Made by a program: the position numbers and the translations under genes
Shown here: positions 1 through 64,000 of the stretch, one piece after another
Position numbering within the stretch: position 1 is the stretch's first letter
Layout of the letters: each line of letters starts with the position of its first letter
NCBI GenBank assembly: GCA_963783575.1
Contig: CAWAOD010000010.1
Coordinates: 64,001 to 128,000 of the forward strand
Direction: 5' to 3'
Length of the DNA: 64,000 nt
Origin: an uncultured Spirochaetota bacterium
Lineage (GTDB): Bacteria > Spirochaetota > Brevinematia > Brevinematales > JAOACQ01
The notes under the pieces: generated by a model
Told to the model about the DNA's origin: nothing
What the model saw: only the letters and a program-made list of their open reading frames with translations
Database searches by the model: none

Positions 1-929
1 ACATTACCCTGTCCGGGCTGATTATCGAAAACGGATATGCCAATCAGTCATCTGGAGGCGGAATCTATAGCCATGGCGGCGGCGACCCTGTTTCGTACAT
101 TGTTATTACGAACTGCATAATTTCCAATAACTATGCTTATTATAATGGAGGAGGAATTTGTTTAAATAACTTTTACAGCAATACCATCAACGCTGTAATC
201 ATAAATAACACTATCGATCCTGGCAGTAGCTATGGTAGCGCAGGGGGCGGGGGTATTAACTTAAACAACTCTTCCTCCAATCATATTTCCGGTACGATTG
301 CCAGCAATTACTCACCCAGCTTGGGGGGCGGATTATATACTTGCGGCGACGTTAACGACTTAATCAGTTGTGATATCTATAGCAATTATTCAATTAATGG
401 GGCGGGAATATATATCGTGGGGACTTCAAATTTTATCACAGGAAATATTTATAAAAATACTGCCGGCAATTCAGGAGGCGGCATAGTATTAGCAAACGGT
501 GCAGGAGGATTCGATACTGTTAGTGCCACTGTTTACAATAACACGGCCGGCAATAAGAGCGGTGGAGTTTCTTTTTATCAAACTGTTATTTCCCCCAGGA
601 TCATCAATTCCATTATTACCAACAATACTACCACATCCGGGATGAATGCCGCCATTTACTTTTCTGATGTAGAAACAGCCAATCTCGTGATTTCAAACAA
701 CCTGATAGGCGGTCCGAATAACGGCTCAAGTGTTTACGGTATTTATGAAGATGGTTTAGTCTCCAATCATATCTTGATAAACAATATTTTCATTACAAAC
801 AAATTGGGCTACCTTTACCATGATTCTCTCAGTAACGATGCAGCCGTAACGGAAATCAATACTAAGGTCAATATTGCGAGCTACTCCGGCGCCAAGACAG
901 CCAGCGGAAATATAGATACCAATTTATAA
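1..929 (+). CDS. 5'-truncated right-handed beta-helix (pectin-lyase-fold / Pmp-like GG[GA]I repeat) surface protein; paralog of 2482..4068
   Basis: Frame is open from position 3 to the stop at 929; repeated N.A..GGG(I/L) motifs; C-terminus SGNIDTNL matches GGNIMTNL of the downstream paralog. Confidence 0.75.
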   Translation, partial: ITLSGLIIENGYANQSSGGGIYSHGGGDPVSYIVITNCIISNNYAYYNGGGICLNNFYSNTINAVIINNTIDPGSSYGSAGGGGINLNNSSSNHISGTIASNYSPSLGGGLYTCGDVNDLISCDIYSNYSINGAGIYIVGTSNFITGNIYKNTAGNSGGGIVLANGAGGFDTVSATVYNNTAGNKSGGVSFYQTVISPRIINSIITNNTTTSGMNAAIYFSDVETANLVISNNLIGGPNNGSSVYGIYEDGLVSNHILINNIFITNKLGYLYHDSLSNDAAVTEINTKVNIASYSGAKTASGNIDTNL

Positions 930-939
930 ATCCATAACG

Positions 940-972
940 CCGGCGCTCATCTTGGAGCGCCGGTCCTTTTTT
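940..972 (+). terminator. Rho-independent terminator
   Basis: CCGGCGCTC-ATCTTG-GAGCGCCGG followed by a T-tract, just after the stop codon. Confidence 0.8.
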
Positions 973-1086
973 CTTCCGGACCCAGCCTAAGATTTAATCT
1001 GAATTCAGTTGTAAAAATAATTTTACTATTTTAATGATGTAATCTACAATATGTAAAATACTCCGGAAATTCAGGTTAAAGATAAA

Positions 1087-2337
1087 ATGAGTACGTATGC
1101 AGTGATTGCATTTATCATCTTATTGTTATATCTTTATTTGGGATTAAAAACTCTTCTGAATGACCGCGGGAATAAATTGAATATATTATTCAGTTTGATC
1201 TGCTTTGCAATGGTAATCTGGACTTTATCAGCCGGGTTAATTTATTCACAAAAAAACAATGAACATCTTTTTATAATCGGGAAGATTGGTTATGTCGGCA
1301 TATTTTTTTATTTCCCGTTAAATCTGCATTTTCATTTAATACTGAGCAAAATAAAAACAAATATTCGTCTAATCATCCTCTATTACATGCCGGCAGTATT
1401 ACTAAATGTATACCATGTACTGGGTTATTCGTTTATTACAAAGTTCATTAAATATAAAGGCGAATGGGTAGGAATAGTTGACCCTAATAATGTCGTACTT
1501 TATCTCTATTGTTTATATATTTTATTCTGCCTGGTAATTTCTGTTATTGCGCTCTACAAATGGGGCAGACGGACAACCATAAATAAAGAAAAAAAATATT
1601 CAAGATTTATACTAATTTCATACATGTTTGCGAATCTCACTTCATTCTTAATGACACTTGTTTTGCCAATTTTGCGAATTTATGATTACCAGGCCGTGGG
1701 TGTTTCCTTTTTTTATTTATATGTCATTGCATTATTTTATATTATCGTCAAATTACGGTTCTTGAATATCAATTATTCCTTGATGGCGGAAGAAATTATA
1801 TCCAAAATCAATGATATCGTGATACTGCTTGATACTGAAATGAAAGTGATAGATATAAATAATAAATATACTGAGGTTCTATCAACAACAATTAAAGAAA
1901 TAAGGAAGAAAAGCTTTTTCGACCTGATTGTTGAGAATGAATATTTAAAAAGTAGAATCAATGATATCATAGAAAAACGGATTGGTAATTTTAGCCTGAA
2001 TATAAATTATAAAAAAGACAATGAATATATTATTACAAAATCATATTTTTCGGAGATTAAAGACAGGTTCGGTGATTTAACCGGTTTTTTGGTAATATCC
2101 ACTGAAATAAAAGAGGTTAAACAATTTCAAAAATATTTCAAGATAACGAACAAGGAATTGGAAATCATTGAATTGATTATTTCCGGTTTCACTTACAAAG
2201 ATACTTCCAGTAAATTGAATGTAACCGAAAAAACGATAGAAGCCCATTTAACCAATATTTATAATAAACTTAACATCAATAATAAAATCGATCTTATCAG
2301 AATATCCGGCGATTTCAATATCAAGCCTTGTCAATAA
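1087..2337 (+). CDS. Membrane-anchored one-component regulator: N-terminal 7TM sensor + PAS + C-terminal LuxR HTH
   Basis: About 7 hydrophobic segments; PAS-like IVILLDTEMKVIDIN; LuxR signature ITNKELEIIELIISG...TEKTIEAHLTNIYNKL. Confidence 0.85.
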   Translation: MSTYAVIAFIILLLYLYLGLKTLLNDRGNKLNILFSLICFAMVIWTLSAGLIYSQKNNEHLFIIGKIGYVGIFFYFPLNLHFHLILSKIKTNIRLIILYYMPAVLLNVYHVLGYSFITKFIKYKGEWVGIVDPNNVVLYLYCLYILFCLVISVIALYKWGRRTTINKEKKYSRFILISYMFANLTSFLMTLVLPILRIYDYQAVGVSFFYLYVIALFYIIVKLRFLNINYSLMAEEIISKINDIVILLDTEMKVIDINNKYTEVLSTTIKEIRKKSFFDLIVENEYLKSRINDIIEKRIGNFSLNINYKKDNEYIITKSYFSEIKDRFGDLTGFLVISTEIKEVKQFQKYFKITNKELEIIELIISGFTYKDTSSKLNVTEKTIEAHLTNIYNKLNINNKIDLIRISGDFNIKPCQ

Positions 2338-2481
2338 AATAGATCTTTTACAAAAAAATTCAAAACTTAGGGTTTTCCCCGATGACAAAATCGGATAAAA
2401 AAAGTTATACTCTTTTGAAAAATTAAACTTCAGTATATTTTCATAGAATTTAAAAATGATTTTTTGGATAGGAGGAGAATT

Positions 2482-4068
2482 ATGAACGGAAAAAAAATAG
2501 TATTAGTATCGGGTATGGTTTTTATGCTGGGCTTTTTGCTCTATTCATGTTCCACAACACCAGCCAGCAATAGCAGCAACAGTTCCAATAACAGCAAAAG
2601 TAGCAGCACGTCAAGCCAGGTAAGCTCAACTGGCAGCATGTCAAGCCAGGCAAGTTCAAGCAGCAGCATCGCTTCCCTGGCTCCCGTAATTTATGTAGCA
2701 GCGACCGGCAACGATACGAACAGCGGAACGAATGCTTCCGGTCCGCTTATGACCATCCAGGCCGGCGTCAGCGAGGCCGCGGCTCTGGGCTCAACCAACA
2801 TCTATGTCGCCGCCGGTGTTTACCTGCCGGGCAGTGGCTTGAATTCGACCGTAAACGGCTTGCTGATATCGAACAATAACATCAATCTCCTCGGCGGTTT
2901 TTCACCCGGTTTCACAAGCCGCACCGGAAAAAGCGAATTGAACGGCACCAACGGCATTTATCATATTATCATGATCTCGAACGCGCAGTATGTCAGGATC
3001 GACGGGTTTATCCTGGAAAACGGAAAATCGGTCGGCGTCGGGCCGAATGGCCTCGCCGGCGGTTTATATATGAATAATGCCGGTAACTGCATAATAAGCA
3101 ATACTGTGATCAGCAATAATTACGGAACAGGCGGCTGGGGAGGAGGGGTTACTCTCGACGGTTCATACCAAAACAGCATCATCGCCGTAATAGCTGGTAA
3201 CAATGTCAACGGTTACGGCGGCGGCATGTTCATTAACAATGGTTCGGGCAATTTTATCGATTGCGATTTCATATCGAATATCGGCCAGCAGGGAGCCGGC
3301 GGCCTCTTTCTGAATACTGGCGTCAATAACGTCATCTGCGGCACTTTCATCGGCAATAACGGAGGCACGGGTTCTTATACCGGCGGCGGAATCTATTGCT
3401 ACGGGAACAATAATACTGTCTCCAACGTGGTCATACAGGGAAACAGCGCAGGTTACGGAGGTGGAATATACTTCGATACGGGCGCCAATAACTGCATGGT
3501 TTACGGCGGGACGATCGCCAGCAATACCGCAGATAGCGGCAACGGCGGCGGGATATACTGCAACAGCCGGAGCCTGTTCGTTACCAATACGGCAATCTTA
3601 TACAACATTGCGCAGGCCCGCGGTGGCGGTTTATATTTCGACAGCCAGGCCTCAAACTGCACCGTCATCGGAGGGCAAATTATCGGCAATTCCGCTGTCA
3701 CCAGTTATGGAGGCGCGATTTATCATTATTGTGATACAAATATCCAGGTCAGGGATTCTGTTATCACGAATAACGCGGACGGAAACGCCGGAATAATCTG
3801 TCTTTATACGACAGGATATATTATGCTTTCGAACTGCATGATAGGCGGAACCAATAATTATAACGGTTTCGGGATATTCGAGACCGGCGGCGATTCAACC
3901 GGCCAGACCCTGCTGAACAATATCTTCCTTACCAATACTATTCCATCTTATCTTTATCATGACGTTAATAACGGTTCTATATCGACTGGAGCCGACTGGA
4001 CCAATATCAATGTTGCCGGTTTCACCGGCGCGGCAGCCGCCGGAGGAAATATAATGACAAATTTATAA
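2482..4068 (+). CDS. Lipoprotein with Ser-rich linker and parallel beta-helix repeats (DUF1565/Pmp-like)
   Basis: RBS AGGAGG before ATG 2482; lipobox LLYSC; IYVAATGNDTNSG...PLMTIQAG motif; GGGIY repeats. Confidence 0.8.
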   Translation: MNGKKIVLVSGMVFMLGFLLYSCSTTPASNSSNSSNNSKSSSTSSQVSSTGSMSSQASSSSSIASLAPVIYVAATGNDTNSGTNASGPLMTIQAGVSEAAALGSTNIYVAAGVYLPGSGLNSTVNGLLISNNNINLLGGFSPGFTSRTGKSELNGTNGIYHIIMISNAQYVRIDGFILENGKSVGVGPNGLAGGLYMNNAGNCIISNTVISNNYGTGGWGGGVTLDGSYQNSIIAVIAGNNVNGYGGGMFINNGSGNFIDCDFISNIGQQGAGGLFLNTGVNNVICGTFIGNNGGTGSYTGGGIYCYGNNNTVSNVVIQGNSAGYGGGIYFDTGANNCMVYGGTIASNTADSGNGGGIYCNSRSLFVTNTAILYNIAQARGGGLYFDSQASNCTVIGGQIIGNSAVTSYGGAIYHYCDTNIQVRDSVITNNADGNAGIICLYTTGYIMLSNCMIGGTNNYNGFGIFETGGDSTGQTLLNNIFLTNTIPSYLYHDVNNGSISTGADWTNINVAGFTGAAAAGGNIMTNL

Positions 4069-4133
4069 ATTAATAAAAAATCCGGGGCAGGAGTTGCCGG
4101 CAGGAATGATGAGACCAATATATAAAGCAAGGC

Positions 4134-4170
4134 AACACCGGCGGAACGAAAGGAGTTCGCCGGTGTTTTC
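4134..4170 (+). terminator. Probable intrinsic terminator
   Basis: AACACCGGCG...CGCCGGTGTTTT hairpin. Confidence 0.6.
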
Positions 4171-4527
4171 CCCGATAGATGAGTTTTATAATATTATGTA
4201 GAATCTTATCATGAGATTTCTTGTAAATTTTATAGAAGGAATGCTGCAACCATAAATATTGAATTGTTCATTATATAAATAATCGTGATAAAAATACTTG
4301 AAATCAGTTAATCAAAACTTTTGTCATCCTGAACAGAGGCCAACATTTCTGAAAGACTTTTCATTTACTAAATGTTATTTTACAATCTTTCTCCGATCAA
4401 TAAATAGATTAAAGTTAATCATTTATTTTTTGAAAAATTTGTGGTATTTTATCTCTATGATTTTTTAAGAATGATTTCTAAAGATTTATTTCTAAAGATC
4501 ATACAAAAATATTGCCGGGAGACTTCA

Positions 4528-5862
4528 ATGGGAAAGAGAATTTATCGTTCAAGAAGGAACAAGGTTATTTCGGGGGTTTGCGGCGGGATTGCAGAATATT
4601 ACAATGTAGATCCGGTTGTTGTAAGGATAATTTTTGCTGTGTCGCTTTTGCTTCTTCATATTATAGCTTTTACAGCTTATATCGTACTATGTGTTGTTCT
4701 TCCAGTAGAACCTAACGAAGGGGTTGAAACTGACAAAACTGTAACTATACAGAAACCTCCTGAGGAAAAAAAAGATCAACCGGTTTCAATCTTCGCATCA
4801 ATTGCCGCCGCACTGGTATTGATAATTGCGGGAATTTTGTTTCTTGTTCCCGGTTCGGTTTTCGGCGTATGGGATATCACTTTCTTTGCTGCTGCGTTAA
4901 TCCTCATTTTGATAGGCGGAAAAGCCGGTTTCGATATGATAAATGAGAATGATCATTCATTAATTAAACTAAGCCTGGTTTTTATTACAATTACATATGG
5001 AATTTTTATTATATTAAACAGGTTTCAAATTATCGGCGCTGGGATTTACTTCGAATATGCCAAGAACCTTGTTCCTGCATTGCTGATTCTGATCGGTATA
5101 GACATAATTTTTAAAAAAATATCAAATAAATTACCGGCTATAATACTTGGCATACTGATATTTATCTTAATCGGCGCATATTCATACACAAGAGGCAACT
5201 GTAAGCCCGGATGGTTTTTCAATAGAATTTTCAATGAGGGATTTAATCCCTGGACCTGGCATGGTTACAGGCTTCATAAACGGAACAGATGGAATTTCAT
5301 GAATTTTTCAGGTTCTTACGATATACCTAAAAATATTTCAAACATCAATTTTAATATAAGAAATTCGGGTGGAAATCTGACTGTGGGCGATTCAGGTAAA
5401 CTTGCCGAATACAACGGAGAGGGAATCGCCCCCGAAATTTCCACGAATTATAACGGAACTTCATTAATTGTCGATTTTGCAAGCCATGCAGCAAATACAA
5501 AACTCTTTGTCAGCCGGGAAAAGATCTCAAATATTGAATTATATGTCTCTGCCGGAAACCTTGACGGCAATCTCGAAAATATAGACATCCGGAACTTAAG
5601 AGTTTCTGTAAGCGGAGGAAGCACATCACTCAGGATTAGTGATAAAACAAGAGAGGCAGAAATTGAAGGAAATGCCGGAAATACCAAAATCGGGCTTCCC
5701 AGAAACGTCCAGATAAGGATCAAAGCCGAAGGGACATTTTCCCGCATAGAAATTCCGGATGATTTCCACTTGATAAATGGCGAATATATTTATAACGGCG
5801 GTGAAGGAAAAATGTCAATCACAGCCAGTGTAAATATGGGGAATCTAAATTTTCATTTTTAA
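4528..5862 (+). CDS. PspC-domain membrane protein with C-terminal LiaF/DUF4097-like beta region
   Basis: PspC motif KRIYRSRRNKVISGVCGGIAEYYNVDPVVVRI; multiple TM helices; GGGAG before ATG 4528. Confidence 0.8.
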   Translation: MGKRIYRSRRNKVISGVCGGIAEYYNVDPVVVRIIFAVSLLLLHIIAFTAYIVLCVVLPVEPNEGVETDKTVTIQKPPEEKKDQPVSIFASIAAALVLIIAGILFLVPGSVFGVWDITFFAAALILILIGGKAGFDMINENDHSLIKLSLVFITITYGIFIILNRFQIIGAGIYFEYAKNLVPALLILIGIDIIFKKISNKLPAIILGILIFILIGAYSYTRGNCKPGWFFNRIFNEGFNPWTWHGYRLHKRNRWNFMNFSGSYDIPKNISNINFNIRNSGGNLTVGDSGKLAEYNGEGIAPEISTNYNGTSLIVDFASHAANTKLFVSREKISNIELYVSAGNLDGNLENIDIRNLRVSVSGGSTSLRISDKTREAEIEGNAGNTKIGLPRNVQIRIKAEGTFSRIEIPDDFHLINGEYIYNGGEGKMSITASVNMGNLNFHF

Positions 5863-6029
5863 GGTTTTCCCGGCAATTGTGTAAAAAATCTATTTTTACG
5901 CCAAAACCAAAAAAGAATATTATTGACAAAGGTATAATTTATAATAACCAGTGGTTATAAATAAAATAACAGCGGAACAGATTATTGAAACATCGCTGAA
6001 TGAGGTCACTTGGATAAAATGGTGGAGTC

Positions 6030-6245
6030 TATTGAAGGTGGGATGTTCCTCTGAATCATATTACCCATCGGCGTCTCTTCATTGAAATTATTCAATATAG
6101 CCATACGTGAAAATGTCGCATTTGTTCCGGGTGATTCCTTTTATGTGACGAGGAGAATGTCAACACTTTGAGGCTGAATTATTCATGCGAGAATGAAGCA
6201 ACGATCGAGGAAGGAATCAAGAGGCTTGCAAGGCGATAGAAGAAA
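6030..6245 (+). pseudogene. C-terminal fragment of a PLP-dependent class I/II aminotransferase (MocR/ARO8-like)
   Basis: Translates as EGGMFL*IILP...ENVAFVPGDSFY / NTLRLNYS...IEEGIKRLA, with an internal stop and a frameshift. Confidence 0.75.
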
Positions 6246-6443
6246 TTATTTAAATCTTTAATTTATTCCAATTCCTGCGGTGGTATTCATGCTTTGCCGA
6301 TTCAGTGCATGGCTGTTTTGACCTTTCTAAGTTATTACTCTATAGTAATCACTTAAAAGTGGTTATTTTTATTCCTTGCTAGAAATAGTAAAAAATTTTG
6401 AGAAATAACTTGAAAATAATTAGATATCAAACTATATTATTGT

Positions 6444-6599
6444 ATGAAAATTGATAATACATTTTTTCTCATTGGAAGAATAAAGGAACATTATAAGGCT
6501 TTTCTTGAAAAAGAATTAAAAAAGAGAGGGATGAAGAATCTCGTTACTTCTCATGCCGATATTATTGTTGCGCTTAAAATATGCGGAGAACTAACCCTG
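6444..6599 (+). pseudogene. MarR-family regulator, N-terminal half, truncated by IS21
   Basis: LEKELKKRGMKNLVTSHADIIVAL...ELTL stops at the IS end just before the HTH; TTGAAA-17bp-TATATT promoter immediately upstream. Confidence 0.7.
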
Positions 6600-6722
6600 T
6601 GGAAATGTCAAGAGTTTTTCCCATATCTGCGCTCGGGTAATTTCCCACCCCTTCCACAAGAGTATTTCCCATATGCTTCACAAGAGTTTTCCCCATACCT
6701 TCCACGTGAGTATTTCCCATAG
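6600..6722. repeat. IS21 subterminal direct repeats (~24-bp period, CAAGAGT[A/T]TTTCCCATA-like, about 5 copies)
   Basis: Read directly; inverse copies TATGGGAAAT occur near 9089-9125. Confidence 0.8.
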
Positions 6723-6740
6723 TGAGGAGGCAAAGAATGG

Positions 6741-7490
6741 TTACTCAACCTCCTTATTCAAATTTTGTATTCTGTAAGATTCTCCGCTCAAGTTATAAAT
6801 ATTTGAATGATGTAAAAGCCTATCCAGAAGAGCGGTTGTCATAATCGGGTCTCCCATCATTTCAGCCCAATCCTGAAATCCCTTATTCGATGTTATCACA
6901 ATTGATGTCTTTTCATACAATTCACTTACAAGACTAAAGAATAGATTTGCCTCCTTCTTTTCGATAGGTGTGTAACCTATCTCATCAATGATTAATAAGT
7001 GTGACTTCATCATCCGGTTCAGCCTGAAAGCAGAGCTTCTCTGGATGTCCGCCGTTTTCAGAAACTTAATGAGAGTAGTCATCCTTTCAAAGCAGACAAT
7101 ATATCCCTTTTCAACTGCCCGGATTCCGATACTAATTGCCAGATGCGTTTTCCCCAGCCCCGGAGACCCAAAGAACAACAGGTTATGATGATTATCAATC
7201 CAGCAGAAATCCAATAGCTGTGAAACATCCATTTTAGATATTCCATTCACTTTTTCAAAATTAAAACCTTCCACATCTTTGCGGACCGGGAAGTGTGCTC
7301 CTGCCATATTCCGCTGAAAACGTTTTTCCACTCTATAATTCAATTCCAGAGAAAGCAGCCTCTGCAGAAAACTCAGATAAGACTCTTTTGCCTTTTCAGC
7401 CTCACCAATTTCCTCATCAATCCGTTTTATCATACCCTTCAACCCGAGAGTTGTAAGCGCAGTTATGATTTGTTCTCTTATCTTCAACAT
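6741..7490 (-). CDS. istB: IS21 helper ATPase IstB
   Basis: Walker A GSPGLGKTHLA, LLIIDEIGY, ALLDRLLHH; overlaps the istA stop. Confidence 0.95.
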   Translation of the reverse strand: MLKIREQIITALTTLGLKGMIKRIDEEIGEAEKAKESYLSFLQRLLSLELNYRVEKRFQRNMAGAHFPVRKDVEGFNFEKVNGISKMDVSQLLDFCWIDNHHNLLFFGSPGLGKTHLAISIGIRAVEKGYIVCFERMTTLIKFLKTADIQRSSAFRLNRMMKSHLLIIDEIGYTPIEKKEANLFFSLVSELYEKTSIVITSNKGFQDWAEMMGDPIMTTALLDRLLHHSNIYNLSGESYRIQNLNKEVE

Positions 7491-9037
7491 TGCCGGCCCC
7501 CGATGGAGTCACAGAAACTCTGGTATTTCCCGATGTCTGATTTAGCTACTTCAAGATAGTGTTCAGGATTCACTGAAGGCCTGACAATCTTTTCAACATT
7601 CAAGGGTATTTCTGCCTTTTCTGTTATAAAACAGTTCAGGTAATTATCCCACAAATCCTTCATGGAATAACTATCACTCTCCAGGCAGTTTGAGATCGCT
7701 TGTGTAAGCTTCCCGGTATCAATTATCTTGTCCCTGAAGTATTTTCTTCCGGAAAGACATTGGTCCCTTACATAACGATTGAACTTCCTGAAATTACATT
7801 CAAGAAAATCCTTCCAGCCGGGAATATCAAAGTACCCGCTTACTTCTTCTTTCAATAACTGCACACTCTTTCCCATTTCCCGGATCATTGCCCTGTTGGT
7901 TACAATCTGCCCCGGAATCACTGAAAGCCGGTATTCGGCGATTTGCTCTCCCGTTATCCTGTCAAAGACAAAAAGCCGACTGCCCGTCTTGTAGATGTCC
8001 ACCGAACCGTTCCTGTATTTTTCGGGAATATCATACTGGCTTGCATCAACTGCGATCCGGCATTTATCGCTTACACTGCGCTCTTCCCTTGCTCCTATCC
8101 TGTCTTTACGGAATATCGAATTCCTGACAGATTGGAGATATGGTCTTTCCGTTTCAATCTCTATCAGTGGTATTTTCATTGTAGCCTGGGATATTCTCCC
8201 GTTGGCTTTTCTTTCCAGCCATTTCATCAGGCTTTCTTCCGCTTCCATTAAACTGTTGAACTCCCGGACTGAGAAGAAACCGTGCTTGATGAATTTGACT
8301 ACGTTTTCAATCTTTCCCTTACTTTCCGGGTCAGCAGGTCGGCACACATACATTTTAAGACCCATTTCCCCGATGAAATACTGAAAGTCTTTCGTGTAGA
8401 TGATATCGCCTGAGTTCTCACTCGCAACCATCGTGCAGTCCTGATCGATGACAAGTTCATGCGGTATCCCGCCCATATATGCGAAACAGTCCAACAGATG
8501 ATTGATAAGGTCTTCTGTCCGGAATGGCCTCTCCTGGAGGGCCGCATACTTAAAACGACTGGCGGATAACACCGCGGCAAATATGTAATACCTTCTGCCA
8601 TATCTGTCGGTATATTGACCGAAATCAAGCTGGAGCTGCTTTCCATATGGCATGTCAGGCACTTTTGTGTAATACCGTCGCTTTTCATTCAAGGTAAGCT
8701 GCCCGCTTTCAATCAGGTAATGTACGAAATTCCTCATCGTATTTTCATTCGCCGGTAGTTTGCCTTTTACCTCCAATAAATAGTCATACAAAGCAGACAT
8801 ATTCAGCCGGATGTAATCATTCTTTGCATATACTTTCAATATGTCTGTTTTTATTCCTTCGAATTCTTTTTCACGGAAAGAGAATTCCATCAGGCTTTTC
8901 TGGTATTCGGAATCGTTCATAGCCCAATATTTTCGGACTGTCTTAATATCTATTGACAGTTCCCGGGATACACCATTTTTACTTTTCCCCAAAAGTTTCA
9001 GTTTTTTTATGTCCTGATACATAATATTTTTCACCAT
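7484..9037 (-). CDS. istA: IS21 transposase IstA
   Basis: N-terminal HTH, QLQLDFG, ELVIDQD, CRPADPESKGKIEN (rve DDE fold). Confidence 0.95.
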   Translation of the reverse strand: MVKNIMYQDIKKLKLLGKSKNGVSRELSIDIKTVRKYWAMNDSEYQKSLMEFSFREKEFEGIKTDILKVYAKNDYIRLNMSALYDYLLEVKGKLPANENTMRNFVHYLIESGQLTLNEKRRYYTKVPDMPYGKQLQLDFGQYTDRYGRRYYIFAAVLSASRFKYAALQERPFRTEDLINHLLDCFAYMGGIPHELVIDQDCTMVASENSGDIIYTKDFQYFIGEMGLKMYVCRPADPESKGKIENVVKFIKHGFFSVREFNSLMEAEESLMKWLERKANGRISQATMKIPLIEIETERPYLQSVRNSIFRKDRIGAREERSVSDKCRIAVDASQYDIPEKYRNGSVDIYKTGSRLFVFDRITGEQIAEYRLSVIPGQIVTNRAMIREMGKSVQLLKEEVSGYFDIPGWKDFLECNFRKFNRYVRDQCLSGRKYFRDKIIDTGKLTQAISNCLESDSYSMKDLWDNYLNCFITEKAEIPLNVEKIVRPSVNPEHYLEVAKSDIGKYQSFCDSIGGRQC

Positions 9038-9162
9038 TCCTGCCTTCCTTTAATGAATTTTCATTAAAGTTTAACTTCTATTTCCCCCTATGGGAAATCT
9101 GTTTGTGACAGGTATGGGAATTTCATTTATTGCTACCCTGGTAAATTAGTTTATCATTTCCA

Positions 9163-9417
9163 CGTAAACGGAGAAGAAGAAAAAGTTTTTCCTGCGCTCC
9201 TCGGGTTCGCCCAAGAACAGCAAGGAGAAAAGCTACGGCTGCGGTGCTCAGGCTTCGCCACATTTGCCTTTGGCATCTTTTTTGCTAATTTTGAAAATTA
9301 ATGAAAAGGGTTATGAAATGAAATGCTTTCAAATATTTAAAAGCCGGTTCTGGAATTGCAAAAAAGACGCCAATCGTTAACGCGAACGGCAAACGTCGCC
9401 AAGCCGCACCGTTAGCT
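9163..9417 (+). repeat. Truncated hybrid attC-like site (type A fragment 9163-9212 + type B 9240-9417); R' GTTAGCT at 9411
   Basis: Matches 10818-10867 and 13512-13689; lacks its R'' half. Confidence 0.7.
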
Positions 9418-9480
9418 GAAATGTGCGGGAAAATGAATATTTATAAATCGCAGCATCCTTGCTGCGAAAAAGGAGCGAAT

Positions 9481-10710
9481 ATGTATAATAACAAAGAAAA
9501 TGGTACTTTTCATACAGGTGATTTCGTCAGTTATAACGCATGCGTTGGATATAATGGAACAAACGATCTTGAAACATATGAAATTGGATATGATATTGCA
9601 GTAAAGCAATTAATTAATTCGACTAAGTCTAGCCATATTCCAGTTGATGCTATTATTTATCCTATTGCATTTTGTGCCAGACAAAAGCTTGAATTATTTT
9701 TAAAAGATATGATTAAACATTTAGGCTATATTAAATATCTTATAAATAACTGTGAGAAAGAAAACTTAAAGTTAAAACATGAATTAGATAAATTATTTCA
9801 AAAGTTTTCAGAATTGACTCTTATTGATTCAAGATGCCAAAAAGATATAACTATAATAGAAAAATTTGTGAAAGATTTTCATGATATTGATCCAACAGGA
9901 CAAACATTTAGATATCCAGAAAGTACAGAAAATACTCAACATTTAATAGATTTATCATGTATTAATATTATTGACTTTGAAAAAATATACATTCCTTTTA
10001 GTGCATATTGTGAAAAATTTAGAGTTATGATTGAATTTTTAATTGAAGAATACATACAAAAAACTTTTATTGATGGTGTATCAAGAAATGATATTTTTGA
10101 AATTTCAAAAATGCTTCCTCAAAGATATGATTGGGGTAAACCTGAATTTTTGGTTATAAAGAAACAGATTATGGAAAAATTCAAAATTAGCTCAAATAAA
10201 TTTTCAAAAGTTTTAAATATTATACAAAAACATACTTATTTTTCATTAAATATTGGAATTGAAAATAAAATAAAAACTATATCAAGTTCAGAATTCAACA
10301 ATTATTTGGGATTATACTCGGATTTTATTAAGAGAATTGAAAATGAGTCATTTAATAAAGTTCAAAATGAAATTTCAAACAAAATAATTAAATTATTACC
10401 TAAAAAAGTAATTTATTCTTTATGTTCTTTGAAAGAAATTGGAAATCAAAATTTATATCCTGAATATCATGAGCAATTATTCACATATTATTCAAAATTA
10501 AATTTATTTTCTATTGTATTTGATAGATTAGTTAGGACCGGTTATCTTCTGTTTTATCTTAAAAAAGGTTTATTAGCTTGTGGGCAAAAAACTTTATTAG
10601 AGGAATTGGAGCAATTTGTAAAGAGTAATCCACATTTATTAGACAGTTATGATATCAGTAGACGGCCTGCCATTACAGAAGTTGATTTCAATGAATTATT
10701 TAAAAAATAA
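9481..10710 (+). CDS. Cassette 1: hypothetical protein with HEPN-like N-terminal region
   Basis: AAGGAG before ATG 9481; ARQKLELFLK...KHEL...DPTGQTFRYP resembles the HEPN pattern. Confidence 0.55.
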   Translation: MYNNKENGTFHTGDFVSYNACVGYNGTNDLETYEIGYDIAVKQLINSTKSSHIPVDAIIYPIAFCARQKLELFLKDMIKHLGYIKYLINNCEKENLKLKHELDKLFQKFSELTLIDSRCQKDITIIEKFVKDFHDIDPTGQTFRYPESTENTQHLIDLSCINIIDFEKIYIPFSAYCEKFRVMIEFLIEEYIQKTFIDGVSRNDIFEISKMLPQRYDWGKPEFLVIKKQIMEKFKISSNKFSKVLNIIQKHTYFSLNIGIENKIKTISSSEFNNYLGLYSDFIKRIENESFNKVQNEISNKIIKLLPKKVIYSLCSLKEIGNQNLYPEYHEQLFTYYSKLNLFSIVFDRLVRTGYLLFYLKKGLLACGQKTLLEELEQFVKSNPHLLDSYDISRRPAITEVDFNELFKK

Positions 10711-10769
10711 CTGTGTTATAACAACGCCATCCTTGGCTTTGCTAGTTGTGCCGACTTCCCGCACCCTTC

Positions 10770-11020
10770 AGCTAACAGCGGCTATATCGCTCCGGTGCTC
10801 GAAAAAACTTTTCAGGGCGTAACGGAGGAGAAGAGAAAAGTTTTTCCTGCGCTCCTCGGGTTCGCCCGTTTTTGATTTTGTAAAAAGAGAAAGGAGTTCA
10901 ACTTGACTATGATGATTATTAAAATAGAAGTCATTATTTACGGGCTCACCACATTTTCGGGCCTAAGAGCGCGGGGCTAGCTCTAAGGCCCGAAAACGTC
11001 GTATAGCCGCACCGTTCTAC
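10770..11020 (+). repeat. attC-like site, type A (251 bp)
   Basis: AGCTAAC-AGCGGCTATATCG ... CGTATAGCCGCACC-GTTCTAC, with three internal hairpins. Confidence 0.85.
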
Positions 11021-11069
11021 GCCATTACGGGCACAAGCTTGTTTTAAAAAAAAAGTGAGGTTAAATAAT

Positions 11070-11648
11070 ATGGAAAAAAAGAAGAATATCTATCAATTGA
11101 AAATCAATTTAATGGATACAAAACCACCAATTTGGAGAAGAATTTTAGTTGAATCAAATGTAAAATTACCTGATTTACATAAAATTATTCAATCAACAAT
11201 GGGCTGGACGAACTCACATTTGCATGATTTTATCATTAATGGAATGACTTACACATTGCCTGATGAAGACAATGAATTGGAATATATAGATTACAGAAAA
11301 ATAAAATTAAATAAACTAATTGAAAATGAAGGTGCAAAATTCAACTATATTTATGATTTTGGTGATGATTGGAACCACAAAATTGAACTTGAAGAAATAT
11401 TGCCATATGATTCTGCTAGAAAATATCCTATATGTATAGCTGGAAAAAGAAGATGTCCACCAGAAGATTGTGGTGGGACAGGTGGTTTTGAAGACTTACT
11501 TAAAATTATTAAAGATCCAAAAAATGAAGAATATGAAGATATGATGAATTGGTTACCTGATAATTTTGATCCTGAACATTTTAATATAAATGAAATAAAT
11601 GAATTATTACAAAAAAAGGATTATGGTTGCATAACAATTTATGATTAA
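11070..11648 (+). CDS. Cassette 2: plasmid pRiA4b ORF-3 family protein
   Basis: YQLKINL...PPIWRRILV...LHKIIQ..MGW.NSHLH, YIYDFGDDW, CPPEDCGG. Confidence 0.9.
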   Translation: MEKKKNIYQLKINLMDTKPPIWRRILVESNVKLPDLHKIIQSTMGWTNSHLHDFIINGMTYTLPDEDNELEYIDYRKIKLNKLIENEGAKFNYIYDFGDDWNHKIELEEILPYDSARKYPICIAGKRRCPPEDCGGTGGFEDLLKIIKDPKNEEYEDMMNWLPDNFDPEHFNINEINELLQKKDYGCITIYD

Positions 11649-11674
11649 ACATTGTGCCCGTAACGGCGCAGAAC

Positions 11675-13468
11675 GGCCATGTAGAAAAAGTTAATTTCAG
11701 GTAATAATCCTCCATTCCCAAACAGTTTGTTTTTTTTGATCTGTCTGGAATCACTTTTTTATATAAAACCGGGCTGAATTTACCGGCAAAACTGCTTTTA
11801 TTCCATCACTATGCCATTATATACCTCCATAGACCTGAATTTTCCCGATATTGTGCACAGTATTATATAATACCCATTGAATATTCACTTTTACCTTTCC
11901 CCTCAGCGTAAATCGATCCATACCTTTACATGCCCTTATATTCCCGAATACAGGCTCAACTATAGCCATTCTTTTCGCATAAAGCTTTCTGCCTTCAGGT
12001 GTATCTATGAACTTTCTCATTTCGTCCGAGTAATGTCTGTTATCCGCATTCAATGGCCTTTGCAACATCGTGTTGCTGTCGAACTAACGTTCGACGGCCT
12101 TTTTGGCTATATAGTAGCTCTTATGGAACCTCCGTGTTCCCAAGGTTGTTTGATTTTATTTTAATTCTTCAGGAAGTCTTTCCGGAATGGACAATTACGG
12201 CAGGACAATAACCGGCAGATATACTTCGCGTATGTAATATGATTCACCGTATGGTTATTTCTGAACCGGAGTTCCTCTCCTTTCTTGCATATATAGACAT
12301 TCCTTATTGGGTCATATTGAAAATCATCGATTGTATACTGCCCTTTCTTCGCAGGCTTATGTCTGTCAGCGGTTTCAAACCTGCAATCGCGCTTCCTGAA
12401 ATTCGTATCCGGGATGACCGGTTTCATACCGTTTTGCGAAATATATTTCAGGTTCTTTTCGCTGAAATAATTGGTGTCCGCGGTGATTATTTTATCCTTT
12501 AAATCTTTTCCCAATTCTACTTTTGCTTTACGGATCATCCCTTTCAGGAATTCCCCCTCAGACCCGCTCCCAAAAGCTTCGGGATATACCACAACCTGAT
12601 ATTTCGAATCCACGACCGATAAGCCATTGTATCCCTGGATTACACCGTGCGATGATTTTATTTTCGCGCTCTGGTTATCAGTGACATTGGACTGCTTTTC
12701 ACCATGCCTTGATTTATCTTTCGGTTTTTCACTTTCCAGAAACTTTTCTATCTTTTCAGCTTTCTTTAAAATCTTCTCGATCCGTGCCAGATCTTTTTCC
12801 TTATCCTTCTCAGGAAAATCGCCGTCCTGATCACGCTTTTCATGTTCATCAAGCATTTCCTTAACCAGGTTTTCCAGCTTCTCTTTTTTCTTCTTCAAAT
12901 CCTTAAATGTTCCGCTCCATTCCTTTGATGCATTTGACGATAGTTTGCACCCGTCCAGCGCGAACATATCCCCGCCTATGAGATTCAGTTCGTCACAAAC
13001 CATCAATGTATTCAGGAATACGGTATTTATCTCATTTTTCATCGAAGAAACAAAATCGGCGATTGAAGTAAAGTGCGGTATTGAATTGGCGGAAAGGGCT
13101 TTGGCTATAATATTCGTTTTACACAAATACTCGATTTCACGTGATGTAAAAATACCGCGGGAATAGCTGTAGAGTATTATTTTGAGCATAACCCGCGGAT
13201 TATAAGCCGGGGCACCGGTAGCATCGTTCTTATACTTATTCTCAAAGATTTTAAGATCAATTCTGTTGTCAACAAGAAAACTGAGTGTATATTCGAATGT
13301 TCCCGGTATAATCTGCTCATCGAATGAGACAGGTATGAGTTCCATTTGATCGTAATTAACTTTCTTATATCTTGCCATAATTGCTTTTACCTCTTGATTT
13401 TATTTCCAATATATTTTAAAGTATATACGATATTCTGTACATGAATGACGGACTTTTTCTACAGGCTC
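11675..13468 (-). mobile_element. IS1182-family element, copy 1 (1794 bp), inserted in the attC R'' box
   Basis: 17-bp imperfect IRs GGCCATGTAGAAAAAGT / ACTTTTTCTACAGGCTC; AAC on both flanks. Confidence 0.9.
11817..13378 (-). pseudogene. IS1182-family transposase split into 405-aa and 83-aa ORFs
   Basis: GAPAYNPRVMLKIILYSY (DUF772-like), ALDGCK, ADTNY; YAKRMAIVEPVFG lies in the second ORF; TAA plus frame change at 12161-12068. Confidence 0.85.
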
Positions 13469-13689
13469 AACAAGGCATAGCTGTTGCGCTCCGTCCTCAC
13501 TAGCGTTCCGGGCGGTGCTCAGCCTTCGGCACATTTGCCTTTGTCATCTTTTTTGCAGAATTTGAAATTTAATGAAAAGGGTTATAAAAATGAAATACTT
13601 TATTATATTTAAAGTCTGGTTCTGGAATTGCAAAAAAGACACCAATCGCTAACGCGACCGGCAAACGTCAGCTATGCCTGCCGTTAAAC
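13465..13689 (+). repeat. attC-like site, type B (225 bp); first bases of R'' (GCTCAAC) supplied by the IS end
   Basis: GCTCAAC-AAGGCATAGCTG ... CAGCTATGCCTGCC-GTTAAAC. Confidence 0.85.
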
Positions 13690-13727
13690 GAAAGGCATGG
13701 CAGACTTTAATTATAAAGAGGTATTTT

Positions 13728-14957
13728 ATGAAAAATTTTATGATTATTTATGCACTACTTATGATATCAATTTTTTCTAATTTCATTTATTCAAATGATA
13801 TCCTGAATCAAACTAACAAATTTCCTTCAAATATTTTAGATTTTTATCTTAACCTCCCTAATGAACCTTTATTAGGTGATGTAGGTACAGATATTCAAAA
13901 TAGAATTGATTATTTAACTAATAATAATAACCATGATTCTTATTCACCAATAATAATTGATATAAAAAATGGATTTATTTCAATGAGATCTGAAATCAAT
14001 CATAATTATTTTATATTGAATGAATATGCTTTATTTACAACTAAAAATTTAAAATACATAGCTTGTGTTTTTAGGATGAACGATGCTGAATTTCCAGGCT
14101 ATATTATTTCCAATACTTTTATTATTTATCAATTCACAAATAATAATTTCATAGATGTAACAAAAGCTGTATTTCCAAGAATAGAATATTCTATGTTTTT
14201 TGATGATTTCGACATGAAAGGTAAGTATCTTTCAAATATACCAAATGATAAAATTTTCTATAAATTGCCTAGGTTTGGAACAAAGATTGAAGCAAATATT
14301 GAAATAAGTGAATTAACAACCCAAAGAAATTATGATTGGTCAGAGCTATATCTTGCATTTAAAACTAACAAAATAAATATTGATTTTAATTCAAAAAGTG
14401 GAGAATTTTATATAGTAAAATCAAAAGAGCAAAAGTATTTCAAGAATAATGATGAAATAGCATTATATTCTTGTAAAAATTATGTAAATATCATCAAACC
14501 AATAGAAGAAATAATTTCCTCAACATCAAATTTTAACTTTCATAATAAATTACCTGTTAATAATGTATATGAAGCATATTTTAGTAAAAGTGTATATGTA
14601 AGAATTGAAATAGAACCTTTTGATTCAAAAAATAAAGTATATACAAATGATCATGATTATAAAGATTTTGTAAATGGTGAGCGTATTTTCGGTTGTAACT
14701 TAGATAAACCTTTTCATGAATTTAAATCAGCAGACTTGTTTTATGACAATAAAAAATTTACAATTCCTACTAAGAATTTATATAATCCTTTTTCAATTAA
14801 TGGAAAAAATTGTATTAAATTTCTTAAAATTAAAGATGATTTTTATATTCTTGGTGATTTCTCAGATGGTGCTGGTGCTTATTCAATTTTATGGAAATTA
14901 TATGAGAATAAAATTTCTATAATAAAAATATTCAATTTATATGGTGATTTATTTTAG
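13728..14957 (+). CDS. Cassette 3: secreted hypothetical protein
   Basis: GAGGT RBS before ATG 13728; signal peptide MKNFMIIYALLMISIFSNFIYS. Confidence 0.7.
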   Translation: MKNFMIIYALLMISIFSNFIYSNDILNQTNKFPSNILDFYLNLPNEPLLGDVGTDIQNRIDYLTNNNNHDSYSPIIIDIKNGFISMRSEINHNYFILNEYALFTTKNLKYIACVFRMNDAEFPGYIISNTFIIYQFTNNNFIDVTKAVFPRIEYSMFFDDFDMKGKYLSNIPNDKIFYKLPRFGTKIEANIEISELTTQRNYDWSELYLAFKTNKINIDFNSKSGEFYIVKSKEQKYFKNNDEIALYSCKNYVNIIKPIEEIISSTSNFNFHNKLPVNNVYEAYFSKSVYVRIEIEPFDSKNKVYTNDHDYKDFVNGERIFGCNLDKPFHEFKSADLFYDNKKFTIPTKNLYNPFSINGKNCIKFLKIKDDFYILGDFSDGAGAYSILWKLYENKISIIKIFNLYGDLF

Positions 14958-14988
14958 CCACTTAATGTTTGATACTGCCAGGCCCTTC

Positions 14989-15236
14989 GTTTAACCGTGG
15001 CTATATCGCTCCGGTGCTCGAAAAAACTTTTCAGGGCGTATGGAAATGTCAAGAGTTTTTCCTGCGCTCCTCGGGTTCGCCCGTTTTAGATTTTGGTAAA
15101 AAGAGAAAGGAGTTCAAATTGACTATGATGATTAATAAAATAAAGGTCATTATTTACGGGCTCACCAAACCCGTAAACCTAAGCGCGCGGGGCTGGCGCT
15201 AAGGTTTGCGGGCTTCGTATAGCCTCACCGTTATAT
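14989..15236 (+). repeat. attC-like site, type A variant (248 bp) containing an IS21 end footprint
   Basis: GTTTAAC-CGTGGCTATATCG ... CGTATAGCCTCACC-GTTATAT; 15041-15062 identical to 6600-6621. Confidence 0.85.
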
Positions 15237-15261
15237 GCAATGCTGGCTGCACGGATTATTC

Positions 15262-15290
15262 TTGACAATATGGCTGATTGTATGTATTAT
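15262..15290 (+). promoter_or_regulatory. sigma70 promoter of brnTA (probably leaderless)
   Basis: TTGACA-17bp-TATTAT; ATG 7 nt downstream; no SD. Confidence 0.7.
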
Positions 15291-15297
15291 TATATGT

Positions 15298-15573
15298 ATG
15301 ATATTTGAATGGGATGAAAATAAAAACAAAACTAACATTGAAAAACATAATATTTCTTTTGATTATGCCCAGCTTGCATTTCTTGATGATAAAAGAATTA
15401 TTGCGGAAGACTTGAAACATAGTGATACTGATGAAAAACGTTACTTTTGCTTTGGAAAAATAGATGATACAATCATTACTGTTAGATTTACTTACAGAAA
15501 AAATAGAATAAGAATATTCGGAGCTGGTGCATGGCGAGAAGGAAGGAGGATATATGAACAAGAAAACAATTAA
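15298..15573 (+). CDS. brnT: Cassette 4: BrnT-family toxin
   Basis: MIFEWDENKNKTNIEKHNISF...RIRIFGAG. Confidence 0.9.
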   Translation: MIFEWDENKNKTNIEKHNISFDYAQLAFLDDKRIIAEDLKHSDTDEKRYFCFGKIDDTIITVRFTYRKNRIRIFGAGAWREGRRIYEQENN

Positions 15574-15811
15574 ATATACTAAAGCACCAAAAGAAATATC
15601 TGATGCCATTAACAATTCAATAATAATAAAGGATTTCTTACCATCTCCTAAAGAACTGATACTTAAAGAAAAAACAAAAAAAATTACTATTAATTTAAGT
15701 GAAAAAAGTTTAATTTTTTTCAAAAATTCTGCTAAAAAAAATCATGTTTCATATCAACAAATGATTAAAGAAATTCTTGATAAATATTCAGATTATTATA
15801 AATACAATTAA
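15554..15811 (+). CDS. BrnA/CopG-like antitoxin
   Basis: AGGAGG RBS; overlaps the toxin; DFLPSP.EL...KKITINLS...YQQMI (RHH). Confidence 0.8.
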   Translation: MNKKTIKYTKAPKEISDAINNSIIIKDFLPSPKELILKEKTKKITINLSEKSLIFFKNSAKKNHVSYQQMIKEILDKYSDYYKYN

Positions 15812-15829
15812 AGAGTGCAGCCAAACTGC

Positions 15830-16080
15830 GTATATCAGCGGCTATATCGCTCCGGTGCTCGAAAAAACTTTTCAGGGCATAACGAAGAAGAAGAAAAAGT
15901 TTTTCCTGCGCTCCTCGGGTTCGCCCGTTTTAGATTTTGGTAAAAAGAGAAAGGAGTTCAAATTGACTATGATGATTAATAAAATAAAGGTCATTATTTA
16001 CGGGCTCACCACATTTTCGGGCCTAAGAGCGCGGGGCTAGCTCTAAGGTCCGAAAACGTCGTATAGCCACACCGTTGTAC
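15830..16080 (+). repeat. attC-like site, type A (251 bp); R'' mutated (ATC instead of AAC)
   Basis: GTATATC-AGCGGCTATATCG ... CGTATAGCCACACC-GTTGTAC; near-identical to 10770-11020. Confidence 0.85.
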
Positions 16081-16105
16081 GCAAGTCTGGCCGCAGCTTT
16101 TATTT

Positions 16106-16144
16106 ATACTAACTATTGACATTAGTAACTATATATGTTAGTAT
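16106..16144 (+). promoter_or_regulatory. sigma70 promoter of higBA with flanking inverted repeat (putative HigA operator)
   Basis: TTGACA(16116)-17bp-TAGTAT; ATACTAAC...GTTAGTAT inverted repeat; ATG 5 nt downstream. Confidence 0.7.
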
Positions 16145-16149
16145 TATAT

Positions 16150-16431
16150 ATGATAAAGTCTTTTAAAGATGACGAAACGAGTTTAATTTGGTTTGGTATT
16201 AAATCAAGAAAATTACCACCAAATATTCAAGATGTTGCTCGACGAAAATTAAGAATGCTTAATAATGCTCATGCTTTATCTGATTTATTAATACCACCAT
16301 CAAATAAATTAGAATCTTTAAAAGGAAATAGAAAAGGTCAACATAGCATTAGAATAAATGATAAATATAGAATTTGTTTCATTTGGAAATCTAATGATGC
16401 CTATAGTGTTGAAATTATTGATTATCATTAA
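16150..16431 (+). CDS. higB: Cassette 5: HigB (RelE/ParE superfamily) toxin
   Basis: MIKSFKD...ARRKLRML...PPSNKLESLKGNRKGQHSIRINDKYRICF...VEIIDYH. Confidence 0.92.
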   Translation: MIKSFKDDETSLIWFGIKSRKLPPNIQDVARRKLRMLNNAHALSDLLIPPSNKLESLKGNRKGQHSIRINDKYRICFIWKSNDAYSVEIIDYH

Positions 16432-16449
16432 ATATTAAAGAGGTAAAAT

Positions 16450-16761
16450 ATGACTGAAAGATTAAAAAACATACATCCTGGTGAAATCTTAAAAGAAGAA
16501 TTTTTATTGCCTTTAAATATTACAGCTTATAGACTATCAAAAGAAACAGGCATACCGCAAACGGCAATATCTGAAATAGTAAAAGAAAAAAGAAGAATCA
16601 CTGCACCTGTAGCCTTAAAATTCTCAAAATTTTTTGGTACTACTCCTCAATTTTGGTTAGGTCTTCAAGATGATTATGATCTAGAAGAGGAAGAAATCCA
16701 TATAAAAAAAGAATTGGATAATATTCATTCAATAAAAGACTTACATTTAGTTAATGCCTAA
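16450..16761 (+). CDS. higA: HigA antitoxin (HTH-XRE)
   Basis: IHPGEILKEEFLLPL...RRIT...FGTTPQFWLGLQ..YDL. Confidence 0.92.
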   Translation: MTERLKNIHPGEILKEEFLLPLNITAYRLSKETGIPQTAISEIVKEKRRITAPVALKFSKFFGTTPQFWLGLQDDYDLEEEEIHIKKELDNIHSIKDLHLVNA

Positions 16762-16793
16762 TTCTAGAACTTGCTGCACCGCCATCGCCTAAC

Positions 16794-18588
16794 GGCCATG
16801 TAGAAAAAGTTAATTTCAGGTAATAATCCTCCCTTTCCAAACAGTATGTTTTTTTTGATCTGTCTGGAATTACTTTATTTTTATAAAACCGGGCTGAATT
16901 TACCGGCAAAACTGTTTTTATTCCATCACTATGCCATTATATCCCTCCATAGACCTGAATTTTCCCGATATTATGCACAGTATTATATAATACCCATTGA
17001 ATATTCACTTTTCCCTTTCCCCTCAGCGTAAATCGATCCATACCTTTACATGCCCTTATATTCCCGAATACAGGCTCAACTATAGCCATTCTTTTCGCAT
17101 AAAGCTTTCTGCCTTCAGGCGTATCTATGAACTTTCTCATTTCGTCCGAGTAATGTCTGTTATCCGCATTCAACGGCCTTTGCAACATCGTGTTGCTGTC
17201 GAACTAACGTTCGACGGCCTTTTTGGCTATATAGTAGCTCTTATGGAACCTCCGTGTTCCCAAGGTTGTTTGATTTTATTTTAATTCTTCAGGAAGTCTT
17301 TCTGGAATGGACAATTACGGCAGGCCGATAACCGGCAGATATACTTCGCGTATGTAATATGATTCACCGTATGGTTATTTCTGAACCGGAGTTCCTCTCC
17401 TTTCTTGCATATATAGACATTCCTTATTGGGTCATATTGAAAATCATCGATTGTATACTGCCCTTTCTTCGCAGGCTTATGTCTGTCAGCGGTTTCAAAC
17501 CTGCAATCGCGCTTCCTGAAATTCGTATCCGGGATGACCGGTTTCATACCGTTTTGCGAAATATATTTCAGGTTCTTTTCGCTGAAATAATTGGTGTCCG
17601 CAGTGATTATTTTATCCTTTAAATCTTTTCCCAATTCTACTTTTGCTTTACGGATCATCCCTTTCAGGAATTCCCCCTCAGACCCGCTCCCAAAAGCTTC
17701 GGGATATACCACAACCTGATATTTCGAATCCACGACCGATAAGCCATTGTATCCCTGGATTACACCGTGCGATGATTTTATTTTCGCGCTCTGGTTATCA
17801 GTGACATTGGACTGCTTTTCACCATGCCTTGATTTATCTTTCGGTTTTTCACTTTCCAGAAACTTTTCTATCTTTTCAGCTTTCTTTAAAATCTTCTCGA
17901 TCCGTGCCAGATCTTTTTCCTTATCCTTCTCAGGAAAACCGCCGTCCTGATCACGCTTTTCATGTTCATCAAGCATTTCCTTAACCAGGTTTTCCAGCTT
18001 CTCTTTTTTCTTCTTCAAATCCTTAAATGTTCCGCTCCATTCCTTTGATGCATTTGACGATAGTTTGCACCCGTCCAGCGCGAACATATCCCCGCCTATG
18101 AGATTCAGTTCGTCACAAACCATCAATATATTCAGGAATACGGTATTTATCTCATTTTTCATCGAAGAAACAAAATCGGCGATTGAAGTAAATTGCGGTA
18201 TTGAATTGGCGGAAATGGCTTTGGCTATAATATTCGTTTTACACAAATATTCGATTTCACGTGATGTAAAAATGCCGCGGGAATAGCTGTAGAGTATTAT
18301 CTTCAGCATAACCCGCGGATTATAAGCCGGGGCACCGGTAGCATCGTTCTTATACTTATTCTCAAAGATTTTAAGATCAATTCTGCTGTCAACAAGAAAA
18401 CTGAGTGTATATTCAAATGTTCCCGGTATAATCTGCTCATCGAATGAGACAGGTATGAGTTCCATTTGATCGTAATTAACTTTCTTATATCTTGCCATAT
18501 TTTCTTCTCCGACTTGATTTTATTTACAATATATTTTAAAGTATATACGATATTCTGTACATGAATGACGGACTTTTTCTACAGGCTC
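16794..18588 (-). mobile_element. IS1182-family element, copy 2 (1795 bp), inserted in the attC R'' box
   Basis: Same IRs as copy 1; GCCTAAC|IS|AAC junctions. Confidence 0.9.
16937..18498 (-). pseudogene. IS1182 transposase, split exactly as in copy 1
   Basis: ORFs 17281..18498 and 16937..17188; scattered SNPs relative to copy 1 but the same stop and frameshift. Confidence 0.85.
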
Positions 18589-18775
18589 AACAACAGCTAT
18601 ACCGCTGCGGTGCTCGACTCCCCTGGCACTACGTCTGTGCTCCTCGGGTGCAGCTAGTTTTTTGTATAAAAAGTAAAATGGGGTTAAAATTATTTATGAT
18701 TATAATTAAAGAGAATACTTTGGTAAAAGAGGCTGCACTAAGCCTCACGGGCTTCGTATAGCCGCACCGTTGTAC
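18585..18775 (+). repeat. attC-like site, type C (191 bp)
   Basis: GCTCAAC-AACAGCTATAC ... GTATAGCCGCACC-GTTGTAC; internal GTGCAGC/GCTGCAC stem. Confidence 0.8.
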
Positions 18776-18801
18776 GAAAGAATAAAGCAAGGGGTAAATA
18801 T

Positions 18802-19707
18802 ATGGAAGTTATTGATGAAATAAAAACTTTAATGTTTAATAAAAATTGGAAAATTAAAATTTTATCTATTTAATATTTAAATAATTTAAAAGATAATTTG
18901 GAAAAAAATTTCAAGGTACTGGAAAATAAAGAGTTTGTTGATTATATCAGTAAATGTTTTAGTTTTAATTCCAAAGAAATAGTAAATTATGCAAAGTCAC
19001 TAATTATTATTGCGATACCGAGCCCAATAATATCTATCACTGTAATTTGGAATAATATTGAGAAAAAAATAATTATTCCACCAGCATATATCAATATGCG
19101 TTCGGCAATTGAAGAAGCGGAGATATTATTATCGAATATATTAAATAAAAATAATCATAGTATAAAAAGAGTTGCAATACCTGAAAAATTATTAGCAGTT
19201 CATAGTGGTTTGGGAAAATATGGTAAAAATAATATATGCTATATTGAAGGGATGGGTAGTTTTTTCAGATTAGTCTCATTTATAAGTAATATTCAAGAGA
19301 TTAATTCTGATTGGGATGATATTAATATTATGGAATCATGCAGCAAATGTAATATCTGCTTAAAAAGATGCCCAACTGGTGCGATTAGAGAAGATAGATA
19401 CTTAATCGATGGCTATAAATGCCTGACATTTTTTAATGAAAGACCAGGGGAATTTCCTAAATGGATAGATAATTCAGCTCATCACTGTCTGGTTGGTTGT
19501 TTATTCTGCCAGGATAAGTGTCCACAAAATAAAAAAGTTATAAATAATATAAATGAATGTGAATTCTTCAGTGAAAGAGAATTAATAGCAATTATGAATA
19601 TAAAAGAATTTGAGAAATTGGATATAAATATAAGGTTCAAATTAATAAAATTGAATATGGATGTATACTATAATGTCTTATCGAGGAATTTAAAAGTATT
19701 ATTATGA
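18802..19707 (+). pseudogene. Cassette 6: epoxyqueuosine reductase (QueG)-like 4Fe-4S protein with an early in-frame stop
   Basis: ATG 18802, TAA at 18871 in frame; GLGKYGKN, CSKCNICLKRCPTGAI, GCLFCQDKCP. Confidence 0.7.
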
Positions 19708-19730
19708 AAATGCCCCGCCCATCGTACAAC

Positions 19731-19842
19731 GGCCTTGTAGAAAAAGTTAATTTCAGGTAATAATCCTCCCTTTCCAAACAGTATGTTTTTTATCGATCTG
19801 TCCGGAATCACTTTTTTATATAAAATCGGGCTTAATTTACCG
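19731..19842 (-). mobile_element. IS1182 remnant (transposase-distal end only), after R'' GTACAAC
   Basis: GGCCTTGTAGAAAAAGT... matches the first ~110 bp of copies 1 and 2. Confidence 0.85.
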
Positions 19843-20047
19843 CATTTTGCCGATAAAAAGGGTGGAATACTGCCTTGTCAGCTTATAAAAGGAGAATTTC
19901 GGAGTGTTTTTATAATTCTTCAATCAAATTTTAGTTTGACATACCTATTGGGACGGGATATAATGAATTTGGATGTAAAAGATGCCCCAAATGCATCAAA
20001 ATGAAAAGCCATTTGGGAAATATCAGATAAAATGAGGAGGAAGAACC

Positions 20048-20362
20048 ATGAAATGGTACCATTATTTAGCTTGTTTCTTTGCAGGTATGTTTCTTGTGAA
20101 TACCGTACCGCATTTTATTCATGGGGTATCAGGCGAGTTATTTCCTACACCATTCGCAAATCCACCAGGGAAGGGGCTTTCATCACCAACAATAAATATT
20201 CTTTGGGCACTTGTAAATCTTGTGGTTGGATATATTCTTTTTAATATTGGCAAGGTTAACAAGCCGGATAAGTGGTGGAGCTGGCCAAGGGTCATATTTT
20301 TTGTTGGGATTATTGTAATGAGTATTATGTCAAGTTTTGCTTTCTCACAAATTAATAGGTAG
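20048..20362 (+). CDS. Small membrane protein
   Basis: GAGGAGG RBS; 3 TM helices; N.VPHF..GVSG..FPTPFA.PPGKGLSSP..N motif. Confidence 0.7.
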   Translation: MKWYHYLACFFAGMFLVNTVPHFIHGVSGELFPTPFANPPGKGLSSPTINILWALVNLVVGYILFNIGKVNKPDKWWSWPRVIFFVGIIVMSIMSSFAFSQINR

Positions 20363-20426
20363 GCTTTTTAACCTATTATATTGTTTCAAAAATTAAAAAG
20401 TTCATATATTAGGTGACAGTAAAGTT

Positions 20427-21188
20427 ATGTTATTTAAAAATAGTATGAGATTTATATTATTAACGCTATTTTTTATCAATGTATTAATTTCGTGCAGTAG
20501 CAAATTTATTAAAATGGATAAGACAGGCATTAGTATCAAAGAGACGGATTTAATTGACAAGCAAGAAGTAGAAAGAATAACAAAAAAGATAAATGATATC
20601 GAAGAAACATTTAATACTATATTTAAAACAAGATTACAATTTACAATTGAATTAGTTAAACAGAATGAAACAGATGCATGCATAAAAATAATAGATGGTA
20701 AGGAAGGAATACTTCTTAATGATAAATATATTAAAAATTATTTAGACACTGAGTTAGCAATAACTCTTTCGCATGAATATTTTCATATTTATCAAAATAA
20801 TAAAATACAACCTGAAAAATGGAATTATACAATTGTTCGAAGATTATATGAAGAAGGTTCGGCTTGTTTTGCTCCATCATTAATTATCAGTGGGATGGAA
20901 GATTGGAAATATATATCACCTTTTAGAAATGATAATAAAGAGTTCATAGCATTTGAAAAATATGAGGGGGAAGCAAAAGAATATATATTAACAAATTTGT
21001 ATAGTAAAGATATTGAGGTGGATAGACATTTATTTTCAGGAAATATGAATTTTTCTAAACCTTGGCCTCCAAGAATTGGATATTATTTTGGTTATAAATT
21101 AATAAAAAAAATGTATCAACAAAATGGAATGAAAGTATTTCAATTAAGTGAGTATGAAATTATTAAAGAGATTAATAATGAGTTATAG
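20427..21188 (+). CDS. Lipoprotein, putative Zn-dependent protease (DUF2268-like)
   Basis: Lipobox LISC; HEYFH; EEGSA; RIGYYFGY. Confidence 0.65.
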   Translation: MLFKNSMRFILLTLFFINVLISCSSKFIKMDKTGISIKETDLIDKQEVERITKKINDIEETFNTIFKTRLQFTIELVKQNETDACIKIIDGKEGILLNDKYIKNYLDTELAITLSHEYFHIYQNNKIQPEKWNYTIVRRLYEEGSACFAPSLIISGMEDWKYISPFRNDNKEFIAFEKYEGEAKEYILTNLYSKDIEVDRHLFSGNMNFSKPWPPRIGYYFGYKLIKKMYQQNGMKVFQLSEYEIIKEINNEL

Positions 21189-21199
21189 AAGGCGCCTTC

Positions 21200-21374
21200 C
21201 GCGCCTCGGCATTGTGCCATATTTGCCTTTGTAACAGTTATTGCAGGTTTTGTTATTTTATAAAAAATGATATAAAATGGAATACTTTAATCTAAATGAA
21301 AGCTGGTTCTGGAATTGCAAAAAAGACAATAATCGCTGGCACGAACGGTACATTGCCAAGCTATACCGTCGCAC
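21200..21374 (+). repeat. Degenerate type B attC-like site (R'' lost, R' GTC)
   Basis: ATTTGCCTTTG...CTGGTTCTGGAATTGCAAAAAAGAC...GCCAAGCTATACCGTC is similar to 9260-9417 and 13530-13689. Confidence 0.7.
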
Positions 21375-21410
21375 GGCATGCTATACAAATAATATAAAAG
21401 GAGAAAAATA

Positions 21411-22022
21411 ATGTTGAAAGAATATATCGCCGTTTCAATATTTAAACCATCATCTATTTATGTTAATTTATTTCATGATAAAAGAAAGGTACTAATATCC
21501 TTCTCAATGCTAATGGTATTAGGGATTCTCTATACTATAACTGTAATATTTGGTTATAAAAATGGTTTTGGTGCGATAGTTAAACCTATCTTATCAATTC
21601 CAAGTAATAAATATTATTTTTATGAAATATTTTTCGGAATTCCTGTTTTTTTTCTAATATCAATAGTTTTTGCCGGAACAAGTAGATTGTTATCAACATT
21701 ATTAGGCGGCGAAGGTTCTTTTGAGAATAATTTTGTTATTTATTGTACTTCAGCATTTATTCCAACTCTTTTAACTCTATGGTTACCAGAAACATTATTG
21801 ATTGTCTTTTTTCCGGATTTACGGGCAACTCCGCTTGACGGTTTTAAAATATTACCTGCTTATATTGATTTTATTCGACAAATATTAGGTGTGTTATGGC
21901 CGATGTTTATTTCAGTAATTGGAATCAGAGTATCGGAAAATGTAACTTACCTAAAGAGCAGTATCATTACTTTTATTTCTTTTATTTTATGTGGAATTAT
22001 TATGATAATATTTATTCGATAA
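21411..22022 (+). CDS. Cassette 7: Yip1-domain membrane protein
   Basis: AAGGAG RBS; FKPS motif; LLGGEGSF; about 5 TM helices. Confidence 0.65.
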   Translation: MLKEYIAVSIFKPSSIYVNLFHDKRKVLISFSMLMVLGILYTITVIFGYKNGFGAIVKPILSIPSNKYYFYEIFFGIPVFFLISIVFAGTSRLLSTLLGGEGSFENNFVIYCTSAFIPTLLTLWLPETLLIVFFPDLRATPLDGFKILPAYIDFIRQILGVLWPMFISVIGIRVSENVTYLKSSIITFISFILCGIIMIIFIR

Positions 22023-22050
22023 TATTATATATTGCACGCCGCCAACAACC

Positions 22051-22278
22051 ATCCCTCCATAGACCTGATTTTACCAATGGATTCGGCAGGCTCACCAAAA
22101 GTATTATACATAGTATTATAGATCATCCACTGAATATAACTTTTCCCAACTCCAATTGTTTGTAATTGACTTTCTTAAACCTTGCCATAATTGCTTTTAC
22201 CTCTTGATTTTATTTACAATATATTTTAAAGTATACACGATATTCCGTACATGCATGACGGACTTTTTCTACAGTCTC
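22051..22278 (-). mobile_element. Internally deleted IS1182 remnant, followed by AAC and the first 16 bp of another attC
   Basis: Transposase 3' fragment joined to the 5' fragment; ACTTTTTCTACAGTCTC|AAC AGCGGCTATAACGCTC. Confidence 0.8.
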
Positions 22279-22335
22279 AACAGCGGCTATAACGCTCATA
22301 AATATCTTGTATTCTTGCTGTTATGCGGTATTTAA

Positions 22336-23346
<1,011 letters not shown>

Positions 23347-23521
23347 GAGGTTGGGGAAGGATTCGATGGACACGTAAAGTGTCGTTAAAAGAAATGATTA
23401 TTGATTATCTACAATATCTTATGGCGCGTATTAGTGAAATTAATGAACCGATAAATATAAAATAATTTTTAATAATATGTGAATTTGTTAGTATAACAAT
23501 CTTAACTTAATGGAGTTATAA

Positions 23522-24040
23522 ATGATAAATAAGATCTTGATATGCTTATTTATTATTTTCAATTGTTTTACTTATATTTATTCCGATACTAACCAACGGC
23601 CATTCAGTGTTGTAAAAATTGATTTAATATTTCCAGCATCATCTATGTTTTTAATTTTAAAGAACTCAGTAAGTCAAGACAGAACAGATTTTTCTATAAT
23701 AGTTCCAATAGAATACCAATGGGCATTTACCAGATACACTACAATAAATTTTAATATTTGGAATTTTTATTATCATAATTATCAAAGTAACAATATGGAT
23801 TTATATGATCCTACACCTGGAAGCGGTATTAGCTTATTTCCTTTTGGCAAAGCACCAGATGGTTTGTATATTGGAGCTGATTTTTTATGCCCTCATAATC
23901 TTAATATTTATTATAGGTTAAATATTGGTTACCAATTTATTTTTAATAATTTTGTTTTGGATATTGGCGGTAGTTGGTATATATTTAAAGATTTTAATAA
24001 TGCCACAATCTTAAATATATTTACTGGATTTGCTTTTTAA
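23522..24040 (+). CDS. Putative small outer-membrane beta-barrel protein (DUF3575-like)
   Basis: Signal peptide; alternating aromatic strands; C-terminal GFAF. Confidence 0.55.
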   Translation: MINKILICLFIIFNCFTYIYSDTNQRPFSVVKIDLIFPASSMFLILKNSVSQDRTDFSIIVPIEYQWAFTRYTTINFNIWNFYYHNYQSNNMDLYDPTPGSGISLFPFGKAPDGLYIGADFLCPHNLNIYYRLNIGYQFIFNNFVLDIGGSWYIFKDFNNATILNIFTGFAF

Positions 24041-24115
24041 AATTTACAATTACAGTATAATATAATATTTCCCTTAATTCATAAAATTTAATATTATTTA
24101 ACAAGGAGGAAATCT

Positions 24116-25037
24116 ATGGAAAAGAAAACAGTCCTTGTTGTAGGTGGCACAGGCACCCTGGGTTTGAAAATTGTTAAAGCCCTCATTGACCAGGGGGCTA
24201 ATGTAAGGGCTCTGGTCAGGTCCGGCAGTAACCGCGCTAATCTTGAATCTTTGGGTGTCAATGATTTTGTCGCAGGCGACATGATGGATCCGGAATCTCT
24301 GAAGGCCGCATTCGCTTATGGTCCAAAAGCCGATGCAATAGTTGCAAGTGCCGCAGGTTATACCGGGCATACAAAAGGGGATTCTTCCAAAACAGATACA
24401 ATAGGTTACAGAAACCTTGTTGACGCCGCAAAGGAAGCAGGGATTCAAAGGTTTGTTCTCTTATCAATTCTGGAATGTGATATAGCAAAATCTGTCCCGC
24501 ATTTTCACAATAAATATCTCATTGAAGAATATTTAAAGGAGAAAAAACAACCTTACATTGCCCTGCGTGCCGGAGCATTTCTCGACCAGCCGAGGGACTT
24601 TGTGCTGCCGGAGTTAAATAAAGGGTTTTATCCTGCATTTTTTCCCGGAGTATCACTGGGGATGATTTACACTCCGGACCTTGCTCGTTACATGGCTATT
24701 GCCGCATTAAACCTTCCGGATAGCGCCCTATGGAGCTCGGTAGATGTCGGCTGGGAAACTTCAGCCAACGGAATAACACTTGGCCCATGCATTTTCACGA
24801 ATCCTGAATAAACCGATAATAACAAAGCCTGCTTTTCCCCCTTTTTTAACTAATTTTATAATGCCCTTCTTTGGATTATTTGTTCCGGGATTTAGGGATA
24901 TGACAGCCATGATTCGGTGGATTAAAAAAGGTGACTATGTGAGTAAGAATCCCCGGAAACAAAAAGAACTTTTCGGAGATCTTCCCTCTGTTGAAGAAGC
25001 AGTTTTGAGGTACTGCAGGGATCGGGGATTGTTTTAA
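24116..25037 (+). pseudogene. NmrA-like NAD(P)H-binding protein, frameshifted near 24780
   Basis: VLVVGGTGTLG; ORFs 24116..24811 and 24780..25037 join with a 1-bp shift. Confidence 0.8.
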
Positions 25038-25163
25038 GCAAATTAATTCATTTTAAATTACGTAGTCAATGTGCCGGACAGCTATACGGTTACTTGAATG
25101 AGAGGCCCATGAAATTCACATTTTTAAGCTGAATAGAATAGATTATTAAAGTGAGGTAATACT

Positions 25164-25613
25164 ATGACAAAAGAAATATTCCTTCTTTTAAATCTGGTAC
25201 TTGCATTTTATAATATCGGTACTATTTGGGCAATGGAAATTGATATTTTCCGGAATTGGAAAGTCCTTGACCCAAAGAATTTTCATTCAATACAGGATGT
25301 TCATTGGAAAAAACTTCCCTTTTGGATCTTTATTCCTATTGCACTTGCATTAATTGGCTCAATAGTATTATTTTGGTACCATCCTGACAAAATTCCCAAT
25401 TGGGAAATTTTTTTCCCGTTCGGATTTCAATTTATCTCACATATTCTTACTGCAATTTTTTGGGGGCAATGGCAGTATAAACTTTCAAAAGATGATTCTG
25501 GAGGTAAAAGCCAATATCTTATTAAAATATTGAAGACACATTGGATTAGAACGGCACTATGGAATGTTTGCGGTCTGATGCTTCTTTATATGACTATACA
25601 AACTTTATCATAA
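25164..25613 (+). CDS. Membrane protein (DUF1772-like)
   Basis: 4 TM helices; THWIRT motif. Confidence 0.6.
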   Translation: MTKEIFLLLNLVLAFYNIGTIWAMEIDIFRNWKVLDPKNFHSIQDVHWKKLPFWIFIPIALALIGSIVLFWYHPDKIPNWEIFFPFGFQFISHILTAIFWGQWQYKLSKDDSGGKSQYLIKILKTHWIRTALWNVCGLMLLYMTIQTLS

Positions 25614-25755
25614 AACTTTATATAAAATAATGACATTAAACATACCCGGCTTACAATGAATATAGTTTCTAAATATTCAAGAAAATTTTATTATTATTTT
25701 AATAGTTGTTCAGTGTAATCTATAATATAATAATCGACTAAAGGAGGAATTTATC

Positions 25756-26151
25756 ATGAGTATAGCAGAAAATAAAAAAGCGGTATTTCGATGTATTGAA
25801 TTATTCAATAAGTGCACTCTAGAATGGGTTGATACATGCTATTCAAAAGAATTAGTTTGGAATGAACTCCCAACACGAAGTTTTCCGAAGGGCAGAACAG
25901 GTGGATTTGAGTCATTTCGAAATACTGCCGATCAAGTATTGAGAATATTTCCAGATCGAACTTTAATTGTAAATAGATGTGTAGCTGAAGAGGACTATGT
26001 TGTATTTGAACAAGAATGGAAAGGAACGATAGCAATTTTAACTGGAAATTATAAGATCGGTGAGAAAATTAATATGAAAATAGTTTCGTTCTTTAAACTT
26101 AGAAATGGTTTGATTGTTGAACAAACTGATTTTCCTATATCAATAATATAA
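25756..26151 (+). CDS. SnoaL/NTF2-like protein
   Basis: ENKKAV..., FPD...VAEED.VV, FFKLRNGLIVE. Confidence 0.75.
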   Translation: MSIAENKKAVFRCIELFNKCTLEWVDTCYSKELVWNELPTRSFPKGRTGGFESFRNTADQVLRIFPDRTLIVNRCVAEEDYVVFEQEWKGTIAILTGNYKIGEKINMKIVSFFKLRNGLIVEQTDFPISII

Positions 26152-26221
26152 TCAAGTTGTACCGTTTTATATTTACTGTAAAACAAAAAATCGACGCAAT
26201 TCAAGTGCCATTGCTTCCGGG

Positions 26222-27094
26222 TTAAAGGCAGGATTTCACAGCGAAATAAGCCTCTATTCCCTTAACGATTTCCATTGTTATATCCGGTTCAACAAAGTTC
26301 ATAGTTCCGATACTTACAAATTTTGCCCCTGCTATAATAAATTCAATAGCGTCTTCTGCGCTTGAAATCCCTCCTGATGCAATAACAGGTATTTTAACCG
26401 CCTGGGAAATGCGGTATGTATTGTAAAGGGCAACCGGCTTAACTGCGGGACCGGAATATCCCGCGGTTTTATTCTTAAAAACAAATTTTCCGGTTTTTAT
26501 GTTAATTGCCATACCTATAAAAGTGTTTGAAATTGTAACAGCATGGCTACCCATGTCTTCGGCGAGTTTTGCATTTCCTGTAATGTCCTGTGAAGGGCTT
26601 AATTTAACTGAAAACGGCTTTTTACTTACCCTGGAAACACCCTTGATTACTTTACTGATTACATCCTGGTTTGAATCGAAAGTGGCGCCGCATTCATGGA
26701 TATTAGGACAGCTCAAATTAAGTTCAAACATAGAAATGCCCTCAATTTCAGAAAAAGCTTCCGCCATATTTGTAAAATCTTCAGGATAGTCACCTGCTAT
26801 GCTGAAAATTACCCTTGTGTCATATTTTTTCAAATGGTCCGATTTTTTAAGCGAGGTAAATATTTTTTCAAAACCCTCGTTTTCCAATCCAATTGAATTA
26901 AGAAGCCCGGCAGGCGTTTCAAGAATCCTGGGAGGAGGATTTCCCTTTCTGGGAGAACGTGTGACAGTTTTCAGGGTTATCCCCCCAAGTTTTGAATAAT
27001 CGATAAAATCTTCAAACAAATCCCCCATCCCGAAAGTTCCCGATGCTGTAATGACAGGGTTTCTAAAAGAAACACCCCCAATATTTAACTGCAA
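26222..27094 (-). CDS. pyrD: Dihydroorotate dehydrogenase (family 1B catalytic subunit)
   Basis: NPVITASGTFG, GNPPPR, ELNLSCPN, GYSGPAVKP. Confidence 0.95.
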   Translation of the reverse strand: MQLNIGGVSFRNPVITASGTFGMGDLFEDFIDYSKLGGITLKTVTRSPRKGNPPPRILETPAGLLNSIGLENEGFEKIFTSLKKSDHLKKYDTRVIFSIAGDYPEDFTNMAEAFSEIEGISMFELNLSCPNIHECGATFDSNQDVISKVIKGVSRVSKKPFSVKLSPSQDITGNAKLAEDMGSHAVTISNTFIGMAINIKTGKFVFKNKTAGYSGPAVKPVALYNTYRISQAVKIPVIASGGISSAEDAIEFIIAGAKFVSIGTMNFVEPDITMEIVKGIEAYFAVKSCL

Positions 27095-27111
27095 TCCCGG
27101 CTCCTTTTTTC

Positions 27112-27582
27112 CTATCTATCAGTCATCATTGCTGTCATCTCGGCCTCTGCTGCGGCCTCTCCGTCAACCCTTGCGGTTCCGGCAAATTTTGCCACTTTGG
27201 AACTTAGCTTGATGATCTTTATTTCATAATCAAGCCTGTCGCCCGGTAAAACCTGTCTTCTGAACTTGGCTTTATCGATCATCATAAAAAGAATGATTTT
27301 TCCCTTAGTCGCATCATAATCAATGCCGCCTTTCATTTCAAGTACTTTTAGAGCGATAAATCCTGAACATTGCGCCATACCTTCAATGATTAAAACTCCA
27401 GGCATGATCGGTTTTCCGGGAAAATGCCCCTGAAAGAACTCTTCATTCATAGTTATGTTTTTATAACCTTTCCCGCCTTCCTCGGTTACTTCAGTGACCC
27501 TATCGATCAGTAAAAAAGGGTACCTGTGCGGCAGCGCATTCATGATATCGTGAATATCATAAATTTTAGATTCACCAGCCAT
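27112..27582 (-). CDS. fabZ: 3-hydroxyacyl-ACP dehydratase
   Basis: LPHRYPFLLIDRV, FFQGHFPGKPIMPGVLIIEGMAQ. Confidence 0.97.
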   Translation of the reverse strand: MAGESKIYDIHDIMNALPHRYPFLLIDRVTEVTEEGGKGYKNITMNEEFFQGHFPGKPIMPGVLIIEGMAQCSGFIALKVLEMKGGIDYDATKGKIILFMMIDKAKFRRQVLPGDRLDYEIKIIKLSSKVAKFAGTARVDGEAAAEAEMTAMMTDR

Positions 27583-27838
27583 ATTACTTCACCTCCATAG
27601 ATAAAAAAACCAATTAAATATTATATGGATATAAATAAAAAATTGTAAAATTTATAATAACTGATTTCAACAGCCTTCAGGCAGCCTTTGATAAAATTGG
27701 TAATAGGATAAAAGAATTTTCAACCGGCGTCAACTATTTCCTGCTTTAATTTCCAGCAGGAAAGACAATTATTTGAAATAAAACATTTTTATCTATATAA
27801 TTTTAATCAATAATATAAATAATTTATTGGAGGGAATT

Positions 27839-29602
27839 ATGTATCTTTTAAGAGGAATTCCCATATCGCGCGGCATAGCGGTAGGCAGTATTTTAATAAG
27901 ATATGACGTAACAAAAATGATAAGGTACTACAGGATAGAAGAAAACCAGAAGGAAAATGAAATTAATAAATATCTCAAGGCGATTAATGATGTAAAAAAT
28001 GAAATAGAGATACTCAAGAATAATTCACATAATCCCCTTAGCGCCGAACATGAAAAAATCGTGAACTATCTTAACATGCTTTTAAATGAGGATTTTTTTG
28101 TAAAAAACGTAATTAACCGTATTAACAGCGATTTTTATCCGGCTGATGTCGCACTGGTTTATGAACTGGATATCATAAAAAAGCAGTTCGATAAACTGGA
28201 AGGCGATTATTTTCAAAGCCGATTTCTTGATTTTAAAGCAATTGCCGACAGGATCATAAGAAAAATTTACGGCGACATCGACCTTTCATCGGTAAATGAA
28301 CCGGTTGTTATCGTATCTGAGGAAGTTTCTCCCGCCGAAGTTCTTCATATCCCGAAAGACTTTGTTCTCGGTATAGCGACCGAATCGGGGAGCACAACAT
28401 CCCATGCCGCTATCATCGTGGAATCACTGGAAATCCCGGCCGTATTCGGCCTCAAAGACCTGTTCAATTACATCAAAAAAGACGACAAGGTAATTGTAGA
28501 CGGGTATAAAGGAATTGTCATAGTAAACCCCGATGAAAGTACGGTTAACGATTATATCCATCTGCAGAAAAACTATAATCTCAGGGAACAGGAGATTTTC
28601 AGTGTTGTCGGACTTCCTTCCAAAACCGAAGACGATGTTGACATAAAAATCTATGCGAATGTTTCCAACTCTATGGAACTCAATATTGCCCGGCGCCATG
28701 GTGCTGAGGGAATCGGATTGCTCAGGACCGAACTGATTTTTATTGCCAATGAGAAATTTTTAAACGAAAATGAACAATTCGAGGTATATAAAGAATATCT
28801 GCTTCTCTTCCAGGATAAGGAAGTTGTAATCAGAACACTGGATATGGGTGGAGATAAATTCATAACGGGAAACAAGACAAGTTCCGATCCCAATCCTTTC
28901 CTGGGATGGCGTTCCATACGGGTGCTTTTGAAGGAAATAGAGAAATTCAAGCAGCAGCTTCGCGCTATAATAAGAGCAAGCGTATTCAATGATAATGTTA
29001 AGATTATGATCCCAATGATATCAAGCATTGATGAAGTAAGAAGGGTCAAAGAGATTTATGAGGAATGCAAGCTGGAAATCAAGAAGGAAGGCAAGCCTTT
29101 TAAATACAACATACCGATAGGAATTATGGTAGAAATACCTTCAGCTGCTATAATGTCAAACCAGCTCGCTAAAGAAGTAAATTTTTTCAGCCTGGGAACA
29201 AATGACCTTGTACAGTATACACTTGCCGTCGACAGGAACAACCAGGCAGTCGCCGAATTTTATCAGCCTCTGAATCCCGCAGTGCTTTCACTTATAAAAT
29301 ATACCGTTCGAAACGCCAGCAGCAACCATATCCCTGTTTCGGTATGCGGTGAAATTGCAAGAAACCCCCTTTATATCAGGCTTCTGCTTGGATTGGGTTT
29401 AAGGAATTTCAGCGTCAATCCGACATATATTCCTCTTGTAAAATCAATCCTTGTAAAATCTAAGACTTCGGATACAAAAGAAATTTGGAAGACCGTTAGG
29501 ACAAAAACCAGCGCTTCGGAAATTGAGGAAATCTTGAAAATCGATTTAAAAAAGAATTTCCCCGATATTTACGAATCTTATTTCTATGAAGATAAATTTT
29601 GA
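27839..29602 (+). CDS. ptsI: Phosphoenolpyruvate-protein phosphotransferase (PTS enzyme I)
   Basis: GSTTSHAAI, GIGLLRTE, IRTLDMGGDK, NPFLGWR, FFSLGTNDL.QY. Confidence 0.95.
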   Translation: MYLLRGIPISRGIAVGSILIRYDVTKMIRYYRIEENQKENEINKYLKAINDVKNEIEILKNNSHNPLSAEHEKIVNYLNMLLNEDFFVKNVINRINSDFYPADVALVYELDIIKKQFDKLEGDYFQSRFLDFKAIADRIIRKIYGDIDLSSVNEPVVIVSEEVSPAEVLHIPKDFVLGIATESGSTTSHAAIIVESLEIPAVFGLKDLFNYIKKDDKVIVDGYKGIVIVNPDESTVNDYIHLQKNYNLREQEIFSVVGLPSKTEDDVDIKIYANVSNSMELNIARRHGAEGIGLLRTELIFIANEKFLNENEQFEVYKEYLLLFQDKEVVIRTLDMGGDKFITGNKTSSDPNPFLGWRSIRVLLKEIEKFKQQLRAIIRASVFNDNVKIMIPMISSIDEVRRVKEIYEECKLEIKKEGKPFKYNIPIGIMVEIPSAAIMSNQLAKEVNFFSLGTNDLVQYTLAVDRNNQAVAEFYQPLNPAVLSLIKYTVRNASSNHIPVSVCGEIARNPLYIRLLLGLGLRNFSVNPTYIPLVKSILVKSKTSDTKEIWKTVRTKTSASEIEEILKIDLKKNFPDIYESYFYEDKF

Positions 29603-29633
29603 GTCTTAAGTAATTATATTAAAGGATAGAATT

Positions 29634-30500
29634 ATGCTTACTCCAAAAAAAGAAACCGCGGCTCTTCTTCTTTCATGTCCCGATCAAAAGGGAATTGTGG
29701 CGGAAATATCAAGCTTTATATATCAATATAATGGAAATATCATTCATTCCGACCAGCACACCGACTTTGAAACCAACACTTTTTTTATGCGAATAGAATG
29801 GGAACTTGAGGGTTTTCAAATCCCGTCAAATAAAATCGGCGATGCTTTCAGTTTAATAGCCGGAAAATTTAAAATGGACTGGTCACTCCATTTTTCAACA
29901 ACAATTCCGCGTTTAGCGGTTATGGTTTCACAGCTTGACCACTGTCTTTTTGAAATTATGCTGAAGGTTAAAGCAGGCGAGTTGAAGGCCGAAATTCCGG
30001 TTATAATAAGCAATCATGACTCGCTTAAGCCTGTTGCCGATTATTTTCAAACGGATTTTATTTATCTTCCGGTCAATAAACAAAACAAAGCCGATATTGA
30101 AAATCAGGAAATCGAACTTTTAAAGAAATACAGGATTGATGCAGTTATACTTGCAAGATATATGCAGATCCTTAGCACCGGTTTTATTAACGAATTCTCC
30201 AACCGAATCATAAATATACACCATTCCTTTCTTCCGGCCTTCGTCGGCGCGAAGCCTTACCACCAGGCTTATAATCGCGGAGTAAAGCTGATTGGCGCAA
30301 CCAGTCATTATGTCACCGCCGAGCTTGATAACGGGCCCATTATAGAACAGGATGTAATAAGAATAAGCCACAGGGATTCGCTTGAAGACCTGATCAGGAA
30401 AGGAAAAGAGCTTGAAAAGATCGTACTTACAAGAGCGGTCAAATACCATCTTGAAAACAAAACCCTGATCTTTGGAAATAAGACAGTAATTTTTGATTAG
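29634..30500 (+). CDS. purU: Formyltetrahydrofolate deformylase
   Basis: ACT domain SCPDQKGIV; LARYMQILS; INIHHSFLPAFVGAKPY. Confidence 0.97.
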   Translation: MLTPKKETAALLLSCPDQKGIVAEISSFIYQYNGNIIHSDQHTDFETNTFFMRIEWELEGFQIPSNKIGDAFSLIAGKFKMDWSLHFSTTIPRLAVMVSQLDHCLFEIMLKVKAGELKAEIPVIISNHDSLKPVADYFQTDFIYLPVNKQNKADIENQEIELLKKYRIDAVILARYMQILSTGFINEFSNRIINIHHSFLPAFVGAKPYHQAYNRGVKLIGATSHYVTAELDNGPIIEQDVIRISHRDSLEDLIRKGKELEKIVLTRAVKYHLENKTLIFGNKTVIFD

Positions 30501-30788
30501 CATTGGAATCAGGAACAGCATAATGCTGTGCTCAAATAAATTGTAACTATTGTAAAGTATTTAGATCCTTCCGGTTTTTGCATACTTTTTGCAACTTTTA
30601 AGAGAATATTTTCAGTTGCGAGTATGCGTGTTTTTTACTGGAAGGCAGGAAGGAGCCTTGACACGAATGGATTCGGCATAACTCACCACAAGCTGTACTA
30701 CTTAACACGAATAAAACTAAATTAGCGATAATTCGTGTAATAAGTGGCTACTTATCCGCCGTAGTCTCATATATTAAAATATGATTTA

Positions 30789-31895
30789 TTGTATGGTGGG
30801 CAAACGGGAGTAAATGTGAAATTTCTAAATTTGAAAAATGGAAAATGGCTTTATTATTTGTTTATTATAAGTTTTCTAATCACCGCTGATGCTAAACTTT
30901 TCGGATGGAGAAGCTTTTCACGTTATAACCTGGGAGCCGATGCCGACGGAGTCGGAGGGGCTTATGTCGGAGATTCCTCCTCCGAGATAGCTATGAATTA
31001 CAATCCGGCCGGGCTTGTACAGCTTGATAATAACTGGATTGACAGCCGTCTGACAACAAAATCACCTTCGAACCATAACTGTTTCTTAATGTATGAAGTT
31101 TCATCAAGCGTCCGGATTCTTGATATCCTGGCATGGAATGTTTCTTTCAAATTCAATTATTTCCCGTTTTTCGGCATAGCTTACTCTCTCGGCAAAATCA
31201 AGGTCGGAGCATCCGTTTCGACGGTTTTCGATTCAGACGGAATACTAAGCGATCTTTCGGTACGTTCGGTGAAGGCGACATTCGCATATCCATTACTGGA
31301 TAACCTGGCCATAGGATTCGGAATCGGGCCGGTTATCGCAACGGAAAGCAGCGGTAGCGGATATTCCTATGATTATAATATCGGGCTTCTCTGGAAGGCT
31401 TTCGATAAAATCCAGTTCGGAATAAATTATAATTCGCCGATAAACATTACATGGACAAAAACCATAGCCGGAACTTCATTAAAGGAAAACTACCCCTTCA
31501 TCGCCGAGATTGGAATGAGCTATCTTGTTAACGACAGGCTCTTTTTCTATTCCGATTTTGATTATACGGATATTGACAGTATAAAATATATTCTTGACGG
31601 CAATGATTATTCCCCTCATTTCGACAACAATATTTTTTCAAGACTGCATCCCCACCTGGGAATCAGATTCCTTGAGGAAAATACCGGTGCCCATATCAGC
31701 CTTGGCTTTATGTTTAACAGCTCTTATTATGAAAGCGGAAGCGTTAATCAATACCTCATAACCGCAGGTATTCGGGCCTATGGGCAGAATGTTATCTACA
31801 GGGCTTCAATTATAGATTCTCTCCTTTTTGGCCTTTTTTATCCTGACAACATTCCGAACGAGCAAATCAATGTAAGCTTTAGTTTCTTACTTTAA
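30789..31895 (+). CDS. Outer-membrane beta-barrel protein (FadL/PorV-like)
   Basis: GA...GGAY......YNPAGL N-terminal motif; C-terminal aromatic strand; start uncertain. Confidence 0.6.
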   Translation: MYGGQTGVNVKFLNLKNGKWLYYLFIISFLITADAKLFGWRSFSRYNLGADADGVGGAYVGDSSSEIAMNYNPAGLVQLDNNWIDSRLTTKSPSNHNCFLMYEVSSSVRILDILAWNVSFKFNYFPFFGIAYSLGKIKVGASVSTVFDSDGILSDLSVRSVKATFAYPLLDNLAIGFGIGPVIATESSGSGYSYDYNIGLLWKAFDKIQFGINYNSPINITWTKTIAGTSLKENYPFIAEIGMSYLVNDRLFFYSDFDYTDIDSIKYILDGNDYSPHFDNNIFSRLHPHLGIRFLEENTGAHISLGFMFNSSYYESGSVNQYLITAGIRAYGQNVIYRASIIDSLLFGLFYPDNIPNEQINVSFSFLL

Positions 31896-32294
31896 TAATC
31901 AAATCATAAAAAATATTTTTTATTTTTGAATCCTTTTTACAAAAATATTCCTTATATAAATTAATACCATTATTATAAACCGGGTTATTTTATTTTATAC
32001 AGCAATTTTTATAATAATGTCGCTTTCATTTCTTGAATTTCTTAAAATTCAATGATATAGGTTATGGGAACAGTTATTATGCCGCGGCTTTAAAAAGTGT
32101 GCTAACAAACAGGTATAATTTCTTTTTTGTGTGATCCTTAAAATAAGGAAGGATGGTTAAACTGAATTATGGCTGTATATTCAAAACGGTTCAAACAATG
32201 CCGTCATTAATTCTTCTCAAACCTTCAGGCTATTGGTAAATATGCCGCTTTATGACTGCAAGCCGAAATAATTATTTTTTAATTTATTTTTTGC

Positions 32295-32351
32295 TTGACA
32301 AAATATTTAACCCACTGTATATTAATATGCGGACGGACTTGTCCGTCCGCA
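32295..32351 (+). promoter_or_regulatory. sigma70 promoter plus palindromic TetR operator
   Basis: TTGACA-17bp-TATATT, then TGCGGACGGAC-TT-GTCCGTCCGCA (32328-32351). Confidence 0.8.
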
Positions 32352-32377
32352 AGAGAAAGCATTCATAAGGAATTTTA

Positions 32378-33037
32378 ATGGATTATACTGAAAAATTTAA
32401 CCAACTTACTGATATTGAAAAAAAAATTCTGGATGCATCAAAAATAGAATTCGAAAATATGGGGTATCATAAAGCCAGTGTTGATGAGATCGCAAAAAAT
32501 CTCCAGATCGGAAAGGGTACTATTTACCGCCATTTCGGGACAAAGTTTAAGCTATTTATTTCGGTTATATTTGAAATCCTAAGTAAGCTAATTGACCAGA
32601 TTAACGAAGTGGTTCAAATTTCCGATTTCAACGAGGCATACTCAAAATTTATAGATAAAGTGATCGAAGCGAATCAAAGGCTTGGAAAACTTATCTCAAG
32701 CGTCAATCTTGAAGAAAACAGCATAGAATTCAGTAAAGAATTGACAAATGACGAGGAATCCCGTACTATTTTTAAAACCGTGATGTGCAAACAGGAATCC
32801 AGCATTTTAGTCTTGAAAGAAATTCTGGAAAGAGGAAAGAAGACGGGAGTAATCTACCCCGATATCCAAACTCAAATACAGGCGGAAATCATTTATACCG
32901 CTTTGAACGGCTTTATAAGGAAAATGATATCCCACAGAGGTTTAAACAAAGACCTGGCTTATAAAAGCAATTTTTCGATCGAAGAGGGTTTGCCGGAATT
33001 AAAGAAATTCTTATTTCGCAGTATAGGTTTAAGATAG
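32378..33037 (+). CDS. TetR/AcrR-family regulator
   Basis: GYHKASVDEIAKNLQIGKGTIYRHFGTK. Confidence 0.92.
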   Translation: MDYTEKFNQLTDIEKKILDASKIEFENMGYHKASVDEIAKNLQIGKGTIYRHFGTKFKLFISVIFEILSKLIDQINEVVQISDFNEAYSKFIDKVIEANQRLGKLISSVNLEENSIEFSKELTNDEESRTIFKTVMCKQESSILVLKEILERGKKTGVIYPDIQTQIQAEIIYTALNGFIRKMISHRGLNKDLAYKSNFSIEEGLPELKKFLFRSIGLR

Positions 33038-33167
33038 AATAATTTATTCTGAATTATTACGGATTTTGCATCTTTTTTTGATATTTTATCTTATCCTGGT
33101 AGTAACTTTTTTCCAGGGACGGGATACTGTATTATATTTATTAAATTTTTAGAAACAGGAGAATATT

Positions 33168-34538
33168 ATGAAACAATTTATAATATTGATAATTCTTATA
33201 GCTTTGTCGCAAATCATTTATGCAGGCGATATTCAAACTATAACTATCAGTAATGCAATTGATCTGGCATTAAAAAACAACCTGGATCTCAGGCAGGCCG
33301 AAAAAGACGTGACAATAGCCCAGGCCCAGTATGGTGAAAGCTTTGCCGACTTTTCCCTTCCTGGTGTGGCTTTGAACGGGAGTTTTACCCTTTTAGACCC
33401 TTTGACTGTCAGTAACGGTATAGTTAATAGCCCCAGCGGCTATGGTGTAAAGGGGAATGTCGTATATCCCACCGGCTTCAGTACGATATCAAATGTCTAC
33501 CCTGATAACTATTCCGGAGGTGTAACAATAAGCAAGGCTTTATTCACCGGTTTCAAGTTATGGAACCTTCTTGAGATCAAGCAGATGAACCTTGATCTTG
33601 CAAAGAAAAAATATGATGACACAAAGAGCTTAATTACATATAACACGGCTGTTTCCTTTTATAATATAATGGTACTCAGGGAAAACATTAAACTTACCCA
33701 GGACCTTGACCGCCAGCTTTCAAACCAGCTCCAGTCCGCTATTATCGGTTATAATAACGGAATTGTCTCGGAACTGGACAGGGTTCGGGCCGAAGTCCTT
33801 TATGAAAACAATATGCCTTTCCTGCTACAGGCTACAAATTCTTACATCCAGTCAAGCATCGCCCTCTGCAACCTGATTGGAGTTAAAGATTATTCGACAG
33901 TAGTATTCCTGGGAGATTTAATGGACTACACAAATGTGGTTTTTACCAATAATAATGAAACCGATGTCATTAATATGGCATTATCAAACAGTATCGACCT
34001 GCTGAGTATTGATTATGCTTTAAGGATCATTGATTTGAATAAAAAGGTCAATGAGGGGAATTATTACCCTACTCTTTCGGCCTCTTTCAATTTCCAGGAC
34101 GCTTATAAAAGGCAGTTCACTGATACCAATAGAAATTGGTGGCCCAGCTGGACGGCCGGTCTGCAACTTTCATACGCTTTAGACACTTTTATCCCAATTT
34201 CGAAAACGGTAAAAACAAGCCAGGAATTTGATGAAACAATAACAAAAAATAAATTAGCCCGTCAGGAAATTTCCGATGGTCTTATACTTCAGGTTAAAAC
34301 TCTACTGCTACAGCTCGACCAGTCAAAACAAAGTATTTCAAGCCAGCAAAAGGGCTTAAAACAGGCCCAGCTCGGGTTAAAGCTGGCTAATGACCAATAC
34401 CAGGCAGGCCAGGCTTCATCATTAAATCTTTCCGATGCTCAGGCCTCGTATACGCAAGCCATGCAGAACTACCTGCAAGCCGTTTACGGTTATTTCTCAA
34501 GTATTTTAAGATTAAAACGCTTAATCGGTGAAAATTAA
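33168..34538 (+). CDS. TolC-family outer-membrane efflux protein
   Basis: Signal peptide; AIDLALKNN.DL; YYPTLS; duplicated OEP halves; operon context. Confidence 0.88.
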   Translation: MKQFIILIILIALSQIIYAGDIQTITISNAIDLALKNNLDLRQAEKDVTIAQAQYGESFADFSLPGVALNGSFTLLDPLTVSNGIVNSPSGYGVKGNVVYPTGFSTISNVYPDNYSGGVTISKALFTGFKLWNLLEIKQMNLDLAKKKYDDTKSLITYNTAVSFYNIMVLRENIKLTQDLDRQLSNQLQSAIIGYNNGIVSELDRVRAEVLYENNMPFLLQATNSYIQSSIALCNLIGVKDYSTVVFLGDLMDYTNVVFTNNNETDVINMALSNSIDLLSIDYALRIIDLNKKVNEGNYYPTLSASFNFQDAYKRQFTDTNRNWWPSWTAGLQLSYALDTFIPISKTVKTSQEFDETITKNKLARQEISDGLILQVKTLLLQLDQSKQSISSQQKGLKQAQLGLKLANDQYQAGQASSLNLSDAQASYTQAMQNYLQAVYGYFSSILRLKRLIGEN

Positions 34539-34572
34539 ATAGAGTTTAAATAAATTTAATAGGAGTTTAAAT

Positions 34573-35489
34573 ATGGATAGTAAAAAGACTAAGGGCAGAA
34601 AAAGAAATTTGATCATAGTCGCTTTAATTCTGGTTGTTGCAATCGGGGGATTAACTTATTATAGAATTAACCTGAAGATCATTCAAAATTCTAAAAAAAC
34701 AACCGCCATTGTATATAATGTCGGTTCTATGATATTAAAAAAGCAATGGTTAACTCAAACTCTATCTTTTCAGGGCCTGATCCAGGGCGATCCCCAGGTC
34801 AAGATTTATCCGCAGGTCGGCGGGATATTTGAATACAATACTGTGCTGGAAGGCGCTTATGTTACAAATAACCAGCCCGTATCATTTATCGACCGGAATA
34901 TAATTGGCCAGGATTATAAACTTGCCCCTGTCAATTCAACCATTAACGGCATTGTGACTAAATTGTATTATATTGATAAGGGATCCCGGTCGGAACCGAT
35001 AAACCTATAGCAGTTGTTGCCGACACAAACAACATAAAAGTTGTCCTGAATGTAGGCGAAAATGATCTTTTGAAGATCAAAGAGGGTATGCCTGCAACAA
35101 TATATTATGCAAATGATAAAAGTATTTCAATAAACGGAACTGTTTATACAGTCACTCCTTTTGTTGACAGCGATACCCTGTCAGGGAACGTAACCGTTAG
35201 GAATGTTAATAAAAAGTCAATTCTTAAATTAGGCATGTCTGTTTTAGTCGATATCACAATTGGAAAAATATTTGCATTTGTCGTTCCCGAAGAATCCGTA
35301 GTTGCATCACTGGATGAGATTTATATATTCATCAATGATCATGGAAAAGCCAAGCAGGTAAATATAACAAGAGGATATTCCTATAACGGTATGGTCGAAA
35401 TCAACGGTAATCTCAATGAAGGTGATGAAGTTTTAACAAAGGGAGCCTTTAAAATCAATGACGGAGATCCTATAAAAACTTCTCAGTAA
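34573..35489 (+). pseudogene. RND periplasmic adaptor (copy 1), 1-bp deletion near 34985
   Basis: Two ORFs that together align to the intact paralog 39455..40369; GGATCCCGGTC lacks one C. Confidence 0.85.
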
Positions 35490-35532
35490 TTTTAAATGCT
35501 TTTATGAAATAGGTAAAAAAAGGAGAAAATTT

Positions 35533-38500
35533 ATGAATATAGCTGGTTTAGCGATAAAAAGACCTGTATTTGTAGTAATGATCGTATTATCAATCCTTAC
35601 ACTCGGGCTTGTCGGTTACAGCCGCCTGCCTGTGGACCTTCTTCCGAATATTGATTTCCCGAATATTTTCGTGGTAACTCAATATCCCGGGGCATCATCT
35701 GACGAAATCGAACAGCTCATTACCAAACCTATGGAAAACGCACTTGCCGGCGTGGAAGACCTGGATACGCTTGCATCAATTTCAAGAGAGGGGATGTCGC
35801 TTGTTATTGTAACTTTTACATCTTCTGCGGACATTAAATACGCCGAGTTAACAGTAAGAGAAAAAGTCGGGCAGGCCATGAGTACGCTTACACCTGCGGT
35901 TCTGTCTTCTATTTCGCAGCCGGTTATCGGCCGCGCTTCAACGGAAGATATGCCGATTATCTATATGGCTTTAAAAGGGAACCGCGATCTTGCGGATTTG
36001 AGGGAAATATTCGAGGATATTGCCCAGCCTAGAATTCAGGCTGTTGATGGTGTCGGACAGGTTACTGTTATCGGCGCACGTTTAAAAGTTATTAACCTTA
36101 CCGTAGACAAAACATTACTGGCGGCCAACGGCCTCACGTATAACCAAGTTGTTAATGCCCTTTCTTTAAGGAATGTCAGCTTCCCTTCAGGTCAGATCTA
36201 TGAATCGGAGAAATGGATTAATGTAAGGGTATTGGGTTTGGCTGAAAATTATAAGGATTTTGGCGATATATCCTTAACAACCTCAACAGGCAGAATCCTG
36301 CGTATAAAGGATATTGCAAAAGTGGAAGTTAAGCTGGAAGATGAGGCAACAAGGGCAAAAGTAAATAAAGAAAACGCCTGTATGGTAGTAATTTATAAAC
36401 AGAGCGGGGGGAATACCGTTGGGGTGTCTGAAAACCTGAAAAACGCCTTACCCGATATCCAGAAGGTCCTTCCAAAAGGAGTTTCACTGAAGATGGTAAG
36501 CGACTCCTCAAAATTCATCAAAAGAAGCGTTAACGGCGTTCAGCAGGACATCCTTTTCGGCGCTTTTCTCGCAATTGTTATTGTATGGCTATTTTTGGGT
36601 AACTTCCGTTCAACAATCATTACGGCAATCGCTCTTCCAAACTCGCTTCTCGGAGCATTCTTCCTTGTTTATATCGCTGGTTTCACGATCAACACTATGA
36701 CTTTACTTTCCCTATCACTGGCAGTAGGGTTATTAATAGATGATTCCATAGTTGTACGTGAAAATATATTCAGGCATATTGAGGAAGGTGAAGAGCCGAA
36801 GGTGGCTGCAGAGAAAGGGACTAATGAAGTTGCGCTTGCAGTTATCTCAACAACTCTTTCCATCCTTGCGGTATTTATACCGATATCTTTCCTTTCCGGG
36901 GTTGTCGGGCAATTCTTCCGCGAATTCGGTTTGACTGTAGCATTCGCCCTTATGGTATCGCTGGTAGACGCTTTTACATCGGCTCCGATGCTTTCAGCTT
37001 ACTGGTATAAAAAATCCGATCCGAAGAACGCGAGAGGGATCAGCAGGTTTTTTAATAATCTGAGTTCGGGATGGAATAAATTCTACGATTGGCTAAACAG
37101 CCTTTACAAGGATATTTTAAACTGGAGTTTGAGACATAAAGCGCCGGTATTAATCGGGGTTATCCTGCTTTTTGCTTTCAGCATATATGTATCGAGGTTC
37201 ATCGGCCAGAACTTTATGTCTTCTACAGACAGCGGTTCTTTTAATATTAATCTGGAAACATACCCGGGGGCGCCCCTGGACAAAATTGATTATTATATCT
37301 CCGATGTGGAGAATTTTTTATCCAGGCAGAAAGATGTCGAAACTTATTACAGCCAGGTTGGAGCGCAGGGGCAAAGCCAGATAGCTTCAGTTTACGTGGA
37401 TATGAAGGATTTAAAACAGAGAAAATTATCTACCGAAGGTTTAATATCGATCGTGAGGAAATATATCAGGGGAAAATATGACAGGGACATAAAATACAGA
37501 TTGACGCAATCCGCATTTTACGGCGGTACGGGCGGAGGTTTGGGCGGGGGCGGAGGCGGAAACTCCCCCATTTATTTAAATATAGCCGGCCCCGATCTTT
37601 CAGTTCTTGCCGGGTTGTCTCAGACTATTTACAGGATTGCGCAGCAGACTCCGGGGGCCGTCGATCTGGCATCCACATATAAACCAGGCGCCCCTGAATT
37701 TGTTGTTAAAGTAGATAACATGAAGGCGGAACAGATGGGGATATCCGCCCAGACATTGGGGCTTACTTTAAGGGATCTGATCGCAGGTAACATTATTTCG
37801 GAATTTACCCTTGGAGATAGGAATTATGATGTCATCATCCGAATGGATGAAAATGATAGAAAAACCATTGATGATATTCGTAGCATTCAACTTACAACAA
37901 GAACCGGTCAGAAAGTCCCATTATCGGCAATCGCAAATTTTACCTATTCTTCAGCGCCGCTCAGCATTAACCGTGAGAATAAGCAGCGTATTGTTAGAAT
38001 AGTCGGGAATATTGAGCCCGGGCATTCTCTTTCCGAGGTAATTGCAAATTTGACAAAATCCATCGATAAGAGTGTACCTTTCCCGCCCGGGTACAGCTAT
38101 TACTTTGCGGGTCAGCAGAAACAGTTTAAAGACCTGGCCGTTCAAATGGTTCTGGCAATGGGTCTGGCATTGCTGTTTATGTATATGATTCTCGCTTCTC
38201 TCTATAACAATTTCTTACAGCCTTTGATTCTTATGCTTTCCATTCCGCTCGCAATCATAGGCGCTTTCCTGGCCTTGATTATTACAGGTACCGACCTTGA
38301 CATATACGGTTACATCGGTTTACTGATGGTATTCGGCCTGGTTGCCAAAAACGCAATTTTGCTTATTGACTTTACTAACAAAAAGCGTGAGGAAGGCATG
38401 TCGATCCGGGAGGCGTTATTGCATTCCGGTCCTTTGAGACTGCGGCCTATTCTGATGACAAGTTTCGCAATTATCTTTGGAATGCTCCCGATGGCTCTGG

Positions 38501-38679
38501 GTTTGAACGAAGGTTCGAGAGGCAGGCAGGCTCTTCCCATTACTGTAATCGGCGGTATTTTGACTTCGACCTTCTTGACGCTTGTTGTTGTACCTGTGGT
38601 TTATGAATGGGTTGAGAAAGCCCTGGAAAACAGAAAATTGAGAAAATTAGAGAATAAAGAATCGCATCAAACCATATAA
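35533..38679 (+). CDS. RND efflux permease (AcrB/AcrD/AcrF family), copy 1
   Basis: IKRPVF, GLLIDDSIVVRENI, RLRPILMT; 1048 aa. Confidence 0.95.
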   Translation: MNIAGLAIKRPVFVVMIVLSILTLGLVGYSRLPVDLLPNIDFPNIFVVTQYPGASSDEIEQLITKPMENALAGVEDLDTLASISREGMSLVIVTFTSSADIKYAELTVREKVGQAMSTLTPAVLSSISQPVIGRASTEDMPIIYMALKGNRDLADLREIFEDIAQPRIQAVDGVGQVTVIGARLKVINLTVDKTLLAANGLTYNQVVNALSLRNVSFPSGQIYESEKWINVRVLGLAENYKDFGDISLTTSTGRILRIKDIAKVEVKLEDEATRAKVNKENACMVVIYKQSGGNTVGVSENLKNALPDIQKVLPKGVSLKMVSDSSKFIKRSVNGVQQDILFGAFLAIVIVWLFLGNFRSTIITAIALPNSLLGAFFLVYIAGFTINTMTLLSLSLAVGLLIDDSIVVRENIFRHIEEGEEPKVAAEKGTNEVALAVISTTLSILAVFIPISFLSGVVGQFFREFGLTVAFALMVSLVDAFTSAPMLSAYWYKKSDPKNARGISRFFNNLSSGWNKFYDWLNSLYKDILNWSLRHKAPVLIGVILLFAFSIYVSRFIGQNFMSSTDSGSFNINLETYPGAPLDKIDYYISDVENFLSRQKDVETYYSQVGAQGQSQIASVYVDMKDLKQRKLSTEGLISIVRKYIRGKYDRDIKYRLTQSAFYGGTGGGLGGGGGGNSPIYLNIAGPDLSVLAGLSQTIYRIAQQTPGAVDLASTYKPGAPEFVVKVDNMKAEQMGISAQTLGLTLRDLIAGNIISEFTLGDRNYDVIIRMDENDRKTIDDIRSIQLTTRTGQKVPLSAIANFTYSSAPLSINRENKQRIVRIVGNIEPGHSLSEVIANLTKSIDKSVPFPPGYSYYFAGQQKQFKDLAVQMVLAMGLALLFMYMILASLYNNFLQPLILMLSIPLAIIGAFLALIITGTDLDIYGYIGLLMVFGLVAKNAILLIDFTNKKREEGMSIREALLHSGPLRLRPILMTSFAIIFGMLPMALGLNEGSRGRQALPITVIGGILTSTFLTLVVVPVVYEWVEKALENRKLRKLENKESHQTI

Positions 38680-38686
38680 TTTAAGC

Positions 38687-38715
38687 AGGGGCGGGTTAAT
38701 CCCGCCCCTTTTTTT
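38687..38715 (+). terminator. Intrinsic terminator
   Basis: AGGGGCGGG-TTAAT-CCCGCCCCT plus T-tract. Confidence 0.85.
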
Positions 38716-38843
38716 ATTTGCAAATCAATTATCTCTCACCAATATCTTTTTCGATTTACAGCCACATCATAAAACACAAGCATTTCAAAAAGTGAAGCAT
38801 AATTAATCAGTCACTATTTATCATAATCAGCTATATATTATTT

Positions 38844-38895
38844 GCCACTAATTTCACTAATTCAATAATTCGCGTTAATTAGTGTAATTAGCGGC
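38844..38895. repeat. REP-like imperfect palindrome
   Basis: GCCACTAATTTCACTAATT...AATTAGTGTAATTAGCGGC; related sequence at ~30702-30750. Confidence 0.5.
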
Positions 38896-39454
38896 TAAAA
38901 AACCGAGACTTTTATAGCAGATTCATACGGCCGAATAGTTATAATGATACTTTGAAGCATTTGAAAAGACAATTAATTAGAAATAATGTACTTGACAATT
39001 AAAATAAAAAGTATTAGCTTAACAGTAAGATGATAAATTTTAATGCAATAAGTAGAATTAAATCAATTGCAACTTTATTAAATTCAATAAACTTATATTT
39101 ATAAGACGGATTTATAATTATTATAGTTTAATTTAAATCAAAAGAAACTTTTCGAAGGGGGCAATATGAAACGAAAAGTTTTCATTTTGATTTTAACCGT
39201 TAATGTAAAATTGGTTAAAACAGATAAGTTCATTTACAGCTTGACAAATCATTCATTAAAGATATTAAATCTTCATCAATACCGGTTGGGGGAAAAACCA
39301 TCCGGCTCAGTAATTTCCGAATCCAAAGCATCTTATTTATTCCCAAAAACATCTGATCGGATAACAAAAATACAGCCTATAAAATGGCCCGGTTTCCTTA
39401 AAGTAATATTATTTAAATATTTAATCATAAATCAAAATATTAAGGAGTATTTAT

Positions 39455-40369
39455 ATGAGTAACAAACAAAACAATAACGGGAAAAGAAATTTGATAGTAG
39501 TGGTTTTAATTCTGGCAGCAATCGGGGGATTTGCCTATTACAGGGTTAATCAGAATCTTATTCAAAATTCTAAAAGAAATTCCGCTACAGTTTATAACGT
39601 GGAATCAATAATATTGAAAAAACAATGGTTGATACAGACTCTTTCTTTTGAAGGTCTGATTGAGGGTGACCCGCAGGTTAAAATCTATCCGCAGGTTAGC
39701 GGAATCTTCGATTACAATACAGTGCTGGAAGGCGCTTATGTAACCAATGATCAGCCGATCTCTTTTATCGACCGCAATCTCGTCGGACAGGACTTTAAAC
39801 TGGCTCCTGTAAGCTCCACAATCAACGGAATAGTTACCAAGCTTTATTATATGGATAAAGGCGCACCGGTTGGAACTGATAATCCGGTAGCCGTAGTAGC
39901 AGATACGAACAAAATAAAAGTTGTTTTGAATGTCGGGGAAAACGACCTTTTAAAGATTAAAGAGGGCATGCCGGCAAAAATATATTATGCAAACGATAAA
40001 AGTATCTCATTGGAAGGATCGGTTTATACGGTAACCCCCTTTGTCGACAGCGACACTTTATCCGGGAATGTGACGGTAAGAACAATCAATAATAGTTCAA
40101 TCATTAAAATCGGTATGTCTGTAATAGTGGAAATTACCATAGGAAAAATCTTCGCTTTTGTTGTTCCGGAAGAATCCATAGTCTCTGCATTGGATGAGAT
40201 TAATATATTTGTCAATGACCATGGAAAAGCAAGGCAGGTAACTATAACGAAAGGATATGCCTATAACGGCCTGGTCGAAATTAAAGGCGACCTGCAGGAA
40301 GGAGATGCGGTAATTACAAAAGGCGCCTTCAAGATTAATGACGGCGATATGATAAATACAACCCGATAA
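39455..40369 (+). CDS. RND periplasmic adaptor (copy 2)
   Basis: N-terminal TM anchor; lipoyl-like APVSSTINGIV; directly upstream of AcrB. Confidence 0.88.
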   Translation: MSNKQNNNGKRNLIVVVLILAAIGGFAYYRVNQNLIQNSKRNSATVYNVESIILKKQWLIQTLSFEGLIEGDPQVKIYPQVSGIFDYNTVLEGAYVTNDQPISFIDRNLVGQDFKLAPVSSTINGIVTKLYYMDKGAPVGTDNPVAVVADTNKIKVVLNVGENDLLKIKEGMPAKIYYANDKSISLEGSVYTVTPFVDSDTLSGNVTVRTINNSSIIKIGMSVIVEITIGKIFAFVVPEESIVSALDEINIFVNDHGKARQVTITKGYAYNGLVEIKGDLQEGDAVITKGAFKINDGDMINTTR

Positions 40370-40479
40370 AGTACCCCGCAGTATACTGTGAGGCATTATA
40401 ACTCCTTAAAACTGAGGTAATTGGGTCAAGCGGCATGCTTGTTTAATGTTTTTTTAAAAAAATAACAAGGAGAAAGTTT

Positions 40480-43400
40480 ATGAATATAGCAGGATTAGCG
40501 ATAAAAAGACCGGTATTTGTAGTAATGATTGTATTATCAATCCTTACGCTCGGGCTTGTCGGCTACAGCCGTCTTCCGGTGGACCTGCTCCCGAATGTTG
40601 ATTTCCCAAACCTGTTTGTGATTACTCAATATCCCGGAGCGTCCTCGGATGAAATTGAACAGCTAATAACAAAGCCGATGGAAAACGCACTTGCGGGCGT
40701 GGAGGACCTGGATACCCTCGCATCGATATCCAGGGAAGGCTCTTCCCTGGTAATCATTACCTTTACTTCATCGGCAGATATTAAATACGCAGAATTGACT
40801 GTGAGGGAAAAAGTCGGGCAGGCCATGAGCACATTACCGCCGGAGGTTCTCGCGTCAATATCCCAACCCGTAATCAACCGTGCTTCAACGGAAGACACGC
40901 CTATAATCTATATGGCAATAAAGGGCAACCGCGATCTTGCGAACTTGCGGGAGATATTCGAGGATATTGCCCAGCCGCGGCTGCAGGCTGTTGATGGGGT
41001 CGGAGAAGTTGATGTTGTTGGCGCACGCAATAAGGTTATAAACCTTACGGTGGACAAAACTCTTCTGGCGGCAAACGGACTCACATACAATGAGCTTGTT
41101 AACGCACTTTCCCAGAGAAACATCAGTTTCCCGGCCGGCCAGATTTACGAGACACAAAAATGGATAAATGTCAGGGTACTGGGCCTGGCGGAAGATGTCG
41201 ACCAGTTCGGCAATATCTCCCTGACCACATCCACAGGAAGAATCCTGCGAATTAAAGATATTGCAAAAGTCGACGTAAAACTTGACGATGAAGTGACCCG
41301 GGCAAAGGTGAACAGCGAGAATGCTTGTATGATTGTTATTTATAAAGAAAGCGGCGGAAATACGGTCGGAGTGTCCGACAATCTGAGAAAAGCCCTGCCG
41401 GGCATCCAGAAAGTCCTCCCCAAGGGAATTTCACTCCAGATGGTAAGCGACTCATCTAAATTTATAACCAGAAGCGTTAATGGAGTGGAAGAAGATATAG
41501 TTTTGGGAGCTATTCTCGCGATAGTAATTGTCTGGCTTTTCCTGGGAAATTTCCGTTCGACCATCATAACGGCAATTGCCCTCCCCAACTCGCTTCTCGG
41601 GGCATTTTTCCTGGTTTACATTGCGGGTTTTACAATCAACACAATGACACTTCTGTCATTATCGCTGGCAGTCGGGCTGTTAATAGACGATTCGATTGTA
41701 GTACGTGAAAATATTTTCAGGCATATTGAGGAGGGCGAAGAACCGAAAGTAGCGGCTCAAAAAGGAACGAATGAAGTTGCCCTGGCAGTTTTATCAACCA
41801 CTCTTTCCATTCTGGCGGTATTCATCCCGATCTCATTCCTTTCGGGAGTGGTAGGGCAATTCTTCCGTGAATTCGGTTTGACGGTTGCATTTGCCCTGAT
41901 GGTTTCACTGGTAGACGCTTTTACATCCGCCCCGATGCTTTCGGCTTACTGGTATAAGAAATCCGACCCTGAGCATGCGATAGGCTTGAGCAGATTATTA
42001 AACAATATGAGCATCGGGTGGAATAAATTCTATAACTGGCTTAACAGCCTTTACCAGGATGTTCTCGGCTGGAGCCTGAACCATAAAGCCCCGGTGCTAA
42101 GTGCGGTACTTGTATTATTCATTATGAGTATTTTTGTTTCAAGGTATATAGGCCAGAACTTTATGTCTGCGACTGACACCGGATCTTTTAATGTGAACCT
42201 GGAAACATACCCGGGTGCCCCACTCGATAAAATTGACTTTTATATAACCGATGTGGAGAAATTCCTATCCGGGCAGAAAGATGTTGAAACTTTTTACAGC
42301 CAGATCGGAGCACAGGGACAAAGCCAGGTCGCACAGATCTATGTAGATATGAAGGATTTAAAGCTGAGAAAAATATCAACAGAAGGCCTGATGTCGGTTT
42401 TGAGGAAATATATAAGGGCTAAATATGACAGGGATATCAGGTACAGATTGACCCAGACTTCATTTTACGGCGGAACCGGCGGCGGTATCGGCGGAGGAGG
42501 CGCTTATAATTCGCCTATTTATTTAAACATCGCGGGTCCTGATCTTACTGTCCTTGCGGGATTATCTCAAACAATCTTCAGGATTGCCCAGCAGACGCCG
42601 GGAGCTGTGGACCTGGCGTCCACATATAAACCCGGCGCCCCGGAATTTGTTGTTACGGCAGACAATATAAAGGCCGAACAAATGGGAATATCAGCCCAGA
42701 CATTAGGGCTTACTCTAAGGGACCTGATAGCTGGCAACATCATTTCGGAATTTACACTTGGCGACAGAAATTATGATGTTGTTATCCGGATGGACGAAAA
42801 TGACAGAAAAACCATCGATGATATACGAAGTATCGAGCTTACAACAAGAACCGGCCAGAAAGTCCCTCTATCGGCGATCGCAAATTTTACCTACTCATCG
42901 GCTCCTTTAGCAATTGTAAGGGAAAACAAGCAGCGCGTAGTAAGAATATTCGGTAATATAGAAGCCGGTCATTCGCTTTCGGAAGTGATCGCCAATATGA
43001 CAAAGGCCATAGACAGAAATATCGCTTTTCCTCCGGGATACAGTTATTATTTCGCAGGCCAGCAGAAGCAGTTTAAGGACCTGGCAACCCAGATGGTTTT
43101 GGCATTGATCCTGGCTTTGCTTTTTATGTATATGATCCTGGCTTCGCTATATAATAATTTCTTACAACCGCTGATATTGATGCTGTCCATACCGCTTGCA
43201 ATAATCGGCGCATTCCTGGCGCTTTTAATCACTGGGACTGACCTTGACATATACGGGTATATCGGCTTGCTGATGGTATTCGGCCTTGTTGCCAAGAATG
43301 CAATCCTTCTTATAGATTTTACTAACAAAAAACGCGAGGAAGGAATGTCTATCCGGGAGGCTTTACTGCATTCCGGCCCTTTAAGGCTCAGGCCGATACT

Positions 43401-43626
43401 GATGACCAGCTTCGCCATTATATTCGGGATGCTTCCGATGGCGCTGGGTTTAAACGAAGGGTCGAGGGGCAGGCAGGCGCTTCCGATTTCCGTTATCGGC
43501 GGAATTTTAACATCAACAGTTCTGACGCTTGTAGTTGTGCCGGTTGTATATGAGTGGGTGGAAAAGGCTCTTGAAAAGAGAAAGCTTATAAAATTACAAA
43601 ATAAAGTGCAGGTTCCAAATGCATAA
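40480..43626 (+). CDS. RND efflux permease, copy 2
   Basis: Same motifs and length (1048 aa) as copy 1. Confidence 0.95.
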   Translation: MNIAGLAIKRPVFVVMIVLSILTLGLVGYSRLPVDLLPNVDFPNLFVITQYPGASSDEIEQLITKPMENALAGVEDLDTLASISREGSSLVIITFTSSADIKYAELTVREKVGQAMSTLPPEVLASISQPVINRASTEDTPIIYMAIKGNRDLANLREIFEDIAQPRLQAVDGVGEVDVVGARNKVINLTVDKTLLAANGLTYNELVNALSQRNISFPAGQIYETQKWINVRVLGLAEDVDQFGNISLTTSTGRILRIKDIAKVDVKLDDEVTRAKVNSENACMIVIYKESGGNTVGVSDNLRKALPGIQKVLPKGISLQMVSDSSKFITRSVNGVEEDIVLGAILAIVIVWLFLGNFRSTIITAIALPNSLLGAFFLVYIAGFTINTMTLLSLSLAVGLLIDDSIVVRENIFRHIEEGEEPKVAAQKGTNEVALAVLSTTLSILAVFIPISFLSGVVGQFFREFGLTVAFALMVSLVDAFTSAPMLSAYWYKKSDPEHAIGLSRLLNNMSIGWNKFYNWLNSLYQDVLGWSLNHKAPVLSAVLVLFIMSIFVSRYIGQNFMSATDTGSFNVNLETYPGAPLDKIDFYITDVEKFLSGQKDVETFYSQIGAQGQSQVAQIYVDMKDLKLRKISTEGLMSVLRKYIRAKYDRDIRYRLTQTSFYGGTGGGIGGGGAYNSPIYLNIAGPDLTVLAGLSQTIFRIAQQTPGAVDLASTYKPGAPEFVVTADNIKAEQMGISAQTLGLTLRDLIAGNIISEFTLGDRNYDVVIRMDENDRKTIDDIRSIELTTRTGQKVPLSAIANFTYSSAPLAIVRENKQRVVRIFGNIEAGHSLSEVIANMTKAIDRNIAFPPGYSYYFAGQQKQFKDLATQMVLALILALLFMYMILASLYNNFLQPLILMLSIPLAIIGAFLALLITGTDLDIYGYIGLLMVFGLVAKNAILLIDFTNKKREEGMSIREALLHSGPLRLRPILMTSFAIIFGMLPMALGLNEGSRGRQALPISVIGGILTSTVLTLVVVPVVYEWVEKALEKRKLIKLQNKVQVPNA

Positions 43627-43643
43627 ACCAGAAAGCATAATTC

Positions 43644-43670
43644 AGGGCGGGTTAAACCCGCCCTTTTTTT
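43644..43670 (+). terminator. Intrinsic terminator
   Basis: AGGGCGGG-TTAAA-CCCGCCCT plus T-tract. Confidence 0.85.
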
Positions 43671-43684
43671 ATTCCTGCTTAAAA

Positions 43685-44305
43685 TCACTTTTCATCGAGA
43701 TTCCTCGAGAGTGCCGGGAGATTATATAAAAAAACGGTAAGAATGACTATAAAAGTAATCGATATTATACCGTAAGGAATCAATCCGTTTATGAACCGGG
43801 CCATTCCATTTATTTTGTAATGAATTGCATAGCAGACCAATCCAATAAATACGCAGATACTGATTAGAGACACAATCATCCGGGTCTGAAATCTGCTGAA
43901 CCACATAAAATTAAAGCAGACAAATACCGCGCTGTATTCAAGGACACCCCAGAATATTACCAGAAACAATTCAGAGGTAAAAACCCTGTGAAGCCCCCAA
44001 TAAGTACCCGCCCAAACCATTGCAAAAACAGCGCTCCCAATTAAAATTATATGATATATTTTTAATCCGGTATTTTGTACAAATCTTGCCAGGCTCCTCG
44101 TCGAAAAAAAGAGCCATATCGCGCCGATTAAACCAGCGGCCGCGGATATGCTGAAGAAAGTCCTGGAAATATCCGAATTCATATAGAGCTGCTCGCCGTA
44201 ATTCAATATCCAGGCTGTGATATAAGCGGCCCCTGAAATCAGCATAAAAGCATGCCCGGCAATAAACCCGAGATAAACCGAAGGTTCGAAAACAACTTTC
44301 TTCAT
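43685..44305 (-). CDS. Hypothetical multi-pass membrane protein
   Basis: About 6 TM helices; AAGGA RBS. Confidence 0.65.
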   Translation of the reverse strand: MKKVVFEPSVYLGFIAGHAFMLISGAAYITAWILNYGEQLYMNSDISRTFFSISAAAGLIGAIWLFFSTRSLARFVQNTGLKIYHIILIGSAVFAMVWAGTYWGLHRVFTSELFLVIFWGVLEYSAVFVCFNFMWFSRFQTRMIVSLISICVFIGLVCYAIHYKINGMARFINGLIPYGIISITFIVILTVFLYNLPALSRNLDEK

Positions 44306-44494
44306 AAAATTTTTCCTTAAATATTAATCAAAAATTCTATATCCCATGCCGGAAAATTGCAATTATTCCAGGTCTTATTTGTTTTTTCAATTTGATTATT
44401 GAATTTTTACCCGGCATTAATTATAATCTTGCGTAAATTGCAAATATTTTGAGTTAGACGTCATTTACCATGCCTATGTTAAAAGGAGAAAGAT

Positions 44495-44962
44495 ATGCCA
44501 CAGATGAATAAAGGCGGAAAATTTGTATTTGGATGGTCCTTAATAAATGAAGATTATACTATTCAATTACCAAAAATGGCTGTTGAAGAATATAAAATAT
44601 CATCTGAAGAAAAAGTCATTCTAATATCTGGTAGTAAGAAAACAGGAGGCTTCTGTGTTTCTCGTAAAGAATTTATCGAAAACTCAAATATTAACGGACT
44701 TTTTACTGCAAATCCTTCATTGAGGGATTATAAAACAAATGAAGGCGAATTTATAAAATACAAAGGCAGGCTTTATTGTTGGTTGACTATAACAAATGAA
44801 GGTCTATTAAAATTAACTGACAAAATATTAAATGATCTTTCATTAAAAAAAGGCGACAAGCTTCTTTCAATACGTGGAAGTGATATTGCATTTGTTATGG
44901 GAGTAAAAGGCCCCTTAATTGAAAAAGGAAATAATTTTGAAGGTGAAATAAAGTTGTATTGA
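44495..44962 (+). CDS. Hypothetical protein (possibly tandem AbrB-like folds)
   Basis: AAGGAG RBS; internal half-repeat pattern. Confidence 0.6.
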   Translation: MPQMNKGGKFVFGWSLINEDYTIQLPKMAVEEYKISSEEKVILISGSKKTGGFCVSRKEFIENSNINGLFTANPSLRDYKTNEGEFIKYKGRLYCWLTITNEGLLKLTDKILNDLSLKKGDKLLSIRGSDIAFVMGVKGPLIEKGNNFEGEIKLY

Positions 44963-45061
44963 AACGGACATCACGCTTATTGGAATTATATAATGGGATA
45001 TTATACAAAAAAATAAATATAAAATTCCTTAGCCCAGGCAAGAAGAATAATGAGGATCAAA

Positions 45062-45662
45062 ATGGATTATTTTATTCGAGAAATTACTATGAAAGATTAT
45101 GTAGAAGTATTATCATTCTGGAAAAAATTTGAAGGATTAAATGTTGATGAATCGGATTCCTATGATAACTTTGAAATATATTTAAAAAGAAATCCGGAAC
45201 TATGTTATATCGCAATAATCGGAAATAAAATTGTTGGCGCCGTAAAATGCGGGCAGGACGGGGTTTACTGAAAAATGAGTTAAAATTTGAAAACTATAAC
45301 CAACCGTTTCTAATGCATTTATAACTCATTGTTATAAAATAGGATAGGACGCTAATAAAATACTGTTTATTAAACATTTTAAGATTTATGCTGATTTTCA
45401 GTGAACCCAGGACGGCAGGAGAGGGTATTTACATCATCTTGCGGTGGAAAAGGAGTACAGGCAAAATGGCATAGGGAAATCATTATACGGTAAATGCCTG
45501 GAATCTCTTGAAAGACAAGGGATTAAAAAATGCAATTTATTCGTTTATGATGCAAATAAAAGCGCAATGGAGTTCTGGCAGGCAAATGGATGGAAAATAT
45601 TGCATTATGATTATAGGACACTTCAAAAAGATATTGGAAAAGTCAGTTCCGAATTAAAATGA
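45062..45662 (+). pseudogene. GNAT acetyltransferase interrupted by a MITE
   Basis: Removing the MITE and one TSD restores CGQDGRRGYLHHLAVEKEYRQNGIG. Confidence 0.88.
45261..45408. mobile_element. 148-bp MITE
   Basis: TIRs GGGTTTACTGAAAA / TTTTCAGTGAACCC; TSD AGGACG (or 8-bp CAGGACGG). Confidence 0.9.
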
Positions 45663-45689
45663 TAGAGAACAATTAACCTGGAGGATCAT

Positions 45690-46076
45690 ATGAATTCAAA
45701 CGATTATCATGGAATAATCATCAATCAGAGTCAAAAAAATAAATCGATTTTCAAAAAACTGAAAATCATAGGCAGGAAAAAAGTCTTATTCGGCCTGGTA
45801 ATCTTATACAAAATAAGCGTGGAAAGTGATAGTTTAAATGAGTTAATTAAAAGCGTCCGGGAAAATATGGCATCAAGATTATTTATCTTGAAACAGGAAT
45901 ATTATGCCCATTTTTATAGAAACAATGAATTGATCATTGTCTTTAAAGACAAAGTTTTCAATGTCACAACCGATAAGAATGCCTGGAGAGAAGCCATAGA
46001 ATTCGGCAAGTCATTAAATATCATTGAAAAACAACTTGATTTTACACCTAATAAAGTCGAAGATGAAACCTACTAG
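45690..46076 (+). CDS. Hypothetical protein
   Basis: GGAGG RBS; YYAHFY...AIEFGKSLNI...QLDF. Confidence 0.65.
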   Translation: MNSNDYHGIIINQSQKNKSIFKKLKIIGRKKVLFGLVILYKISVESDSLNELIKSVRENMASRLFILKQEYYAHFYRNNELIIVFKDKVFNVTTDKNAWREAIEFGKSLNIIEKQLDFTPNKVEDETY

Positions 46077-46089
46077 TTCAGGCGGCATT

Positions 46090-47520
46090 ATGAAAGTAAG
46101 TTTGTTCCTTATTCTATCTTTGTGCTTTCTTATGTTTTTCACCGAAAATGCTGATGCACAACCCGCAACTGAAGATATCGGAATAAGAATCAGGTTCGAT
46201 GAGCAGAAATTGTCTGATTCCAAAGATAAATATCAATTACAGGATGAGATTGAAAGGCTTCATCGCATTTTACTTGATTATAAATTAACCGGTCAAATGC
46301 TTTATAAAAGATTAACAGATTCAATGTGGCCAATATCAATTGAACAATATGATAGCTGGAAAAAATCAGGTTATTTTGATTATGTGATAAAAAATGGAAC
46401 AAACTATTATTTTAACGGAAGCGTTGCAAATCTTTTTTTTGCTCATCCGGAATTCCGGGAATTAAGGATTGATAAGAATTTTAAAGCCAGCAATACTGTT
46501 TATGCGGAATCATTATTGAAAAACCTGAGGACCATAAAAGCAGAATCGCTAAAACATAAAACTAATATCGTATTACCGGTCACAATTATGGGACAGATGA
46601 ATTTAACAATAATAGCAAAACCTGATAAACCTAATTCTCAGCTCAAAGTATGGCTTCCCTATCCGCCTGTATTTTACCGTCAGCCGGAAGTTCAAACTCT
46701 ATCTTCCATTCCTGAAATAAAACTTCTCAGCCAGCCGGACAGCCTCATCCGGTCAGCCTATTTCGAAAATTTCCCTGCGGCGGACGGCTCAAATTCGATT
46801 ATTTTATCCTACCGGTATATTTCTTATGCCTATTACCAGGAAATTGATCCCGATAAAGTTTATTCTCAATTTTCTCAAACGCCCGAGATTCAAAGGTTTT
46901 TAAAACAACAGCCCCCTCATATTTTATTTACATCAAAGATAAATGCAGTATCAAAAATAATAGTCGGCAATGAAAATAATCCTTACCTGGCAGCAAGAAA
47001 AATTTATTATTGGATCTCTGAAAACACGTATTACAGCCTGGCCAGGGAATATTCCACAATTCAAAATATTCCGGAACTGCTACTCGAAAAAAAAGCCGGC
47101 GATTGCGGAATGGAGGCCTTATTGTTCATAACCCTGTGCCGTCTGAACGGAATACCAGCCCGCTGGGAATCCGGCTGGCGCATTAAAAATGGAGGCGCGA
47201 CCGGGATGCATGACTGGGCTGAGATTTATCTGGAGCCTTACGGCTGGGTTCCTGTCGATCCATACATGGCCGTCTTTGCAATGTCGGGAGAGCATGATCT
47301 TTCAATTGAAAAAAGGAAAGAATTGAGGGATTTTTATTTCGGCGGGATCGATAACCTCCGGCTGGTTATAAACCGGGATAATAACCGGGAATTTGATCCT
47401 CCGAAGATATCACCGCGTTCGGACCCGGTGGATTTCCAGCGCCCGGAGCTGGAAATCGGCGGAATAAATCAGTATTATGACCGTTTCAGTTATAAAATGA
47501 CGCTGAAAGTAATCCAATAA
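46090..47520 (+). CDS. Secreted transglutaminase-like (Cys protease fold) protein
   Basis: GDCGMEALLFITLCRLNGIPARW, HDWAEIY, GWVPVDP. Confidence 0.88.
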   Translation: MKVSLFLILSLCFLMFFTENADAQPATEDIGIRIRFDEQKLSDSKDKYQLQDEIERLHRILLDYKLTGQMLYKRLTDSMWPISIEQYDSWKKSGYFDYVIKNGTNYYFNGSVANLFFAHPEFRELRIDKNFKASNTVYAESLLKNLRTIKAESLKHKTNIVLPVTIMGQMNLTIIAKPDKPNSQLKVWLPYPPVFYRQPEVQTLSSIPEIKLLSQPDSLIRSAYFENFPAADGSNSIILSYRYISYAYYQEIDPDKVYSQFSQTPEIQRFLKQQPPHILFTSKINAVSKIIVGNENNPYLAARKIYYWISENTYYSLAREYSTIQNIPELLLEKKAGDCGMEALLFITLCRLNGIPARWESGWRIKNGGATGMHDWAEIYLEPYGWVPVDPYMAVFAMSGEHDLSIEKRKELRDFYFGGIDNLRLVINRDNNREFDPPKISPRSDPVDFQRPELEIGGINQYYDRFSYKMTLKVIQ

Positions 47521-47537
47521 CAAGCGCGGCAGGTTTG

Positions 47538-48536
47538 TCAATTAAACTTTCCATTCCAGAGACTTGAATTTGTGTATGTTAATAATCCGTTCGTTTCAAT
47601 TATATATAAAACCGGCAGTTTCATTTTTTCGGCTAACTCCAGCCCTTTATCCGGCCCAATAGTAAAAAACATACTGGATAATCCGTCGGAAGCCTCACGG
47701 GATTCTGATATAACACTCGCGCTAACCACTCCGTTCCGGACCGGATAGCCGGAAAACGGATTCATAATGTGAAAATAACGTATTCCGTTAGTAATAAAAT
47801 ACTGTTCATAATCTCCTGATGTCGCCACGGATTTTCCAGATTCAAGAACAATTGTCCCGAAAAGATCTCCGGATTTTCTGGGATGCCTTATTCCGATCAG
47901 CCAGTCAGAACCGTCGGGTTTCCTGCCGAATACCTTTAAATTGCCTCCGGCATCTGCAAAACCAGCTTTTATTCCTGAATCCTGAAGATACTTAACAACC
48001 TGATTTACGGTATACCCTTTGACGATCCCGCCAAGATCGATTTTCACATCATCGGACAAAGTTACCCTGCTTCCTTTAATTTTGATATTCCGGTAACCGA
48101 CATGTTTCAGTATTTCATTAATCTCTGACGCGGCTGGAATATGGCCGTTATCATCATAAAATCCCCATACTTTCATCAACGGATAAACTGTAACATCAAA
48201 ACGGCCGCCTGATATGGCGGATAAATCCAGCGCATCTTTTAAAACCGCTATTGAATCCGTATCCCAATCCGCAGAACGGGAAAAATTGAGCTTTGAGACA
48301 ATAGAATCGTTGCTTGTTGTGCTGTATTTTACCTCATAATTTCGTACAATTTTAAAGGCGCCTTCAAAAATTAAATCGGCAGAAGCATCAGATAAATCGG
48401 TGTAAATTACAATCTGAAAGACAGTATGCATCATCAGCTCCGTCTTTTCAATCTTCCGCACCTCTTTTTTCACTGCACATCCGGTAAACATGAATATTAA
48501 AAACAATAAAAATATTGTTAAGATTTTTTTTGACAT
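47538..48536 (-). CDS. apbE: FAD:protein FMN transferase lipoprotein
   Basis: Lipobox FTGC; FDVTV, IDLGGIVKGY, VATSGDYE, HIMNP. Confidence 0.93.
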   Translation of the reverse strand: MSKKILTIFLLFLIFMFTGCAVKKEVRKIEKTELMMHTVFQIVIYTDLSDASADLIFEGAFKIVRNYEVKYSTTSNDSIVSKLNFSRSADWDTDSIAVLKDALDLSAISGGRFDVTVYPLMKVWGFYDDNGHIPAASEINEILKHVGYRNIKIKGSRVTLSDDVKIDLGGIVKGYTVNQVVKYLQDSGIKAGFADAGGNLKVFGRKPDGSDWLIGIRHPRKSGDLFGTIVLESGKSVATSGDYEQYFITNGIRYFHIMNPFSGYPVRNGVVSASVISESREASDGLSSMFFTIGPDKGLELAEKMKLPVLYIIETNGLLTYTNSSLWNGKFN

Positions 48537-49321
48537 TAAACACTCCTTTTGTCTTCCAAAACTTTTGATTTCTCTTTAAACAAAACAAGGTATTCCACAT
48601 TTCCACTTTTTGCCCCGGTAATCGGCGACTCTATTATTCCTATCGAATCAAGTCCTATCGATCCGGCAAATTTTATAACAGACTCGACTGCAATCTTCCT
48701 GAACTCTTCTTTAACCAGTCCTCTTCTTCCTATTTTCGTCCTATCAAGCTCAAACTGCGGCTTAAGTAGTGTAATGATTTCAAAACCTTTTTTCAACACT
48801 TTTATAAGCGGGTCCAGAATTTTTGTCAGAGAAATGAAAGATACATCGACTACTGCAAGTTCGGGCAAAGGATTAAATGTAATTTGATCTATATAACGTG
48901 CGTTAGTATTTTCCATAGTAACCACTCGTGTGTCACTCCTCAACTTCCAATCGAGCTGATTTGTTCCCGCGTCAACAGCATAAACAAGGCGCGCACCCCT
49001 TTCCAGAAGAACCTGTGTAAACCCGCCAGTTGAAGAACCGATATCCGCAGCGATCCTGCCTTTAACATCGATATGAAAAATATCCAGGGCATGGATTAAT
49101 TTTAGCGCCCCACGGCCGACATATGGAGATTTTTCCCTGATTCTTAATGGAGCTGAACTATCAACCATTGTTCCCGGTTTTGTAACCGGATTTTCATTAA
49201 CAAGCACATTACCGGCTATTATTTCTGCCTGAGCCTTCCGGCGTGAATCAACCAGCCCGAGCCTGTAAAGAATGGTATCTAGTCGTTCTTTATTGGACAC
49301 ATTTTTTCTCAATATAATCAA
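48536..49321 (-). CDS. tlyA: TlyA-family rRNA methyltransferase
   Basis: S4 domain ERLD...; DIGSSTGGFT; VDVSFISL; KPQFE. Confidence 0.93.
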   Translation of the reverse strand: MIILRKNVSNKERLDTILYRLGLVDSRRKAQAEIIAGNVLVNENPVTKPGTMVDSSAPLRIREKSPYVGRGALKLIHALDIFHIDVKGRIAADIGSSTGGFTQVLLERGARLVYAVDAGTNQLDWKLRSDTRVVTMENTNARYIDQITFNPLPELAVVDVSFISLTKILDPLIKVLKKGFEIITLLKPQFELDRTKIGRRGLVKEEFRKIAVESVIKFAGSIGLDSIGIIESPITGAKSGNVEYLVLFKEKSKVLEDKRSV

Positions 49322-49332
49322 TTTTTTGAAAA

Positions 49333-49628
49333 CTACTTATAACGTTTTATTATTTCAAAAATAGCATAAAGAAAAGCAAAAACACCTAATATTGAAAGAA
49401 TTGTATTCAGGATAATTCCACTTGGATCAAAAGCGGCTAAATATACAACAAAGGTTGATATTAATAAAAGCCCAATTATTAAATGGAAAAATTTCATTTT
49501 TGTGCAGCCAATATTTTCTTGATTTCTTTTGCAGTTTTCTCAACTGTAATATCAATTATTGAAACAATAAAGAAATAAATGCCTGCAGTTAAACCCAATA
49601 TTCCGCCAATAATATAAAAATATTTCAT
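49333..49628 (-). CDS. Small membrane protein, apparently frameshifted (or two tiny overlapping ORFs)
   Basis: GAGGT RBS, MKYFYIIGGILGL..., then MKFFHLIIGLLL...KRYK* in another frame. Confidence 0.35.
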
Positions 49629-49947
49629 ATATACCTCATTATACTGTTAATAAATTATAAATAAAACAATGAAAAGAGTCAACGGGTGGTATAATTAAAG
49701 GTATAATTAAAGTTTTATCTTTCATTCTTTTCTCTTATAGTCTTTAATTTTTTAAATTTACAAATTCTTATCACTTTGAGCAAACTTGTGAATAATCAAA
49801 ATTTTATTTTTATATGTTTTCCCGGAGAATTATTGCATAGTAAGAACAGGGCTTCAGGAAAATCACGGCAATTTTTTGCTGTTTTTGCTGCCATAAGGTA
49901 CAATATTTCTAAATATAACCTATCACTTTAATAATTGGAGGTATATC

Positions 49948-52571
49948 GTGAAAATGTTTATGAAAGCAGCTCTTTCGGTATTTTTGGGTTTTGTTTTTCT
50001 TATTATTTATTCCTGTTCCGCACAACCGGGTTCAAACGGCGGAAATTCTTCTTCATCATCGATCAGTAAAGGCAGTATAACAATCCATTTCGGTATTTCC
50101 GGCAACTCCGGAAGCTATGTCAACACAAGTATCAGTAAAACGGTGGTGGCTAATTTCTCAAACGCTGTCGATACTTACAGCGTTTCGCTGGCCAGCCAGA
50201 ACGGTTTTTCAACAAAAACCGCAACGGTATCGGCGGCTTCAAACTCAATTACTTTTTCCAATGTTGAGGTCGGGACCTGGGATATATCCGTTAACGCCTT
50301 GAAAAGCGGCTTATCGGCCGGAACCGGGAGTTTATCCAACCAGAACCTGACATCCGGGGCGACATTGAACCTCACAATACCGATCATCTTTTCACAAACC
50401 GCCGGGACAGGGAATATGTCTCTTACAGTTCAGTTCCCGGTATCGACGGGCATTAATTATATTTCCGGCACAATAGCCGGGACGAATTTAATACCGGTAA
50501 TCACTACCTGCTCGACCAACTCAAATTATTATCAGGCGGCATTCAGCCTGGCAAGCATCAATAGCGGTTATCAATCACTGGTAATGACGTTCATGAGAGG
50601 GGGAGCTTCAGGAACCACGGCGGGTATTTTCAGGGAATCGGTCAATATCTGGAACAATGTGACCAGCGACCAATGGATTGACCCGAACGGCAACCTTGTC
50701 CCTGTCCGTGTTTTCAGCGCGAACGAGTTCTATAACGCTAACGCGAGCTTGTCGGGACTCAGTTTATCTGCCGGAACTCTGCTCTTCAGTTCATCAACAA
50801 CAAATTACAATACCGGGAATGTTAACATTTCCGGTACGACCGTCACCCCGACCGGTTCGATCAGCGGACAGTATATCCAGTACAGTGTCAACAGCGGAAG
50901 CTGGAACTATATCGAATCCGGGACAACATCGGGAATTTTACCGCTCAACCCGGGATTAAACAATATATCGGTAAAAGTTACCGCCCCGGACAAACAGAAT
51001 GTGATGACCTACTCTATCCTTATTTCTAATGCATATACAATTAATTCGAGCGCCGATGTAAACGGTTCGATCACTCCATCCGGAAATGTCGCCGTGAATC
51101 CGGGAGCAAACCAGGGCTACACAATAACGCCGAATACCGGGTTCCAGGTAAGCAACGTAACGGTCGATGGAGTAAGCCAGGGCGCGGTCACATCTTATAC
51201 GTTCACCAATGTTCAGGCAAACCATACAATCAGCGTTACGTTCATGTTAATCCCATACACAATAACGGCAAACGCCGGAGCGAACGGATCAATCAGCCCT
51301 TCCGGCAGTGTGGCGGTAAACTACGATTCAAGCCAGAGTTTCACTATCACGCCGAATACAGGGTACCAGATCAGCAATGTAGCAGTCGATGGGGTAAGCC
51401 AGGGTATAATAACATCATATACATTCACAAATGTTCAGGCAAACCATACGATTAGCGCCGGATTCAAACCGCTCACCGGCACTGTTATAATAGGATTTAC
51501 AATATCCAACCCGAATTACCAGGCAGTAACATTTGCTACAAACAGCATAACCATTGCGCGAGGTCAGACCCTTACTTTATCTACCACAAACCAGAACTTA
51601 ACCGGTTTAAGCGGCTGGAACTGGTATGTTGATAATGTGCAGGATAGCGCTCAAACAACCTCGACTTACAGCTGGAATTCGACAGGTAAACAGCCGGGCC
51701 AATACATAATCAATATGGATGTTGTCTATAACAGCATCGATTATTCCGGCTCTTTGATAGTAACCGTTGTATCCGGTTATTCCATAACATTTAATCCTGG
51801 CGGCGGAAGCGGGACAATGCAGAGCTCAAATAATTCCCGTCGGTTCAACGGCAAATCTGACTTCTAATTCTTTCACTTATACAGGCTATACATTCGCGGG
51901 ATGGAGCAATTCGAGCGGTGTTTCATACGCGGATACTGCCAGTTATACTATGGGAACCGCCAATGTAACACTGTACGCATGCTGGATCAGCACCAAATTC
52001 ATATTCCCTTTCAGGCGGTAAGATCACTATCACCAATTTCGGAAATTCGGCCGGGAATGTTGTTATTCCCTCTACGATTAACGGATATCCTGTAGTAAGC
52101 ATTGGTAATTCCGCATTTCAAAACTGTTCCAACCTGGCCAGTATAACTATTCCGGATTCAGTCACTAATTTGGGTCAGAATGCGTTTGTTAATTGCTCCA
52201 ATCTCACCAGCGCTATTCTTGGGAACTCAATATCATCCATTGGAGGTTCTGCATTCCTGTCTTGTATCAAACTTACCAATATTAATATACCAAATACAGT
52301 CACTTATATTGGACCCGGCGCTTTTTGTTACTGTTATAGCTTAAATAGTATCTTTATTCCCAAATCAGTCACAACTATAGGTGCGCCGGCATTTGGGGTA
52401 TGCACAAATTTAACCAATGTTACATTTGAAAGTTCAAATTGCTCTCTGGGTATTTTGCCGCCTTCTTCAACCGTGTTTGATGGCGATACAAAGGTTACCG
52501 TGAGGGCGCCCGCAAACGGGACTGTACAAAGTTACTGTACTGCTCACAGCATACCATTTGCGGCATATTGA
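49948..52571 (+). pseudogene. Large surface lipoprotein: cadherin-like domain, InlB B-repeats and BspA-type LRR; two frameshifts (~51825, ~52000)
   Basis: Lipobox IYSC; duplicated YTI...G.I.PSG.VAV..G..Q..TITPNTG repeat; alternate frames read GYTFAGWS...TLYACW and VIPSTINGYPVVSIG.SAF into ORF 52170..52571. Confidence 0.75.
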
Positions 52572-52599
52572 AACAAACCATTCGTAATCGATAAAAAGA

Positions 52600-52627
52600 G
52601 CGGGGCTGATGGCCCCGCCTTGTTTTT
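52600..52627 (+). terminator. Intrinsic terminator
   Basis: GCGGGGC-TGATG-GCCCCGC plus T-rich tail. Confidence 0.7.
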
Positions 52628-52730
52628 GATTATATTCGTCTCCACTCAGGATGACAATCGTCGGAGTCTACACTGAGCTGGTTGAGCCACTTAGGATGGA
52701 CTGATTTAAAACAGAAATGTACGGCATAAA

Positions 52731-52860
52731 GTCACCCTGAGCGGACAGACTGTGTGAAAACTTGGCTTTTTGAAGCGTAATTCTATATTTTCCGTTTTAT
52801 AACTTCAATAAATAGGTAATGAAAAATAGTTTTCACACAGTCTGGGAGACGAAGGGTGAC
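52731..52860. repeat. REP-like palindrome GTCACCCTGAGCGGAGACGAAGGGTGAC, interrupted by a MITE
   Basis: Reconstituted after removing 52746-52847. Confidence 0.7.
52746..52844. mobile_element. 99-bp MITE with IS1182-like ends
   Basis: Perfect 17-bp TIR CAGACTGTGTGAAAACT / AGTTTTCACACAGTCTG; 3-bp TSD GGA. Confidence 0.88.
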
Positions 52861-53185
52861 ATGATTCTTTGGCATAGAATCCAGCCGAAGTCTTTTATTG
52901 ATATGCATGTCTTTTTAGATAAAACCCTTTTGAAATCAACTCCCGGATAAAATGTCTTGGTAAAGATTTATCCAAACATAACAAAAGTAAGAAGTCAAAA
53001 CGGCCTTATTCGTGAAAATAAACCATTTTTACAAACGATTTTATTCTCTTGCAGATAGGATTTGAAAACAAACTGGAGAACCTTATAGCTCCACTACTAA
53101 ATCCTTTCAATTAGAAATCACGGCAAAACTATGAAGGTTTTATCCAAAAGATTGTATTCTTTTCCCCAAACGTTTTTTTTGTTTT

Positions 53186-56100
53186 TTACCACCCGCCTTC
53201 GTGGTACAACATATCGACCTCCTGAGAAGAAATCGCCCGATTATAGACGCGGATATCATCAATATAACCATTGAAAGGATACCAGGTATCGGCAAGTATA
53301 CCTACGTTGAAACCGTAAGACGTATAATAAACTAGCGGACCGGAATAATCCGCAGCGGCCGCAACTAAAGTATCGTTTATATAAAGCGAAAGACCCACAC
53401 CTGTCTGATAAATCATTACGGCATGGTACCAGGTATTCTGCTGAATATTGGTGTAGATTAAATAAACACCACTGGCAGGGTATGCGGATATCCATGCCTG
53501 AAGCGAATGATTGTCTGCCATAAGTAAGTGGTAACCCCATGAATCCGTATTGTCTATACCTTCATTGATGATATAAGTTCCTCCGGTAGTGCTGGCAGTA
53601 GTATAAAACCAGACAGACACACTAACACTTTGTGAAGGCTGTAGAATAACCGACGTTGAAGGTGAAGGATCGATATATCCGTTTATAAATGAATATGCGT
53701 TATTAGCTACTCCAAATCTATCTGTCGTAGGCGTTACACTTCCGCTCAAGATTCCGTTGAGACCGCTACTGCTCTGATCGTTGATACTGCCTGCTGTAAA
53801 TGGATAATAAAGAATCAGTCCATTGTTGGTATCTGCGGCGGTTGGTGCGCCAACGGTAATATTGGTGATATTGGTCGCGGTTGCTCCATCGTCGCCGAAA
53901 GCTACTGCCGCAACAGAATAACTACCTGTTGCCAAAGAAGGCCACAGTACGTTGTAAGGTGCGTTCGTTGAGTTTCCGATCAGTGTGCCGTTGTTGTAAT
54001 AGCTGACGTTAGTGACCAGTACCGGACTGCCGTTCGTCGAAGCCGTTAAAATGATATTCGCCGGGGCATTCAGCGTTGTACCGGAAACCGGAGTAAGTAT
54101 AGAAATGGAGGGTGAAGAACCGCCGGGATTCACCACCGTAATGTTTGAAACAGTAAACGTACAGTTATTGAACACTTTATTCATGACGTTAACATAAATA
54201 ACATTGTAAAATCCCACCGATAGAGGCTTTGTAGCAGTCCAGTTTGTTCCTGTAAGGGTTGGGCTGTCAAAATTTCCTCCATTTGTTATGATTGTTATGT
54301 TGCTGATTCCCGACAGGTCATCTTCAGCGCTGCCCGCCAGAGTAAAGTTTGTTACCTGGTCATAATCGGCAAGATTGAATACATCCAGCAACGGCGCATT
54401 GGTATCGACAATCACCCTGTCAGTGATCGTTTTCGAGTTGCCAGCGTTGTCCTGTATGTAGGCAATCACTATATTTGTGAAGTTTGCTGTAAACATAGGT
54501 GCGTTAACCCCCCAGCTTCCCATCGAGGTATTCTGATTAATTCCGTTCAATGTTACCCAGAATGTCTTAACCCCGCTGCCGGTTTCATTCGTAGTGCCTG
54601 AAAGAGGCGGAAAGATGCTGCTTGTTAAATATCCGTCGGTAAAGCTCGTAATTTCAACATCCGGCGGAGTCGTATCAACCGTAAAATTAATGTTAGTAAT
54701 TATACTTGAATTTCCGGCTTTATCCAGCGCCCAGATGTTTATAGTATGAGCACCATCTGTAAAACCGTTCAAATTAATCGTTCCGTTTGCTGTTGTTGAA
54801 AATACATTATTTACTCCGCCGTCAGCCTGGTATAATTCCTGCAATATACCCGATCCTGAATCTGAACCGGTCACATTAATTGCAATGCTGCTAATATTGG
54901 TTAATACTGGAATCACCGTACTGACATTTATTAGAGGCTTTATTGTATCAACTATAAATGTGTTTGTCGCCGGGTAATTTGTTTTCCCATTATCACTAAC
55001 TACTTTAAGAATTAAAGTATTGGTTCCTTCCGGCAAAGGCCCGACCGATGAAGCCGTTCCCCAATTATTTCCGCCTGTATTATTGCAGGATAATGGAGAG
55101 TTCATCGCGTTGTTTGTAATTATAAATACCAATGTAACGGTAAAAGGAGAAGCCACACTTGCTGTGCAGGCCACGTTCGGCATTATATAATTAAAGTTGG
55201 TAGCGGTATTATCCGCCGGAATGATTATTGATCCTGTCGGTATAGCGGGGCATACTACCCATATACTATTTGTCGGTGTGGAATTTCCAGCCTTATCGAC
55301 AGCGTAATAATAGTTCGTATATATTCCATATCCAAGAGTCGCGATATTCGAACAGGTATTTCCGTTCATACCCATCTGGGCATAGCTCCCCCCTCCGATA
55401 CTGGCATACGCCTTATCCACCCCGGCAAGATTATCGGTAACGCTGATTGTAAATGTAAAATTACTGCCGACATCTTCACCGTTTGTTGCCAGGACATTGA
55501 ATATTACCGGACTGATGGTATCCATGATTATGTAATTTGTAGATGAATAATTTGTTTTATCGCTTGAGCCTATTGCCCTCACCATAACTGTGTTAGACAA
55601 ATTTGCCGTCAGCGTAGCAAGAAATGTCCAGTTTGACGATACCGGCGTATAAACCGCTGCCTGGTATGCCCCGCCATTTATGCTCACCGCGACATTTGTG
55701 CTTGCTATACTATAGAACGTGTCTATATATGCCAGCCCGCTCAGATTAATAGCCGCGGTATTCGTTATAAGATTGATAAACTGTGCGTTTACAGTCACCG
55801 ATGGCACATCGCTCAATGTCACCACTATATTCGTATAATTTGCCGACTTATTCCCAGCATTATCATAGGCGCATACTATATTCGTATGGCTTCCCGATGT
55901 CAGACCGCTGAAATTCGTTAACCAGGTATTCCCCGACAATGCGGCCAAACCGAATGATCCCCCGTCCTGCTGTACTTCTACATTACTGATACCGCTCATC
56001 GCATCAATTACAGTTCCCCCGAATGTGTACCCGCTGCCATTAGTACTTCCGCTCGCGGGTGTTATCCCGCTTATAACAGGAGGCACGCTGTCCACTATCA

Positions 56101-56536
56101 CTGTCACTACCGGGGAGACACTGGTTTTACCGGTATTGCCGACTGCCATGGCCTGAAGGGTGTTTGTCTGATTTGAAAGAAATACCACAGCATTGGTTGA
56201 CCAGTTGATGTTAGTAAAATTTGTCCCAATATTGAAATAAACCCCGTTATTTATATTCAATTCAATCTGAGATATTGTAAACCCGCTGCCGATTACTGCA
56301 GTTCCGCTTATGTTCATTATATTATTACTGACCGCCATATTGTTTGACGGATAATTGACCGTAATAACCGGCATATCGTTTGTTGATATGGCCGCGCTTG
56401 ACGAAGATTCCACACTTGACGATGACTGCTTCTGTACGATTTCTTCGTAAATATCAGGGGGATAAAAGAGCTGGCAGGCAGATATTATTAAAATCATTAT
56501 AACAATTACAATATATAATTTCATTATCCCTTTCAT
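53186..56536 (-). CDS. Large lipoprotein with bacterial Ig-like repeats and a C-terminal LamG/concanavalin domain
   Basis: Lipobox ISAC; repeated D..PP...AxDxAGN Ig modules; GLILYYPF...DRFG...WYHAV...FNGYIDDIRVYNRA. Confidence 0.85.
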   Translation of the reverse strand: MKGIMKLYIVIVIMILIISACQLFYPPDIYEEIVQKQSSSSVESSSSAAISTNDMPVITVNYPSNNMAVSNNIMNISGTAVIGSGFTISQIELNINNGVYFNIGTNFTNINWSTNAVVFLSNQTNTLQAMAVGNTGKTSVSPVVTVIVDSVPPVISGITPASGSTNGSGYTFGGTVIDAMSGISNVEVQQDGGSFGLAALSGNTWLTNFSGLTSGSHTNIVCAYDNAGNKSANYTNIVVTLSDVPSVTVNAQFINLITNTAAINLSGLAYIDTFYSIASTNVAVSINGGAYQAAVYTPVSSNWTFLATLTANLSNTVMVRAIGSSDKTNYSSTNYIIMDTISPVIFNVLATNGEDVGSNFTFTISVTDNLAGVDKAYASIGGGSYAQMGMNGNTCSNIATLGYGIYTNYYYAVDKAGNSTPTNSIWVVCPAIPTGSIIIPADNTATNFNYIMPNVACTASVASPFTVTLVFIITNNAMNSPLSCNNTGGNNWGTASSVGPLPEGTNTLILKVVSDNGKTNYPATNTFIVDTIKPLINVSTVIPVLTNISSIAINVTGSDSGSGILQELYQADGGVNNVFSTTANGTINLNGFTDGAHTINIWALDKAGNSSIITNINFTVDTTPPDVEITSFTDGYLTSSIFPPLSGTTNETGSGVKTFWVTLNGINQNTSMGSWGVNAPMFTANFTNIVIAYIQDNAGNSKTITDRVIVDTNAPLLDVFNLADYDQVTNFTLAGSAEDDLSGISNITIITNGGNFDSPTLTGTNWTATKPLSVGFYNVIYVNVMNKVFNNCTFTVSNITVVNPGGSSPSISILTPVSGTTLNAPANIILTASTNGSPVLVTNVSYYNNGTLIGNSTNAPYNVLWPSLATGSYSVAAVAFGDDGATATNITNITVGAPTAADTNNGLILYYPFTAGSINDQSSSGLNGILSGSVTPTTDRFGVANNAYSFINGYIDPSPSTSVILQPSQSVSVSVWFYTTASTTGGTYIINEGIDNTDSWGYHLLMADNHSLQAWISAYPASGVYLIYTNIQQNTWYHAVMIYQTGVGLSLYINDTLVAAAADYSGPLVYYTSYGFNVGILADTWYPFNGYIDDIRVYNRAISSQEVDMLYHEGGW

Positions 56537-56757
56537 ATAACCCCCGGTTTTATAAAATTATTCTGTAATTTTTAATTGTTTTTTAAATATAGATTTGGAT
56601 TTTTGATTTTTAAATATTATTTCTATTTATTATGTGATATATAGAAATTATTGTCAAGTTAGAATTATTAAAATTGTTATATTTTTTTGGGTTGATTTGA
56701 GAAATGTTAAAAATATAAGCTCGAAATAAAAATTTAAAAGTTAATAGGGAGACTTTT

Positions 56758-57192
56758 TCAATTCTCAATTTTCATGTTAAATATAGATTCGATTCTTGCA
56801 AATTCAATCCTGGCGGATCTTATTCGAATTGCCGATTTTTCTATTAATTCTTTTAAAACTTTGAAATCAATCGGTTTGTTCATTATATAGTCCACAAGTT
56901 CTTTTATGGTCAATACTTCCGCAAGTTCTCTTGAAACATAGGAAGATATAAGAATACTTACAAAATCGCTGTATTTTTTCTTAACTGTTGAAAGAACATC
57001 CGTACCGCTTAGTTTCGGCATATTATGATCGATTATAATAATATCGTAATGATTTTTTATCAGTTCATCGAGTGCCAAAGACGAGTCCGTATAAGTTTGT
57101 ATGTCATAATCAACGATATTCATTTTAATCTCATTTAATATAGCCGGTTCGTCATCAATAGCCATAATTAAAATATCACTATTTTTTCCCAT
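56758..57192 (-). CDS. Single-domain response regulator
   Basis: AIDDEP, IIDHNMPKLSG, KP; GGAG before ATG 57192. Confidence 0.85.
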   Translation of the reverse strand: MGKNSDILIMAIDDEPAILNEIKMNIVDYDIQTYTDSSLALDELIKNHYDIIIIDHNMPKLSGTDVLSTVKKKYSDFVSILISSYVSRELAEVLTIKELVDYIMNKPIDFKVLKELIEKSAIRIRSARIEFARIESIFNMKIEN

Positions 57193-57285
57193 TTTAATCT
57201 CCGATAATATTATTATCCCAGATTTTTCATTTAATACAACCACTATTTTATCGGTAATAATATGCTGAAAATTTATTCGCAGGTC

Positions 57286-58485
57286 TTACTGTGTCTTTAT
57301 CAACCTTCCAAATTCAGCACCGAATTCCTTGCCTTTTTTTAATTCCTCGCTATCCGGGCCGCCCGGGAATTCAAAACTCATGGCCATATCCCAGTTTAAC
57401 GGCTCAATAATCTTTTTAATTTCATTTAAAGCTCCCTTACTCCATCCATAACTGCCGAACATGGCCGTCTTTTTATTCATAACCCTTTTTAAAGCCGCCA
57501 TTTCAAGGACCTGGGCTATAGGCGGGAAAAGGCTAACCTCATATGTCGGAGCACCTATCAATACTCCTTTCTGAGTCCAGAGCGAAGGCAGAATATAGCT
57601 AGGATGCGTGCGTGCCGCATCAAAAATATTTACCGCTACTCCTTCGCTTGAAATCCCCTGGGCAACCGCGTTCATCATCATTTCGGTGTTACCGTACATA
57701 CTTCCATAGATCAGGGTTATGCCTGTCTCAGCCGGATTAGTTGCATATTCCGACCATTTTTTATAGAGATTTAAGATAAGTTCCGGATGTTTCCTCCAGA
57801 TTAGTCCATGCGAAGGGGCAATAATATTAACAGGCAGGTCTTTGACTTTTTCAATTGCATTTAATACAGGGCGGGTAAATTTAGCGACAATATTTACAAA
57901 ATACCGGAGTGATTCCCTCTGATAAAAACTTAAGTCCTCATACTCATCATCGAAAATAGCTCCGCTTAACGCGCCGAAACCTCCGAACGCATCGCAGGAA
58001 AAAAGTATTTTTTCGCTTTTTTCATAAGTAAACATCGTTTCCGGCCAATGGACAAAAGGGACATGAACGAACTTAAGAGTTTTTTTCCCAAGGGAGATTT
58101 CCTCACCATCTTGAACTTCGCGAATATTCGTATTTATTTGGTAAAAATCCTGAAGCATTTTTCTTGCTTTAGGAGTTGTGAGTATGGTTATATTCGGCGC
58201 AATCTTCCTTAACAAATGCAGTACTCCGGTGTGATCGGGTTCCATGTGGTTTAAAATAACATAATCCACTTCAGGTAGTTTTAAGACCTGGTCTATCTGG
58301 TCAAAGTAATTGTCCGATTTTATTGATTTTGCAAGATCGATGATAACTTTTTTTTCATCATTGATAAGATAAGAATTATAAGAGACGCCTTCTTTAGTAA
58401 TAGGCCATAGGCCTTCAAATAAATCGGTTGTTCTGTCATTAACTCCGATCCAGTAAATATCATTCTTCAATTCAATAGAAGCCAT
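57286..58485 (-). CDS. fprA: Flavodiiron protein (FprA/NorV family)
   Basis: NHMEPDH, HWPET, SCDAFG, APSHG, YGSMYGNT flavodoxin domain. Confidence 0.93.
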   Translation of the reverse strand: MASIELKNDIYWIGVNDRTTDLFEGLWPITKEGVSYNSYLINDEKKVIIDLAKSIKSDNYFDQIDQVLKLPEVDYVILNHMEPDHTGVLHLLRKIAPNITILTTPKARKMLQDFYQINTNIREVQDGEEISLGKKTLKFVHVPFVHWPETMFTYEKSEKILFSCDAFGGFGALSGAIFDDEYEDLSFYQRESLRYFVNIVAKFTRPVLNAIEKVKDLPVNIIAPSHGLIWRKHPELILNLYKKWSEYATNPAETGITLIYGSMYGNTEMMMNAVAQGISSEGVAVNIFDAARTHPSYILPSLWTQKGVLIGAPTYEVSLFPPIAQVLEMAALKRVMNKKTAMFGSYGWSKGALNEIKKIIEPLNWDMAMSFEFPGGPDSEELKKGKEFGAEFGRLIKTQ

Positions 58486-58676
58486 AACACTCTCCCAAAA
58501 CTTTAGCTTATAAAAATATGCCTATGAAATAATAAAATAATCCAAAAAAAATAACAACAAATTTCCTTGTTAAAATATTCCGGCTACAGATAAAAATTAC
58601 TTGATTAAATCAAAATATTAACACAAAATAAATAGGTTACAAAATTAAATTAATTAACTTGAACGGAGATTGTATT

Positions 58677-59507
58677 ATGGGTCAAATGATTGAAACTGCC
58701 TCGTTATTTCCGGAATTAAACAGGAGGCTTATCGGACTTTTACAAGAATTAAATCCTGGCGAATGGAACAGCCCGACGCTTTTTCCGAAATGGAAAGTTA
58801 AGGATATTGCTGCTCATTTATTGGATACGTCAATAAGAAGATTGTCATTTCAAAGAGATAATTATGTTCTTGAACCCGGAAGAACAATTTCCACATACAT
58901 CGATCTGACAAAATACCTTACGGATATTGCCGATGAATGGGCCTCAGCCTTAAGCCGGGTAAGTACGGTTATTTTAATTCAACTGATTGAAGAATATCAA
59001 AACCAACTGGCCGGGTTTCTGAAGACCATCGATCCATATGGTACAGCTCCTTTCAGCATAGCATGGGCCGGCGAAGAAAAGTCGTTCAACTGGTTTGATA
59101 TTGCGCGGGAATACACGGAACGATGGCACCATCAAATGCAGATAAGGGATGTTTTAAATAAGCCCCCATTATATGACAGAAATATATACTATCCGGTTAT
59201 TGATACGTTCATGCGTGCCCTTCCATATCATTACCGGGACATTAGCGCAGATGAGGGGCATATTCTTTGTGTTTCAATAAACGGAGAAGCGGGAGGCAGG
59301 TGGTATTTAAAAAGAAAAAATCAAACCTGGATACTTCATAATCAAAATGATGAGATTCCTCATACAATTGTTACAATAGAAAATGAGGCTGCCTGGAAGA
59401 TATTTGTAAAATGGGGCGATATAAAAAAACATTTTGAAATGATTAAAATATCAGGCGATGAATCATTGGGAAGGCATATTCTGGATATGACCTGTATTAT
59501 GATATAG
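58677..59507 (+). CDS. MDMPI / DinB-superfamily protein
   Basis: W..PT....WKVKDIAAHL; ERWHHQMQIRD. Confidence 0.8.
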   Translation: MGQMIETASLFPELNRRLIGLLQELNPGEWNSPTLFPKWKVKDIAAHLLDTSIRRLSFQRDNYVLEPGRTISTYIDLTKYLTDIADEWASALSRVSTVILIQLIEEYQNQLAGFLKTIDPYGTAPFSIAWAGEEKSFNWFDIAREYTERWHHQMQIRDVLNKPPLYDRNIYYPVIDTFMRALPYHYRDISADEGHILCVSINGEAGGRWYLKRKNQTWILHNQNDEIPHTIVTIENEAAWKIFVKWGDIKKHFEMIKISGDESLGRHILDMTCIMI

Positions 59508-59670
59508 GCGGCATCGTGTCGCTGTCGAACTTACGCTCGGCAATATTATAATAAAATAAAAGCTTTTATGGAAGTTCCTATTCCCTTGGTTGCTTGAGCT
59601 GGTTTACGACGCCGTGTCGCTTGACGAATAAAGTTCGGCGTCCTGCGGATTTTAGGGTAGCTCTTATGGC
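59508..59670 (+). repeat. Two tandem copies of a multi-hairpin element also present inside both IS1182 transposases
   Basis: CATCGTGTCGCTGTCGAAC...AGCTTTTATGGAA...TTCCC..GGTTG similar to 12062-12153 and 17182-17273. Confidence 0.7.
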
Positions 59671-59739
59671 GCCCATAATTACTTGTAATTGCTGGATTAA
59701 AAAGCTTTTTATATTTGAATAAAAAGTTTGGGGGAAATT

Positions 59740-60555
59740 ATGAATAATCAAATCCTATCAATCATTCTTGCTTTTGCAGGAAGTTCCATAATTAATCTTG
59801 CGCAGGCTGTGCAAAAAATCGGGTTAGATATATCCGAAGAAAGAAAAATGAAAAAATGGGGAATATGGCTCATCGGAACAGCATTAATGATGACCGGTCC
59901 TCTGGTTATACAATACGCCACTTCATTCGGCGGGGCAACCCTGGTCGGGGCGATGAGCGGGACCGGCCTTGCAACTTTGACTTTATTTTCTCACTTTGTA
60001 ATGAAAGAGAAGATAAAACCCAATGAATTAGCCGGAGTTGCTGTAATTCTTACAGCCTCAGTTTTTATCGGTATTTTTTCCACCGGTGCGGCTGTAAAAT
60101 CCACAATTGATTTATTGCAGTTATATGTTTTCGTCGCTGTCGTTACTTTTATTTATATATTATTTACTATTATTTCATTAAAAACAAACAGGATGGCAGG
60201 CATTATAATAGGGGGATTCGCAGGCGCTGTCGGAGGGTTTGTTACACTGTTCCAGAAAGTGACAACTTCAAACCCGGCAGGTGCCGTTTCCATTTTTACC
60301 AATCCTTTTTTTTATACATGGATAATCGTTTCACTCTTTTCTTTTTTTATCCTCCAGTTTTCTTATAATAAAGATAAAGCTATCCGCATTGTACCATCAT
60401 TTTCAGCAAATTTTATAATTATACCTGTGCTCGGCGGAGTAATTTGTTATCATGAAATATTAAATATATTCCAATGGATCGGAATTCTATTGATATTTTG
60501 CGGTGTACTGATAATCACTATCCGCCGGAGTAATAAATCCCGGGAAATGTTATAA
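59740..60555 (+). CDS. DMT-superfamily transporter (NIPA-like)
   Basis: About 9 TM helices; AVQKIG, FVMKEKI, YHEIL...QWIGILLI. Confidence 0.75.
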   Translation: MNNQILSIILAFAGSSIINLAQAVQKIGLDISEERKMKKWGIWLIGTALMMTGPLVIQYATSFGGATLVGAMSGTGLATLTLFSHFVMKEKIKPNELAGVAVILTASVFIGIFSTGAAVKSTIDLLQLYVFVAVVTFIYILFTIISLKTNRMAGIIIGGFAGAVGGFVTLFQKVTTSNPAGAVSIFTNPFFYTWIIVSLFSFFILQFSYNKDKAIRIVPSFSANFIIIPVLGGVICYHEILNIFQWIGILLIFCGVLIITIRRSNKSREML

Positions 60556-60557
60556 AA

Positions 60558-61229
60558 TCATTTCCCTTTATCGACCTTTGCCCAGTCTATCTTCACCCCG
60601 ATTTTCCCGGCAATTTGATCCAAAGTTTGATCATTATGATAAAGCAAGCCTGCCGGCTCATAAGTTATTCCGCTGTCTGTTTTAGTATAGCGGAAAGCCT
60701 TATGATGAGATGATTTTATCTGTGTAATATTTGTACCGTTCTTTCCGGACAAATTCACTATGCCGTTACAGTCACAGATATAGGTATTGGTTTCATCTTC
60801 GGCTTTTATAAAGAAAGTTGTACCTCTTACCGAAGCGACAGAAACCGCTGTTTCAACAATGAAAGCCGAATTATTCTTCTTCTTGAACGGATTAAGGTTT
60901 TTCAGGATACAGGCAATGCCCCCGGAATTAATATTGAGGATTTTATGAGTTTCTGTTATGTCAAGCGTAATCTCGCTGTTTTCGATAATATGGATTATAT
61001 TTTTTTCATTAAAAATGATTTCACATTCAGAGTCTTTGCCTGTTTTCACAATGCTTCCGGAAAGAACCGGAGCATCAATTTTTGCCGGCTGACCGTTAAC
61101 AGTTACATCTCCCGTAAAAAAACCGATCTTTCCGTTGAACACAAACATATTCTTTTTCGCTCCAAAGACAACCGATAAATTAAGGATTAAAATAATACCG
61201 ATAAAAATTGGGACAAAGTTACTTCTCAT
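60558..61229 (-). CDS. FecR-domain secreted protein
   Basis: VKTGKDSECEI, VETAVSVASVRGTTF. Confidence 0.8.
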   Translation of the reverse strand: MRSNFVPIFIGIILILNLSVVFGAKKNMFVFNGKIGFFTGDVTVNGQPAKIDAPVLSGSIVKTGKDSECEIIFNEKNIIHIIENSEITLDITETHKILNINSGGIACILKNLNPFKKKNNSAFIVETAVSVASVRGTTFFIKAEDETNTYICDCNGIVNLSGKNGTNITQIKSSHHKAFRYTKTDSGITYEPAGLLYHNDQTLDQIAGKIGVKIDWAKVDKGK

Positions 61230-61412
61230 TTTGATCCTCCTTATTTAAAATCATTTTAACATAGCCAATATAATAATAATGTTTTGTTCTTTCGGCAAGC
61301 CTGATAATCACAAAATAAGGATATTTCTTGTACTTTTAACGGCGGAAAAATAAAACTTTGAAATGAACAAATCGTTATTTCAATTTGAAGTTGACAACAA
61401 TCTGTTTATAAA

Positions 61413-61454
61413 TAATAATATTACAGTAATATTATTACAGTAATATTATTACAG
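61413..61454. repeat. 14-bp tandem repeat x3 (TAATATTATTACAG) downstream of TTGACA
   Basis: Read directly; contains the palindrome GTAATA-T-TATTAC. Confidence 0.75.
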
Positions 61455-61489
61455 AGATTAATTTTTAAATATTGTTCCGGAGTTTAATA

Positions 61490-62056
61490 ATGGAGAGATG
61501 CCCCTGGGGATTTAAAGATCCTCTTCTATTAAAATACCATGATGAGGAATGGGGCGTTCCTGTACATAATGAAACAAAACATTTTGAGTTTCTGCTACTA
61601 GAGGCAATGCAGGCAGGTCTTAGCTGGATGACTGTTTTGAGAAAGAGGCAAGAATTCAAACATTCCTTTGATAATTTTAACCCTGCTTTGATAGCGGAAT
61701 ATTCAGAAGATAAGATCCGGGATCTAATGAATAATCCGGGCATCATCAGAAATATCAGAAAAATAGAAGCCGCAATTAATAACGCCCGTATGTTCCTGAA
61801 GGCTGCGGAAGAATTCGGCAGCTTTGACAGTTATATCTGGTCATTTACCGGAAACAAAACAATTCATAACCAATGGGAAAAAATAAATGAACTTCCGGTA
61901 TTTACAGCCCTGTCCGATAGGATATCCGCGGATTTAAAAAAAAGAGGCTTCCGGTTCATTGGTACAACAACAGTTTACGCACATTTACAGGCTATCGGTA
62001 TTGTCAATGATCATTTAATCTCGTGCTTTCGCTATGAAGAGTTAAAAAACGGCTGA
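61490..62056 (+). CDS. tag: DNA-3-methyladenine glycosylase I
   Basis: RCPW, YHDEEWGVP, QAGLSW, GIVNDHL..C. Confidence 0.95.
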   Translation: MERCPWGFKDPLLLKYHDEEWGVPVHNETKHFEFLLLEAMQAGLSWMTVLRKRQEFKHSFDNFNPALIAEYSEDKIRDLMNNPGIIRNIRKIEAAINNARMFLKAAEEFGSFDSYIWSFTGNKTIHNQWEKINELPVFTALSDRISADLKKRGFRFIGTTTVYAHLQAIGIVNDHLISCFRYEELKNG

Positions 62057-62066
62057 AAAACAAAAC

Positions 62067-63108
62067 TTATTTAATTCCGAATCTTTTCATCTTCTGAGAA
62101 AGAGTATTCCGGTGAACTCCCAGTATTGAAGCGGCTTCCGAGATTTTCCAGTGGGATATTTCCAGAGCGTTAATAATCTGCGACTTTTCCATTTCATTAA
62201 GCTCAAGATTTGTGATTACAACATTGTCCTTCTTTATGAAATCAGTAATAGTATGAATATTACCGCTTGAAAGAGAAGCAAAGATATTTTCGGGAATATC
62301 CTCAAGGGAAATCTTGCTGTCATAAGTCATAATGATTGCATGGTGTATTGCATTTTCAAGCTGGCGTACGTTTCCCGACCAGCCGCTTGCAAGCAGGACC
62401 TTTATTACATCCTCATCTATGGAATCGATTCTAACATTTTCCGCATTCATGTAGTAATTTATAAAATGATTGATAAGGATCGGAATATCCTCTCTTCTTT
62501 CACGGAGTGGGGGAAGCCGGAGATAAATCACATTTAAACGGTAATAGAGGTCTTCACGAAAACGCGCTTTTGTAACATGCTGCCATAAGTCCCTGTTGGT
62601 AGCCGCAACTATTCTAACATCGATGGGGATATTCTCAAGCCCTCCGACACGTGTAATTACTTTATCCTCAATAACCCTCAGCATTTTGGATTGCAATGAT
62701 AAAGACATTTCGCTTATCTCATCCAGGAATATGGTGCCGGTATTGGCGAGCTCGAATTTACCGATTTTTCTTTTATTTGCGCCGGTAAAAGCCCCTCTTT
62801 CATAACCGAAGAGACTCGCTTTCCAGAAGAGTTTCAGGTATTTCGGCGCAGTTGAGCTTTACTAGAGGCCCGCTTTTTCTTGGACCCAGATTATGAACTG
62901 CCTGTGCGAAGAGTTCCTTTCCCGTGCCGCTTTCCCCTTCTATTAAAACGTTAGCATAGCTGTTCGCCGCTTTTTGAACCTTCCTGAAAGCCTGGACGAT
63001 TGCCTGTGACTGGCCTATTATTCCAAGCCTGTTCATTTGATTGATAATTTCCCGGCTGCCGGGATCGGATTTTGCCACAAAACTGCTGATGACATTAATA
63101 TAATCCAT
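62067..63108 (-). pseudogene. sigma54-dependent Fis-type activator, 1-bp insertion near 62815
   Basis: GESGTGKELFA; removing one T restores ESELFGYERGAFTGA; FREDLYYRLNV; C-terminal HTH. Confidence 0.88.
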
Positions 63109-63117
63109 ACTTTACCG

Positions 63118-63867
63118 TCACTTATAATCCAGGATGTCATTTTTCAGTTCTTTATAATATTTCCCGGCTGAATCTTTAATTCCGGCATCATAATCGCCGT
63201 TAATGATTGACTCAAAAATATCCTTCGCCGCATAAGCGTCAGGAACAAATTGATATATTCTTGCAATATTGATCATTGAAGTACCGAAAAATTTTTTATC
63301 GCTGTTATATATTTTAGTCCGGCTGATAATCGTATCAAGTAAACTCTTATCAATACTGTTCATACCAAGTATAAGATCTTCCAGGCCAAGCAAGGTGTCT
63401 TTAATGGTAGATTCATCACCCGGCACCGCAGTTCCGGTAAGGATATTAAGATAATTCCTGAGTGATTCTTTATTATTCAGCTGTCTTTGCTGGATTTTTG
63501 CGGTATAATACAATTTTTTCGCGGGCTGAATGACCTGATCTATCTGTGACTGGGCTTCCGTAAGACTTTTCATTCCTATAAGAGTATCGATCAGCTTATA
63601 CCGGATTTTTTCTTTTTCTTCAGGAGTAACATTTGCAGAATTAAGCATTTTCCTGTACTCGCCGGCCGCGCTCTCCTGTGAGAGTCCTTCGGTAGAAGTA
63701 ATGACCATAGATGGAAATATAGATTGATTTGTCCCCTGTTCCATCTGAGGCTGGGTCTCTGGAGCTGATGATGCTTGATTTGTTGATAATTCTACAACTG
63801 AAGATGAAGATATGGACTGTTTTTGCACGGTTTGCAGCTGAATATAATAATATATATTAGTCTGCAT
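63118..63867 (-). CDS. Hypothetical protein with TPR-like C-terminus; probably extends beyond the window via a frameshift
   Basis: Ser/Gln linker followed by helical repeats; an upstream frame is open to the window edge. Confidence 0.55.
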   Translation of the reverse strand: MQTNIYYYIQLQTVQKQSISSSSVVELSTNQASSAPETQPQMEQGTNQSIFPSMVITSTEGLSQESAAGEYRKMLNSANVTPEEKEKIRYKLIDTLIGMKSLTEAQSQIDQVIQPAKKLYYTAKIQQRQLNNKESLRNYLNILTGTAVPGDESTIKDTLLGLEDLILGMNSIDKSLLDTIISRTKIYNSDKKFFGTSMINIARIYQFVPDAYAAKDIFESIINGDYDAGIKDSAGKYYKELKNDILDYK

Positions 63868-64000
63868 GTTCCCGTCAACATTAATTATTTGAAATTGTAT
63901 TTTACTGTCGGTCTTCCCGCTGTGAAAAAGAAAAAAACCCTTATCCTGTCTGGAATTATCTTTTAAATATTTTGTATCTCCCTGAATCGATTTTAATACG

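What the first reader, a model, noticed from the sequence alone, without database searches (positions are those of the whole stretch)
11672..22281. IS1182 element that targets the attC R'' box and rebuilds it
Seen: every visible junction of this IS (11674/11675, 13468/13469, 16793/16794, 18588/18589, 19730/19731, 22278/22279) abuts the AAC of an attC R'' box. The orientation is always the same (transposase antisense to cassettes), and AAC is duplicated for both full copies. The targets are different attC types (B, C and an A-like stub), which suggests structure rather than sequence recognition. The IS terminus ...GCTC plus AAC yields GCTCAAC, a perfect RYYYAAC, so the site stays intact and the IS becomes part of the upstream cassette. 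Established: attC-targeting is known for IS1111-attC (IS110 family) and group IIC-attC introns, and IS1182 members favour palindromic targets. I cannot verify whether an R''-restoring IS1182 has been described. Inference: a harmless 'hitch-hiker' that could also travel by integrase-mediated cassette excision.
Basis: partly seen in the sequence, partly recalled or inferred. Interest (0 to 1): 0.85.

Follow-up and report, generated by a model that had tools for sequence, protein, structure and literature searches.

The report
Jumping gene that targets cassette hairpins
A 1.8-kb IS1182-type jumping gene in this spirochaete lands, always in the same orientation, on the three letters AAC at the foot of the hairpin sites that separate mobile gene cassettes, a homing habit I did not find in print for this transposon family.

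Summary
The window has two full copies (11675-13468, 16794-18588) and two remnants of one IS1182-family element. Every junction abuts AAC at the gene-proximal foot of an attC-like hairpin. Genome-wide, 17 of 17 left ends and 8 of 8 right ends abut AAC, and all lie in cassette arrays. Twelve uninterrupted sites carry a single AAC, so the triplet is a 3-bp target duplication.

Relatives at 56-88% identity in two other Spirochaetota genomes do the same, and both G000 and G022 carry a ~110-bp MITE in such a site. In 41 of 44 metagenome relatives (40-49% identity) the flanks are GTT|IS|GTT.

Three qualifications:
- Those distant relatives sit at the opposite foot, co-oriented with the cassettes. 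In both groups the element lies beside the hairpin arm without extra bases.
- The "attC" sites are atypical: 150-245 bp, with a 2-nt spacer asymmetry. The neighbouring recombinase lacks the IntI-specific insert.
- "Rebuilding" R'' is only the duplicated AAC plus the IS terminus. Function after insertion, and travel with cassettes, are untested.

Both window copies are broken by a ~100-nt repeat; only one genomic copy is intact.

Earlier scan notes report similar IS1182-at-attC cases on other DNA. My searches of the paper library found no description.

The parts
11675..13468 (-). IS copy 1 (1794 bp), flanked by AAC at 11672-11674 and 13469-13471. Terminal inverted repeats share the 12-nt core TGTAGAAAAAGT.
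12161..13378 (-). Transposase N-terminal ORF of copy 1 (405 aa; DUF772 plus a weak DDE_Tnp_1 match), cut short by an inserted repeat.
12063..12167 (.). About 100-nt three-hairpin repeat inserted in the transposase gene. It replaces 28 nt of the intact copy on contig C16. The same insert lies at about 17183-17287 in copy 2.
11817..12068 (-). Transposase C-terminal fragment ORF of copy 1 (83 aa; DDE_Tnp_1_6).
13469..13685 (+). attC-like hairpin site entered by copy 1: AAC, 1-nt spacer, 11-bp stem, another 11-bp stem arm, 3-nt spacer, GTT.
16794..18588 (-). IS copy 2 (1795 bp, 98.2% identical to copy 1), flanked by AAC at 16791-16793 and 18589-18591. ORFs are 17281-18498 and 16937-17188 on the minus strand.
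18589..18771 (+). attC-like site entered by copy 2, of a different sequence type.
19731..19842 (.). Left-end remnant (112 nt) directly after AAC at the end of the 4Fe-4S-protein cassette. The rest of the IS and the hairpin body are missing.
22050..22278 (.). Internally deleted remnant: divergent IS positions ~147-221 joined to positions 1667-1794. It lies between AAC at 22047-22049 and AAC at 22279-22281.
22279..22297 (+). 19-nt stub of a type-A hairpin site. The array ends here.
10774..11016 (+). Uninterrupted type-A attC-like site (243 bp) with a single AAC, for comparison.

Best explanation
This is an IS1182-family DDE insertion sequence of about 1.72 kb when intact. It transposes specifically into the foot of the attC-like hairpins that separate gene cassettes.

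It enters at the AAC triplet at the gene-proximal end of the site (R'' in integron terms), makes a 3-bp staggered cut, and so duplicates AAC. It always sits with its transposase-start end (IRR) against the hairpin body, so the transposase is antisense to the cassettes. The hairpin is left intact on one side and the cassette gene on the other, so the element lies inside the cassette it enters.

Six of the eight full or near-full genomic copies, including both window copies, carry the same ~100-nt repeat inside the transposase gene. These are presumably moved in trans by the single intact copy on contig C16, as is a 109-bp MITE.

Shown: family membership, site and orientation specificity, the triplet duplication, and conservation of the habit in relatives. 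Inferred: the 3-bp staggered cut, trans-mobilisation, and that the foot is chosen by reading the hairpin's asymmetry together with the triplet.
For: Family:
- NF033551 scores 278.6 bits against a cut-off of 270 on the intact copy.
- Pfam finds DUF772 and DDE_Tnp_1_6.

Specificity in this genome:
- 17 of 17 left ends and 8 of 8 right ends abut AAC.
- A 109-bp MITE at C16:118937-118829 has AAC on both sides in a type-A site.
- All insertions lie in or beside the attC-like array regions.

Duplication:
- 12 uninterrupted sites have one AAC at the same position, and 3 more have a mutated triplet.
- Occupied sites have AAC on both sides as a direct repeat.

Relatives:
- The G025 copy (88% aa identity) has AAC|IS|AAC followed by a hairpin site.
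- Two G022 copies at 67% identity do the same.
- Six 99.9-100% identical G022 copies (55-56% identity to the query) on three contigs all have AAC on both sides. Four of the six have a clear hairpin body on the right.
- G022 also has a MITE in such a site.
- In the metagenome scan, both ends were found by my pattern in 44 of 80 loci, and 41 of those 44 have GTT on both sides in transposase orientation.
- There the flank on the transposase-start side is structured: median dG -14.8, with z below -2 in 13 of 30. The other flank has median dG -6.3, with z below -2 in 3 of 35.

Hairpins:
- 18 of 23 scored sites have a stem of at least 8 bp next to the feet, with 9 different stem sequences that change on both arms together.

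Broken and intact copies.
Against: - No empty orthologous site was found for any occupied site, so the duplication is inferred from paralogous sites.
- An element that carries one AAC itself and makes no duplication cannot be told apart from this reading.
- Two of the six identical G022 copies have right flanks that are not hairpin bodies. Either the specificity is not absolute or those sites were rearranged.
- Within the spirochaete clade the 8 nt after AAC are similar in most targets, so plain sequence recognition is not excluded.
- No transposition was observed. The public contigs laid on the region showed no IS-free joint.
Confidence: 0.8

Rival explanations
1. The copies multiplied by duplication or shuffling of cassettes that already carried the IS, through recombinase-mediated or homologous recombination, and not by targeted transposition.
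For: One unit (cassette plus IS) is 97.4% identical over 4156 nt between C5:472317-476469 and C9:383975-388066. The HigBA cassette is followed by an IS left end at the same site in G000 and in G025.
Against: All other copies have different left and right flanks. Six near-identical copies in G022 sit in six different contexts. MITEs with the same ends and flanks exist. In 41 of 44 distant relatives from unrelated metagenomes the same triplet flanks both ends.
Confidence: 0.05
2. The entered foot is really the recombinase's crossover foot, and not the uncleaved R''. On this view the arrays have the opposite polarity to classical integrons and the label R'' is wrong.
For: Distant relatives sit at the GTT foot that lies between the hairpin and the next co-oriented gene: flanking ORFs are on the transposase strand in 23 of 23 upstream and 22 of 24 downstream flanks. 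That is the classical crossover foot. In both groups the IS lies next to the arm without extra bases. One cassette end in C13 has AAC directly followed by GTT with no hairpin body.
Against: Homologous cassettes found behind different hairpin bodies start their homology at GTT in 3 of 3 cases. The first cassette after the intact recombinase gene in G022 starts at GTT without a body in front, and its start is complementary to its own end.
Confidence: 0.2
3. Target choice is by primary sequence (AAC plus about 8 conserved bases of the left stem arm), and not by hairpin structure.
For: The listed right flanks show that most targets in G000, G025 and G022 begin with A and then a similar 7-nt stretch. 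The sites of one genome are homogeneous.
Against: Stem sequences differ between targeted types (9 kinds). Relatives at 40-49% identity share only the triplet and a structured flank, with no conserved sequence next to it. IS1272/TnSha1 of the same family inserts into hairpins without sequence consensus (PMC4923244, passages read).
Confidence: 0.3
4. The repeats are not integron attC sites but recombination sites of a distinct, integron-like cassette system served by a Xer-type recombinase. The IS would then be a parasite of that system.
For: No match to TIGR02249 reaches its cut-off in any of the 6 genomes searched: G000, G022, G025, G020, G021, G024. The recombinases next to the arrays score 212-214 bits against a cut-off of 265, and one passes NF040815 (237.7 against 220). 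Against VchIntIA (2a3v) only residues 14-181 and 248-320 align, with 24 residues in place of 66. The sites are 150-245 bp, with perfect 8-11-bp stems and a +2-nt spacer on the arm opposite to where classical sites carry extra bases.
Against: Everything else is integron-like: AAC/GTT feet, co-oriented promoterless-looking small ORFs, toxin-antitoxin cassettes, a recombinase gene at the head of the array, and cassette junctions at GTT. IntegronFinder's models could not be run.
Confidence: 0.35

Closest known systems
IS1111-attC group (ISPa21, ISPst6, ISKpn4; IS1111/IS110 families)
   Same: Insertion sequences that home to integron attC sites, near the 5' end of the site and antisense to the cassettes (PMC3001079, discussion passage read; PMC11187229, passages read).
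   Different: Those use a DEDD transposase guided by a seeker RNA and make no inverted-repeat-bounded cut-and-paste insertion. This element has an IS1182-type DDE transposase, terminal inverted repeats and a 3-bp duplication.
Group IIC-attC introns (e.g. S.ma.I2)
   Same: They insert between a cassette gene and its attC, in the bottom strand and antisense to the cassettes (PMC3001079).
   Different: They are retroelements with a ribozyme and a reverse transcriptase. The only Rfam hit in window 9000-23000 was a sub-threshold Ysr283 match.
IS1272 / TnSha1 of staphylococci (IS1182 family)
   Same: Same transposase family. They insert into hairpin-forming sequences (PMC4923244, passages read). That paper also cites a review saying that some IS1182 members target palindromes.
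   Different: IS1272 hits many unrelated terminator hairpins, in both orientations, with partial deletion of the target and no duplication. The element here uses one triplet at the hairpin foot, one orientation, and leaves the hairpin whole.
Sedentary chromosomal integrons and CALINs (Cury et al. 2016, PMC4889954)
   Same: Arrays of co-oriented cassettes separated by AAC...GTT hairpin sites. The window array has no recombinase gene in reach. IS elements inside arrays are common: 12% of CALINs and 23% of complete integrons (passage read).
   Different: The sites are 150-245 bp, the spacer asymmetry is on the other arm, and the recombinase lacks the IntI insert.

Membership tests
IS1182 family | Transposase passes the curated family model | tested here: met
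   NF033551 scores 278.6 bits against a cut-off of 270, over residues 8-488 of 494.
IS1182 family | Domain make-up: DUF772 N-terminal domain plus DDE_Tnp_1 / DDE_Tnp_1_6 | tested here: met
   DUF772 E 5.9e-13. DDE_Tnp_1_6 E 9.1e-16 in the 83-aa fragment. DDE_Tnp_1 is weak, at 19.8 bits against a cut-off of 23.
IS1182 family | Terminal inverted repeats | tested here: met
   A 12-nt core is shared by both ends in all copies and relatives.
IS1182 family | Named ISfinder relative and catalytic D, D, E residues | not testable with these tools
   ISfinder is not on hand. Individual residues were not mapped.
Integron attC site | AAC ... GTT feet (R''/R') bounding an imperfect palindrome | tested here: met
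   23 of 24 sites examined have both triplets.
Integron attC site | Inner stem (L''/L') kept by compensatory change | tested here: met
   18 of 23 sites have a stem of at least 8 bp, with 9 different stem sequences matched on both arms.
Integron attC site | Extrahelical bases on the R''-L'' arm (feature recalled from the literature) | tested here: not met
   Stems are perfect. Instead the L'-R' spacer is longer than the R''-L'' spacer in 18 of 18 sites, by 2 nt in most. Folds of classical sites next to distant relatives show bulges on the other arm (judged by eye).
Integron attC site | Match to IntegronFinder's covariance model and its size range | not testable with these tools
   The model is not on hand. 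Lengths here are 150-245 bp.
Integron (IntI-based) | Integrase with the IntI-specific additional domain | tested here: not met
   TIGR02249 stays below its cut-off in 6 of 6 genomes. About 42 residues are missing relative to 2a3v between aligned blocks. In G000 the array-linked gene is a pseudogene.
Integron (IntI-based) | Recombinase gene at the head of an array of co-oriented cassettes with junctions at GTT | tested here: met
   G022 C2 and C6, G000 C5, and junctions.
IS1111-attC group | DEDD (IS110/IS1111-type) transposase | tested here: not met
   The transposase belongs to the IS1182 family.

The most novel reading that the evidence does not exclude
A whole lineage of IS1182 transposons homes to cassette recombination hairpins by reading the triplet at the hairpin foot together with the hairpin's asymmetry. 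The spirochaete arrays would be an integron-like system run by a Xer-type recombinase without the IntI insert. Their hairpins would carry the asymmetry on the opposite arm, which would explain why the same transposon family sits at the opposite foot and in the opposite orientation here.
Probability: 0.3. Interest if true: 0.8.

Novelty: new variant of a known kind. Interest (0 to 1): 0.62.

Why it matters
Mobile elements that home to attC sites are known from only two unrelated kinds: IS1111-attC and group IIC-attC introns. A third, DDE cut-and-paste kind would show that cassette hairpins are a general safe haven for genome parasites.

It would also give a natural probe of how proteins read folded or palindromic DNA. 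Insertions of this kind, and recombination between the copies, can break arrays away from their recombinase and move blocks of cassettes.

The mirror placement in these spirochaetes, beside atypically long sites and a recombinase without the IntI insert, also points to cassette systems that standard integron finders may miss.

Tried and rejected
- A loose genome-wide scan for AAC-stem-GTT hairpins gave 4755 mostly chance hits and was discarded. It was replaced by blastn with the window's own sites.
- GC skew around the arrays was too noisy to link IS orientation to replication direction.
- One public run held 23% of the words of window 10900-14200. Its short contigs showed no joint across the IS and no IS-free form, so nothing can be concluded from it.
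- No IS-free orthologue of an occupied cassette was found. The cassette left of copy 1 has no relative in 11 other family genomes. The one G022/G000 cassette pair loses homology inside the gene.
- An exact-complement test for a hairpin next to distant relatives did not discriminate: 6 of 30 on the hairpin side against 9 of 34 on the control side. It was replaced by folding energies.
- An Rfam scan of 9000-23000 gave only a sub-threshold chance hit.
- The IS as an integron cassette in its own right was rejected. It has inverted-repeat ends and a DDE transposase, and it is flanked by a direct triplet repeat at the foot that the boundary data suggest is not cleaved.
- Paper-library searches found no description of IS1182-family elements targeting attC:
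  - 'IS1182'+'attC': 13 papers, listing seen, passages of 3 read.
  - 'IS1182 family'+'integron': 24 papers, 15 listed, passages of 2 read.
  - 'attC'+'MITE'+'integron': 27 papers, 15 listed, listing only.
  - 'attC'+'DDE'+'insertion sequence'+'hairpin': 7 papers, passages of 1 read.
  - Subscription journals and ISfinder entries were not searchable.


Full report
**What is in the window.** From about 6.6 kb to 22.3 kb the window holds an array of plus-strand cassette ORFs.
- They include a PRiA4_ORF3 protein, BrnT/BrnA-like and HigB/HTH toxin-antitoxin pairs, a 4Fe-4S protein, a DUF2268 protein and a Yip1 protein.
- They are separated by G+C-rich repeats of several types.
- No tyrosine recombinase gene was found among the window ORFs of 150 aa or more that were scanned.

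Two full copies of one element lie at 11675-13468 and 16794-18588 and are 98.2% identical. A 112-nt left-end remnant lies at 19731-19842, and an internally deleted remnant at 22050-22278. The remnant at 22050 adds a seventh such junction.

**What the element is.**
- The minus-strand ORFs carry DUF772 and DDE_Tnp_1_6.
- In both window copies the gene is split into 405 aa and 83 aa by a ~100-nt insert.
- blastn against the assembly found eight full or near-full copies: C10 twice, C5 three times, and C9, C16 and C4 once each.
- Only the 1717-bp C16 copy has an open 494-aa frame. Six copies share the insert, and the C4 copy is decayed.
- The intact protein passes the NCBIfam IS1182 model, at 278.6 bits against a cut-off of 270.
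- The ends share the core TGTAGAAAAAGT in inverted orientation.

**Target specificity in this genome.**
- AAC precedes 17 of 17 left ends, and in 11 of the 17 the context is CGTACAAC. AAC follows 8 of 8 right ends.
- A 109-bp MITE with the same ends sits between two AACs in a type-A site at C16:118937-118829.
- The hairpin repeats matched in only 12 array regions plus a few isolated fragments. One array starts about 550 nt after a recombinase pseudogene on C5.
- All IS copies and remnants lie in or beside these arrays.
- Twelve uninterrupted sites have a single AAC at the same position, and three more have a mutated triplet. The flanking AACs form a direct repeat, which fits a 3-bp target duplication.
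- I found no empty orthologue of an occupied site, so this rests on paralogous sites.

**The sites.**
- Of 24 sites examined, 23 have both AAC and GTT feet.
- Eighteen have an inner stem of 8-11 bp next to the feet, in nine different sequences that change on both arms together.
- In all 18 the spacer on the GTT side is longer than the spacer on the AAC side, by 2 nt in most (1 against 3, or 2 against 4).
- Site lengths are 150-245 bp.
- The IS enters outside this hairpin. Folds of occupied sites keep the inner stem, and in at least one the AAC/GTT foot as well. The IS terminus pairs with the partner box only partly.
- GCTC+AAC matches RYYYAAC literally, but the native box here is mostly GTACAAC.

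**Relatives.**
- A genome-contig scan found one close relative, in an uncultured Spirochaetota MAG. Its copy (88% aa identity) has AAC, then the IS, then AAC and a 172-bp hairpin site.
- A search of 35 genomes of the same order found matches in 5, counting G000.
- In G022, two copies at 67% identity are AAC-flanked at hairpin sites.
- Six further G022 copies, 99.9-100% identical to each other and 55-56% identical to the query, lie on three contigs. All are AAC-flanked, and four of the six have a clear hairpin body on the right.
- A MITE of about 100 bp sits in such a site in G022.
- A metagenome scan with the five-protein alignment kept 80 loci at 40-87% identity. My end pattern found both ends in 44 of them, and 41 of the 44 have GTT on both sides in transposase orientation.
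- In those loci the flank on the transposase-start side is more structured than the other. Folds show classical attC-like sites such as GCCTAAC ... GTT.

**An unexpected difference.** In the distant relatives the flanking ORFs run with the transposase: 23 of 23 upstream and 22 of 24 downstream flanks. The IS therefore lies between a hairpin and the next cassette, at the classical crossover foot. In the spirochaete clade the transposase is antisense to the cassettes, and the IS lies between a gene and its own hairpin.

Relative to the hairpin the geometry is the same in both groups: the transposase-start end faces the hairpin body. In both, the adjacent arm is the one without extra bases. I judged that by eye on 13 folds of classical sites, and by count on 18 of 18 sites here. 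This is the best argument that the transposase reads hairpin shape. It remains an inference.

**Which foot does the recombinase cut here?**
- For the GTT foot: homology between cassettes found behind different hairpin bodies starts at GTT in three cases. These are C5 against C9, C13 against G025, and C13 against G022.
- Also for the GTT foot: the first cassette after the intact G022 recombinase starts at GTT with no body before it.
- Against: one cassette end in C13 has AAC directly followed by GTT.
- Also against: the hairpin asymmetry would predict the other foot.
I leave 0.2 on the opposite polarity.

**The recombinase.** No genome searched has a match above the integron-integrase cut-off. 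The genes at the heads of the G022 arrays encode 351-353-aa proteins.
- The best PDB match of the one searched (the C6 copy) is VchIntIA.
- Only residues 14-181 and 248-320 of VchIntIA align, with 24 residues in place of 66.
- One of the two passes the XerA/'integron integrase' model NF040815.
The IntI-specific insert is therefore missing.

**Movement with cassettes.** One cassette+IS unit is shared by C5 and C9 at 97.4% identity over 4156 nt. The hairpin bodies after the IS differ from the first base. The C9 copy's right end matches another C5 copy. That fits recombination between IS copies, and not recombinase-mediated transfer of an IS-bearing cassette.

**Known and new.**
- attC homing is described for IS1111-attC elements and group IIC-attC introns. 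Both insert near the 5' end of the site and antisense to the cassettes (PMC3001079 and PMC11187229, passages read).
- Hairpin targeting is described for IS1272/TnSha1 of the IS1182 family (PMC4923244, passages read).
- Four searches of the paper library found no IS1182-family element described as targeting attC.
- Earlier notes of this scan report IS1182 elements or their MITEs at attC triplets on other DNA, one of them in a spirochaete. I tested only the general claim of GTT flanks, on my own set of loci.

Noticed in passing
window 12063-12167 and about 17183-17287; also C13:259457-259550, C14:394136-394240, C9:320203-320291 and others: A ~100-nt repeat of three short hairpins, each with AAC-loop-GTT at its tip and with compensatory stem changes between copies. 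It interrupts the transposase gene in 6 of 8 IS copies and occurs at 12 or more other places in the genome. It has no Rfam match.
   Followed up: partly
window about 6606-9166 (IstB 6741-7490, IstA 7484-9037, minus strand); also C9:389485 and C9:127538: An IS21-family element sits at the same internal position of a type-A hairpin site in three arrays. Its end resembles the sequence it interrupts.
   Followed up: partly
C12:23373; C13:204445, 208334, 209556, 213752 (L012, L016): Five repeats made of the first ~60 nt of the IS left end fused to another shared sequence. They stand in the attC position at five different cassette junctions. How a remnant-bearing site spread to five cassettes is unexplained.
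   Followed up: partly
G022 loci L049:1162-2223 and L050:1207-2262; G000 C5:457129-458180 (L001): Array-linked tyrosine recombinases with an ~80-aa N-terminal extension and without the IntI-specific insert. The G000 copy is broken by a frameshift and a stop.
   Followed up: partly
window 10774-11016, 14990-15233, 15836-16077: Type-A sites are ~243 bp long. They have two G+C-rich hairpins around an A+T-rich middle that holds a TTGACT box and points towards the next gene. A promoter function was not tested.
   Followed up: no
G000 C13:214700-214712: A cassette end where AAC is directly followed by GTT, with no hairpin body between them.
   Followed up: no
C5:465539-466683 and C9:123712-124856: A 1145-bp element with terminal inverted repeats, 99.9% identical at two places next to IS21 copies.
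   Followed up: no
G000, about 30 places (e.g. C16:113365-114699); L025 (reverse strand) about 3140-3250: A second IS1182-like family (26% identity) is scattered over the genome. One copy abuts a truncated hairpin site, and a MITE-like pair of its ends lies inside a G022 hairpin site.
   Followed up: no
G000 contig C10, first 50 kb (outside the window): GC skew is -0.26 over 50 kb, far from the rest of the contig.
   Followed up: no

Follow-up and report, generated by a model that had tools for sequence, protein, structure and literature searches.

A 22-bp remnant of an IS21-family insertion sequence in an attC site of an uncultured spirochaete-like bacterium points to a likely insertion hot spot

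How did a 22-bp sequence identical to the end of an insertion sequence come to lie inside an intergenic recombination site, and does it mark a place to which the element is repeatedly drawn? This question is raised by a locus in a metagenome-assembled genome (G000; 18 contigs, 89.85% complete, 4.91% contamination). The stretch of DNA analysed, referred to below as the window, comprises 64,000 bp and corresponds to G000:C10:64001-128000. Within it, the sequence TGGAAATGTCAAGAGTTTTTCC at 15041-15062 (plus strand) is identical in 22 of 22 positions to 6600-6621, and it is directly preceded by CAGGGCGTA, both as originally predicted. With up to three mismatches allowed, these two loci were the only matches in the window, and none was obtained in 100 shuffled sequences. 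Since the counterpart at 6600-6621 terminates an element encoding IstA and IstB, this identity indicates that the 22 bp are a remnant of the istB-side end of an element of the IS21 family.

The complete element (6600-9162, minus strand, 2563 bp, with the ends TGGAAATG and CATTTCCA) is, as judged from its sequence, a member of this family, and the assignment made in the original prediction is backed by the IstB profile, matches to solved structures, the order of istA and istB and the nature of the ends. The istA gene (7484-9037, minus strand) codes for a predicted DDE transposase of 517 aa, and istB (6741-7490, minus strand) for a predicted AAA+ helper ATPase of 249 aa; the two open reading frames (9037 to 7484 and 7490 to 6741) have the same orientation and overlap by 7 nt. 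In profile searches IstB scored 253.9 bits against NF038214 (cut-off 200) and 243.9 against PF01695, and it matched the IstB chain of IS5376 in the PDB (1.6e-48). For IstA the best family was NF033546, with 147.4 bits, which is under the cut-off of 160; this protein also scored 34.9 against a threshold of 32.6 with PF00665 (rve), and its residues 10-285 matched the IstA of IS5376 in the PDB (1.7e-19). Three repeats with a spacing of 24 nt are located at 6641-6721, inside the istB-side end. The element thus resembles IS5376 of Geobacillus and IS21 in its istA-istB overlap, TG...CA ends, repeated subterminal motifs and 5-bp target duplication. Elements of the IS21 family are spreaders of resistance and virulence genes.

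The remnant is placed within one of a set of intergenic repeats of approximately 200-260 bp, which open with ..AAC, close with GTT.. and possess a bulged outer stem (GCGGCTATA / TATAGCCGC). The sites were located by nhmmer with four seed sites, together with end profiles. In an automated comparison, the R'' 7-mer of a cassette was the exact reverse complement of the preceding R' in two of six cases on C10 and five of nine on C5, and two further pairs were recognized by eye where the automated pattern had chosen a spurious R'. This complementarity, extending over 7/7 bases, indicates that the repeats are true integron-type attC sites, although they are longer than canonical ones, whose usual length is about 57-141 bp. 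The system is not a canonical integron. The best match to the integron integrase model TIGR02249 (C5:457467-458178) reached 100.5 bits against a cut-off of 265, scored about equally with Xer models and left the IntI-specific profile stretch 175-231 unmatched; moreover, the tyrosine recombinase heading the C5 array (C5:457129-458178; L001 1163-2136) is split over at least two frames and contains one TAG codon. As the recombinase is broken and falls below the IntI cut-off, the sites are called attC on the grounds of their behaviour. A search of the window against Rfam returned no family match.

The site carrying the remnant (14989-15236, plus strand; R'' GTTTAAC at 14989-14995, R' GTTATAT at 15230-15236) belongs to a group that we designate type A, and intact type A sites at 10770-11020 and 15830-16080 (both on the plus strand) served for comparison. 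In the interrupted site the conserved attC box GGTGCTCG occupies 15013-15020 (plus strand). Sixteen copies of the type A module were recognized, 13 of them intact and three with an insertion, and of the 35 genomes compared within the order, G000 alone has the type A left arm. The interior of type A sites contains AAAGGAG, resembling a ribosome-binding site, followed by a 23-codon open reading frame (ATGATGATT...TAG; window 10909-10980), and by alignment the same stretch is present at 15125-15196 and 15969-16040. The window also contains a repeated segment of about 1.8 kb (11667-13486 and 16786-18606, spacing 5120 bp), with 88-100% agreement between the two copies in the reported families (D2, D4, D8, D16).

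The position of the remnant within its site is shared with other copies of the element. It begins 20 nt past GGTGCTCG (box 15013-15020, joint at 15041). The istB-side end of an intact copy at C9:127559-124998, flanked by the duplication TCAGG, is likewise found 20 nt past GGTGCTCG, and that of the copy at C5:112693 is located 19 nt past it, in a site whose inner module is of another type. The orientation relative to attC is identical in all three. A fourth joint is provided by the right end of the window copy, which adjoins the same type A module; a 5-bp duplication would put its left joint at +21. From the joint to the right-hand AGTTTTTCC, a motif described below, the interval is not constant (21 and 27 nt), so that the positional cue is on the left. 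In comparison with the 13 intact sites, the C9 type A site has five extra bases (...CTTTTCCATTCAGG) between the left arm and the joint (G000:C9:127560-127580), which could be the trace of an older event.

The original prediction was that the element targets a fixed position in type A attC, and it proposed that all junctions in the genome be mapped. This yielded up to 17 events in G000 defined by their junctions. Six are in attC-like sites: the remnant, C9:127559, C5:112693, the right junction of the window copy, C13:210469 (in the degenerate 5' half of an attC site) and C4:18071 (in a type B-like site, in the opposite orientation). Some 11 events are found away from attC, in ordinary DNA or in mobile DNA of other kinds, and one insertion (C5:464883) is situated 9 bp outside an R'' core. 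The attC tropism was borne out, three joints lying 20, 20 and 19 nt past the box in one orientation. Strict site specificity was not: with the remaining events scattered, the attC position is better described as a hot spot, or a preference. Type B sites were considered as the place of a further hot spot, but this was rejected, because the events at L010, C13:210469 and C4:18071, all of them away from the +19/20 position, share no position with one another.

Could this clustering arise with no targeting at all? Insertions might land at random and survive mainly in harmless cassette arrays and mobile DNA, the common position being a coincidence. Purifying selection does enrich insertions in non-essential DNA, the copy at C9:389464-392025 lies inside a repeat also present at window 19720-19790 and 22040-22080, and the C12 and C13 copies are within 3 kb of attC sites. 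Against this, three joints in one orientation fall 19-20 nt from an 8-mer which occurs 38 times in the 4.9-Mb genome. Three of 17 events within 16 windows of 11 bp correspond to a binomial probability of 3e-11, and six of 17 within at most 25 kb of attC sequence to 2e-10, both values being post hoc and ignoring selection, though by a wide margin significant. We consider the absence of any targeting very improbable.

The number of insertions represented in the window is a separate matter. In the original prediction the remnant and the element end at 9162 were the two junctions of one insertion, with a 4-bp CGTA duplication in the loop of a hairpin. One part of this was confirmed from the sequence: the element end at 9162 (...CATTTCCA) is followed by CGTAAACGGAGAAG and continues into attC sequence. 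The right part of an attC site extends from 9163 to 9417 (plus strand), beginning with the type A inner module from CGTAAACGG, passing into a type B body and closing with R' GTTAGCT at 9411-9417; the left part of the site is missing. The joint of the window copy's right end with attC is genuine, its left-hand counterpart is missing from the assembly, and no left junction in which CGTAA adjoins the element end was found in the genome. Joining the left flank at C5:112693 to the right flank at 9163 as halves of one site was tried and rejected, since the two lack a common duplication and their outer stems fail to pair.

No target duplication surrounds the window copy, its left flank being CCCTG and its right flank CGTAA. 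On the left it interrupts a gene of the MarR family, the 5' part of which lies at 6444-6599 (plus strand). The 3' part, starting with CCCTG, is found on another contig (G000:C5:109857-110131), where it adjoins the element copy at C5:110132; this part scored 25.1 against a threshold of 24.6 with PF01047. The two halves of the gene thus have CCCTG in common and each stands beside a copy of the element. The separation of these halves on two contigs, together with the missing duplication, indicates that the window copy is either a recombinant of two copies or the product of a chimeric assembly path; its duplication would have been lost by recombination between element copies, or through a chimeric join. 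The left flank at 6599 therefore pairs with the C5 junction.

The length of the target duplications bears on the same point. By blastn, 12 full or nearly full copies, two internally deleted copies and one relative of 76% identity were detected in the genome. Among the 13 copies with both ends, ten are flanked by a 5-bp duplication and three have none; a 4-bp duplication was seen in 0 of the ten. Duplications of 5 bp likewise flank the 76% relative (C8) and the corresponding element of G001. Older reports give 4-bp duplications for IS21 itself. For IS5376, all ten sequenced insertions obtained in vitro had 5-bp duplications, according to the available part of that study (PMC10122671).

A single insertion with a 4-bp CGTA duplication in one type A attC, the two junctions of which were later parted by rearrangements, nevertheless has certain points in its favour. 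CGTA is common to the flank of the remnant (GCGTA) and to that of the 9162 end (CGTAA), a 4-bp duplication would set the 9162 joint at +20 as well, a left junction of CGTAA with an element end is missing from the genome, and copies of the element recombine. It is opposed by the duplication lengths (0/10 of 4 bp here and 0/10 in the available in vitro data; PMC10122671) and by the right halves of the two sites, which diverge after GGGTTCGCCC, one having a type A and the other a type B body. The gene order would in addition demand a microhomology exchange, a second one between copies and, beyond these, a permutation, and the C9 copy, with its intact TCAGG duplication, is an independent insertion at the same position. 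A single insertion is therefore judged quite improbable.

The possible chimeric path raises a broader doubt, namely that the remnant or the junctions were made by the assembler from a mixture of strains. The genome is a MAG of 18 contigs, and the MarR half joined to an attC half may reflect such a path through a 2.5-kb repeat. By contrast, 22 bp bounded by 9 shared bp would be unlike an error of this type, every junction is continuous sequence, and a clean 5-bp duplication flanks the copy on C9. An artefact of this kind seems extremely improbable. The contigs C7 and C17 differ from the other 16 contigs of G000 in G+C content (52% and 49%, versus 33-39%) and may be foreign or contaminant.

The structure of the remnant suggests how it may have been formed. 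Its last nine bases (15054-15062, plus strand) are the motif AGTTTTTCC, which represents bases 14-22 of the element end and immediately precedes TGCGCTCC in each type A module. This 9-bp repeat, common to the element end and attC, is the likely deletion joint; the exact run shared by element and attC is 9 bp, or 11/12 when the bases preceding AGTTTTTCC are counted. The original prediction explained the footprint by a microhomology deletion, and this explanation holds well, as a deletion between two copies of AGTTTTTCC yields the remnant base for base. In the proposed sequence of events, the element would enter attC 20 nt past GGTGCTCG, duplicating GCGTA, after which illegitimate recombination would take place between the AGTTTTTCC copy in the element (bases 14-22) and the one in attC. 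Such a deletion would take out what remained of the element, along with the second GCGTA and some 17 nt of the attC module. That the deletion restores most of a hairpin was not supported, since the module folds no better than shuffled sequences in either state. The hairpin itself proved not to be robust: folding of three modules as DNA returned z-scores of -1.08, -1.51 and +0.10, and in none of them did the long arms pair.

Elements transposing by the copy-out-paste-in pathway are not excised by their own enzyme, and only rare illegitimate recombination leads to an element-free state, according to the available text of one source (PMC9333248). The 14-base istB-side end has 14 exact matches in the genome, which correspond to 13 element copies and one remnant; the search for further footprints by means of this sequence thus identified the remnant at 15041 as the sole one. 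One remnant among 14 end matches fits the rarity of illegitimate recombination described in the accessible part of that source (PMC9333248). On sequence evidence, the remnant is likely to represent a separate insertion at the hot spot, later removed by the AGTTTTTCC deletion. That the attC position is a hot spot and the 22 bp a deletion remnant, whatever the mechanism by which the position is chosen, appears to us highly probable. The evidence consists of three to four events in one uncultured spirochaete-like MAG, for which reason it should be regarded as a lead rather than a result.

The copies of the element are mosaics of common variant blocks, which indicates exchange between them. The last variant block of the window copy is as in the C12 and C15 copies, and its first 2 kb are as in the group of the C9, C14 and C5 copies; the mosaic region spans approximately alignment columns 2270-2490. 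Two further loci, C14:79498 and C14:81754, have the exact 14-base istA-side end preceded by differing upstream sequence, and probably mark the ends of a different but related IS21-family element. At C9:244737, a match of 14 bases to the other end was dismissed as due to chance, as it shows no further likeness and no attC context. The 76% relative (G000:C8:49190-51748 and G001:C7:370086-372645) has a different duplication in each genome (ATTCT and GGTGG, respectively) and adjoins the same palindromic repeat (TTTTTGACG..GGTGCCCGCTTG..GGG.CGG.AAAAAT) in both, on opposite sides.

Outside G000, the element at close identity is absent from 40 relatives, and just pieces of 70-88% identity were found, in G001, G005, G008 and G011. 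Among the 35 genomes of the order, three contain the 22-mer when up to three mismatches are allowed. In public genome contigs, the element end was detected at three loci, all at contig ends of one Brevinematales MAG, and one of the three left flanks of this end lies inside a type B attC. Public metagenome contigs yielded one locus with the element end, whose flank is not attC.

How the position is selected can be approached from the sequence next to the joint. The attC stretch GAAAAAACT, directly past the box, is the reverse complement of the terminal motif of the element with one change. It is separated from the joint by 12 nt, and the corresponding motif of a real end is separated from the tip by 13 nt. 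The transposase would then sit tip-to-tip against this pseudo-end, in the manner of the end-targeting of IS30 and IS911. Of 14 flanks, 4 contain the heptamer TTTTTCC no more than 45 nt outward of the right end (p 7e-5), or 3 of 12 when independent contexts are counted (p 9e-4), both values being post hoc; at two sites outside attC (C14:72305 and C9:389464) the heptamer stands 12 and 14 nt from the other end, on its outward side. Local alignment of flanks with the element end gave p values of 0.027-0.07 per flank, the likeness being weak and mostly confined to the A/T tract, and the flank at C5:112693 (19 nt) does not contain this tract.

The main alternative accepts the same hot spot and remnant and attributes the position to DNA shape: IstB would favour the A-tract-rich attC module, and the end-like motif would be only the microhomology used in the deletion. 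In the available parts of a structural study, IstB decamers of IS5376 bend target DNA into a kinked S shape, and its authors propose structure-based selection of kink-prone hot spots by this protein (PMC11208146). That IstB curves its target (PMC11208146, same parts), that A6, T4, A4 and T5 tracts surround the joint in the module, and that the flanks resemble the element end only weakly would all agree with such a choice. A single orientation in four events and joints fixed to within 1 nt relative to the left box argue instead for an asymmetric sequence cue. Nor was a general preference for hairpins supported: in 70-nt folding energy, 11 rebuilt empty sites were similar to 3000 random windows (Mann-Whitney p 0.09; p 0.55 for the seven sites outside attC). 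Selection by shape alone is in our view a tentative and somewhat unlikely account. The fixed distance and orientation lead us to lean, slightly only, to the pseudo-end. We assign a probability of roughly 45% to the complete reading, which comprises insertion at the hot spot, formation of the remnant by the AGTTTTTCC deletion and choice of the position through the pseudo-end.

In its furthest form, this reading would state that an IS21-family transposase docks tip-to-tip on an end imitation in attC, orientation-specifically and with 1-nt precision, which would be the first sequence-directed targeting in the family and a third, unrelated class of attC-homing element; so broad a statement is doubtful at present. 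For IS5376, no clear target sequence specificity was apparent in ten sequenced in vitro events, as given in the available part of the report (PMC10122671). The element described here differs from it in having three joints within 1 nt of one another relative to the attC box, all in one orientation. Among elements with an affinity for attC, those of the IS1111-attC group insert at a set place and in a set orientation, and group IIC-attC introns home to attC as retroelements recognising the folded strand. The introns are unrelated to the present element, and so is the DEDD enzyme of the IS1111-attC group, which contrasts with a DDE IstA and an AAA+ helper. The element also differs from this group in producing 5-bp duplications, in using other landing sites too, and in entering the inner module and not the recombination core. 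The IS1111-attC group (IS110 family, e.g. ISPa21) has been reported, in the portion of the preprint available, to target integron attC sites (10.1101/2024.02.09.579496).

Another parallel may be offered by IS30 and IS911, which land beside sequences resembling their own ends with a strong orientation bias and belong, like IS21, to the copy-out-paste-in group, according to the available text of the source (PMC9333248). For IS21, by the same text (PMC9333248), end-targeting is not documented. The likeness has its limits: IS30 and IS911, as described there, target genuine ends of their own element, with formation of a new end-to-end junction, whereas here the target is a weak imitation of an end and a normal 5-bp duplication arises, as in the C9 copy. 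A limited literature search on IS21 and attC, and on target choice by IS21, the sources covered in part, revealed no IS21-family element for which a tendency to enter attC is reported.

To conclude, an insertion sequence whose family is regarded as nearly indiscriminate in its targets is likely to have a preferred landing point. Recent structures attribute target choice in the IS21 family to DNA bending alone, and joints lying within 1 nt of a constant position beside a conserved box would offer a defined substrate with which to ask which of IstA and IstB reads the target, or whether both do. As regards integrons, the element breaks attC sites and, by way of deletion, would reshape them; insertions of this type fuse cassettes or freeze arrays. 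If the proposed events are true, repeated insertion followed by microhomology deletion would be a source of new inner modules in giant attC sites.
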